Both the position numbers and the translations under genes were made by a program. From positions 22,569,486 to 22,633,485 of the forward strand of contig CM119267.1 in assembly GCA_051294375.1 (NCBI GenBank): a DNA stretch of 64,000 nucleotides, given 5' to 3'. This DNA comes from Paraspadella gotoi (taxonomy: Eukaryota > Animalia > Chaetognatha). The notes under the pieces are model-generated. The model saw nothing but the letters and a program-made list of their open reading frames with translations, was not told where the DNA came from and ran no database searches. Shown here one piece after another: positions 1 to 64,000 of this stretch. Numbering within the stretch: the stretch's first letter is position 1; each line of letters begins with the position of its first letter.

Positions 1-3000
1 CTTCTGGGGTATTTGGGATGGTTTTTGCCCGCGAATGAAATATTTGTGGGTATTGCTTGATTTGGTTCAGGCTTCAACAAAATCCACCAAAGCCAGTCAT
101 CCGGAGAGGGTGTCTTTGGAGGAGAGGGGGGTGGGCCACTGAGGGAGAAATTTTCTAAGTCAAATGCGGGGTAGACATTGGAGGCTGAGACGAGGAAAAG
201 TCGAGATTCCGTTCCTTCGTTGTCTTTATTTATTTCACAAACGGGCGGTTTTGCCATTCTGGGGCAGTTTTAATGAGTTTTAATCAAAAAATGAATTTCA
301 CTGGGAAAAAGGGAAAATGGGAAAGATTATTGGGGTGGTTTGCAAGAAATTTCATATAAAACGGAAGAGACCAATTTATTTGATAGGAAAAGGTAGACCG
401 ACAAATGAATTATTTGTCTGTAGTGCTTGTTTCAGCCTCGTCAGTTGGCACAAAAGTGGAGCTCATAGATATGAGCGGTGATTGTTGTGCCTATTTTCTC
501 TTAATAAAGAGAAACCATCATGGGTTTTCCCAGGTTGTGCATATTTCCTGGAACAGGATTTGTAGTGTCATTTTCTTTTTTGTAGGGATTTATTTAAATT
601 TTTTTTCTAATTCGATCCCATCATTATCAGGATTATTTCGTTCACTTTAATTTCTAATATACCTTTTTTATTTTAGATTTTGATTTCATTAGATTTTTCT
701 TTCTTTAATGTAAAGGAAATTAATCACTAGTTTTTGTTTACGTTTACGGAAAGTTATTAATTGAGGTTCTCTCGAGGAGGAAGCTGTGATAGGATCTTTT
801 CCTGGGGAGAGCAGATTATAGAAGCATTAAGGGATTATAATTCACAGCACCAGTTCGTGAAGGGGTGATGGTTTTTCTAGCAACAAAACTATCATCAAGG
901 TCCAACAATGTGTTTGCTTGATTATTGTTTTCTCAGTTTGAAAACGGGTTTGTTAACTATATTCAGGATCTTCTTCCAGTGAAGGGATGGTAGAATCAAA
1001 AAAAAAATGAGAACGCCGGCGAGAAGTATATCTTTTTTGTTGGGCTCTTGTGGTCATTTGATGAGTGGGGCTTGTGTTGTTGTTTTAGGATTGGTTTTCA
1101 CTTTTGTGCTTTGGGGTGGTTGGATTTTGCTTTTTGTTAAGATGCCGAGGGTTGAATGTAGACGATTTCTGGGGTACTGAGAATGGTTTTAATTGATTGT
1201 GCGTGTTTGCTGTTAGATTTTGAACCATCAGGTTTTTCGCAAAATGTAATTACTGGAGGTGTTCCGTCTTTGTAGTTTCGCTTACTGATAATTGTAGGAG
1301 GGACCGTTCCAAGTTGGGTTAATTTTTCATGAATGTTAGTGGTTGAAATATGTCCCATACTTTGTCACCTTCTCGGTAGGGGCGATTATTTCATTTGTTT
1401 TTCATATTGGTATTTTTGTTTTTTCTTTGGCTTGTTGTATTTCTTTAGTGATTTCTTTTAGAGTGATGTTGAAATTGTTTATTTATTCACTAATGTATTG
1501 TTTAACTGAGGAGTTTTGGATTTTTGGAAGGGGATGATTTTTGTTGATGGGAATGTTGGCCTCATGACCATGTTTCATTGAAAAAAGGGCGTCTGTTTTA
1601 GGGTGCTATGAGGGGTGGTGTTCATGGCATATTGTAGAAATGGCAATTTGCTTCGGCCACTGTTTGTCTTTGTGCAGAAAGGCGTTTTGGTAGCTCTGAC
1701 AAAATTGAACGATTTATCCTTTCTGTGGTTCCTGGACTGCTGGATGCGTATGAGGTTGAATTTGTGATTTATGAATGTTCATAAATTGCAAAGGACCTGC
1801 GTATTGATTTCGTTTTTCAAATCGCCGGCCGCCGTTAATCTGTGGTGAATGATTTCTGGGGACATGTCTGAGAATAGTATTCTTGAAAGCGGTCTGCTAT
1901 TTCTTCAGCTGTCTTCTTTTTGTTGCATAAAGTTATGTCATTTTGTTAAAAAAAGTCAGTGATCACCAAGATATAATTTGAAGCCTCTAAATTGTGAAAG
2001 GGAAGAGAGTTTTCAATAGATCTGCTTATCTGCTGCATAGGCTAACGAACTTCCAAAGGTACTAAGGGTGCTTTATGGTGGGATTTGGTTCTCTGAGACA
2101 TTGGCATTATAGCATTCTCACGTTAATTGTCTATGTCTGACCACAAATTGGCCAAATGCATATTGGTGATGGTTTCATTCATTCTTTTGTTTCCTGGGTG
2201 ACCAGTAAAGAGTTTCATGCGTTTTCTTTTAGGATATTTTCCACAACAGTGGAATCGGACAATGATTGTAGATGAGAAAGGAAAATCAGGAGTTTGGTTG
2301 AAGCGATAGAGAAATCATTCCTTGAGTTGTAGGGCTGGGTATTGTTTTGCGTAATATTTTGGTGACAGAACTTTGATCTGGTTTCTTTCTGTTGTGTGTT
2401 GATTTTTTGTTGAATGGACTGACATTATGTCATAGGGTCATTTTCTTTGTTGTGTTTTTGGATGATGTTCTAATGATTGTTCTTCACAAAGGATGTTAAC
2501 AGTGGTGGTGTCATCTTCTGTACTCCAAGCAGAACTGTCGTTTTGTTTGTATGTTGATTGATTGGTTTCTCCAATTTGGATATTCTTTTTTTAAAAATTG
2601 ATTCAAAATTTTCTTTGTCCTGTAATGGATTCAATTAAGTGGGTATCAAGAGGTCTCCGGAGATCTGCGTCAGCATCTCCAATGCTTTTTGCCAGGTCGA
2701 TGTAATTAAAGTGAAGAGAAGGTGTGTTAGAAATATTGCCCAGCGGGAGCGTCTTCCAGTGGGATCTTTTGGTGGTATCTTGTTTGTTCCAACTTAGCAA
2801 TGGCTTAGTGATCAGTGATTGCTGTGAAGTGTTTATTTACTAGGGTAGTGGCGGTAAGCTTTAATCCAATAAGAGTGAGATTTAATTCTCGCGTCAAAAG
2901 TAGCCCAATTTTGTTGCCTTTCAGACAGCTTTTGGATCATAACAGATAAACCTTTTCTTTGTCATGTTTGTTAGAAGGACCATTCCAATTGCCTTTCTAA

Positions 3001-6000
3001 ACTGGATCTGTCCTAAGGATAAATTCCTTTGTTGAAATCTGGATAGGCGACTTATGGATCTGATGTTAGGCTTTGAGCAATTGCTCGAATGCTATTTTGA
3101 CATTTTTCATTCCATGGAAAGGTGATTCCTTCTTTGTCAGATCCGTTAAGGGGCAGCAATTTCTGAGAAGTCTTTAGAAGTGGCCGATAAAAGGATGCCA
3201 AGCCAAGGATTGCCTATTGAGTTTCCTTCACATTTCTTTTGTATCGGCCAAGACCTGATTTTTTCAAGGTTCTTGGGATTTGGAGATATTCCTTCACCAG
3301 AGAGGAGAAAATCAAGGTGACGACTTTGCTTCTCAGAAAAAGGATTTTTCTTGGATGAAGTTTTAGGTTTTGCATTCTTAGAGCGGTCAGGACTCTGTCT
3401 AGCATTTTGAGGTGGGGCTCCTGTAATTGAGTGAGGTACAAGTTTATGGTCGTCGAAGAAAAAAAGTGAGGACGGTGTTCTGGTGAAAAGTCCTTGAATA
3501 TGAAGCTGCATCATTGCATTTGTTGATGTGGGAGTTTAAGTTCACCAATTGGGCAGCGGACAGCATTCCCAATGTTCTGGATGGTGTGCTTGAAAGCGTA
3601 AAATTTTCTATTTGAGATTTGGGCTATGGGGATTTGGTAAAATCCTTTAAGGAGTGTCCATTTGTGAAAATATTTTGCCTTTAATTCTTTGTAGGCAATC
3701 TGATATGTGTTCCATTGGATAATTGGTATTTTTCTGTTGTGCATGGAGTTTCCTGAGGTCCACTACGCAATCTATCTTTTCCCTCTTTCTTTGGGACCAA
3801 GATTAATTTGGGAAATTGTATGGACTCTCTTGAAGGTGGCAAATACCTTCTTGCCACATGCTGTTCCACTTTTTTTTTCTATTCTTTCAGCCATTTCTGG
3901 CTGCAACGAAATTTGTGGTACTCTTATTGGGTGGGCTGGCTTCCAATTTGCAATAATGTTTTGCCAGTAGTTAGCTTTTTCCCATGTCTTTATCATTGCA
4001 TGCAAAAGCCTTAGGTGTTTGACTTTTTAAATAAATTCTCTGTTCTTGTTGGGTTTTCGCCATCTGGAATTTTGCTTGGAGAGATCCAGAGTGAATTGAT
4101 TTTCCTGTTTAGTTTCAGGGGTTGTTGCTGAAGTATTAGTTTGGTGATTATGGTTATCTGGGATTTAGGCCAATTTCATCAACAACGAAGAAAAGTTTGG
4201 ATCTTCTTTGAGGCTGATTGGTCATAAAAATTCAAAATGGGACAGAAGTGAATCTTGATTAATAATTACTGGAGTGGGAAAACAGGTTTAAGCACTCCAC
4301 ATAGTGATTCCTTCATTGACAGATGACATGAGGCACCACCAGTACTCCTTTGTGTGGGCGGAATATTCTTTTGTAAAGGTTGAGGATATGATAAAAGGGT
4401 TTCCCCAATTTTTGTAGAGAATCTTGGTCAGTATGATTTACAGCCTTAATGGGCATCGAGAAAAAGGAGAATAACTACAGATTCAAAGGAGGAGAGGTGG
4501 GGAGGATTCAGGTGTGATGGTTTTTCAAAATGGGATTGTTAATGTCTTTCATCTTGAGTTGGCCTTTTGTCTAAGTCTATGATGGATCGGTGATGGCAAA
4601 GGAAATCCCATCCTAAAACTATTGGTTTAACTAAACCTCTCATTTACTCTAGCATTTACAGAGAAGGAAAAACATTCATTATTGAGAATTCGAGTCTGAA
4701 GGCTCCGATGTGATTATGCTGGAGCCATCAATGGAGTGACCCACGTTTGTTTGTGGTTGAAAATGGGACATGTTGCTAATGAGGCGTTTTTGGATGGAAT
4801 GCCTTCCGCAACAAAGTAGTGGAACATCCTGTATCTATGAGGGTTAAAATGGATTCTGTTTTATGTTACGTAGATCTCTGTAATTATGTCTGTGCTTTGG
4901 TTAAAGGTTTAAGTGGAGCCTTACGAGGATATCCGACTATATCGCTGGCTCTGCGTTATGGTCGGATCCTAGAATCCTCTTGATTTGGTTTTGGTAGGAT
5001 TGAGGAGAGTCTCTGCGCGTCTGTTAAGGGATTCATGCTGTTGTGATTGCATGGATGCTCTGGTGTTTGCATAAGTGGAGGGGCTTTTGGATCTATGGTA
5101 GCTTTCTGTTGCTAGAACTTCTGTAGTCTCTAGATTCTGGAGCTGTTGTCTTCGACGTTCTGTCTTCAAATTCTAGTTTTCAACAATTGAGGGTTTTCTG
5201 CCTTCCACGGATTTGTCTGAATAAGTCTCTTCTTGGATAATGGTTGCTGGGGCTATTTTGCCCACCCAGCTGTTATTCTGGGTCGCGAGGGCTGTACCGA
5301 TTATCTGGTCTTCTTGGGCTGCCGGTAATTGGAGTCGCCATAATTGCGTTGTATTCCGAGGAATGATCCCTGCGGTATCCTCTGCTGCGGTAACACGGTC
5401 TTCATAGCGGTTCATAACGCTTCCTGTCATCCCGAAATCTGTCATGTAGCGAGAGCGGTATCATATACTCTCTTTGCCTTCTTTTGATTTTTTCATCTCT
5501 TCCAATGTTGCGGTGTGTTGGCATTTATTTCTTTTTGTGTTTCCCAGGCTTTGCCTGTGAGTAAGGTCCAAGTTGTGTTATTTGTTAGTGAGTTGCTTCC
5601 ATCTCATTGTCTCTTCATTAGCAGCTCCTCCTGTGAATGAGACTGTTTGAGGTCCGTTATACCTGCCCAAGCCTGCAGCAAATGGTATTTTACCATCTGA
5701 TTTCTCCAATAGTTCTTTCCACTTTTTCTGCTCGTTCACGGGCTTTAGTTGATGTCATAAGTGCGAGGAGCTAGCCGACTTCTTACAAAGGACTTGTAGT
5801 CAGGGGAGGTAGTCCTGCAATGAAAACGTTTGTGGATTTCTGTTGAAACAGCTCTGGATTTGCTGCTTACAAGGGGATGAGAGAGCGTGTGTTTTACTTG
5901 GTTTTCAAGAATGTAAAGGGACTTTCACATCCCATTTAAGGGCGTCTAGATTTGTCTTGAAACTTTTGTTTTTGGAGGGGTCCGATAGTCTTGGAGATAA

Positions 6001-7811
6001 GCTCGGGCCTTTAGTGTGGCCAATTGTTTTTGTTCTCAAAGGCCTTCATATAGCTTGAGGCCCAAATCATTCAAGTTTGGTAGGTAAGTGTTTGAGGCAG
6101 GCATTTTTTTTTGCTGGATTGTTGGTGGCATATCTGGTTAGGGCTGCAACAACAGCTTAGGACATATTTGGTTAACCAAAATTCAATGTACTTGTTTATC
6201 GGGTATAAGAGAATGGTTTGATGTCAATCTTACGGTAGGAATCCATTGTGAGGTTATGTGGAAGTGAAAAAAAAAAATTGAAATGTGGAAATTTTTTTTT
6301 TGTTTTTTTTGAGACAAGCAAATGTGTTGAAGTAAATCAACTAACCTGTCAGCGAAGTTCTTGTTACTAGAAAATATCACCAATAGAGAATGGCGTGTTT
6401 CCCATGAAGGAAATCACGACTCTATTAAAGAGGGAGATAAGATTCTTATAATTATTTATATTCTTAAGTTAAGTTATGTTTATTCAATGTTGGAAAAAAT
6501 TTTTTTTTTTTTTTTTTTTGATTGGACAGGCCCAAAGACAATTAAAGCGAATTAAAAAAACCCAAAATTTGGCTTTGGGACAAGCAAATAGTGTTGAAAT
6601 TAATCAAACAGACTGTCCACAAAAATGCTTTTTAAAAAAAATAGAGAAAAATGTCGGTTCCCGAAGAGCCTGATTATCTAATGGATTTTAAATTTTAAAT
6701 GGTTACCCGAATTCAAGGCCTAAGTCAATTTGTATAGCAACGAAGGGAATGGGTTGTCAAATGAAAATGAAATTTGAAAAATTGATTTTAAAATTAAATA
6801 TATTGGGCCAAAATACGTCAAGCACAAACCTACCCTGAAGGAGCATGATTTAACATTGATTAGCAGTTTGTTCTAATTGTAAATATCTGGTTAAGCTGCA
6901 GGAGAGAGAGGTGTTTGCTGCACACAAGGTAAGAGGGTTATTATTGAATGAGACTTCAATGTTAAGTAGCGAGCAGCAAGAAAACCTTGACAGAATAAAT
7001 CTTATTTAATTGATCTAGGTGTGGCCATTGAATTATATCGTCTAAATAACCAGACATTTTGAAAAACCGAAATATTAAGATTTTTTTAAAAGGAAAATTT
7101 TTGCCAATGTGCACGTTCCACGAAGGATCAGAGAGTTGGATGGCAACTTAAGTCCCAAAACAAAGGAACGAGGAATTTAGAGTTGGATTCGGTGAAGAGA
7201 ATAATTATCTTGAGATTAAATGGGTATAAAAGAGTGGTGCAAAAATAAAAAGGAAAATTAAAAATAATAATAGAGTTACGTGGAATTATTATTCAATAGA
7301 AGCAGTGAGAGAATTTTAAAAAGTATATAGATATCAGTCTTCACAAAGTCTTTTTAAGCCTCTTACTTTTCACGAGATAAGTTGAGGGGTGTTCCAGGCC
7401 ACGGCGAATCCACGTGTGGCTAATGGAACGCAAGAGAACGAGTTGTAGGAGGTAGACGAGTAATGTAGAAGTACGATGTATAGGACGAGCATAGACACCA
7501 AAGGAAGTCACGTATTTGTAGTAGTGGTACCCAATTGTAGTAGTGCGGTGCCCCTGACACAGCAAAAGGGATCTCTGTTAGAAAACCCCTGAAATGGGGA
7601 TCTTGTGCCAAACCCTTATGGCAGGCAAATGTAAGTTGAAGAAATTCCGAGTAAACGAAGTGAATGAAGTAGTTGAAGTTGTAGTTGATTGGGCTGAGGC
7701 ACACAAACACTGCTTTGGGCCTGAAAGTAGTGAAGGACAAGAAAGTTGAGATATTGGCCAAAGTTTGACACTTCAATTGTGGTTGAAGTTGCAGTAATCA
7801 AGCTGCCACCA
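1..7811 (-). mobile_element. Ty3/Gypsy LTR retrotransposon (gag-pol), heavily frameshifted, 3' end outside window
   Basis: Minus-strand motifs occur in Gypsy order PR-RT-RH-IN. Protease LIDTGCSTT (DTG 4827-4835). RT 'LLKGFYQIPI' (~3630-3660), 'FFDD' (~3450-3465), 'LKLHP..FLRSKV', 'EGISPNPKNLEKIRSWP', 'DFSEIAAPL'. RNase H 'TDxS..AIGMVL' (~2975-3012) and 'ITDH.PL' (~2800-2820). Integrase 'H..GHPG' (~2190-2220), 'CYNC' (~2100-2118) and GPY/F-like 'EGDKVW...WNGP.Y' (~1290-1375). Gag-like region ~5000-6150. Confidence 0.9.
7802..7811 (-). promoter_or_regulatory. Primer-binding site (tRNA-Leu type) of the Gypsy element
   Basis: Minus strand reads TGGTGGCAGC, complementary to the 3' end ...GCUGCCACCA of metazoan tRNA-Leu(UAG/AAG). 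It lies ~1.6 kb upstream of the gag-like region. Confidence 0.7.
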
Positions 7812-8500
7812 TTTTCTCCAAGATACTGCTGTCCAGGACCGGAGTGAGAAACTGTTAGGAAATAATAAATTGTTTAAATTATATTAAAAGATGCAGTTGC
7901 AATCTGCATAATGATAAGTATAGCCTATTACTAATCCTAATAATTTTAAGTTAAGTATTAAAGTATAAGCTTAGCAAGATGAGAGTTAAGCTAGGTAAAT
8001 TTTTTCTAAAAAGGGTTTACCTTTTTAAACCGGCCCTATATGCACCAATGCTAAGCGTAAGCTATTTGGTCCTAATTAACAGTAAACTTAGCTCTAGTAG
8101 TATTCCCAATAACATACAATTAACTTAATTGTAGACATAAGAGATGCTAACTTGCTGTGGGTTTCAGTAGTTAGATGTTGAGGCATATAGCTGCTTAGGA
8201 AGTAAAGTCATAAGCATAGATACCCTATGGAGGAAGAAAGAATCTTTATTAATAAACAAATTATAATGTTCATAACATAATTCCTAACCCATAAGTAGAA
8301 CTAAGACCAGAGAGATGGGACTGCCATTTGGAAGCCAACTTGTTTCCAGTCAAAGCATAGGATTCATCCTGAAACTATATATAATTGAAATACCAAAGAG
8401 GGGTTCCAATTAAGAATATTTTATCAAGTTAGTTTAATTGATAATTATTATATAAAGTCCCAACTCTCTAATCCAATTACTATCATCAATAGACTACAAT
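7812..8500 (-). repeat. Probable 5' LTR of the Gypsy element (outer boundary uncertain)
   Basis: Non-coding sequence immediately 5' of the PBS on the element strand. There is no second LTR in the window for comparison, and no canonical CA end next to the PBS. Confidence 0.4.
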
Positions 8501-9046
8501 GACAAAATGAATTCGTGAAATGCAGAACATGAATATGACACAGGAACAGAATTTATTGACAAGTCAAGTCACACTGACAATATGCAAATGAGATTGATTT
8601 GAACTCATCTCATTCTTGCGTTGCTAATTCAAAAGTTCCTTCCTTATATTTAACTGATTCAGTCCGTAGATTTTCAGGAATACAATTTTACATTTGAATC
8701 ACGAAATGCCTGTAAATCCAAGAAATTCAGTAGGAATAACGAACGTGTAAAACCTCACGTAAAGTTGAAAACTGCGGATTCAAAACCTCAAAGCTAAAAA
8801 ACCCATATTTCATTCTTCGGATAAAAGACATTGTCAAATGGCCGCGCTCCAAATTCTCTCGAACTCTTTTCAACTCTCGGACTCGTGATGGCGCCACTGG
8901 TCCCGATGAGAAAACGAGAGACTAAAACACGCCGCCATGAATTTGTGAAAACGCGTCAATATTCATTATTCCGGGGGGAAACGGATGGGACACTCTACTT
9001 CTCTTTCTCTTCTCTCTCTTCTCTTCTCTCTCTCTCTCTCTCCTCA

Positions 9047-9082
<36 letters not shown>

Positions 9083-9364
9083 GCTCTCTAGCTCTCCATT
9101 AGCTCTTTATTTTTTTCGTTCAATCTTCAGTTTTTCTATCGCTTTTTCATATCTATCACTGAATTCTTGGCTCTTTTTCTTTTTTAATCCCATGAGCCTC
9201 TCTTTCTCTCTCTTTCTCTCTTTTTCTCTCCCTCTCTCCCTATCCCTATGCCAATTCCGAAAATCCGACCATTGATTTATTCTACATTTTTGTCCCACCG
9301 AAGCGACGTAACATCCGTTTCTCTTAAATCTTTTCAGTCCCCATCTCTTTTCCCAAATCTCTCT

Positions 9365-9422
<58 letters not shown>

Positions 9423-10020
9423 TCTCTCTTTCTCTCTCTATCTTCTCTCTCTCTCTCTAATTGCAGTCATATCCGCGATAATCGAGGGATAAACTCATCT
9501 AAATTCTTCTCGAAAACCCAACCCTTTCGCCCCTTCATTCACTACCTCCCCCCCAACCTTTCTCCATATTATCCCTCCTCCCCCATCTTCAAAAATCATC
9601 TACCATTGTCATTCTTCCCTTCCACACACACAATTTGCCATCACACCTACGTACGTAGTCCTCGAAAGTCATAACAGTTCAGCGGCCTTATTTTTACAAA
9701 ACGACCCATTTCGTCTTAAATTCGAATCAAATCAGATTAGTTTAAAGGTTAGGGATTACGGAAGGCCTCCGGTTTAGTATTTAGGGTTATAAAACCACAA
9801 ATTGAACGACTTTGAAAAATAGAAGCCAGTCAGCAATTGTTTCCCAAGGGTAATGTGAGTCTTTTTCCTTTTTCTCTGTAAATCCCGCTCACAGTGCACC
9901 ACCTTTCTCCCTCTCTCCCATCCACCCCATCCCACCCTCCCCAGTCCTCACCCCCTCGCCACCATCAGTCCATCGTCCATCACCCCCCGCCCGCCAAATC
10001 TCGAAACGTTTCCGCCTTTG

Positions 10021-10106
<86 letters not shown>

Positions 10107-10942
10107 CTTTTCCGTCGCAGCGGAACCGAGTTACAAGCGAAGGCTCTTCATTTCACTCTGTAGGTCTCTAGCATACTTACAAGGGACTCTTCTCTCTCTC
10201 TCTCCCTCCCCCGCCCGTCTCTCTTCTCTCTATCCACTCCACACGGGTTAGCGGGGTCGCGCGACGCGGCGCTCGACGGGCGCGTCCAACGGGGCAGCCG
10301 GCGCCCGTCACGGAGCACGACGTCGGCCCCAGGCTGCGGCTTTCGACTCGATGATTCTCTTTAGATTCTTTTTCAAAGTCGACCCGGATTCGATTGGAAC
10401 TCTTTTGGACCGGGATGTAATAACATATTTAAGCTCTTAAAGATTCGGATATTATTTGAATTCGATATACCAGTCAAGACATCCGGATATTAGTCTCTTT
10501 GTAAAATCAGTATATAATTCAAAACACAATATTAATTTTTATGTTCAAAACCCGGATGTGATAGGAACCGTTTTCTAGAACACGGAAGTGATTGGAACTC
10601 TCTGCGGACCTCGAGTCTCACGGTCCGTGACTTGGACATGTACCACCTTTTGCCCAATGGGACATCGAAAGGGGAGAGAGGGGGGCCGTGGGAGGGGTGA
10701 GGAGAGAGAAGGAGGAAGAGGAATGACCAGAGAGAATAAAAAAAAGAAAAAAAAAATACATAGAAAGAAAAAAGTACTAAAGTGAAAGCATAGAAAAAAG
10801 AATATAAAAAAAAGACTAGGAAAAACAAAGAAAAAGAGAGAAAAGGGAAAGAAAGAAAAGAGATAAGGGAGATGAGAGAGAGAGAGAGAGTTTCTAACAA
10901 AAGACCGCCTCACTTAACCCCGTTTTGGGATCGAGGACGACG

Positions 10943-10986
<44 letters not shown>

Positions 10987-13900
10987 CGACGTTCCCAGTC
11001 AGAATCGAATTTCGTGATTTCGTCCCTCTCTCTCTCTCTCTCTCTCTCTGACGTAATTACCGCTCTCACCGGTGCACGTGCCCTACCAGAACAATCAGAT
11101 TTCAGTCGCGACTGTCAGCTCTTTTCATGGATCAATCGCACTGTTGGCCACTGTTGCTCTTCGTGTGGGTCTCGAGACTCTCTACGACTCTCTACGACTG
11201 CAGGATATAATATAGAAATTATTAACTGTAGTTAGCACTTATTACATTAAATGCAACCACTTAAAACATTATCATTCAGGGGACCACTTTTGACGTAAAC
11301 GTTCCAAGGAAAGCGTTAGCGCGCTTTTCCATTGTCTATGTTGCAAATTTGAGATCGGGGCGCCGACGGTGAAAATCTGCGCGCCAATGGGAAAGAACTT
11401 GCGCGCCAAAGAGAAAAAACTTGCGCGCCCATCTTCGTCACGCGCGTTCATGAATCATTAGAGGTAAGCCCCAGTCAACGATCCCGCCGCAGCCGCTGAC
11501 GCCTCCGCCGCTGCAGTGGCCTCCGCTTGACGTCGCCGCCTGCCGTCGCTATCTCCGTCGTTCTCGAGGGACACATTTTTTTGGTTCCCTTCATCACTAT
11601 GGCAACGAAAGAGGCTCTCCCTTTCTTTTGTAAACAGCGATAAAAAATCACGAAGCGAGAATGGATTCTCGCGTAAATGAGTGTTTGAGAATCGTTAGCA
11701 TTACTCGAGGAGAATCACCCGGTTTTTTTTTTCTTTATTGGCCAAGTGATAAAAGCTTAGTCATACCAATGAATGTCACAAATAACATTCTGTCATAGAA
11801 ATATTGGGGTCATGATCGCGAACTTTGGCTATCACCGCTTCGAATAATCAGGAAATCAGCGATTCGTGTAACTCACCTTCTCTCCAACGCGGTGATCCAG
11901 AAAAATCCTATTAAACTTTGAGAGGGGAAACGGTTTACCTTTCCCGAAAGTCATCGGAACACGATTGAACGTACCTTTTCTTATCACTTAAATGTTAGTT
12001 GTATCTTTGGACAGTGTCATGTAACGAGCGAGCGTAGCATGCGGCAATTGCGGCATGTCACAAATCTTTGTAAAAATTTTTAGTTTTGGTACAAATAATA
12101 AAGTTTATCTAGATTTTGATGTTACAAGAATTACTTACTTTGAAATTTAAACAGAGGCTCTGGAAATGATCTATGTTCTACTATACACTAGTATGCAGTA
12201 TGCGCTATGTACTACTATGCAGGTCGAAGACAACTTTTTTAAAATTTTTGTTTTCTTTTTCTCTTTTATTTTTTTTGGTCTTTCAACTCTTTTTTTTAAT
12301 TTTCGTCCCATAGGCCCATCCCGCACCCCCTCTCAGGAGCCGGGGCCTCTGGATTTCTCAAAGTATGCCCCTCCACTCCACATGCCCCTGCCTAAATAGT
12401 TTTGAAAACTCTAAGCAAAACATCCGCAAACCCAAAAAACTCCATTTAAAGTCAGGATTAACTCCATCTTTGCCTCCCAAGACTCAAACACAACCTTAGC
12501 TCTCTCTCCCTACAACCCCGCCCCCTTGAAAAAAAAGCTAATCCCCAAGAGGTGCTTATCGTCGAACTTTTTTTTCGCTTGTTATCCCTAAAGCGCGCAG
12601 TTAAGCCTCGGTGTGCGTACGGGGGCCGTCGGCCGGCGGGGGTTAAACATAGGGAGTGCGTACGACCCGGAGTTTGTGCGTAAAATGGCTTACCTGATGG
12701 AAAAATGTCGCTGAATGTATTGAACTGACATACTAAAGACGAGTTGCGAGCAATTACATTGGTGTAAGCTTCACGTTTACTTTGCTGTACCTAGTGTACA
12801 TTTGAAGTTCAAAAGTTTAGATTTTTTTAAACAAAAAGAGTCGGTATGGTAAAATTACGATGTCACTAGGTGTGCAAGATTGTAATAAGACGTGCGCCGC
12901 GAGCAAGCCCTTTTAGAGCACACCGTTTTTTTGCGCATGCGCCGACGTCTATAGGGAAGAACGCCGAGCGAAAAACAACGAAAAATTCCCTTCTGATTTA
13001 AAGCGACTAATTTTATGCCTTATTTCGTAAAGAGTTTTCAATAACAAAGATCGTATCAAGCAGCATAGCAAGCTTGTGACTCAGATATGATGTTAACTTC
13101 ATTTGAACATAAGTACTATGCTAATAGTTTTTACCCAACAAAACAAATTTAATGTTGTTAGCCCATGCATTATGCAATATGCAAATGACTTGGTAATGGA
13201 GTCGATTTCGTTCCAAGATTGCTCGACTTCGACTTCGAGTTCACCACGACTTTGTTCTGTACAGCCTGAACTTTGTTCCGTTCTCCCTCGCTTTGTTCCG
13301 TTCATTCCGAATTTGTTCCGCTCACTCCAATTTTGTTTCGTTCACTCCGTCTTTGTTTTGTTCATCGAAACTTTGTTTCGCTCACACACGTATTCAACTA
13401 ACTTTGTTCTCTTCTCCAGATCGGCTTTTTATTTTTATTCTCTTTTCTCTTAACCTCTCGTTTGGCCTTTCGTTGTAAAAATCGTTTGAGGAGAGTTCAC
13501 GGGATTTACGATGGAAAGTGGCCTTTGATTGGCCTTTCATTGGCCGGTTTCGTCTTATAAAACGGTTCGACGAGGGTTGATCTCCAAAAATATTTACAAA
13601 GTAAACGATAATTCAGTAGTAATAGTACAATCGAGTCAATCGACAGATCGATACATAGATTAATTATCGTTAAAACATTTTTTGGCGTTTATTAACATGG
13701 AACTTAAGTGTTCATTTAAATTTTTACTGTTTTATGCCATAACAATTGACGCAAAAATTTGAATTTTCTATTCTAAAATGTCAGAAAGTTACGACTCAAG
13801 ACAACAAATGCAAAAATGACTTACTGACTGACATGACCCGCTCTGTCATCAATTCCTTACCTCACTTGATCAATTGATGTTTGACAGCTCATCCTTTGTC

Positions 13901-14455
13901 ATTCTCTCTCCCCGAACACAACCACAACCTCTCAATCTCGGAAGCTACTTCCTCCCGTCATCGGCCCGCGTCCGAATCTCTTAGCAACGATCCGTCGGCG
14001 AGATCTTCGCTTGTAAACAAATCGTCGTCTCGGGATTCCGCGCTTTTTCTTTTTCTTTCCCCAAACAACAAAAACAAACTTAAGATTTTTTTTTTTTTTT
14101 GGGTAAGTTATCTTGCTCGTTTGTTTTCTTCTATCTAGACTCAGTTGGGAGTTTTGGGGAGATTTTTTCGCCGCGCCCTCTTTCCGTTCTCGTTTTTTCT
14201 CCTTACCTATCTCTCTCTTCTAACCCTCTTTAGTCTTTACTCCTTCCTTACCCATTCGGCCGCAATCCTCCCTGACCAACTTACTCTTTTTCCATCCAAA
14301 ATCCCTCCTCAGTCCTCACCTTTAATTTAACTCACCCCCTTCCAAGGAATAAATTTGAAAGATATTAAGATTCGGGACTTTTAGTTCGGCAGTTCGATCG
14401 CCGACTTTTAGGGGAGGGATAAACAAAATCATCTCGGTGAGGTTATGAGTATGGA

Positions 14456-14534
<79 letters not shown>

Positions 14535-15181
14535 GCTAGTCCCTTTGAGAATAAAAAAAAGTTGGCGAGAAAAAAAGAAAACAAAAACACAATTATCAAC
14601 ATGGTGTTAATGCGCTCTCTCTCTCTCTCTTCTCTCCTCTCTCTCCTCTCTCTCTCTTTCTCTCTCTCTCCTCTCTCTCTCCTCTCTCTCTCTCCGGCAA
14701 ACATACTTTGTTGCCGCCCGTACGGGAAACAAAGAGAGAGAAAAGAAAGCCTTCAAACATGTCGGCTTGTCGGTTCGGTCCTTCCGTTGGTCAGACGTCG
14801 AGAGCGCCCGGACGTCCACATTTGCTTGCCTCTTTTGTCTCTAAGCTTGCTTGGCAACAGATAAATGTTTAAATTCTTTATAAAATGTTGAATAAAAAAA
14901 TCTCGTCAAGAAAACATTTTTTAAGGTTTAAACGGTTTGGCTATCTCTGGTCCGATTGGACAAGTCTGGACCTCCGACACTGGATCCTCTCTCCCGCATA
15001 ATTGATGAATGTCGTAAAATGAACGAGAGTGGGAGAAAAAGGAGAGAGAAAGAGAGAAAGGACAAAAAGAGAAGAAAAAGGGAAATAGTAGAAGGTGGAT
15101 GGTGTGTGAAGGAAAGATGAGAGAGATAGAAAAAAACTGAGAGGGAGGAAAAGTAAGACAGCGGAGAACGAAATTTATATT

Positions 15182-15283
<102 letters not shown>

Positions 15284-15833
15284 GAGTAGAAAACAAATAT
15301 GACAAGAAAGAGCGAGAGCAACGAACGCAACATAAACGAGTTCGTGTCGGGAAGAAAATGAGAAAATAAAAAGAGAAAATTACGATTTAAATTGGGAGAT
15401 GGGATTGATGGGAACCAGTGGAGGGGATGTGAAGAAGCAAATGGCGACGGGATAGTTGACTTATTAAGCAGTAAGGTAGGGAATAGTTGATGGCAACAGG
15501 GAGTCGGCTTGCGAAGTAGCTGAGGGCAACGGAGAAGTCGCCTTGTAAAGTAGTTAACTTAATTGCCAGTGGAGAATGGCTTGTGAGATAGAAACGGCGG
15601 CTTAAGTAGCGGACAATTACTGGAGAGCAAACTTGTGATACAGCAAATTAAAACCGCAGAATTGGAAAGTCCACCGGTTAAAGAGGGGATACTACAAAAA
15701 GGACAGTAGAGAGATGCTCTTATTGTATTGTAATTGTTACGAATCGTGAGGGAGAGAGGGAAAAAGAGAGTAAGGGTAATATTTTATATCTCTAAGAGTA
15801 GAGAAAAACAAGGAGGAGGCATGCGAGGTAATT

Positions 15834-15890
<57 letters not shown>

Positions 15891-16779
15891 AGAGAGACGA
15901 GAGAGAGCAGAGAGAGAGCATCAGACAAAGTGAGAGAGAGCAAGAGTTAATTTAATGGCTTTGATATAAGAACAAGTAATGATAAGAAATTGAGAAATAT
16001 TCTGCCTCGTTTTGTAAATATTAAAACCATTTGAAATTTGTAATCGTTTTTTTTTTCGTTTCTCTTGAAGACTCATAAAGTCACGTTTGCCTGTGACGAA
16101 ACTCCGTTTTTACGAGTTTTTTTTTAAAAATATATATATATAAATATATATATAACTTAATTCTGAGTTTTTTCTTGATCGTTGGACCTCATGTTAAAAC
16201 TTTCGACACGGGCGACGTTCGGTATGCTCGTCTCCGCTGGCATGAAGAACAAACATTCTTCACAAAAATGATTTAGAATTTTTTGTCCCTTTCGATTTTT
16301 GACCTACCGAGTACCGACTTGTCCGAAATCAGTCCTTCAATAGTGGTAAAAGTAGAACAACTTTCTTAAGTTAAGCCTTAACCTTCGATTTTCCGGTTTT
16401 TTTCGCAAAGAAAGTTGAAGATCCTTTTCCGTTAATAGTGTGATCGAGATATTGGATCAATTTCATAAGTCACTCGGTTGGTCGGTCGGTCTGACTGTTT
16501 TATTTATGGATATATTTATTTTAAAATTTTTGGAATCATAGAGGAAATATATTGAAAATGGATGTGATATATTAAGAGACTTTGTTACACTTTCATAATT
16601 TAATAATTTAAGTCAGTCTGTGTCTTCATCCTTCTCTGACTCATAAAACCTGTTTATCTCAAAATTTAACCCTTCATTTTTACGACACTGTATTCAAAAT
16701 TGAAAGAAGCTCCAACTGCATCGGGATTAGTAAATTCATCGACTCTCTCTCTCTCAGAACGGTCGGTCTGTCTCTAACG

Positions 16780-19700
16780 ATGAGAGAGCCTGAAAAACAT
16801 CCATCGTGTCGACAAAATTCCTCTGGCCAAAGTAAAATAAAAAGGTAAAAAAGAAATATATAAAAAATTAAAACGGCAAAAGAGCAAATACCGTTTTTTA
16901 TGGAATGAAGATGGTTAATGAGTCGAAATCAAAGAGAAGGTGCACCACACTGTTTGACGATAGAAATCAAGTAAAATCTTTTTTTTTAAATAGTAGAGAA
17001 AATATTAGACATTTAAAAAAAAAACAAAAAAAACTTCCCCGTTTCATTTATTTTTGTTTTTCTTTTCAGCCAATTGCCGCCCAAAGATGGCGCGAGGGCG
17101 CGGGCTTTGTGCGCCGCCTACTTCTTAACGGTATTCCTCAATTTTGGAAACGCCCGCCTTCTCGGAATGTTCTACGAGGAATGGAAGCGGGATTTTCAAA
17201 TTCCTAGGAGTCAGTCGTCCTGGGTCAACGCCACTGGTGAAATGGGCGTCGGTTATTCCGTTAATTTCTCATAGATAAAACGTGATTGGGTTGTTGACGA
17301 AAGATGGGAAACAATCATTTACCGATCCCCAATCAGCTTTCTTTATGATTGGTCTGGGTTCCGCTGTCGCCTCCATTCTTCTCGAATTTCTTCCTCCCGC
17401 CGTCCTCGTCTTTTTCTCGGGGCTTTTGCAAGCCGGAGGATTTATCGCCATCTCATTCGCGGAATCCTTTCCCGTTGTGGTCGTCATGGTGAGAATTTCA
17501 CTGCTTGAAATAGTTGATTCTCTGAAATTGGTACAACCAATATAAAAATTATCCATTCATTTAATTAATAAGCTATCTTGCCCCTGACTTTGGACAGGCT
17601 TTGGTGGTTTAAGGCCTCCATCACTCTTACAAGATAATGACATAGCAGGTCCCTGCAAGCTTTCAATCAAGACACTCTCACAGTCTCGTTTATTCACTCC
17701 CAGAGTGCCTGGCTTCCCTATCAATGAAGTGGAAAATATTTCAAAGAATGTTTCAATTGTATGAAAAGACCACTCCCTTAAGTATTAGATCGGGGAATAC
17801 TCTTTTATTTATCCATCCTTTTATCAACTCGATGAATGGAAGAGGGCCGAGCGGCTTGGGCAGACAATTTGAAGATGATGCTTTGAAAGTGTTCCTTTCG
17901 AACTAAGAATTTTTTCATCATGGTAGCGGCAGTGGTAAGCTGCTTAAACGCGTGCTTTGTCAGCTGGTCTTAATTTTTATCACTTTTTTACTTCGTAAGA
18001 ACTTATATGACCTAGCGACTGACAGATGATTATTTAAACAGACTTTATGAAATTGGTACAACCAATGTAATAATTATCCATTCATTTAATAAATAAACTA
18101 TCTTGCCATTCTTACGAAAAACGGATTTTTGACATTTGTGACAAGATCTCCATCCGACTCGTTTCCTCGACAGAGCCTCGTTGCCTTCACTGGCGCCGGC
18201 GTCGTCCACTCGTCGTGCCTCATCTGCCTGACCCAATGGACCGATAAGCACCAGGTGTTGGCGATCAGCTTGGGCAACATGGCGTCGCCCTTGGGAGGCA
18301 TGGTGCTCCCTCGCCTCTTTGTCTTTCTCCAGGAGGAATTTGGATGGAGAGGGTAAGTTTAAAACAATGCAGAAAAAAATCTTGAAATTCTGATTAATTT
18401 CAGTTAAAATAATTTAACATCTATGACATAAAATCATAAAAAGTTCAATAAAAAACATATATCTCGCTCAATAGATTTTGTTAGTATTTGGCAAGCCAAG
18501 AACGCATCCAACTCTTTTTCCTCATTGCATCAATCAGTGTTTTCTTTATCGCCGGCGCACTATTCTTGAACAATTGCGCCGCCGCCATTGTGCTGCGCCG
18601 TTATCCGACGACCTCTCACGGTCAAAAAACGAAGCCGATCGATCTAGAAAAGACCGAACAAGGACAGATGGTCAAGACCGGTTGGATTAACCCAGCGATG
18701 GACCAAACAGAAGCGAATGTGGCTCCTTTCACCCTGACTTTACCATCGCGAGATCCTGTGAAAAAAACTGAAATATTATCATCACCTACGAGAAGGAAAG
18801 CGACACCAGCCGGAAAAATGATCCCAATGGCAGACGCCCTCGAGCCACGGTTGACGCTCAAGAGACCCAGATTCGACGTGACCATCTTTCGCCAGCGCTT
18901 CTTTCAGTTGCTTTTTCTATATCATTTCATGAATCACGGAGCCATGGTCGGCTTTCTCAGCTTTCATCCATCGATGGCTAATGAGTTGGGTCTCGGAGAC
19001 ACCCAGAAGTCAGACGTCCTCGTTTGTTTAGGTAAAAGATAATTCAAAAGAGGGGACACGGTTTCACAGTTCGGACTGTGGAATGGAACGTAACGCTTGG
19101 GATGGTGCGTTCCCCCTCTGAGCCAATGGGATTGGCTGAATGAAGCTGGAGGTGATGCGGTGTGAATAGACCCCCACAATATATATGTATCGATACACAA
19201 AAGATCCAACCCTGGAATCACGGTAGACAAATTAGAAGGGGAGCTCGGCAATTCATTGAATCGGGATTAGGTTAGGGTTTCGGTTTAGGGTTAGGGATTA
19301 GGTTACAAGTTTAATAACACGATTAGGTTAAATATTAAAGTTGAAATTAAATTCCGGGATAAATCAACAGAAATGAGGAGCTCTGAGAAAAAAGTACCAA
19401 CGTTTTTATTAACATCATATTTCTCAGGTGCCGCGGACTTGATCTCCCGCGTAGCTTTTTCTTTCGCTGGAGCTTTTCCCGTCTTTCATCCTTATCTCGC
19501 CCACGTCCTCTTTCTCAATGCGTTGGTCATGTTGGGCGCGTGTCTCGGCGTCGCTTTCGTCAAGGACTTTGGCTCCCTCGTCGGTGTCAGGTGATTGAGG
19601 ATGTGGAAAAGATCGGCTTGGTTTTAAACAGCAATGCAATACTAAAAACTTGGCAGTATGTACGAAACACTATTCACATTAACGTTATACTCTAGATATG

Positions 19701-20732
19701 CACTTGATGATGTATAGTTGTATAGTATGTATACTGTATAGTGCTCAATTGCTCTTTGTCCAAAGAGGACTGAGATGATTGAAGGGGGATTATCGTCAAT
19801 GTATTTTTCAAACTGATAGTGATACTGATACTGATAGTGATACTCTGACAACTTTCAGTCGATTAAACTTTTTCTGATATTTTTTTTACCATGAAAGTTG
19901 GGACCTTCAGGAAACAGACACGTAATGAACAGTTGAGATTGCCTGAAATTTTATTAAGCAAGAGAAGCCCTTTTCTCATCTCCAAGTTTTTCAAACAATT
20001 CTTGATCCTCTTCCCCCAAAACTCTTCACACGAAGCCTCGTTTTCGGCTTGACTTACTCCTGCTGGGATTCCTTCTTCTACGGATTCGTCAGCGTCCTCA
20101 CGACGCCGCGGCAGCTGCCGTCCAGCATCGGTGCCTTCTACTTGGCGTCGGGGACTTCGTCGCTGCTGCTTCCGCCGCTGGGCGGATTCATCGCCGAATC
20201 GTTCGACGATTACGTCGCCGTCTTTTATTTCTTCGCGGCTCTGCTGGGCGTGGGCGATGGGCGTCGTGCGTGGCTGCGGCGGAAAGGCAGTTAGCACAGA
20301 AATGATTTTTAAAAATATGTTTCGTTTAATTTGTTGAGCCTTTAAGAAGAAAGCCTTTCATAGTAATGACTAGATAGATATTGTTTGTCATTGTTATCGA
20401 TATTGTACAAACTTTTACCGAGTACTTTTTAGTTTAACATACTTTAAAAATACAATTAAAAATATAAATAACAATATTCTAAGGTATTAACTCAAAAAAT
20501 GACTTTTTTTTATGAAGCAGCCGTCTTTAAAAAGATAACAGAACCATCGCCTATAACGACGATAGGCCGCCCCCTAGACGAGCTAATGCCGTCGGAACCA
20601 AAGAAGCGCCATCTCTTGGCGAAGACAAAAGACACACGGACAAAGATAATCTCTCCCTTCTCCGTCGGCGATGAATCAAACACAAACGGGACAACGAAAT
20701 ATGCCGACGACGACAATCCCTTCCGCGAGTGA
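16780..20732 (+). CDS. MFS transporter, SLC16/monocarboxylate-transporter-like; exons 16780-16844, 17070-17236, 17337-17488, 18174-18352, 18538-19031, 19428-19590, 20036-~20289, ~20521-20732
   Basis: All junctions are GT-AG and phase-consistent when traced by hand; the last donor is ambiguous. The protein has 'LPPKDG' before TM1, 'QSSWV', 'AISLGNMASPLGG', 'LQEEFGWRG.FFIAGALFLN', a large central loop, 'GAADLISR', and 'LLLPPLGGFIAESFDDY', all SLC16-like motifs. Confidence 0.85.
19264..19304 (+). repeat. Degenerate TTAGGG/TTAGG-like tract in an intron
   Basis: gggattaggttagggtttcggtttagggttagggattaggtt; reverse-orientation relatives at ~41170-41290 and a weaker one at ~9745-9790. Confidence 0.55.
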
Positions 20733-20741
20733 GAGGAGGAC

Positions 20742-20815
<74 letters not shown>

Positions 20816-21524
20816 CGATGACGACGACGAAGGTGACAATGATGATTTCTAATTTTTCTCGGTGTTTAGCTGTTTCAGAACTGTTTTCAATTATGTGGCA
20901 AAGCTCGCCACAAATCAACTAATGGAAACTATCAAATATATCCGCTCTTTCCAATCTGACGGATATACGTAAAATAAAACTAAAAATAAAAGTAAAAGTA
21001 CTTACGTTTAACGTCGTCATTATATTCGTCGTTATCGTCGTCGTCATCGCCGAATTCACGAAGCAGCTTCATTGCTTAGCAACGTGTGTCGACGAAATGA
21101 TGTTTGGGCGGGAAATGAGAGGGAGGAAGAAGAGGAGGGGGAGGAAGAGGAAGAGGAGCAGGTGTTGAGGAAAAGAATCTAAGGAGAAAAAAGAAGTAAA
21201 TAGTGTAAAGTAAAACTGAGATACGCTACTATCCGTCATATACCAGTCAGATACTAATTGGAAAAAAAAAAAGACTAAACCTTTTTAATATCATTTAGTT
21301 GTCGTCAACGCCTTATTGATATCCCGCCAGAAAAATGAAGTAATATACAGTGAGGCAAGTTTGTTGATAAACAATGACTTCGCTTCAGGACATTGAACTC
21401 CGTTAACTGGATTAAAGGCAAAGAAATGAAAGGAAAATATTGAAGGCGGCGCGGAACGAGATCGAAGAGAGAGAGGAGAAAGATGGAAAAAGCTAAAGAG
21501 CAGAGAGATCGAGAGAGAGGAGAG

Positions 21525-21564
<40 letters not shown>

Positions 21565-22404
21565 AGAGAGAGAGGAGAGAGAGAGCTTGAGAAAATAATG
21601 GCTGACAAGGAGGGTTCTTGCTGAAAGTGGGATAATTGCAGACCTCAAGTATACGAGAAATAATGGAGGAGCGGAGAAAAAAAGGAAAGGAAAAGGAAAC
21701 AAAGAAATCGAAAGTTGAGAAGGAAAGGGAGGAAAGGAAAGAGATGTGCGGGAGATTTGAAGATGTAAACAAGAGAAGAGAGAGAGAGAGAGAGAGATAA
21801 AGTGGTTCAATGTGGAAGAGAAAAAACTTCATAACCAGCGTCGTTGATTACGGAGGAAAGGCGAATAATACCATAAAGCGAAATTTAAAAAAACGATGAG
21901 ATTCTTACAAGAAGAAGAGAAAATGAAGAAAAAAGAAAGAGCATAATGAAGCTAAATGTAAAAAAAAAGTATGTAGAAAAATAATTGTTTATTAACCATA
22001 ATAAAAAAATGACAGACAGAAAGACAGAAAGACAGAGAGAGTGGTGACAACGAATCTCCTCTTTCAATGTTTAATTCAGCCGACCCGGGTCTGCGTTGTC
22101 CAAAGCATTGAGTTAATTTCAGACATAAAAATCAAATCACAAAATTATCATATCAATCGACTTGAAAACCTCGAGACGACGATTCGCCTCAATTTTTTCT
22201 CTGTTTCTCCAAACTCCACAAGTCGCCAAGCCTCGTTTTCGAAGTCAAAACCGATTTAAAGCGAATCATTTAAATGAGGATAATTAAGAAAATTACGCAT
22301 AACCGACGACGAAGATGACGACGACGACAAGGTTTGCTGAAGGGACGCTGGTGCCAAACGCCAAGAACGTTGGCGATGAAGACGACGAAAACCTCTTGTT
22401 AGGA

Positions 22405-22457
<53 letters not shown>

Positions 22458-22648
22458 AGTTGTAAATTTGTAATAAACCAAAACTTGCCTCAATAACAAA
22501 AGACCAATGATATTCTTACAAGTGTCAAAGAAAGCCATATTAAGAAAATGACTCGTGATGATGATCATTCTGACCGGTGTCCGTAATGATGATAAAGATG
22601 ACGAAGATAATCTAGAAAAACGCGAGGACGAAGGAAACGATTATGACA

Positions 22649-22697
<49 letters not shown>

Positions 22698-23157
22698 ATT
22701 GACGTCGCCAAATCCCAGGAATGAGACGTGGAGAGAAACGACGATGATGACTACGACGACGTCGACGACCAAACCATCGAATACATTAGACCGTGTTTTG
22801 CCGCAACCGAGGGGATTACTTGGGGGGGGGGGAAAGAGGAATTTGAAAATACAAGACGGACTTCAAATCTGTTTATGTAGCTAAATGAATAATAATATAA
22901 AATAAAACTTGGGTTGGTGACAACAATATTGATCAGGTAAAAGATAGGCGATCGTCATTTATTAATACTTTATTTTTTATAAGTCATCCGAGCACATTTT
23001 AATCAAAGAACAAAGGTTAAAAAATAATTAAATATAATCAAGAATTAAAAATTATTATTATTTCGGTCGATTTTACTGCTATGTAACTGAAGTAAGTAGT
23101 AATTTGCAAGTTTCCTAAGCTTTTATAAATACATAATTCAAGTCACAAAATGTTAAT

Positions 23158-23640
23158 CTACAATTTCCTCAACTTTGCCCTCAGCGGTTTCCCCGATTGA
23201 GTCTTGGGAATCTCCTCCACAATCCTGACGCCCCCGCGCAGCCGGTTCGAAACGTTCGTCCGAGCCGCCAAAAAGTCTTGCAGCTCCGCTCAGACTGTAA
23301 CACCTGTGTTACAGAGGGGTTAAGCGCCACGTCCCTCTCAACTGCTCAAGTATATCATCCTTCAGAATCGCTTCCCCCGGGGGCGGTGCTGGGGGCGGCC
23401 CCGCGGGGTGGCTCCGCGGGGCGGCCCCGTGGGGCAGGCAAATCTTTACCGCCAACTGCTTGGCGACCACCGGACCTTTGGGTTGGGAGGAGAATGACTT
23501 GCCTCCTGCAACAATGGCCGCCAATGAATGGTTGGTGGATTTTAGTCCACAATAGAGACGACTTAACATAGGCTTTCCTCCTCTATCTCCTCTAGTCCGT
23601 CACCACGGTCACACTGACCTTGCTTTGGCAGTAACCTAAC
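23158..23640 (-). pseudogene. Terminal exon of an AMP-binding enzyme (4-coumarate-CoA-ligase/luciferase-like acyl-CoA synthetase), interrupted by a SINE-like repeat
   Basis: Minus strand 23289-23158 reads AELQDFLAARTNVSNRLRGGVRIVEEIPKTQSGKPLRAKLRKL* (the ANL-family C-terminal 'RLRGGV..V.EIPK..SGK.LR' motif). Beyond the SINE, 23552-23640 gives a frameshifted 'VTVV.GLEE...KAYVKS'. No upstream exons were found. Confidence 0.75.
23294..23550 (-). mobile_element. tRNA-derived SINE-like repeat, copy with a nested ~106-bp GC-rich insertion
   Basis: The reverse complement matches 43218-43395 (gtggactaaaa..caccaacc..gcggccatt..caacccaaaggtcc..ggtggtcgc..gcagtt.agagggacg..ctgtaacac.ggtgt.acag). The insert 23347-23452 is flanked by caactgct at 23339-23346 and 23453-23460. 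Confidence 0.7.
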
Positions 23641-23766
23641 GTCTGACCGGACAAAGTAAGGTCAAGTTGGTTCCGCCTCTTTTTCACCTCTTCATAACAT
23701 TCACCCTGTTTTCATTAACAATTACATTTTATTATTTTCTCTACTTTTTCTTATTCAACACTTGAT

Positions 23767-23844
<78 letters not shown>

Positions 23845-24045
23845 CTTTAATTCCGGTAAACTTGCGTTTCGCTCCGCTTGACTAAATGCGTCCTTGCATC
23901 GGAAAAGTGGAATGTAAAAAAGAATAAAGGAAAAAAAAAGATGGAAAAAAGTGTAATGTGGTGTTGTGATTATGTTTACGTCTCAACGGCGACTCGAAAA
24001 TAGTTCGCCGGAAAAAAAATGCATAGTAATCGTCGTGAGAGACGA

Positions 24046-24077
<32 letters not shown>

Positions 24078-24368
24078 CGCGATGGGCGACGACACCATGG
24101 GTACAACGTGACACACGACGACGACGAGAAGTGTATAAAATTAAATAGAATTAAATGAGCGGACCCTGCTGCGTTACTAGAGTATAAACAAAAGTAATTC
24201 CATCATCGAGTATAACAGAATAATATTAAGAAAAAGACGCCAAGTCCACAACGAAACAAGAAGGAAAATTCACCATAAAATAAAGACTAAAAGAAACGTT
24301 AATGTAATTTTATTAAAGTCTTTTATTCGGCCTGGTCATCTTANNNNNNNNNNNNNNNNNNNNNNNNN

Positions 24369-26010
24369 GGTTTGTTGCAAAGAAGCTCGATTATTAGAAA
24401 CATGACTCGTGATGGATTATCATTCTGACCGGCTCTTGTCCGTAATTGTGATAAAGATGACGAAGATAATTCTAGAAAAACCGCCGAGGAACCGATGAGG
24501 GAACGATTATGGACAAGCGACGGACGACCGGACCGGACGACGACGACGACGCGACGGATTGACGTCGCCAAATATCCCAGGAATGAGACGTGGAGCGAGA
24601 AGACGACGATGATGACTACGACGAGCGTGCGACTGACCCAAACATCGGAATACATATAGACCGTGTTTTGTCCTCCAACCGAGGGATGTACTTGCGTGGG
24701 GGGGGGAAAGAGGATTTGAAATTACAGACGCGGAACTTCAAATCTGTTATTGTAGGCTAAGCTGAAGTGGAATAATTAATATATAATAAAAACTTGGGTT
24801 TGCGTGCACAACCGGATAGTTTGATACAGCGGGTAAAAGATAGGCGATCGCATCATTTTTAGTAAGGTAATCACGGACATCAAAAGTTAAATTATTAGAA
24901 TATAATCAAGAATTAAAAATATTATTATTTCGCGGGTCGATTTTACTTGCTACTGTAATCTGAAGTAAGTAGCTAATTTGGCAAGTTCCTCAAGCTTATA
25001 TAAAATACATATTTCATATTCACAAAATGTTAATCTTTACAATTTCCTACAACGTTTGCCCTCAGCGGGTTTCCCCGATGTGAGTCATTGGGAACCCACA
25101 ATCTACGCACCTGCACTTCGAACGTCGTCCAGCGCAAGTATCGTCGCTCACGGAACCCCGGCGTTACAAGCCGGGTTGCGAACGTCCCTTCTCAAGCTGC
25201 CAAAGTCTGTATCCTTCAGACGTACCCCGGACGAGCATCGTGGGTTGGCCGGCTCCTCAACTGGGCGTCTGCGCGGCGGTACACCGCCTGGGGGCAGGAA
25301 ATTACGATGACTTTGCCGACACCACCATGGCGCTGGAGGAGAATGACGTTGCCCGTGCCGCAATTTTAGTCCCCACAATAGAGACGAGCTTAACATAGGC
25401 TTTCCCTCCTCTATCCTTCTCTAGTCCCGTCACCACCGGTCCACACTGACCTTGCATTTGGCGAGTAACCTTGGGCTCGACCGCGCAAGAGTAAGGTCAA
25501 CGTTGGTCTTCCGCCTCGTCTAATTCAACCTTTCATAAAACATCGTCACCCTGTTTGATTCGATTAAACAATTAACATATTTATTATTTTACTCTACTTT
25601 TCTTACATTCAACACTTATTATAATCTAAGATAATTGAATAATAAATGAATAATCTAAAGAATAGATAATAATGAATAATAATAATAATATATAATAATC
25701 AATAATAATAATATCTTTATTCCGTGTAAACTTGCGTTTCGCCTCGCGCTTGACTAAATGGCGTCCTTGCATCGGAAAAGTGGGATGTAAAAAAAGAAAT
25801 TAAAGGCAAAAAAGAAAAGAGATGGAAAACAAAGTCGTAATGCGTGGTGTTGTGATTATGTTTAACGTACGTCCAACGGCGACTCTCGAAGAAAATAGGT
25901 TCGGCCGCGAAAAACAAATTGTCATATTAATCGTCGTGAGAGACGAGACGACAGACGACCGATGGACGAACGTGACGACGACGCGAGACCCGACACGACG
26001 ACGACAACAA
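24369..26010 (+). repeat. Error-rich second copy of ~22520-24130 directly after an N-gap (24344-24368); probable assembly artefact
   Basis: Colinear with the upstream block but carries many scattered single-base insertions typical of an uncorrected long read. Confidence 0.85.
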
Positions 26011-26506
26011 CGCCGTTGCTTTTTTCGCCTCTCACAAGCGGGCAATTTAGTTCTCACTATTCTTTCTTCTCTGTTCCTCTCGTCTTCTCTCTTCTTTCTC
26101 GTCCTCTCCTCGTCTGCTCTCCTCTGTCTCTCTCTCTCCTGGTAGTGATATTTTGATTTGCGGAATCCCTCAAGGGTGATTCTTCCGCCTCTTTGCCTGC
26201 CGGCGCCGTTCAAGAAATCGGTTGCGTTGCTATGTATCCCTCTCTCTCTCCTCTCTCTTCTCTCTCTCTCTCTCTCATGCCTGCTACAAATATTACAGAT
26301 ATTAACATAATGAAGACGTTTTCAGATAAGAAACAGGTTCGCGTGAAGGCCGCTGCCGCTAGCTTGACCGTCACTTGACTACATACACCCACTATTCTGT
26401 CTTTTACGTTCGCACCTTACCTTTCGAACCTAAAAATCAATTTGCATGTCGCGGTTTTCGTGAAACGAACATTTTTGAACGAGACTCCGTCACGTGGATT
26501 AAAATT

Positions 26507-27110
26507 TAAACAAGTTTGAGCAAACAATGCCGGATCTGCCCAGGATCATGAGCTGTATTTAATCAATTAATTAATTAATTAGTCAATTATTGAATTAATT
26601 CATTTGATCCGACATTGTTTGCTCAAACATGTTTGTTTTTAGGTCTTTTCGTTACTGACCACGACAAAAGCAACGACGATGATGATGGCGACGACGGCGA
26701 CAATAACGCCGATAATGATTAATTAATTGAGTTACTTACTTAATTTATTAATTGACTAATTGATTAATTAATACATCTTACATTTATATTTAATATAAAA
26801 ATAAAAGAAGCATGTAATCTATTAGTGAAACAGGTTTTTTTGTTTTTTCCATTTAAACTCATTTCCACTCGAACGATTCCATCGAAACTTGATTTCAAGC
26901 TTAATCACACACTTACCTACACACATACAAAATTTCAAGTCAATCGCTCAATAAAATCATGAGTAATTGGCGTTCAAAGATAAGGAGGGACGGACAGACA
27001 TCAAATTAGTTGTTGTTTTCGACTCAAAGCAGATAAAAAAATAAATATGCAATTATGCATCTTATTTCGAATTCAACATGGTTGATTCAGTTCAGACAAT
27101 AACATAAGAA
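26507..27110. mobile_element. DINE-1/HINE-like non-autonomous element
   Basis: Starts AACAAG; inverted pair aaacaagtttgagcaaacaatg.cggatc (26508) / gatccgacattgtttgctcaaacatgttt (~26606-26634); 'aaatttcaagtcaatcg' core and ggacggacagac tail. Relatives at ~35500-35850 and, reversed, at ~51555-51950. Confidence 0.55.
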
Positions 27111-27232
27111 AAAAAATAATCTTAAAAGCATAAGGATCAAGCCATGATGATAGTTCATCATTGATGCGATATAGTCATTCATTGACGCGAATGAATCATT
27201 CATCGTATCAAACAATGGTAGTAATGAAGATG

Positions 27233-27283
<51 letters not shown>

Positions 27284-27339
27284 AAGAGAGAGAGAGGCTG
27301 GACAGTTTCCCCGCAAACGAAACGCCATTATTAGGTCTC

Positions 27340-29720
27340 TCTCGTTTATATAAAGAATAATCAGAATTTTAGGGAAAAAATCCACGAAATCTCGGGATGT
27401 AAATTTGGGATTTTGTATTGAGAAAAAAGCGCGGAATAATGATGCGATAATAAAAGTTTTTAGAAGGAAAAAAAAAGAGCAGAGAGAGAGGAGAAGAGAG
27501 AGAGAGGGAGAAGGGAGAAGCTGGACAGCCGCTGGACAGCCGCTGGACCGCCGCCTGCAGACTGAACTCACTTTTCCGCGAATATGAGTAGGGACGCAAC
27601 TCTTTTCCTTTCTATAAAAAAATATTTACAAAATAAATATTTGGGGTATACAGCCATATAAGAAATTTTTTGTACATTGAAAGTAACTTAAATGCATAAA
27701 TTTTCGTTTGAGCATGTGTCCCATACTAAATTTTTGATTTCACCCCATTGTAGAGGGGCTACCCCTATTCAGAAGAAAAAAAACTAACTCTTTTCAATAA
27801 TAATGATCCAAAAATTATATCCCTGATTACACAAATATATAGTTGAAATACTCAGTTTAACGACTATGATATTTTTGACTTCCAAATATTTTTTTTACTT
27901 ATCAAAAAAAAAATTATTCTCATTTTAAAAAATTTTAATCTTGAATGAAATTTTTGATTGTTCTTCTTTTTTAGCTGGAAGAAACCAGACCAGATGTCAA
28001 ATTTTATATTTGCATTTTATAATTTATAAAAAGTTATCACAAGTCAAATAATATTATTTAAAAAAAAAGATAAAAATGATTAAATATATACACTAAAAAT
28101 ATTTATAAATTTAATAATAGTATAAATTATCAGAATAACAAAAAAAAGTAATGTTTAATTGACTATATTCTCTTTTATCAACTCCTAGTTTATATTAATT
28201 TGCCCAATAGTGGGCCAACCGGTTCAAAGTTACAATAATAATAAATACAAATTTATTTTTTAAATGTAATGCATAATTGTTCGGCGAAAGTGCTGCATAT
28301 ATAATAAGTCACATTAGCTGCATTTTATGTGACAATGCATGTCAATATAAGTGTATTCTTCACTTTTTTAAAAATGTATCCATGAAAATCTCGGATGTAA
28401 ATTTTGGGATTTGTATGAGAAAAAAGCCCCGAATAAAGTTTTTAGAAAAAAAAACATAATCTAATTTTTTAAAAAAAAGAAGACTTACGCAAAGAAGATC
28501 GTAAAGAGAGAAAGAGGAAGAGAGAGAGAGAGAAAGAGAGACAAAGCTGGACAGCTGACTTGAGCCGCCGTGTACAGTCAGTGCAGAAACTGAACTCCCG
28601 TTTTTTCTGAAATAAAAGAATAAAAGAAAATAAAAGAAATAAAGAAAGGCAAAAATGTTACAATGGTTTTACAATTTGAAATTTTTCAATTTCTTCCAAT
28701 CGCAGCTTGTAAAAGATTTTTTATTTTTATTTGTATTAAAATTAAGATATTAGCTTCTCATTAAAAAGTTATTTTGAGTTCCCATTTTTATTAGAGATTT
28801 AAAAAAATTTTTTGAATTTCATCTTCAAATTTATATACTGCAATATGTAAATTAGATTAAAGCATTTCTATATACTAATTTGGATATGATAGTGCAGCTA
28901 CTATATATCTCATTTGCATAATTGCAAGTAAATCCATAATGAAGTGCGAATTCAAACAAAAAATACTTTACAAATCCAAATGTTGAAATAAAAGGCAAAT
29001 CAAAGCGTATTTACAACGAATGAGACGCAAGTCATATTAAATTGTTTACTTCACTACTATAATGCCACTTTTGGCTGTAAACACTCTGTAGTCATGATAA
29101 TTCAATTCAATAAATTTTTATTTGTAAAAAGACGGATAATGCTCACAGTGCAAACCATTATAAAAGGCGGTAGTATGTTTTTTATAAAGATAAAAAGAAC
29201 GTGACGGACGACGACTACGATCGACAGACGACTTACGTCGACAAAGAAGCCTCCACTCCGACGATGCAATAACGCTACAGTACGTCTCTACGCTCCGAGC
29301 CGTGTGCTAGGCCGAGGGATAATTCCTTCCGTGGATGGCGAAAAGATGACGGGATGCTAATTCGATTCATAGGAAAGGTAAAGCCGAAACGGTACGGCAA
29401 ATCCCGATCTGTTTTCTTGTAGTAACGGAGTGGGTCAGTGCCAGACCGACCTGGTTCACCTATCCCGCCCTCTTCCTCGACTCTTCCCAAGTCCCCTTCC
29501 CTCCCTTGCCTCCTCTCTACCCTCTCTTCCCTCTATCTTTCCCCACCTGAATTAAACAAAATCATTTCTGGCTGCAGCCTTCTCAAGGCAAGTCTCAAGT
29601 CTTATACCATCTTAGACAGCCTTTCGAGAGTGAGGTAGTCCCTCGTTGGAACGAATGCCTTTCAAGTTCAAGTCAACCCGAATGAGATATTCAAGCCGGA
29701 ACGGCTTCGCCGGTCATTTA
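27340..29720 (+). repeat. Dispersed composite repeat family ('ggatgtaaatttgggattttgtattgagaaaaaagcgcggaat...gctggacagccgctg' module plus AT-rich body ending in a hairpin)
   Basis: Module seen at ~27380, ~28390 and ~42180, and reversed at ~49960, ~50560 and ~51290. 28600-29260 is colinear with 42440-43000. Both copies end in the hairpin tatc(a/g)agcc..cggcttcgccgg..ggct(t/c)gata (~29690-29730, ~43003-43040). Confidence 0.7.
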
Positions 29721-30379
29721 GGCTTGATAACAAAACAGGATTAATTGCATTAATTAGTAGGAGCAAAGGCAAATTATCCTTTTATTTGGAACACATGTTT
29801 TCCGATTAGATAGATAATAGGCAATGAACTCTATTTTCTACGTTTGCTTAAACATTATTTGATGATGTCTTTGGATTAATGCGGAGTGCCAATCGATTTG
29901 ATTGCTGAGGATTGTTTTCTTCTCACGCTAGCGATGTCGAGCGTTCGTGTCTTCAGAGTTCCAAATAAGAACACGCGAATCGTATATTTAAACTTTTTAT
30001 TCTCGGTCAAAAAGTCAATGTGAAACTCGTAAATACGGAGTTTCTTCTGGGCGATGAGTTTCTTTACCGAGTTCATATAAATGAGACTAAGAACAAATCA
30101 GGAAATCTCTCTCTTACTTTGAGGAAACGCGCGCGAAAATTGACCAATTTTGGGGACAGAGAGAGAGAAAGATATCAAAAACATAGGGAGGATAAGGCAT
30201 AACATTCAACAATTATTATTATTATAAAAAATCAATTCACGTGATCTTCTTCGCTTTTTTTACTGAATGTTGTATATTGTTTTTCTTAACATGGCTACTA
30301 AAAACATTAGATCACTTAAAAACTAACTGCAAAAAGATTTCGGTATTTGATAATTCGACTGTTATTCATTATGAAAAAG

Positions 30380-31017
30380 AGGGTGGAGTGATGAAAAGAT
30401 TGAGCGATGGAACCATGTTTCTTTACTGCTTTTGTATATATAATAAAATAATTAAGCCTTTTTTCGAAAAAAATTACATAATAGTATCATTAATTTAATT
30501 TTTTTAGTAATATCTTAAAATAAATAATTAATAATAATAATATAATCATAAAAATTTAAATCATATTTTATTTTAATTTTTAAAAACAGTTTTGGATTCA
30601 CAAAAAACTTAAAAACTTTTGTAAAATATGTTACACGATATTATTTAGGGTTAAAGCTGCAAAAAATGATCCAAAAGTTTCATCATATAATAGTTTCTAC
30701 TACAAAGTGTAAAAAAGTGAATAATTTAATTTTTTTTTCCATTTTTAACACTGAAGGTATTAAAATTTATAATAACATATTTTATATTTTTGATCTAACT
30801 TTTTATGAAGAATCAGGAACTTTAATAAAAATTTAAAAAAAAAAATTAAATTTATGATTTTTATAAGGATATTACTATAAATATATTGTAATTAATGATA
30901 CTGTTCCCTAAACAATATAAGCAAAATATTTTTTGTACTCTTTAATCATACTATCTCACGTTTAAATATCCTTATTTGTTCACTCAAATAAAATTTATAT
31001 TCCCCAATGCTCCACTA
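30380..31017. mobile_element. AT-rich MITE-like element with an internal palindrome; second copy at ~35883-36494
   Basis: Both copies begin gggtggagtga(t)..aagattgag and end ...caaataaaa...tgctc(c)act. Internal inverted segments at ~30470-30620 and ~30780-30900. Confidence 0.6.
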
Positions 31018-31702
31018 ATGATTATTTCTTTAAAAACTTAGATTTTCACTTTCTTTTTTTCTTTCTTTCTTTATTTATCTACGACGACGACGAATGAATC
31101 AAATCAATGAGTTGGTGGCTTCACTTTTTCCCGGAAAGAGAGAGAGAGAGAGAGAGACGAAGACGAAGTCGATGAAGAAGAAGACGAAGAAGAAGACGTA
31201 AGTTGACTTCAGTTTGATCATATTTTTAAAAAAATTGAATAATAGTGAGATAATAATAAATAAAAGAAATGTTAGGAATGCATTAAAGATTGAGGTTATG
31301 AATTGTATCTAGAAAATCAGAGACGTCTTAGCTTTAGGGATGACAACGACGACGATGACAACTACGATGACAACGACAATTCTATGATGCAGAGGGAGGA
31401 AGACGAAGGATCGATTCCGGGGCGTCGATCTCTAACTTGCTCTTCCTCCTCCTTCGATCACTCGATCTCTCTCTCTCTCGCTCCTCCTCCTCCTTCTATC
31501 CTATCCTACCCATATAAAAAGGAACCTCACCCTCTCTGTCTCACTCTCTTTCGCAAATTTGACGAAAATTCTTTGACGAAATCGCGATATTTTTTCTCTC
31601 ATATATCTAAATTTAAATCCGACCTCTCGCTCTCCATCTTTCTCGCAATCGAAATTTTTTAATTTCATTTACGTCTGACTCCATCTCCATCTCGCTCTCA
31701 TC

Positions 31703-34700
31703 ATGCCTTTCATTCGTGAGAAGCGCCGCTTTCGTCACGACGTTCTTCCTTACACTTCGCATCGCCCCGTTTCCCCCTCTCGTCCTTTCCCGCCTCCAAC
31801 TGCCAACAACCCGTTGGTGAATGAACTTCTCAACATCATCCGGCCCGTGCTTCCTCGATTCTACCCAAAACGGGACGACTTGCCAAATAAAGTAAGACAA
31901 TGTAACACTTTTTTTTTGCTAAATAATAAATTTCACTACCAATTTTCTTTTTTATTTTTACTATAGATTTTAATAACAAAGTTTTTAATTTAATTTGTAC
32001 AACGATTTTATTTGTAACATAGCAGACATGTTTCGGCTCACAAATTCGAGCCTTCATCAGCGCTTTTACAGTTGTACCATGAATACTATAGATTTTAACT
32101 TTTAACTTTAACTGAATCGTGTTGTCAATCTAAAGCTTTTAAATATTTATTAATACTTACAAAATGAATACGATTTTTTTTGAAAAAGTGTTGATTTTTA
32201 AGAACGTATTTTGATAGAACTCGAAAAAGTTAATTTTTAATAAAATCAAATCCTTTGTTGTATAGTAAACGAGGATATATAAAGTTATATCGTAATAAAT
32301 TAAAGAAATTTAAAGTCTTTCTAAAATTTCGACTATTAGCAACGTATTTTTAGTTGTCTTGAATAAATATTTAAGCAATCATTTTCAAAAAAAATTTACA
32401 TTATACGTCTTGATTAATACATTCAATATTACTTGTCCTTTTTTACATTATTAAATTTTTTTTTGAAATCTTAAATTTTTTGATGGATTCTGATAGAACA
32501 TAAAAAGTTAAACAAGAAATATAATTACAGCTTTTAAAAACTCTTACGTCTTCTATGCGAAAATATAAAAAAACTGATAAAATCATCAAAAGATGATGAT
32601 GATGATTTTTTACGGTTTTTCTTATTTTTGACGCATTTATCATGAAAATATTTAAAAAAGAATTATACTTTGTGTAGACAACTTTTTATGAGCTATCTGA
32701 ATCTGTCTTAAAATTTAAAGATTCAAATTATTATTATTATTTACCATTATTTCCTATCTTCCTACAGCCTAAATCTCCCGAAACGCTTCAAGACGAACAG
32801 ACGGGAAATACGCCGTCTCATCCTCCCTCTCTCTCTTTTCCTCCTCGATTTTACATCCCTCGCATATTCGTGGAGAATTTTACTCAATGGGAAATTAAAG
32901 AATCTACAAATTTTAGTGAAATTCACTTCGCTGGCGTCAGTGCTCACAGGTAACGGGTGACTCACAGAATGGGAACTGACTTACAAAAAAAATTTCTATA
33001 TGAGTATCGATTATTTTATTAAAATATTAAATAAAGTGCTTTATTTTAAGGCCGATGATTACGAAATCAACGTATTTTTTAACATATAATAAACTGGGTT
33101 ATTAGACCATTTCTTTATTGTAAATTGTAACTAAAAATACAATTCAAACTGTTTTATAAAATTCTGATGTTTTCTAACTCTTGAATTCAAAAAATGAATT
33201 CGGCTATTTTAATAAAGAATGATAAAGCTTTTCTTTCAATGTCTATTTTGTTTTTTACTCCTTTTAATTCAAAAATAATAAAAACAGAATTACGTATTTC
33301 GTGAAATTTTAATAAAACGTTTAAATCTCATTTTTTAACACGATAAACATTTGTTTTTATTCGCAGGAAAAACGTTCAATTTCTCCGCAACGAAAAACTG
33401 GAGTTTGACGACGATAAAGGATTTTATAAATATCTTCGAGGAGATCACACCCTTTATAGATATGAAATACTCCAAGTCTTAGGTAAGTTCATTTGGAAAT
33501 TTAAAATTAACATACATGATTAAGGATATATCTCATATAGGCCGCAAGTAGCGTGCCCAAGGCCGTATCCGTTTATTAATTAATTAATTCATACTCTCTT
33601 CCCCCAGGCAAAGGCACGTTCGGCCAAATCTTCGAGGCCTTTGACTACAAGACATCCAAACGCGTCGCCATAAAAATTCTGCGTAAAGAAAAGAACGGCG
33701 TCCTTGCGGCCATCAACGAGGCCACTCGCTTCAAAATCCTGGCCAAAAGTGACCCCAACGACGTCGGCAACATCGTCCGTCTGTTGGACTCTGACCCAGA
33801 GTTCCGAGGTCATCCCATTCTGATCTTCGAACTCCTTGGTCAGAGTCTGCAAAGCCGTCTCGAGGAAGGGGGGTTTCAGGGATTTTCGGAAGAGGTCGCC
33901 AGAAGAATAGCTTTTTCGATGCTCTTGGGGATTAAGCATCTCCATGAAAACCAATTCGTCCACTGCGACCTAAAGCCGGATAATATGGCGCTGAAGGTGA
34001 CGATGGAGGATTGATTGGTTGAATGATTGAATAAACTAATGAATGATTTAATCGTGTATTTTTTAAACTTTTTACGTGATTGATCGAAGGATAAAGTATT
34101 TGATTGATTTATCAAATCGTTTGAATGATAGATTCATCGAGTAATTTACTTACTAAATCATTTTTCACTTTTCACACTAAATAAATTTTTCTAACAATTG
34201 ATCGATCTATTTTTAAATTATTTTCATAGGAAAAAGTTTAAATTGTGACTCAGCAACGAAACATGTCAGTTTATTAAATAAATTCGTTGCTGAGTCACAA
34301 TTTAAACTTTTTCCCATGTCCCAAACGCAACGAAAAGAAAGGAAATTATAACAATATTTTCATGAAATGTATCTTATTCAAAAACTGATTTTTGGTATTG
34401 ACACAATGTATTTTAAAACTAATTTACTCTCTCTCTCTCCTTTCAGCCCAACAACCTCGGACTCAAGATTCTCGATCTCGGATACTCTGTCATTTCCGGA
34501 CAAACTCCGTACGTCCAACTCCAGGCTCGGTACTACCGGTCACTAGAGGTCATTCTCGGCGCCGAATATGACAAGCCGATTGATATGTGGTCATTCGGTT
34601 GCATTTTGGCCGAACTGTTGACCGGTCAGCCTTTGCTGCGCGGCCGCGACGACCTGGACCAATTTGCCGTCATTAGCGAATTGCTGGGAATCATGCCGCG

Positions 34701-35097
34701 TGACCTGTTGATGCGCGGCGAGCGATCGCTTAGCTTCGTGCGCCGCGACGGTACGCCGCGTTATGCGACAAGCTCCTGCCTCTGCGGTGGTAACATCTGC
34801 CGTAGGAATCCGGACGGCACGTGCCATTGCGGTTGCGAGGATTGTGGCTGCGACGGGGAAAAACTCTGCCCTAACGGATACCGGATCCTTCGCCCGAGTT
34901 GGAACGTATTCGGAGATCGTCGCAACCCGCCTGGCTCGAAGGATATCTTCACCGAGTTGATGGGTCGTGCCACTCCGGTCATTATCGACCTCATTCTTCG
35001 CTGCCTGGAATTGGAGCCTCGAAAACGGATCACGATTGACGAGGCTTTGAGTCATTCTTGGTTCCATCAAATGAGCGAAGAAGAAAAGTCGATCTGA
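31703..35097 (+). CDS. Class-2 DYRK-like (DYRK2/3/4 family) protein kinase, divergent; exons 31703-31891, 32768-32949, 33367-33482, 33608-33996, 34447-35097
   Basis: Phase-consistent GT-AG junctions. NAPA-like 'WEIKESTNFSEIHFAG', DH box 'FDDDKGFY...GDH..YRYEIL', GKGTFG, VAIK, 'FELL', HCDLKPDN, 'IDMWSFGCILAELLTG.PL', 'G.PRY' CMGC insert, 'CLELEPRKRIT..EALSHSWF'. Confidence 0.9.
31974..32083 (-). mobile_element. 110-bp Penelope-like pLTR remnant carrying a hammerhead ribozyme, 15-bp TSD
   Basis: Flanked by tactatagattttaa at 31959-31973 and 32084-32098. Lies in kinase intron 1. Confidence 0.8.
32021..32064 (-). ncRNA. Minimal type-I hammerhead ribozyme
   Basis: Minus strand reads agcg CUGAUGA a ggcucg aauuug ugagcc GAAAC AU GUC ugcu: complete core, 6-bp helix II, palindromic ACAUGU helix III, and helix I agcg/ugcu. 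Confidence 0.85.
34228..34354 (+). mobile_element. 127-bp Penelope-like remnant with a 32-bp inverted 5' end and a half hammerhead, 9-bp TSD
   Basis: Perfect inverted arms at 34229-34260 and 34283-34314; GAAACATGTC at 34258-34267 followed by aataaattcgttg; tattttcat at 34219-34227 and 34355-34363. Confidence 0.7.
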
Positions 35098-36614
35098 CAA
35101 CAGGACAAGTTGATGATGTAGCGAAAATATACTGTGAATGTAGTCTTGATAATTAAGATTGTTAATGAACACATTAGTTTTTATCTTTATTATTGACTTT
35201 GCCAAAAGTTGAATATTCTCTCACTCTGATATTTATTCTCATATGTATAATGGCAATAATGATCTCTCAAGACAATGTATATTGTGATTTACTGTTTTAA
35301 TACAATATTTTTTGTATACTAATGTTACTTTGTTATGTACGCCTAAATTTTCGTAGTTATGCTAGTTTACGAATTTTCCAAATTCTCTTGTAGCGAATTT
35401 TTGTTATGTTTCTAGAAAAAATAAAAAAATTAAACACTATTGTTACTGTGAATACTTTCTTAGTTAGGATTTTTGTAATAACTAAAAAAATGTTTGTTTA
35501 AAAACAAGTTTAAGCAAACAATGCACAAAAATATTAATTCCAATCCATCCATCAAATCACGAGTAATTGATGTTTTTTTCTAAGGTGGGACGGACATAAT
35601 ATTTTTTGCATAATTTATATCATGTCAGAACATCGAATTATGATAAGTGACTGCCGCGACAATATTGAGGGGGCGGACCGACGGACCGCAAAGTGAATTA
35701 TAGAGCCGGAATCTGCTGCAAGCAGATCCAGCTAAAAAAAGTGAACAATTTCGAAAAATGTTTATTGAAAAGAAACGTTTGCTTAAAAGACAAAGTGAAA
35801 GATGATAAATAAACAAGTTTGAGCAAACAATGTCGGATCCGATGCCTACGATAATTTAGCGCTAATCACAATGTTTGAGCAGTAGGGTGGAGTGATAAAA
35901 AGATTGAGTGATTGAACATTATTTTTTTGTTGCCTATGGACATATAATTAATAAATTTTAAATCTTTAACAAAATTTTAGCATAATAGTATAGCAAATTC
36001 AATTATTTATGTAGTAATATCCTTATAAAATCGTCAAATTTTAAAATAATTTTTTTTGATTTTTAAGAACTGATTTGGATTCGCTGTAAAAAACTAAAAA
36101 ACTTTTATAAAATGTTATGATATTTTAATGTTTAGATCACAAAAAATGACTTAAAGCGTTTAACATATATAGTTTCTACTACAGAGAATAAAAAAGTCAG
36201 GAATTTTTACCTTTTTTCTTATTTTAAACATTGAAGATGACAGAATTTTTGATAAACATGTTTTATATTTTTGATTCAACTTTTAAAGAATCTGAATCTT
36301 TAAAAGTTTTATAAAAATTATTTTTAAAATTTACTATTTTATATGGATATTACTACAATATTATATATTTTTACTATTGTTCCCGAGATAATATGAACAA
36401 AAATATTTTTTGTATAGTTAATCATACTATCTCACATCTAAATATCATTGTTCGATCATTTCAAATAAAATTTTGTTCTGAGTGCTCACTCTATTGAGCA
36501 GTGCTTAATCTCGACTAATATTAACTCAATCCATATATCAATAGAATATCCTTTATTAAGTATTCAATATCCAATAATCATTGAGAAACGTGCATCAGCA
36601 TGACAGAGATAAGC

Positions 36615-36695
36615 AACAGAGCCAAGATGCAGTAGCAGCAGTAGTAGCGCCGAGATGCAGCAACAGCAGTAGAGCCGAGACGCAGCAACAGCTCA
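36615..36695 (+). repeat. Short degenerate tandem repeat (agagcc.aga.gcag.a.cagc, ~3 copies)
   Basis: Directly visible repeated units of ~24-27 bp. Confidence 0.6.
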
Positions 36696-37914
36696 AAGCT
36701 ACATAAAAGCTTAAAATTAATTAACATATTCAAGTAATTTCACAAATATCATTTAATACCTGATGGTCTCCGAGAAACTCTCAAAATTAAGAATTTACTC
36801 TCCTTTTATATACAAGGACAACATTATAACAACCAATGAGAGGAGAGTTCACATTTTGAGAATAAAATCAAAACATCTACTAGTTATTAATAAACAATGA
36901 AAGACCAGATATTCAAATTCAATGTATAAAATTCAACCAATTAGAGGCTTTAAACATAACTATTGGAGTCATTCAATTAAACTTTAAATTCAGATATTTG
37001 AGTCATTAAAAATAAAAGGTCAGGGCTCAATTAAGATAAAAATCATTATAAACTCTTTAACATCAGTATTCATTTTAGAAGCTGCAAAAGCTCGATTGCT
37101 GATGTTCCTGCCTCAACGTGTGTAATGTGTAATATTAATTAATTAATATTACAATAATAATTATAACATTATTAATACTCATTGAATTGATTAAATGTGA
37201 CCAAAGAATATTCGAGTTTGCGATTAAATTTTACGGCGCTGGAAAACCACGCCCCCCCCATTGGTCAGGGACGAGGCGAGACAACGAATGACTTCGACCA
37301 AGATGCGCCACGCCCACGCCGAATACGAACAGAGTGACCCAAACATTGATCATGATAATGAGGATTACGGTAAATGACGGGACAGTTAAGACTTAATAAG
37401 GATGACGATGTGATATAAGAGATAAATATGATTTGAATAAAAATATATTCAAAAAGTTAATCTCGAAAAAAGAATTGACAAAGGATGAAAAAAAATGGTC
37501 GAATTTACTTCTTGCGATTTTCTATTTTTGAAGCGAATGAAATTGAGTTGAGCCGCGAGCGATGACGTTTATCCCCCTAGGTGGTCTCCGTCTTCTCCTT
37601 ATTTACCTATTTATTTATTTTATTATTTACTTATTTATTCATTATTGTATTCATTTCATAATATTCTATTCTATTTATTTTTTATTTTACTTATTTTATT
37701 CTTTTGTTTGTTTGTTTATTTGTTCACTCTTCATTGAATCTATTCTTTTCATTATCAATACATTCATTTATTCCTCTATTAATATATTCATTCCATTCGT
37801 TCATTAGGATCACTCAACCATCCAGTTTGTTCAATTCAATTCACCTCCCGCGACGAAAGAAATGCTTTTTCGACCTGACATCGTGTTCTCTCTCTCTCGC
37901 TCTCTCGCTCTCTT

Positions 37915-37959
<45 letters not shown>

Positions 37960-38748
37960 CTGTCATCCGCCCGCGATTTTCATTTTCCGCGTCTGAGCGA
38001 AGCGTTTAATCTCTTGCGGTTCATGAGCGGAGAGCGGAATGAAAAAAAAATCATAAATCACGAAATGTGGGGCGGGGCCTCTCTTTTCTCTCACTCTCTC
38101 TCCGCCTCATCCTCTCTATATGTCGACTCTTGTTGCCTTAACCTCTCTTCTTTACCTCTTTGCTTTCTTTTTCTCACCTTCTCCGAGACTTCCTTCTTTA
38201 CACGTAAAGAAATGTAAAGAAAGTAATTACATCCTTTTCTCTCATACCCTACCTCCTATTCCTCTCTCCTCGTCTTTTCTCTTCCTTCTTCTCTCAATCC
38301 CAATTTCCTTTCTTACTTTTCTCCTCTCTCCTTTCCCTTTTGTTTTCTTTTCTCTCACTCTTCGAAACGACCGATGCAACGACGGTGACATATCTCCAAA
38401 TTAAAACAAATTAAAAAAAAAATTAAAACAATAAAAAAAAAAGGGAAAGCTAAATAACGTCAAACTAAAATAAAGAAACACGGCGATAAATTTTAACGGT
38501 GATTGCCTTTGCCAAAGGCTTTGGCTTCGTTTCTGTTGCCCGGAACAAGAAATATTTATAAAAAAAAAAAGTTTCGGTTCCTCCATGCCTTAACCTTAGA
38601 AAAAAAAAATAATAAGAAATAACTTCGCATAAATGCACATCTTGAACAATTATATTTTTCGTTCTAATAGTTCTACATCAAACAATATTTAGTTTAGCAA
38701 TTTAAAAATTAATATCTTCCGTAAAGCGAATTTGCCATTATTACAATA

Positions 38749-40062
38749 TTAGTTTGCCATCGTCGTCGTTGTAGATGTCCGTTCAACATTTTCGAATTGC
38801 ACTGTCTTCCTCGAGCGGGTCTTCCTGACGAGCCGCTTCATTTCTTCTTCAAAGTCTTCGTCGTCGTCGTCATCGTCTGTAAAAATGATTGAGGTGAAAA
38901 GAAAAAGAGAGAAATATGAAAAACTATAATAAATCAAAATGAAATGAATTCTTTAATAAGATGATATTCAGAAATGTTTATATCATTAGAAGTGTTAGAT
39001 TGGTTTAAACCCAAAAAATTTCAGCATAATGTAAATACTTATTTTAAATAGATTAGAAGTGTACAAAACATAGTGATATACAAGATTGGTTTAAACCCAA
39101 AACATTTCAGCTTAATGTAAATACTTATTTTAAATAGATTAGAAGTGTACAAACCATATGTGCAATATAGGATTAAACCCAAAGCATTTCAGCTTTATAT
39201 GATTAGATAATTTAAATACTAAAAGATGAGACCGACAGAACAAAAAATTACTTATAAATTGCTTCGCTAGTAAAAATTTAAAAATTAAAATAATATTTTT
39301 AACTTTATATAATTTTTTTACAATTTAGTTTGATACAGTAAAACAATTAAGTTTGCAATTTTCATAATAATAAAAAATGTTAATCTAAAATAATCTGACC
39401 CAAAATCTGTCTCTGATCCAACATGGCGACTACTTCGTCGACGAGCGACTTGAAGCTCTCCGAGTCGAGGACGAGACACTGCGTCACTTTGAGGGCGACC
39501 ACGGAGAACTTGATGAGACCTGGCTCGATGAGGAACTCTTCGCAGAGGATCTGGAGAGAGAGAGAGAGAGAGAGTGGGTGTGAAACAGTAACAGTACGAA
39601 ACACATTTCCGTTCGTTTTATTAGTGAACTTTTAGTTCAATCAGATTTAATTAGTCTAAATTCCAGTTTCCTTGTCGCTCCGAGACGCTGGGCGAGTTGT
39701 CCTTGACTTGCTACATTCTAGTAATTTTTCGACGTCGCTAACTTACGCTGTAATTTAATTAAATTTTTTTTATTTTAGTTTAAATAATTTCATGCATACC
39801 ATGATAAAACTTGAATCGTTATTGAGTTCATTTTCTCCTTTCGTGGATAATAAATGAAACAAATCAATCATTGTACGAAAGATCGAGCATGACTCCGGCA
39901 TTTCTCAGGCTAATTTTCCCGCCAAAAAGACCGGACGTTAGCGACCTTCGCTTCCGACACGTGAGAAAGTAAAGGAACGAAAGAAAAGATGGACGGTTGG
40001 AGCGGATTGATGGAATCGGGTATTGAATACCGTTAAACTGGAGCTGATGGCTTGAGCTTTTG

Positions 40063-40102
<40 letters not shown>

Positions 40103-40688
40103 GAGAGGCGGACAAAGACAACAGAAGATAGATTCGATATTACACCAAATAAAGGGAGCGAAATTGAAAGTTTAGTAGTTTTTTTTTTGCAGCTTTTTAG
40201 TCCATTTTTTTTTTCTGTTTTGGATAGCATCGGAATATTGGAAAAGAAATATTCGTCGTCAGCCTAATGTTTAATGGAAACTCGGTCAATGTTGGATGGA
40301 GAAGACGCACAATAAGGAAGAGTTAAAGAAATAAAAAGAGTTCAACAAAGAAGAGACAATGAAATTAGGATAGAAAGAAAGAAGGAATGAAAAAATAGGG
40401 AAAAAAAAAGACAAAGAAAAAATAAGGGGAAAAAAGGAATAGAATTAATAAATAAAAACAAATGCATAAAAAGAAATATAAAAGAAACAAATAAAAAAAG
40501 AAAAAGGCAAGTAATTGAAAAAAATGAGAGTGAGGGAAAACCCAAGTCGGTAGAAGAAAAAAAAAAATGCCGACTTCGCAGATTTACATCAGAAAGAAAG
40601 AAAAAAAGAAAGAAAAAAAAGAAGAAAAAGAAAAAGAAAGAAAGAAGAAAGAAAGAAAGAAAAAAAAAGAAAGAAAGAAAGAAAGAAA

Positions 40689-40719
<31 letters not shown>

Positions 40720-42104
40720 AAAAGAAAGAAAGAAAGAAAAAAAAAGAAAGAAAAAAAAAGCGACTCGAGATACATCAGAAAGAAAGAAAAAAAGAAGAAA
40801 AAAGAAAGAAAAAAAGAAAGAAAAAAGAAAGAAAGAAAGAAGAAAGAAGAAAGAAGAAGAAAGAAAGAGAAAAGAAAAAAGAAAGAAAAAAGAAAAGAAA
40901 AAAAAAAAAAAATGCCGACTTCGCAGATTTACATCATTTTTACTCCATACTTTTTACAGGAATCCTACTTTTTCTCTGAATACAACTTTGCGGAATTTCC
41001 CTTCTGCAGCCTGCAGCCTGCAGTGCAGGGGATAAAAGGTTAAATTAATTATTACGATCGATCTATTCTGATTTTGCTTTTGTGTAATTTTAATTCTTGA
41101 AGTTTTAGGCTCACATTTGCATAAGCGCCCGATTTCTGCTCCTTAATCCATGAACTTGATTTTAACTCTAATAATTAACCCTAATTTTTTTACCAAATCC
41201 ATAAACTATTCTCTACTCTAGTCCCTAATCTCTACCACAAACCCTTATTCTTAAACGGTAATCCTTAACCCTAATCCCTAACCCTAATCAACAACCGATG
41301 TCCTTCATCCACTGACCGCAAAGTCAATCTTTCAGAAAGCCAACTCCTCCCCTTCTTCCGTGTGAACCCTAAACCTGAACCACGAACCAGTTAACCAAGA
41401 AATTTGCGGCCCTTTTTTTTCATTACAACCCTTTTATCATTAAACCAATAAATTCGTAATCTCTTGAACTCTGAAAATTCCCCCGCCCCTCTCTATTCTG
41501 AATATAATCTTTATTCAGGTGCTTACCGAGGAAGCGATTCTTACCTTTCTCTTCTTTCACTCACCCTTCTCCCGTTCGTTCAACGTCCTCGTCGCGAACC
41601 CACCCTAAACAATATCCCCACCCCCACCCTCTTTCTTTCTCCTTCAGACGTAAATGATAAACGGTTTCGCGACGGATTCGCTAAAAACGAGGCGAAAGAT
41701 AACGAGAGATGAGAAGGGAGGAGGCCCTGGGGGGGGGGCGAAAGATGGAGAGAAAGTGTAAGTCGGGGGGAGGAGCTTAAAAGGAGCAAGAAAATGAACA
41801 GAAAACAAGAAGGAAAAAAAAATCTTAAAAGAATAGGATCGAGCCTACATTCAATGATAACCAAATATTGATGCGATGATAACCCAAGGATTGATGCGAT
41901 GATAATCAAATGATTGATGCGATGTTAACCAAATATTAATGCGATGATAACCAACAATTGATCGATGTGATGATAACCAAATGATTGATGTGATAATAAC
42001 CAAATGGTTGATATAATTATAGTCATTCATTGATGCGATGATAGTCATTCATTGACTCAATGAATCATTCATCATAAATAAAACAAACAAATGCGTGTAT
42101 GAGT

Positions 42105-42142
<38 letters not shown>

Positions 42143-45100
42143 AAGAAAGAGAGAGAGAAAGAAAGAGAATAAATCCACGAAAATCTCGGATGTAAATTTG
42201 GGATTTTGCATTGAGAAAAAAGCGCGGAATAAATGGCGATAATAAAAGTTTTTAAAAAGAAAAAAAAAAAAAATTTCAAAAAACGATCACGCAAGAGATC
42301 GTAGAGAGAGAGAGAGAGAGAGACAGAAAGAGAAAGAGAGAGATAGACAGAGACAGAGAAAGAAAGAGAGAGAAAGCTGGACAGCCGCTGGAAGGCAGCT
42401 GAACAGTCACTGCAGAGCCTGAACTCGTTTTTAAAGGGTTCAAAAAAACCTATATATAATTTAAAGAAATAAAAGAAAGGAAAAAAATGTTACAATTGTT
42501 TACAAAAGAAAATTTTAACAATTTTTTCCAATCATAGCTTGTAAAAGATTTTATTTTTATTTGTATAAAACTAAGATATAGCTTCTCATTAAAAAGGTCT
42601 TTTGATTTCACATGTTTTTTAATGATTCAAAGATTTGTTTATGAATTTCATCTTCAATATTATTTACTGCAATATGTAAATTAGATTAAAGCATTTCTAT
42701 TTATAATTTGGATATTATAATGAGTATATCATCTCATTTGCATATTGCAGTAAATCATAATGAAGTAGAAATTCAAACAAAAAATACTTGAATCCAAATG
42801 TAATATGAAAATTTCAGAGCTATTTCAAGATGAGAAGCCATATCTAAATTTTTAACTTACTATGATCGCACACTTTTATAATAATTTTTATTGAAAAAAA
42901 AACTAATTCCCAGCCAAAACTATAAAAGCGTAGTAGTTTTTATTGAAAAAAAGCATGACGCCGACGACGACGACGACGTCACAAAGAAGCTCACCCAAAT
43001 CAATATCGAGCCTGAACCGGCTTCGCCGGTAGGCTCGATAAAAATATAAAGATTAGAGAAAGAAAATAGCAATAAAAAAAGAAAAGAAACTTAACACAAA
43101 TTAAGAATGTTAATTTTAAATGAAATTATGAACGAGGGAGAGCTTCCAACAGAGATTGAAAGAGAGTAAATAAGAAATGAAAAATAGCCAACAGTGAGAA
43201 CATTTAAATTACGTATGGTGGACTAAAATTCACCAACCGTTCATCAGCGGCCATTGGTGCAGAAAGCAAGTCGTTGGCCTCCCCTCCCAACCCAAAGGTC
43301 CAGGGTTCTAGCCCGGTGGTCGCAGTTCTAGCAGTTAAGAGGGACGGGGCCTTCAACCCGCCTTCAACCCACCTGTAACACGGTGTAACAGCCCCATCCG
43401 AAGCTCAGCCTGTTTCTGTCAGGTTCTGTCACTATCCGATTTGACCGAAAAATCGTCCTGTCACTAAATTTGCTCCTTTGTTTAATTTTTCCGCGCCCTT
43501 CCTTAACAAAATTTTGCTTTTTTAAAAAATATAAATCAAGAGAAAAACAACGACGGCAGACTGTAATCTTCTAGTCTTTTATGAATGGTAGGCATTCAAG
43601 CGTTTACTGCATAACCGTCCAGTTTCTGAATGCGGCCATAGTGGGAGGAATGAAGGCTTTCCCACCGGGAGCGGTCGTAGAAGCTTGCTCAGCCTTCTGT
43701 GGGCGCTTGCAAAAAGTCTTCGTTCCCGAATATGGTTTGGTTTTTTTTAATTAGATCGTATTGTTCTTATAATTTTTCAAACTTGTACAAATTTTTATTC
43801 AATTACGGTGATATTTGCCTATCCAAATGATTTTCCAAAAAGAGCTGGACCTCCAAATAGTAACGGCGGTGTTCGACTTTTTCTTGGGGTATTCAAGTTA
43901 AGTATTTAAGTTTTTTATATCCGATCCCGATCACGCTTCCTCCCACGCCCCCCCTACCCATTTCCATCCCACCCACTCATCCCAATCCATCTCCCCAACC
44001 CCTTACCGTTCCATCCCTCGCCATCTCCACCGTCCCTTTCTTTCTCCCCACGAGGTCCACCTCCCCTTTGTAGACGTAAAGACACTTAGCCACCGTCTCC
44101 CACTCGCTGAGGATCACGTCGCCCGGCAGATGGAACTCTTCGCGGACAAGCAGCGCCAGCCGCCGCCGGAACCAGGGCGGGAGGGGACGCAAGCAGCTCA
44201 GGCGGCGCAGGAAGGGTCCGGCCACGGCGTGGTGAACCTCTTGGCGCAGGGAGAAAGGGAGACTGCGGAAGACGGTCTGAAGGCTGCGACCATCGAAGTT
44301 GGCGTGGAAAAAGCGCATGTATCTGGAAGCGGTCGAGAGGGAAAGGATACATTATTAGACTTTATAGTTATGAATACATATTCTTTCTAAATTATTACAT
44401 ATTACGACATTACTGAAGCTTTTATTCGATCCATATCTCCTTCTTTATGACATGATGCAAGTTAACGTGGCGAAACCTACCCATGCAAATATTTAGCATA
44501 TTTCTTTATCTGTGAGCCAAATTTGAAGCTTTATATTAATAATACCGCACGCGTTTGGTTCTACCAAACCTCCTTTACTTTTACCATAACCCTCACTTAT
44601 CTACAAAAAGAAAAATTAGTAAAAAGGCAGTAAGAAGCAGACTCGTGGTAGCGAAAATCTATGACAAAATTTTGTACTCCTTGATTTGTTAGTTAAACTA
44701 AAATGACAAATTTTTTTCCCATTTTTTCAAGATTTGACTTTCTTTTTTTACTGTATTTCTCCTGGGTTAAGGCAAAGAATAAGGAAGACATTTTGAGTTA
44801 AGTCATGTTATTGTAATCATATATGTATATCTTGAAACAGTTCGGACTATAGCTTCTATACCATAAATATTTTTATTTCTAAAAAAATTAGGAAAAAAAA
44901 ATCAGATTCTTGCTATTTGATTTTGCTACAATCTGATTTTTTTCTTTTTTGATATCTTTATTTTAGAATAAAAATAAAAATCTCAATGAGCATAGTTCAT
45001 TTTTTTCTGATTTTTAAAAAAAGACTTAATATTTTTTTTTATTTAAGTTAATATTTATACTTTTATGAATAAAACAAAGCTCACATGAAAGTATAAAGAT

Positions 45101-48100
45101 AGGGGAGATGAATTGGAATGGCAAAAGTATAAAAAGTAAGAAGCTTGGAAAAAAGGTAAGTTAAGAATGAAAGATCAAAAAAGAAAATGAGAAATAGATT
45201 GATAGAGAGAAAGATAGAGAAATGGCGATGCCATTTCTATTATTTTTTTTGCCATTTGTTTTACCATTTCTTTGACCTTTTGTAGATTGCGCTTTTGCTT
45301 TTCTTGGAGATTACTTTCCCTTTTCTTTCTCTTTTACCAGATTTATTAGGCCATAGACTTTAGACCCTTTTCTCAGCCCATCCAAAAACGGCTTTTTACG
45401 GAGTTATGCCAACCCACGTCACGTCAAGTCACATTTCGTCATGATACCGTTTCAGAGAGCCTTTTAGGCCAGGCTTTGAGCCAAAGAGACTTTACGGCTT
45501 TAGACTAATGGGCAGTCTAGTGGATAGACTAATGGTACCGCAGACTCGAGCCCACAGACTTGTGGACGGATTCATGGTCTTGGACCACACTCTCGTGACA
45601 CCTCGTCGACCAGCCTCGCAGCGCCGGTACCGGCGACCGCGAGCCTTTCCGTCTTCGATACGGCGCCCCGACATTAACGGCGCTCGCCCACTGGCGCCAG
45701 GTGTCGCCGCGCCTCTTCCCGATGACGGCTTCGAGGGACGTTGAGGACGGCCAACTGCAGTACAGCTTTGTGATGGGAGAGATACCGAGGAGGCCTCGAC
45801 CTACCCCACGGATTCATTGACAGATATTGAATGAGAAAAAGGAATCATAGTTGTTATTATGTTTATACTTATTATTATTGTTGTTATTATTATTATATAT
45901 TTTTACTTTTTAAAATGAAAAAATTAAATAATTAAAATTTTTTTAAATTTTTTTTATTTAAATTAATTTTTACCAGAATGATTTTGTCCAAACCTAAGAT
46001 TAAGCTCAATCAACCTCTTTTCTGGCCACACACAAAATTTCAGATCAATCCATCACTTTACTCAAGTGTAATGATAGGTTAAAGCTACAGATGGATGGAC
46101 AAATAAATAAATGTATGGAAAGAGGGAAAGATTCAATTTTTTTGGATAATTTTTTATAAATCCGTATTCTAAGATAAACCAAATAATTTACCAACAAAAT
46201 ATAAGGGGTAGACAAATAAACGGATAAAATGGCTTATAGAATTGGACTACCATAAGAAAAAAAAATTTATATATTAATTTTTCTTTATTATACTATATTT
46301 AATCATATCCTAACTACCAAATATTATTTTGCATTGATTTTTTTTCATATATGAAGAAAACTATGATGTTTCATATAACCTATTCAGTAAGGCATAGTAA
46401 AAGTTACATACGAAAATTCTAAAAGTAATTATTGAACAACATACCATCAGTGAACATTAATTTGTAAAAAAAAATTAATTTTATGTTTTTTAATTTTCGC
46501 AGTAGGCTATATTTATATATAGTACTATCCTTATAAAATCGAAAAATTTTAAAATAGGCTTTTCTTTATTTTGATTGCAGATTTGAATTCCTCGTCAAAA
46601 GTTGATAAAAGAAAATTAAATCATTTTTAAAAATTCTTTCATTAAGTGGGTTAAAAATTAAAAAAACTATATTTAATATATAAAAAATTAATTTTCAGCT
46701 TATAATATACCTTTTTCTAATTTTTGACCCACTTAATGAAAAAATTTTCAAAAAGAGTTTTATTTCTTTGTATCAACTTTTTATGACGAATCGGAATCTG
46801 CAAAAAAATCTTAGAAAAAACTGTTTTGAAATTTTAACATTTATTGATTTAGTACTAGTATAAATATGGCCTACTGGCTAAATTGTAAAATTTATTAAAA
46901 ATTTTTTTATTACATAATATAATTTTCATTAATATAATGTTGTTCGTTCCTCACTTTTAGAATTTTAATTAAATTTAAATTTAGAAATTTTACTACGCCT
47001 TACTATTCAGAGATGACGATTTTAATCACCAATTTTTTTTATGGCTGCATACACTACGCCACGCTAACTTGCATCGTATCTTATACACACACAGTCACAC
47101 TCAGTCTCTCTCATATCCTAATTTTAACCTGGTAATCTTGTCGATAGTTTTGGCGGAGCACTGGTTAACATGAAGGACTTGTTTGACATCCTCCATCTTG
47201 CGGTTGAATTCAGCCTCGACGGCAGTTAACCCAAAAATTACGTTCGTTATCAGGGCTTTAGGGTTGAAGAGGAGAAAGTTTAATACCATTTGCCAAATTT
47301 TATCATACATATAGTATCTAGCATTCACTACTTTTTTTACCAAGCAAGATGAACTAAATTTTGCTAAATGAAAAAAAACATTAATATTAAGTTTGGAGCA
47401 CGTGACTTGAACTTTGAAAAAATTTTCAAAAAGAGTTATATTTCTTTTTATCAACTTTTTATGACATATCCAAATCTGCAAAAAATCTTAGAAAAAACTG
47501 TTTTGAAATTTTAACATTTATTGGATTAGTACAAGGATAAATAGGGCCTACTGTGTAAATTGTAAAATTTATTATAAATTTTTTTATTACATAAATGTTC
47601 ATTAGTATAATGTTGTTCGTTCCTCACTTTTAGAATTTTAATTAAAGTTAAATTTATAAATTTTACTACGCCTTAGTAGACACACCTTAATTGCCAACTA
47701 TTAAACTCTTTTTTATTTCTTTATTTTAAGAAAACGAAAAAAAAAAACAACTATTAAATCTACAACTGATAAATACCTTGTATGTATATCCAGCAGAAAA
47801 AGAAGGTGATGATGAAGCAGATAAAGAGAAAACGCTCGATCATAGTGACGGGCGTGACTTCGCCGTAACCAGTGAATGTCGCCGAAGATAAGCAAAAGAA
47901 GAAAGAGACGGCGAAGAGTTGGGCGAAGCTCTCGGAATATTCGTAGTCTTTGCCGACGCGGATCCACGTTCCGTAAGTGCATTGGTTCAAGTCGAAACTG
48001 AAACAACCTGGGTTTTGGAATGAGGTTTGGAAGGGGGAAGAGAGTAAGATTTATCGGGGTATAAAGGGGATTAGCGTAGTAAGGGAGAGAAAGAGAGAGA

Positions 48101-50313
48101 GTTTCGTGAGGGATAACTCGTTTTTGGTCACTCAGCCTGTCCCTTGGTCTGCCCTACTTACTTGTTTATAACTCCGGTAATATTGTATCTATTAAGTTCA
48201 TATTTGGTAGGAAGCGTGTGTTACTGACCGACATGAAGCCAGATCATAGACGCCACGATCAATAACACCGACCCGACGCATGCAACCCGGATGAACGTTT
48301 TCATGGCAAGCAAGGATTGGTTGAAAGTCATCATGACATTGTCCTGAAACTGTTGAACTGCTAATACTAAATGACCATGGAGATTGAGAAGACAGAGACA
48401 GAGCACTGCGACGTTACGCGGGTCTCGCGGCGGCCAGGGTAAGGCTGTTTCAACCTCTCGAACGATAAATGGTGTGGGGATCATGAGCAGAATGGTCAGC
48501 GGGAGATAACGAAAGCTGTGGACGTAATGGCGCCAGACTTCGAGAGGTTCCATGACGACTTGCTTGGAGGTTTGGTCGAAGTATCTGCAGGTAATAGAAT
48601 CAAATCAAGTGCTTTTCTTTTGACTTCGCTTAACGGGAAATTTAAAACATTTAAACTGATGAAGTTTAATGTTTTGATGTCATCATGAATACCTACTAAA
48701 TCTTGATTTAGAACAGGGTGGTCAAAAACTTTTAAAAAAATTCAACATTTTTCTAATAGAGATTTTCCGTTCAAATCTGACTGCCCAACTTTACAAACGA
48801 CATTGGGAGAAATTCCGGTAGAAAACAGTTGTAAAAACGCACGATTCCGATAGCGTTGCATCTCAAGAGGTCGACTTTTTGTTCTTGTAGCATTTGATAA
48901 AAAATTTACTATCAAACAAACGAGGAGAAATGGACCACTCATCTCCGGAGGATATTCTAACCTCGTTTTTACTATAGGATGAAAGTGAAATTTCACTTTT
49001 TTAAAATTACAAATGTTACTTCAAATTATGAGATCCCAAAACCCTCGTGTCCCTAGAGCTCGACTTTTTTTGCTGTTATGTGGTGTTATGTGGTGTTGCA
49101 CATAAGTGGCGTCGTCGTCCTTTGTTGTCGTCGTCGGCGTTCCAAATTATTGATCGCCTTTTTGATGATTAAATTTTAGTGTATGAAGCTGAAAATTTAT
49201 ATACAGCTTCTCATCATCAATGTCCTTAAAATTGGGCCAGGACAGTTATTAAATATGTCTTGTTTACGTTTTATTAAAACAAACAAATATCCTCTATTTT
49301 ATTTTTATGTCTCCTTCTCTCTCTCTTTGTAAATCGCTTCAGCGATTTACTACCCCCGAAAATTGTTACAATTTTGGGCCGCTCCCTATTTTTTTTTTTT
49401 CAATTTTTTTTTTTTTTTTCCGTCTTGTAACTTTTGCTACCTACTACGAGGATTTGTCTCTTACTTTTTCTACTATGAGGATTTTCCTTTACTTTCTATA
49501 GAAATTTGCTCTATGTCTGCACCCACTAGATCTTCACTTGCATCGCTTTACACAAAATAGCAAATTTTTGCCTGTTTGGTCTTAATAAAACAGATGGCTC
49601 CACAAACAAAAGAGCATTTTTCTGAAACAAAAGAACAGTCCATTAAATCTTCTTTGTATTTTTACCCTATTCTACTAGAGGGCTTTACAAAGCAGGAGGT
49701 CTTTTGTAAGACAAAGGAACATTCATTTGCTCTTCTGTCTGCACCCACTAGATCTTCACTTGCACCTGCTCTTCAACAAAATAGCAAGTGTTTTTTTTCG
49801 ATTTTTTATCTTAAATATTTTTTAAAATAATGTTTTTTATATTTTTGCAAGTATTTTTTTCCTATTCTATGAAAATATGCAAATTACCTGTTTTACTATT
49901 ATCGAGCCAGATCGCCGTTGCTGATTATTTTTTTCTTCAAAAACTTTTTTATCGCCATTTATTCCACGCTTTTTTCTCAATACAAAATCCCCAAATTTTA
50001 CATGTGAAGAATATCTTACTTGAACCTGGATTTTGTGGCCGTTGCAGGTCAACAGTAAACAATGTCAAGGAACATGACCTAATAACGCGTTTGGGTGGCA
50101 CTGAAACTTTACATGTTAAAAAAAAGTCAACTTGACCGAGATCACGCCGCCGTTGCGAGGCAACGGATAACCGATATAAACGAGAGTGGACCTAATATTG
50201 CGTACGTTGCGGGAAAACTCTTCTCTCTCTCTCTCTTTCTCTTTTAAAAAAAAATTATTATTTTTTTTCACTGCAGCGTCTGTACAGCTCTTTCTCTCTC
50301 TCTCTTTCTCTTT

Positions 50314-50348
<35 letters not shown>

Positions 50349-51501
50349 TTTTTTAGTCACTTTTTTTTTTCACCACCATCAATTGGCGACGAGTAAACGA
50401 GTAAACGAGTTCCGCCTCTGCACGTCTGTATCAGCTTCTTTCTCTCTCTCTCTCATTCTCTATTCTCTTTACGACTTTACGATCTCTTGCGTGATCGTTT
50501 GTTTTTTAAAAATTCTGATTATTTTTTTTCCTTCTAAAAAAACTTTTATTATCGCCATTTATTCTCGATACAAAATCCCAAATTTACATCCGGAGATTTT
50601 CGTGGATACATTTGGAGAAAAAGTGAATAATAACTTATAAATGCCATGCAATGTCACATGAGCTTCTGATAATGTGAGAGGTAAGCGAAATCTGCTATTT
50701 ATAACGGCAGAACAATCTCAAATTTCATTCAAGATTAAAATTTTTTAAAATGAGGAAATAAAATTTTTTTGAAAGTAAAAAAATATTGGAAGTCAAAAAT
50801 ATCATAGTCGTTAACTGAGTATTTTTAACTATATTTTGTTATAGGGATTAATAATTTTTTGACCTTTATTATTGAAAATAGTTAGCTTTATCGCGACAAG
50901 TTTCATTTCATACAATCAATATCAATCTCATTCATTTTCAATAATATGCAAATAGTTAAGGTTTTCAACCTCATTTTGAACTAGATGAAAACAAAAGTCT
51001 TCGTTTATTTCAATTGAAAAAAAAAATAGAAAGTTAATTTATGCTTAATCACACACTAACAAAACAATTTTATTTCTATCACGTTCTAAATATTCGTTTG
51101 CAGTCTCTCTCTGTCTCACTCTCTCTCTGTCTCTCCTCTGCTGTGTCTTTCTCTCTGTGTGTGTCTCGTCTCTCTCTCTCTCTGTGTCTGTCTCTCTCTG
51201 TATGATCTCTTGCGTGAATCGTTCGTTTTTTTTTAAAAATTCTGATTATTTTTTTTCCTTCTAAAAACTTTTATTATCGCCATTTATTATTTTCTCAATA
51301 CAAAATCCCAAAATACAATAACTTACTTGACCTAGATTTCGGTGTCGTTGTAACGAGTAACAATATCGAGGAACATGACCTAATAACGCGTCGATGGCAA
51401 CGGAACGTTACGTGTATACAAAAAATCAACATGACTTAATTTCACGCCGCCGTTGCGAGGCAACGGATAACCGAGATAAACGAGAGTGACCTCATAATGC
51501 G

Positions 51502-51550
<49 letters not shown>

Positions 51551-53774
51551 TTTTTAGTCGGATCTGCTTATCAGCAGATTCCGACTCTATAATTCTGAAA
51601 AAAAAGATGGTCCGCTGTCCGTCCGTCCGGACTGTCCGTCCCCCCTTAGCAAAAAACTTCAATTACTCGTGATTGGATGGTGGATTGGTATGAAATTTTG
51701 TGTGTGGGTAGGAAACTGTGTGATTGAGATTGGATATGAAGTTTCGATGGAATGTGCGAGTGGAAATTGGTTTTAATGGAAAAAAAAAAAAAAAATCTAT
51801 TTCACTATTTGAACGCTAATTGCTCATGAGTGGATAGGGCAATTGACTTAAAATTTGTATAATGTAGGAAAGTGTGTGATTGAGCTGGAAATAAAGTTTC
51901 GATGGAATCATGCGAGGGGAAATGAGTTAAAATGGAAAAAAGAAAAGTCATATTTACTTGAAGTATTTTTACTTAAATTTACTCATTTTTTATTTTTTTG
52001 CTTTTCTTTTGTGAATCAGCAGGGCGCGAACCCGAGTTCCTTGGATTGGAGAGCTCGCGCTACCTCGGCGCTACCGTCGAGTTAAAAGGGGTTGTTCCAG
52101 CTTCTCTCTCTCTCTTTGAATTATATGTCGCTCTCTCTCTCTTTTTTTTCCGTCGCTCCTGCTTCTGATTCTGATTTGTGACGTAGTCGTCGTCGTCGTC
52201 GTCTAATTGCATAATTTTTTCAACTTGCATTATTTTTTCAACTTGCATTATTTTTTTCAACTTGCATTATTTTTTAACTTGCCATTATTTTTTCACTTGC
52301 ATTATTTTTCAACTTGCATTATTTTTTCAACTTACATAATTTTTTTCAATTTGTATAATTTTTTCATTTGTATAATTTTTCAACTTGCATAATTTTTTCA
52401 ACTTGCATATTTTTTTTTAACTTGAAGGCATTTTTTTCGATTTTTAACTATCTATTTATCAAGTTTTATTAGTTAGGCAGTGAGGAAGTTGAAAATGTGT
52501 ATACATTATTATTTGTTTTATATCGATTTAAATATTTTTTGTTTAAATTTCCATTAATTATGATTACTTGCATCTGCAATTAGATTATTAGTACTTTTTC
52601 ATTAATTTTCTTTGATAGTAAGGACTGCGAGATCACTTTACTTTTAAGATGTTTCTTGTTGCTTTCATTGTGTAATGGCCTCCTTTCACCGCATGCAACA
52701 TAATCTTTTCACATAAATGCAAGCCTACACGAATGATGGAGGGGAAAAAAGACAAACTAGAAAACATGAATTAATTTATTACATATATTAACAAAAATAA
52801 ATTATAATTGTATTTTTTTGCAAAACCTGACATGTTACTGAATATTTTTTTTATGATGATGCGAAGTCGCTGTTTTTAATTCGTTTAGCGATTTACTTAC
52901 CCCAAAAAATTGTACAATTCTCTATTCGAAACCCCCCCCACATTAGCCTTTTGTCTCCCCAAAAAGGCGAGACACCGCGCTGTGACAGACATGTGAAACA
53001 GAAACAAAAGTCCAAACGAAAAAATACTCTCCCGGCTCAGCGGCAGCAGAGCTGCTGCAGGGCCCAGTCCCGACGCTGCATCACTCTGTCGAAGTGCTGG
53101 CTGAGCCGGGGGACGGTCACTTCTTTTTTTCGCGCTCTATGTGATCAGTCGCTTTCGCTTATTTTTAGCGCTTTTTTCGATTATTATCGGGACTTTCTTC
53201 GATATTATTGTTTCATATCGAATTTGAACTTTCACGTCGTCTCTTTTTTTTATTCGACGATCGTAAGAATTCGCGCGATTAATCTCGAGAGGATCGCGCG
53301 ATCGCAGTTCGACGAAATCTTTCGGTTTCGACAAGGGTTTGAGGGACCCTGAGAACCACGTGGGCGCGACTGCGTCGCCAGATGCCTCGCGCCCCGGTCG
53401 GTGTTTCTCTCCACCCCCTCCTCTGCTTTAGGCGCTGTCTTCCGTTACCTCGGTTACGGCGCCTCGGGCCGCGCGCGCAGGGGCGCCGCAACCCGGCACC
53501 AGGGGTGTCGGTTCGGGGTGGACAGCCTACACGCAGCCCTGGGAGGCATGCGCAACGGCTGGAGGCCTGGAAGTATTTGAAGGACGCCCTCAACGGGTTT
53601 TCAAGGAAATGCGGGATTCGCTTCGCCAGGAGGAATCATAATTCCATTCAGAATTACAGGATTTTGGGCCGCTCCTTTTTTTTTTATTATAGTTTATTTA
53701 TAGTTTTATGTTTCTTTTATCTTTCCCTATGTCTGTCCGTCAGTCTCTCTCTCTCTCACTCACTCACTCACTCA

Positions 53775-53806
<32 letters not shown>

Positions 53807-56800
53807 TTCTCTCTTTTTTTTTTCAATTTTTTTTTCCGTCTTTTTGTAACTTTTTCTACCTACTATGAGGATTTGTCTCTTACTTTTTCTACTATGAGCA
53901 TTTTCCCTTTACTTTATATAGAAATTTGCTCTTCTGTCTGTACCCACTAGATCTTCACTTGCATTGCTTTACACAAAACAGCAAATTTTGTTTGTTTTGG
54001 TCTTAATAAACCAGATGGCTCCACAAACAAAAGAGGTGTTTTTAAACAAAATAGCAATGAAATTTAGTTTTAGTATATCTTTTCTGAAACAAAAGAACCA
54101 GTCCTATTAAATCTTCTTGTATTTTTACCCTATTCTACTAGGGGCTTTACAAAACAGAAGGCTTTTTGTAAGACAAAGGAACATTCAAAAATTTTATCTG
54201 AACCCACTAGATCTTCACTTGCACCTGCTCTTCAACAAAATAGCAAATGTTTTTTTAATTTTTTTAAACTAAATATTTTTTAAAAATAATTTTTTTTTAT
54301 ATTTTTGCAAAACATGAAAATATGCAAAATTATCTGTTTTACTATTTTCTTGTTGCTTGCATTGTGAATGGCCTTCTTTTGCCGCATGCAACATAATCTT
54401 AAAAGTATAATAATAAAACCTTACTATCAAAAAAAATTAATAAAAAGTATTATAATCTAATTTGCATATTGCAGTAAATCATGATTAAATGGAAATTCAA
54501 CCAAAAAATAATTGAATCGATATGAAACAAAGAAAATAAATACACATTTTAACTTCCTCACTGCCTCACTAATGGAACTTGATAACTAGATAGTTGAAAG
54601 TTAAAAAATTATGTAAGTTGAAAAAAATTATGCAAAGTTAAAAAAATTATACCAAATTAAAAAAATTATGCAAGTTTGAAAAAATGATGCAAGTTGAAAA
54701 AAATGATGCAAGTTGAAAAAAAATGATGCAAGTTGAAAAAATGATGCAAGTTGAAAAAATGATGCAAGTTGAAAAATGATGCAAGTTGAAAAAAATGATG
54801 CAAGTTGAAAAATGATGCAAGTTGAAAAAAATGATGCAAGTTGAAAAAATGATGCCAAGTTGAAAAAATGATGCAAGTTGAAAAAGATGCAAGTTGAAAA
54901 AATGATGCAAGTTGAAAAAATGATGCAAGTGGAAAAAATGATGCAAGTGGAAAAAAATGATGCAAGTGGAAAAAAATGATGCAAGTTGAAAAAATGATGC
55001 AAGTTAAAAAATGATGCAAGTTGAAAAAATGATGCAAGTTGAAAAAATGATGCAAGTTGAAAAAATGATGCAAGTGGAAAAAAATGATGCAAGTGGAAAA
55101 AATGATACAAGTGGAAAAAAATGATACAAGTGGAAAAAATGATGCAAGTGGAAAAAATGATGCAAGTGGAAAAATGATGCAAGTTGAAAAAATGATGCAA
55201 GTTGAAAAAATGATGCAAGTTGAAAAAATGATGCAAGTTGAAAAAAATGATGCAAGTTGAAAAAATGATGCAAGTTGAAAAAAATGATAAATACTAAAAA
55301 AATAATGCAAGTTAAAAATTGTTACAAGCTGAAAAATAATACAAGTTAAAAAAATTGATACAAGCTTGAAAAATAATACAAGTTAAAAAAATGAAAAAGT
55401 TAAAAAAAATCATGCAAATTTAAAAAAATATTATTATTGCCGCAGTAACAGTTCAGTTTAAGCCTTTGAAAGCGATTTACATGTATTGGCGCAGCACTGG
55501 TTTCTCTTATAATTATATGACTATGTAGCTATCTCTCTCTCTTTTCCCCAGTGCTGATTCATCGGAAAAAAAATGAGTCTGCAGCTGGTTCTGCAGGGGC
55601 TCTTTCTTTTTCTCTCTTTTCTCCTGCTGCTTCTGCTGCTGCTTTTTGATTTCTTTTTTTTTCTGGTCTCTCTCTCTTTCTCTCTTTCTCTACTCTCTCT
55701 CTTTCTTTCTCCTTTTTTTTTCTTTTGCGTCTGCTGATCAGCTTTATTTGACAATTGAAAAAGGTGTTTTTTTCTCTTTTAGAAACTGTAAGTGCTAACT
55801 TAATTTTCCTCGCGTACTTTATTTCTTCTTTAATTGACAATCGCAAAATTTTCCTTTCTGTTTATAAACTTAATTTTCTTTTCTCAAATTTAATTTTTTT
55901 TAAATTTTAGTATCAAAATTGTTTCTTTCTTTCCTTTCTATTTTCTTCCTTTCTATTCTTTCTTTTCTTTCTATTCTTTGTTTCCTTTCTATTCTTTTCT
56001 TTCCTTTCTATTCTTTCTTTCCGTTCTATTCTTTCTTTATATTTATTCTTTTCTTATTTTTCTTTCTGTTTATAAATTAATTTTCTTTTTCAAATTTGAT
56101 TTTTTTTAGTATCAAAATTTCTGTTGTCAATCCAGATTTTTTTTATGCGATTGTGACGATCCTTATGCTTTTAAGATTTTTTTTCTTTTAGTATTGACCA
56201 ATTTTTTCATACTTAAACCACCATTGGTAAAGTGAATTTTGTCCAGTTTTCATTGCATAATTTTTATTTAAAAGAAATTAAAAGGAAGGTTGAGCAGAAA
56301 AAAAATGATTTTTCCTAATATCTTTTGAAGGGAACAAAGCATAAAGGCGATGGTAAATTTGGCAATAGTATCAAATGAGCCATAATCTAGGGCAATACAG
56401 ACTAGAAATTCAACCTAGAGTAGCAAAATTATAATATTTAACATGATAAAATAATAAATTAACTTTTTAATGATTCTGAAAGAAAAAGGCTAAATTGTAA
56501 ACTAGTAAAAATTTAGTTTTTTGGATAAAAAAATTTTTTTTTTCAATGAAATATTTACTTGTCTGATTTTATAAGCATGCTTACAAAATTCTACAAAATA
56601 TTTTTCGCCCCCGTCACAGCCTAAGTATTTACCTTTTTTTCCCACCAGCAAAAGTACAACATGTATTTTATGTAGAGAACAGGGATGTTTACTGAAAGGA
56701 GCTGGCATGACGTTCAAACCTTCTTCACTTTGATGTTATTTTCAATAATAAATTGGCGAATTTTTTTAATTATTTAGCTCTCACAGGCTTCACAAAGACA

Positions 56801-57737
56801 TTACATTTTCATAATATCCTAATGTTAATGTAATTCATTATATTTTTTTATGAAGGAAAAAAAAACTAGTGGAAGAAAAATTTAGACGTGGGTACCATGC
56901 TTCAATCAAAAATTGTTAAATTTCTTAATTATACTTTCATATTTTTTAAATTTTAAAATCAAATTAAAATAAGCTCGATAAAAACCTATCTACACAAAGT
57001 ATAATTTTTTTAAATGTTTTTTTTTAAGGAGGTTAAAAATAAGAAAAACATGACAAATAATCTATACTAATTATATTCTTGTTTAACATTTATTTTCTAT
57101 CAGAATCCATCAAAAAAATTTAAAATTAATTTTTTTCTATATAGTAAATAATAATTTTAATTAGTAGTACCCTCAGAAGAAAGCATTTTTGACAAATATA
57201 TTTTAAACACTATAATCTATGCTCATATAGCATTTAAATTTCATCGGCTATTGGGTAATACAAATTCAATATCTTTCATCTAACCCGGATATGGATGCGC
57301 ACGAAAATTTCGACAAAAAGGAGAAAATACAGCAGACAAAGAAAGGCTATAGTACATGTGGCGTCTGTATTAATCAGTGGCCGTACAAAGCGAACACCCT
57401 TCTTCCGACTGAACCTTAAGGAAATGACCTAAAAAAAATTGCGGAAATAACTGTCATTAAAGCAAATATTAATGTATTAATATCAAAAATATATAATATT
57501 GCAAAAAGGCCGTGATGAACGTTTCCTAAACTAACCAACATGTGGGTGCGCGAGCCAAACCACGACTTTCAATCATGGCGGTCAACGCTAAGGAAGACGC
57601 CGATGCCAGTATGAGTCGGATCAAAGATTCTGTCGCTTCCGTCACGAAGGCGACGATAGCAGCCGACATTTTTGTCAAATTCAGTCCCCGATCCTAATAG
57701 CATCCAAAGATTGCGCCGAATTTCGGGCAGACAATTA
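38749..57737 (-). CDS. 6TM cyclic-nucleotide-binding-domain ion channel (KCNH/HCN/CNGK superfamily), 5'-incomplete; exons 57737-57536, 57408-57285, 48584-48229, 48007-47777, 47255-47129, 44322-44007, 39550-39400, 38876-38749
   Basis: Phase-consistent splicing from 48584 to the stop. Pre-S1 'IFDP', S2 'VEIFVRIHSG|YFDQ', 'VWRHYV', pore 'SATFTGYGEVTPVTMIER', C-linker 'FNRKMEDVKQ...R|YMRF...LPFSLRQEV', CNBD 'FHLPGDVIL...LYVYKGEVDL'. The first two exons carry indels, and the start codon was not found. Confidence 0.85.
40566..40935 (+). repeat. (GAAA)n-rich tract punctuated by three copies of 'gccgacttcgcagatttacatc'
   Basis: Motif at ~40569, ~40760 (degenerate) and ~40914. Confidence 0.7.
41850..42050 (+). 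repeat. ~22-bp tandem repeat (tgatgcgatgataaccaaa.at), about 8-9 degenerate copies
   Basis: Directly visible; its right end is shared with ~27150-27205. Confidence 0.75.
43218..43395 (+). mobile_element. tRNA-derived SINE-like repeat (tRNA-like head 43247-43323)
   Basis: Acceptor-like stem gcggcca/tggtcgc, A-box-like tggtgcagaaag, B-box ggttctagccc, anticodon region ct-ccc-aa (Gly-like) with a small duplication. A second copy lies at 23294-23550. Confidence 0.7.
46386..47005. mobile_element. MITE with terminal inverted repeats; partial second copy at ~47420-47680
   Basis: Left end agtaaggcatagtaaaa; right end ttttactacgccttact; long internal palindromic AT-rich body. Confidence 0.65.
49328..55500 (+). 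mobile_element. ~6.2-kb Helentron/HINE-like composite insertion in a channel intron
   Basis: Absent from the second copy (59755-59760 joins the flanks at a T-run). Sub-terminal IRs tgtaaatcgctt (49328-49339) and aagcgatttaca (55470-55481), an adjacent 5' IR partner agcgatttac (49341-49350), a short degenerate 3' hairpin, no TSD. Confidence 0.65.
54600..55420 (+). repeat. 17-19-bp minisatellite (AAAAAATGATGCAAGTTG), roughly 35 well-conserved units plus degenerate edges
   Basis: Directly visible; a degenerate inverted copy lies at 52205-52430. Confidence 0.95.
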
Positions 57738-58199
57738 CTATAGTTGGACGAAATACTTCATTTAAAATAGGGAGTGCCCCACTCAATGGGGTGAGTCAAA
57801 AATTAGAATAATTACATGCTCAAACGAAAAATTTATACATTTAGCTCATAAAAAGTTGCTCTACACAAAGTATAATTCTTTTTTTAAATATTTTCATGAT
57901 AAGTGAGCTCAAAATAAGAAAACCGTAAAAAATCATCATCATCATCATCTTTCGATGATTTTATCATTTTTTTAATATTTTCACACACACTTTTTTATGC
58001 TCTATCAAGAATCCATCAAAAATTTTAGAGCATTTCATAAACACATATAACTACTGCCTTATATATTAAAAAACTAATATTTAATGTATTAAACACAGAC
58101 GTATATTGTGAAATTTTTTTGGGGAAAATTGATTGCTTAAATATTTAGTCAAGACAACTAAAAATACTTTGCCTAATAGTGAAATTTAATACTCTAGTC

Positions 58200-59079
58200 G
58201 CATTTAACACCTGAAGTTGATGTATAACCAATTCTGCCGAGATAAGGCGAACGTGTGTCAACAACTCTAATTCTAGAATAGCCCGACGAGATACATACTT
58301 TCCAAGGCAACAAGTTCGTCAAGGTCTGTTCTCAAACGAAGTGTATCCATTGCTGAGAGGTTTAGCTGGGTTGTTCGGGTAGCAAAAGAAAAAGTGCATT
58401 GCTTGCCGGTGACTAATAAGGGTGCCTCGCCAAATATCAAGGGTTACAGGGTTCAAGTTTTTTTGTGCGCATACCAAGAGCCCGGCCTAAGAGCGATAAG
58501 ATTAATATATTTGCCTATGGTAATGGGGTGTGGACAATTCTGTCGATTCTCAAAATCTACGGTAACTGAACTGACTCTCGCGACGGTGCGAGTCTGTCAT
58601 GAAGAATGTAAAACGACAAACCATGATCTGTATAGGCGATCTTGATTGCGCCTTTCATTGTTTCCTTGCCTCTAAGATGGAACCAAAACAACTAAAACTT
58701 TAGAAGTCATTCTAAATTTCCACCTATCTTGAATTTCTTTACCCTAGGTTTGATATCATTAAATTCCTTCCCTCGACTAAGTGAAGCACTACTCTCCACC
58801 GAGTAGAGTCGAATCCTTGTAGAAGATATCTCCTCTAGGAGTTATAGCTGAGATGTCCTATACATTCGTGCTACTACTTTTTAAGTATCAGCCTCTATCT
58901 CGTAAAAATATTTGCTCAAACATGTAAGATCTTTTGAAACCATATCTTCAATATCAGTATAAGATATTATTTTTCCATAATATAGTGACTCGGCAATGTT
59001 CTCCGCGCCTCCTGCTTAAAATATGAGTTCTAAGAGATCCATTTTAAAATCTAGTTGCAAGTTTGGGTATACAAGTATA
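58200..59079 (-). mobile_element. Possible degenerate non-LTR retrotransposon (L1/Tx1-like ORF2 3' end)
   Basis: Frameshifted minus-strand fragments 'SFYILHDRLA', 'NCPH', 'LIFGE', 'CTFLL', 'LDELVA' resemble L1/Tx1 ORF2 C-termini. No RT core is visible. Confidence 0.3.
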
Positions 59080-60217
59080 NNNNNNNNNNNNNNNNNNNNN
59101 NNNNCTGTCATCATGAATACCTACTAAATCTTGATTTAGAACAGGGTGGTCAAAAACTTTTAAAAAAATTCAACATTTTTCTAATAGAGATTTCCGTTCA
59201 AATCTGACTGCCCAACTTTACAAACGACATTGGGAGAAATTCCGGTAGAAAACAGTTGTAAAAACGCACGATTCCGATAGCGTTGCATCTCAAGAGGTCG
59301 ACTTTTTGTTCTTGTAGCATTTGATAAAAAATTTACTATCAAACAAACGAGGAGAAATGGACCACTCATCTCCGGAGGATATTCTAACCTCGTTTTTACT
59401 ATAGGAATGAAAGTGAAATTTCACTTTTTTAAAATTACAAATGTTACTTCAAATTATGAGATCCCAAAACCCTCGTGTCCCTAGAGCTCGACTTTTTTTT
59501 GCTGTTATGTGGTGTTATGTGGTGTTGCACATAAGTGGCGTCGTCGTCTTTGTTGTCGTCGTCGGCGTTCCAAATTATTGATCGCCTTTTTGATGATTAA
59601 ATTTTAGTGTATGAAGCTGAAAATTTATATACAGCTTCTCATCATCAATGTCCTTAAAATTGGGCCAGGACAGTTATTAAATATGTCTTGTTTACGTTTT
59701 ATTAAAACAAACAAATATCCTCTATTTTATTTTTATGTCTCCTTCTCTCTCTCTTTTCTCTTATAATTATATGACTATGTAGCTATCTCTCTCTCTTTTC
59801 CCCAGTGCTGATTCATCGGAAAAAAAATGAGTCTGCAGCTGGTTCTGCAGGGGCTCTTTCTTTTTCTCTCTTTTCTCCTGCTGCTTCTGCTGCTGCTTTT
59901 TGATTTCTTTTTTTTTTTTCTGTCTCTCTCTCTTTCTCTCTTTCTCTCTCTCTCTCTTTCTTTCTCTTTTTTTTTCTTTGCGTCTGCTGATCAGTTTATT
60001 TGACAATGAAAAAGGTGTTTTTTTTCTTTTAGAAACTGTAAGTGTAACTTTAATTTTCCTCGGTACTTTATTATTTTTTTAATTGACAATCGCAAAATTT
60101 TTCTTTCTGTTTATAAATTAATTTTCTTTTCTCAAATTTAATTTTTTAAATTTTAGTATCTGATTTGAAAATGAAACAAAGTCTTGTACAGCAAACGATT
60201 TATATTTTATTTATTGT

Positions 60218-60262
60218 TACAGGAAAAAGTTCGGCTTTTCATTCAAGCTTCATCAGTTGCTT
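60218..60262 (-). ncRNA. Degenerate hammerhead ribozyme (left inverted arm)
   Basis: Minus strand reads gcaa CUGAUGA agcuugaaugaaaagcc GAAC uuuuuc cugu. The core has indels relative to the right-arm copy, possibly sequencing error. Confidence 0.6.
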
Positions 60263-61406
60263 TGACAATTTCACAGTTTTCATGTTTTTCCAAATTAACT
60301 TGGAAGAGAGAGAGAGAGAGAGGATGAGAGAGAGAGAAAAGAGAGAGAAGAAATGGCCAACAAAGATAGAGACAGGACAGTGTGGTGAAATTGTGAGGAC
60401 AGGTTTTAAGTTAGTAGAGAGAGAGAGAGAGAATGTGAGGAAAAGAAATTAAAAATTTGTGAGATGAGGAGAGAGAGACAGAGAAGCAGAGGTTAATCAT
60501 TGGTAAGAGAAGTTACTATTAGAAAATGTACCCAACAATGTTATAAATTTTAATAAATAAGGACAGACTTAAACAAACTAAAAATATTTAAATTAATCAG
60601 ATAAATAATTAATAAAGGAGTGAGTTTAGATGGAAATTGAAATAAAGATGTTGAGGATAGGTTAGTGAAAGAAGTAGAGAGGAAAAAAATAAGAAAAAAA
60701 AAACGCTCAAAATGAGCGGCCCCCCCCGGGTCAACAATGGGGGATGCTGACGATTGTGGTCGGTCATTGGTTTGTCATAGCTGAGAGGCTATTGTGGGTG
60801 GAGTGCGAACATTGGACGGGTCCGGTAGAGACCCAGGCGGAAAGAGCCAAGTGGCACTCGGAATAATATCTCCAGCCTGATAAACCTGCCGACGCCCTCG
60901 TCTCGCCTTGGCGAGGGGGCGGTGTGTCTGATTTTTCGAGTTTTTGCAACGGTTTGAGCTCATTTTGAGCTTTCTTTTATCTTTTTTTTTCTTACTCTTT
61001 CACTTACCTTATTCCCTCAAACATCTATTCATTTTCATCTTAAACTTCCACTCCTTTATTAAGTATATTTATTCTGAATTAATTAAATATTTTAGTTTGT
61101 TAAGTTCTGTCTATTTATTTAAATTTATCATTGTTGTTATCATTTTCTAATTTGAACTCTTCTTACCAAATGTTAAACCTCTGCTTTTCTCGTGTCCTCT
61201 CTCCCTCATCTTCACAAAATTAATTTCTTTTTCCCTCACCATTCCTCTCTCTCTCTCTACTAAACTTAAAACCCGTTCTCACATTTCACCACTGTCCTGT
61301 CTCATATCTTTGTTGCCATTTCTTCTCTCTATTCTCTCTCTCCTCTCTCTCTCTCTTCTCTCTTCCAAAAGTTTAATTTGGGAAAACATGAAAAAACTGG
61401 AATTGT

Positions 61407-61452
61407 CAAGCACTGATGAAGGCTTGAATGGAAAAGCCGAAACTTGTCTTGT
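61407..61452 (+). ncRNA. Minimal type-I hammerhead ribozyme (right arm)
   Basis: CUGAUGA (61413-61419) a ggcuu gaauggaa aagcc GAAAC (61439-61443) UU GUC uugu. Confidence 0.8.
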
Positions 61453-64000
61453 ACAATAAAATAAAATCGTTGCTGTAACAGGACTTTGTTTCCTTCAATT
61501 TTCAATTACCTAAAACAAAACGAAGAAAAGTTTCAATTCACAATTTTTAGTATCAAAATTGTTCTTTCTTTCCTTTCTATTCTTTCTTTCCTTTCTATTC
61601 TTTCTTTTCTTTCTATTCTTTGTTTCCTTTCTATTCTTCTTTTCCTTTCTATTTCTTCTTTCCGTTCTATTCTTTCTTTATATTTATTCTTTTCTTATTT
61701 TTCTTTCTGTTTATAAATTAATTTTCTTTTTCAAATTTGAATTTTTTTTAGTAGTTCAAAATTTGTTGTCAATCCAGATTTTTTTATGCGATTGTGACGA
61801 TCCTTATGCTTTTAAGATTTTTTCTTTTTAGTATTGACCAATTTTTTCATATTAAACCACCTGGTAAAGTGAATTTGTCTATTTCATTGCATAATTTTTA
61901 TTTAAAAAGAAATTAAAAGAAAGGTTGAGAGAAAAAAATGATTTTTTTCTAATATCTTTTTTGAAGGAACAAAGATAAAGGGGGATGAAATTGGCAATAG
62001 TATCAAAATGAAGCCATAATCTTAGGGCACATACAAATACAATTTTAGATATTTTTGCTGAAACCTTTACAGAGTGAGTGTCAAATTATAATTAATTTTA
62101 AAACTAATGATACCCCATAAAAATAAATGAAAATTAAATTTTCTTTTAATGATTCTGAAAGAAAAAAGGCTAAATTGTAAACTAGTAAAAATTTAGTTTT
62201 TGGATAAAGAAAATTTTTTTTTCAATTAAATATTTACTTGTCTGATTTTATAAGCATGCTTACAAAATTCTACAAAATATTTTTCGCCCCGTCACAGCCT
62301 AAGTATTTACCTTTTTTTTCCACCAGCAAAAAGTAAACATTATTTTATGTTAGAGAACAGGGATGTTTACTGAAAGGAGCTGGATGACGTTCAACTCTTC
62401 ACTTTGATGTTATTTTCAATAATAAATTGGCGAATTTTTTAATTATTTAGCTCTCACAGGCTTCAAAAGACATTACATTTTCATAATATCCCAATGTTAA
62501 TGTAATTCATTATATTTTTTTATGAAGGAAAAAAAACTAGTGGAAAAAAAAATTAGAGTGGGTACATGCTCAATCAAAAAATGTTAAATTCTTAATTATA
62601 CTTTCATATTTTTTTAAATTTTAAAATCAAATTAAAATAGCTGATAAAAACCTGTCTACACAAAAATAATTTTTTTAAAATGTTTTTATTTTAAGGAGGT
62701 TAAAAATAAGAAAAACTACAAAATAATTATACTAATTATATTTCTTGTTAACATTTTATTTTCTATCAGAATCCATCAAAAAAAAATTTAAAATTAATTT
62801 TTTTTTCTATATAGTAATATAATAATTTTAATTAGTAGTAACCCTCAGAAGAAAGCATTTTGACAAAAATATATTTTAACACTAAATAGCATTTAAATTT
62901 CATCGGCTATGGGTAATACAAATTCAATATCTTTCATCTAACCCGGAATGGATGCGCACGAAAATTTCGACAAAAAGGAGAAAATACAGCAGACAAAGAA
63001 AGGTATAGTAAGTGGCGTCTGTATAATCAGTGGCCGTAAAGCGAACACCCTTCTTCCGACTGAAACCTAAGGAAATGACCTTAAAAAAATTGGGAAATAA
63101 CTGTCATTAAAGCAAATATTAATGTATTAATATCAAAATATTAATATTGCAAAAAGCCGATGAACGTTTCCTAAACTAACCAACATGTGGGTGGCGAGCC
63201 AAACCACGACTTTAATCATGGCGGTCAACGTAAGGAAGACGCCGATGCCAGTATGAGTCGGATCAAAGATTCTTCGTTCCGTCACGAAGCGACGATAGCA
63301 GCCGACATTTTTGTCAAATTCAGTCCCCGATCCTAATAGCATCCAAAGATTGCGCGATTTCCGGGCAGAAATTCTATTAGTTGGACGAAATACTTCATTT
63401 AAAATAGGGGTAGCCCCACTCAATGGGGTGAGTCAAAAATTTATAATAATTACATGCTCAAACGAAATTTTATACATTTAGCTCATAAAAAGTTGTCTAC
63501 ACAAAGTATAATTCTTTTTTAAATATTTTCATGATAAGTGAGTCAAAAATAAGAAAAACCGTAAAAATTCATCATCATCTTTCGATGATTTTATCATTTT
63601 TTTAATATTTTCACACACACTTTTTATGCTCTATCAGAATCCATCAAAAAATTTTAAGATTTCCAAAAAAAAAATTTTATAATGTAAAAAACTAATATTT
63701 AATGTATTAAACAAGACGTATAATGTAAATTTTTTTGGAAAATGATTGCTTAAATATTTAGTCAAGACAACTAAAAATACTTTGCTAATAGTCGAAATTT
63801 TATATTATCTCTGGAGTTGGTCCCTATTTAAACGACCTTTGGAATGTATTTGATTAAAAACAAAGATCGTGATTCCATAACGAATCGTTCAGCACACCTA
63901 ACTTGAATGCGAAGAAAATTAAAAATAGGCGCAGAACTTATTCCAAGACGCCATTGCAACAAGTTTAGCTGGTTCTTTGGTAGCAAAAGAAAAGTGCATT

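What the first reader, a model, noticed from the sequence alone, without database searches (positions are those of the whole stretch)
31959..32098. 110-bp ribozyme-only insertion with a perfect 15-bp TSD in the DYRK intron
Seen: the insert is little more than an intact minimal hammerhead (antisense to the kinase) plus an AATAAA-containing tail, bounded by tactatagattttaa. Known: the palindromic ACAUGU helix III is the feature proposed to let PLE minimal hammerheads cleave as dimers. Inference: either an extreme 5'-truncated TPRT product or a minimal mobile ribozyme unit.
Basis: partly seen in the sequence, partly recalled or inferred. Interest (0 to 1): 0.75.

Follow-up and report, generated by a model that had tools for sequence, protein, structure and literature searches.

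The report
Penelope retrotransposon stub carrying hammerhead motif
A 110-base insertion flanked by an exact 15-base duplication sits in an intron of a predicted kinase gene; it is most likely the dead-end tail piece of a Penelope-type jumping gene, and its small hammerhead RNA motif is a known passenger that is probably inert here, so the finding is real but ordinary.

Summary
In detail: a 110-bp insert (31974-32083) lies between exact 15-bp repeats in predicted intron 1 of a DYRK-like gene. It carries an intact minimal type I hammerhead on the opposite strand. It is not unique. Related sequence is abundant in runs from three studies. The window holds three more relatives: a 1.38-kb head-to-head pair with its empty site visible, and a stub in intron 4 cut inside the ribozyme core. 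These copies end about 55-100 nt past the core, but their 5' ends differ. In metagenome contigs the same core ends reverse-transcriptase/GIY-YIG ORFs of Penelope type, and those copies show 11-16-bp duplications and continuous 5' truncation. Best reading: a 5'-incomplete terminal stub of a Penelope-like element (PLE). The ribozyme is a passenger: single, antisense to the gene and predicted to misfold as a monomer. A fixed run-off end just upstream of the core is not excluded; a self-propagating mini-element is unlikely. The AATAAA is at chance level. Solo minimal hammerheads from truncated PLEs are published (PMC4209133), and this scan reported similar stubs in other genomes. No parent ORF was found here, and cleavage is untested.

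The parts
31959..31973 (.). Target-site duplication, left copy (at the element's 3' end)
   Evidence: Exact 15-mer; multi-copy cover starts right after it
31974..32083 (-). 110-bp insert: terminal stub of a PLE-type family (copy A)
32021..32064 (-). Minimal type I hammerhead: stem I AGCG 32064-32061 / UGCU 32024-32021; CUGAUGA 32060-32054; extra A 32053; stem II 32052-32048 / 32039-32035; GAAA 32034-32031; palindromic helix III ACAUGU 32031-32026; C17 32025; predicted cut between 32025 and 32024
   Evidence: Sequence; pair probabilities stem II 1.0, stem I 0.65-0.87, helix III 0.0 as a monomer
31997..32077 (-). Predicted extension of helix I: UGUAA 32070-32066 with UUACA 32017-32013; GUACAAC 32077-32071 with GUUGUAC 32003-31997; AAUAAA in the bulge
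   Evidence: Pair probabilities 0.91-1.0; 10 of 1000 shuffles of the 5' 16 nt fold as well
31974..32024 (-). 51-nt tail after the predicted cut, ending at the family's short 3' end (56 nt past the GAAAC of the core); no poly(A)
32068..32083 (-). 5'-terminal 16 nt shared with few or no other copies
   Evidence: Summed depth 153.5 in 32071-32079 and 27.8 (flank level) in 32080-32088; the closest contigs in X5, X6 and X9 stop at 32065-32067
32084..32098 (.). Target-site duplication, right copy (at the element's 5' end)
   Evidence: junction bridged by X1 record 3, 32046-32373
31703..35097 (+). Host DYRK2/3-like kinase gene, predicted exons 31703-31891, 32768-32949, 33367-33482, 33608-33996, 34447-35097; the insert lies 67 nt into intron 1 (31892-32767)
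34225..34353 (+). Relative D in intron 4: head-to-head stub. A 36-nt inverted copy of the short end, then a forward copy that starts inside the core (GAAACATGTC at 34258) and runs to about 90 nt past it
   Evidence: (nhmmer E 0.01)
60161..61541 (.). Relatives C (core 60256, minus) and B (core 61413, plus): 1.38-kb head-to-head pair with ends 68 and 98 nt past the core; flanked by an approximately 13-nt duplication; empty site at 55902-55914

Best explanation
The 110-bp insert is likely a dead-end, 5'-incomplete copy of the terminal repeat of a Penelope-like retroelement, and its hammerhead motif is probably a passenger that is inert at this site. Inferred steps: (1) a PLE protein supplied in trans nicked an AT-rich site on both strands 15 nt apart; (2) it primed reverse transcription at the family's fixed internal start about 55 nt past the ribozyme core; (3) copying stopped after about 94-110 nt, just beyond the ribozyme; (4) repair duplicated the 15 nt. 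Shown: the duplication, the intact core, related sequence in many contigs, a shared 3' end, different 5' ends among window relatives. Predicted: a single copy cannot form helix III, and its most stable fold pairs core nucleotides A6-U7-G8 with the CAU of helix III. The motif is antisense to the kinase pre-mRNA, so it would not cut it.
For: (a) Summed contig depth in run X2 rises from 27.5 to 775.5 in the bin holding the 3' end, peaks at 15630 on the core, and falls to 1871, 153.5 and 27.8 before the 5' end is reached. X1 shows 36085-40636 against 70-120. Summed depth is not a copy number. (b) One X1 contig runs unbroken from 32046 across the 5' junction at flank-like depth, while left-flank contigs break 28-29 nt into the insert; assuming 31-mer unitigs, this is a private 5' end and a shared 3' end (inference). 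(c) The four window copies have four 5' ends: A at -23, D inside the core, B and C about 550 nt or more upstream. D shows that an intact ribozyme is not needed for insertion. (d) B/C and D are head-to-head pairs with one short and one long end, the PLE 'tail' signature (PMC8557442, PMC3846280 passages; two RT start sites in PMC11167929). (e) In metagenome loci the same core ends or follows GIY-YIG-like ORFs (L018, L065, L053), and the L018 ORF matches 766-833-aa proteins with an RT domain at about 50% identity. (f) 19 of 109 eligible other-locus hits have exact flanking repeats of 11-16 nt against 0-6 in 20 mismatched controls; inserts are 167-758 bp. In the largest family 5' junctions run from 0 to 748 nt, 15 of 51 lie within 40 nt of the core, and 22 of 23 inverted pairs have one short and one long end. 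(g) Single minimal hammerheads gave no cleavage in PMC4209133, and ribozyme cleavage was not needed for insertion in vitro in PMC11167929.
Against: No parent RT/endonuclease ORF was found for this family: tblastn of 3 endonuclease fragments and 6 full-length PLE proteins against the window gave nothing significant, no genome is held, and B/C are non-coding over about 550 nt. The PLE link therefore rests on architecture and on other organisms' families. Loose ends pile up at 32061-32065 in all five runs laid, which fits a fixed 5' end as well as subfamily divergence in stem I. No empty allele of this site was seen. The left junction has only 28-29 letters on the insert side, below the tool's 31-letter bridging rule, and sample S1 may be the assembly's source. 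The Pfam GIY-YIG scores were below cut-off (E 0.0011 and 0.021; none for L065). Published PLE duplications in PMC3846280 are 8-10 bp, shorter than 15. 110 bp is the shortest of the 20 inserts. The 5'-terminal 16 nt are unexplained.
Confidence: 0.65

Rival explanations
1. Same PLE stub, but its 5' end is fixed by run-off: the template RNA would begin 2-7 nt upstream of the core, giving a discrete stub of about 94 nt (31974-32067), to which 16 nt of junction sequence were added in this copy.
For: Alignment ends pile up at 32061-32065 with heterogeneous loose ends (agreement 0.48-0.60) in X1, X2, X5, X6 and X9. The closest contigs sharing A's tail stop at 32065-32067 and continue unlike for 13-66 letters. 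Earlier scan notes proposed this for other genomes (unchecked leads, not support).
Against: Equally strong pile-ups lie at 32025-32026, where subfamilies differ in the other strand of stem I, so divergence alone can explain both. B and C extend about 550 nt upstream. The comparison family shows no pile-up at 2-7 nt (3 of 51 junctions within 0-9 nt). The 16 nt pair well with the tail (10 of 1000 shuffles), which random filler would not.
Confidence: 0.22
2. A discrete non-autonomous mini-element or retrozyme monomer that is transcribed, cleaves itself as a dimer, may circularise and is copied as a unit of about 110 nt.
For: The insert nearly coincides with one folded domain (nt 7-87); the core and palindromic helix III are intact; retrozyme monomers and consensus lengths from 51 bp are reported (bioRxiv 10.64898/2026.07.22.740005, parts 1-3 read).
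Against: Cover is not flat across the insert and the 5' end is private. Neither end lies at the predicted cut (51 and 59 nt away). There is no tandem unit here and no go-back joint in the contigs laid. D inserted without a functional core.
Confidence: 0.1
3. Chance repeat or assembly artefact in AT-rich intron DNA.
For: 4 of 300 shuffles give a repeat of 15 nt or more; parts of the window look error-rich; no Rfam hit.
Against: X1 contigs match both flank-insert boundaries with 0-1 differences; the repeat coincides with the edge of multi-copy cover; across 21 core-bearing representatives stem I pairs in 56 of 63 positions against a shuffle mean of 29.4.
Confidence: 0.02

Closest known systems
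Minimal type I hammerheads (min-HHR) in pseudo-LTRs of metazoan PLEs, mostly solo (Cervera and de la Pena 2014, PMC4209133; parts 1-2 of 4 read)
   Same: Extra nucleotide between 9 and 10.1, G10.1-C11.1, 4-bp helix I, palindromic 15.2-16.2 and loop 3; occurs singly and as opposite-strand pairs; the paper ties solo motifs to truncated PLEs.
   Different: Stem II is 5-6 bp (7-8 in the Schistosoma motifs); a predicted extended helix I; the parent ORF was not found here.
EN+ PLE insertions with inverted 5'-truncated copy and 30-40-bp tail (PMC8557442, PMC3846280, passages; PMC11167929, parts 1-2 of 4 read)
   Same: 5' truncation, AT-rich target, no poly(A), target-site duplication; window relatives B/C and D are head-to-head with one short and one long end.
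   Different: The duplication is 15 bp (8-10 bp in the Adineta examples read); copy A has no recognisable inverted partner.
Metazoan non-LTR retrozymes (PMC7229834, passages; bioRxiv 10.64898/2026.07.22.740005, parts 1-3 of 5 read)
   Same: Non-coding, type I hammerhead, low GC, PLE-related; monomers in introns are common.
   Different: No tandem units, a minimal rather than canonical motif, and no circular-RNA evidence.

Membership tests
PLE minimal hammerhead | Complete core (CUGANGA, GAAA, NUH), type I topology | tested here: met
PLE minimal hammerhead | Unpaired nucleotide 5' of stem II; G10.1-C11.1; palindromic helix III/loop 3 | tested here: met
   A 32053, G32052-C32035, ACAUGU; ACATGT also in 10 of 125 metagenome hits
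PLE minimal hammerhead | No cleavage as monomer, weak cleavage as dimer | not testable with these tools
   Prediction only: helix III probability 0.0 in the monomer; ACAUGU self-duplex -4.6 kcal/mol
EN+ Penelope-like element | Parent ORF with RT and GIY-YIG domains attached to this terminal repeat in the same genome | tested here: inconclusive
   None in the 64-kb window; no genome held; shown only for other families with the same core
EN+ Penelope-like element | Fixed 3' end, variable 5' truncation | tested here: met
   four window copies only, genome-wide 5' ends not resolved
EN+ Penelope-like element | Inverted pairs with an optional 30-40-bp tail at one end | tested here: met
   Relatives B/C (98 vs 68 nt) and D; copy A itself has only the short end
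EN+ Penelope-like element | Target-site duplication at an AT-rich site, no poly(A) | tested here: met
   B/C with empty site
Non-LTR retrozyme | Tandem units, each with a hammerhead | tested here: not met
   Single unit; self-blast finds no adjacent copy; other loci of the genome not seen
Non-LTR retrozyme | Monomer-length linear and circular RNA | not testable with these tools
   Only contigs were available
Rfam hammerhead families | Match to a covariance model | tested here: not met
   0 hits at gathering score over the window; no hammerhead family at E up to 10 in 31700-32400

The most novel reading that the evidence does not exclude
A subfamily of ribozyme-sized (about 95-110 nt) non-autonomous PLE derivatives with a defined 5' end, in which the folded hammerhead domain is itself the template the PLE enzyme mobilises and copies cleave only by pairing in trans through ACAUGU: a minimal mobile ribozyme unit.
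Probability: 0.1. Interest if true: 0.6.

Novelty: new member of a known kind. Interest (0 to 1): 0.15.

Why it matters
As found, it matters little. It is one more solo PLE minimal hammerhead, useful as a clean and probably recent insertion marker. The window does show in one place a duplication-flanked stub, a stub cut inside the core and a head-to-head pair with its empty site, which suits PLE copying from both nicked strands without needing the ribozyme. If genome-wide ends proved fixed just upstream of the core, they would map the start of the element's RNA; if the unit propagated itself it would be among the smallest ribozyme-bearing mobile elements.

Tried and rejected
No genome is held, so the genome-wide end plot could not be made. 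Rfam gave nothing. No RNA holder was listed; X9 is only guessed to be RNA, so expression is not addressed. No empty-site joint was seen in X1, X5, X6, X9 or X2; X5, X6 and X9 have no cover on the flanks, which proves nothing. A subfamily pattern found 0 viral contigs. No PLE protein match in the window. AATAAA as a poly(A) signal was rejected. An apparent cluster of 5' junctions at the edge of the extended helix in the comparison family (7 in the 30-39 bin against 1-5 in other bins up to 100 nt) was dropped as unconvincing. That script removed 4 of 70 aligned copies as duplicates, 3 probably wrongly; 75 family hits were selected. Short duplications at 120-, 142- and 153-bp inserts (L077, L016, L064; 8-9 nt) have no control and are only suggestive. 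Five of 26 rows lacking an NUH were dropped before the stem I count, and the rows are related. Reading the 5' 16 nt as an inverted copy of the tail was rejected: it needs a 9-nt skip and several mismatches. First exon models had wrong coordinates and were corrected. The PDB search was uninformative. Lunse et al. (PMC5785218) is not held and is known only through PMC6765202. The host taxon was not determined (best kinase identity 46%, over half the query). No supplements were read; HHR family alignments in them could hold closer relatives.

Full report
Observation. The 15-mer TACTATAGATTTTAA stands at 31959-31973 and 32084-32098, exact and not extendable, around 110 nt. Shuffles of the intron gave such a repeat in 4 of 300 trials; the stronger argument is that the left copy ends where multi-copy cover begins. 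On the minus strand the insert reads as a minimal type I hammerhead with a complete core, an extra A before stem II, helix III ACAUGU and C17 at 32025. Folding predicts stem II and stem I, two further helices extending stem I, and no helix III in the monomer; instead A6-U7-G8 pairs with the CAU of helix III. The whole-insert z-score is a modest -1.74. Rfam does not detect it. The AATAAA is at chance level (686 of 2000 shuffles). A five-exon GT-AG model gives a 508-aa DYRK2/3-like kinase with the insert antisense in intron 1; exon 1 is predicted only.

Family in this organism. No genome is held. Nine runs from three studies hold the region; five were laid, all as contigs. Summed depth over the element is hundreds of times that of the flanks in X1 and X2, and related contigs occur in X5, X6 and X9; this shows abundance, not a copy number. 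In X2 the profile is 27.5 (flank), 775.5 (31972-31980), 15630 (core), 1871 (32062-32070), 153.5 (32071-32079) and 27.8 (32080-32088). X1 record 3 bridges the 5' junction unbroken from 32046 to 32373. Left-flank contigs stop 28-29 nt into the insert, short of the tool's bridging rule. I infer a shared 3' end and a private 5' end. Sample S1 may be the assembly's source, and no empty allele was seen. Against simple random truncation, loose ends pile up at 32061-32065 in all five runs; they also pile up at 32025-32026, so subfamily differences in stem I can explain both.

Relatives in the window. B (61413, plus) and C (60256, minus) form a head-to-head inverted repeat of about 550 nt in a 1.38-kb insert that is absent from the duplicate segment at 55902-55914, with an approximately 13-nt duplication. 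Their ends lie 98 and 68 nt past the core. D in intron 4 has 36-nt arms 97% complementary, and its forward copy begins at GAAACATGTC, without CUGAUGA and stem II. Its similarity to A-C is weaker (nhmmer E 0.01) and its candidate duplication is only 9 nt. Four copies thus have four 5' ends, and one inserted without a working ribozyme.

Comparison. In L018 and L065 an endonuclease-like ORF reads through the core itself, and L053 has one just upstream. Pfam GIY-YIG scores were under cut-off, but L018 matches 766-833-aa RT-bearing proteins at about 50% identity. Exact flanking repeats of 11-16 nt were found for 19 of 109 eligible hits (two are one insertion), against 0-6 in 20 controls, with inserts of 167-758 bp; ours is the shortest. 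In the large family, 3' ends are bimodal (34 short, 28 long, 2 other), 5' junctions spread from 0 to 748 nt with 15 of 51 within 40 nt of the core, and 22 of 23 inverted pairs have one short and one long end. Stem I pairs in 56 of 63 positions over 21 of 26 representatives, against 29.4 in shuffles (related rows).

Mechanism. Shown: duplication, motif, abundance, end pattern. Inferred from PLE biology (PMC11167929, parts 1-2 read: both strands cut and extended, AT-rich target, two internal RT starts, ribozyme cleavage dispensable, cleavage protein-assisted): a PLE protein acting in trans made staggered nicks, copied from the short start site and stopped after 94-110 nt. The motif is single and antisense, so it is probably inert; single minimal hammerheads did not cleave in PMC4209133. 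The parent ORF was not found in the window. The 5'-terminal 16 nt pair with the tail better than chance (10 of 1000 shuffles) yet are nearly private, which is unexplained. Truncation (0.65) and run-off at a fixed RNA start (0.22) are both PLE-stub readings, together about 0.87; a self-propagating mini-element gets 0.10.

Known status. PMC4209133 states that most minimal hammerheads occur singly and probably derive from truncated PLEs, with opposite-strand pairs also seen. PMC8557442 and PMC3846280 (passages) describe 5' truncation, inverted copies, the 30-40-bp tail and solo pLTRs. Retrozymes need tandem units (PMC7229834, passages; bioRxiv 10.64898/2026.07.22.740005, parts 1-3). I make no claim that a 110-bp case is absent from print; four answered literature searches plus one on intronic cases were run. 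Earlier scan notes describe similar stubs in other genomes, none by sequence match, and notes on this genome concern twister elements. Verdict: real, a new member of a known kind, interest 0.15.

Noticed in passing
window 34225-34353: Head-to-head stub D in kinase intron 4, same sense as the gene, truncated inside the hammerhead core; 36-nt arms 97% complementary; candidate 9-nt duplication at 34219 and 34355.
   Followed up: partly
window 60161-61541: 1.38-kb head-to-head pair of hammerhead-bearing repeats, non-coding, with a unique GC-rich 240-nt spacer (60718-60957) and an empty site at 55902-55914.
   Followed up: partly
window 55501-58191 and 59755-63804; 48678-49328 and 59106-59756; gap 59080-59104: Multi-kb duplicated segments at 89-99% identity with many 1-nt indels beside an assembly gap; possibly two haplotypes or error-rich sequence assembled in tandem. 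A similar pair flanks the gap at 24344-24368.
   Followed up: no
window 34447-35097: The kinase is divergent (about 40% to DYRK2/3) and carries a cysteine-rich insert in the C-lobe.
   Followed up: no
window 32322-32695: Another very abundant repeat in intron 1 (summed depth up to about 1,000,000 in X1), with relatives at 57842-58187 and 63479-63802.
   Followed up: no
window 31768: The X1 contig reads T where the window has C, in predicted exon 1: an allele or an assembly error; that contig also runs into the insert.
   Followed up: no
L018:1496-1531; L065:1501-1536: The hammerhead core doubles as the last codons of the endonuclease ORF in this family.
   Followed up: partly
L007:1501-1534: The core pattern falls inside an unrelated low-complexity ORF among bacterial-looking genes and lacks the cleavage triplet; probably a chance match.
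   Followed up: no
window 3146-3535: Minus-strand frame resembling a Gypsy-type polymerase remnant (recalled resemblance, not searched).
   Followed up: no
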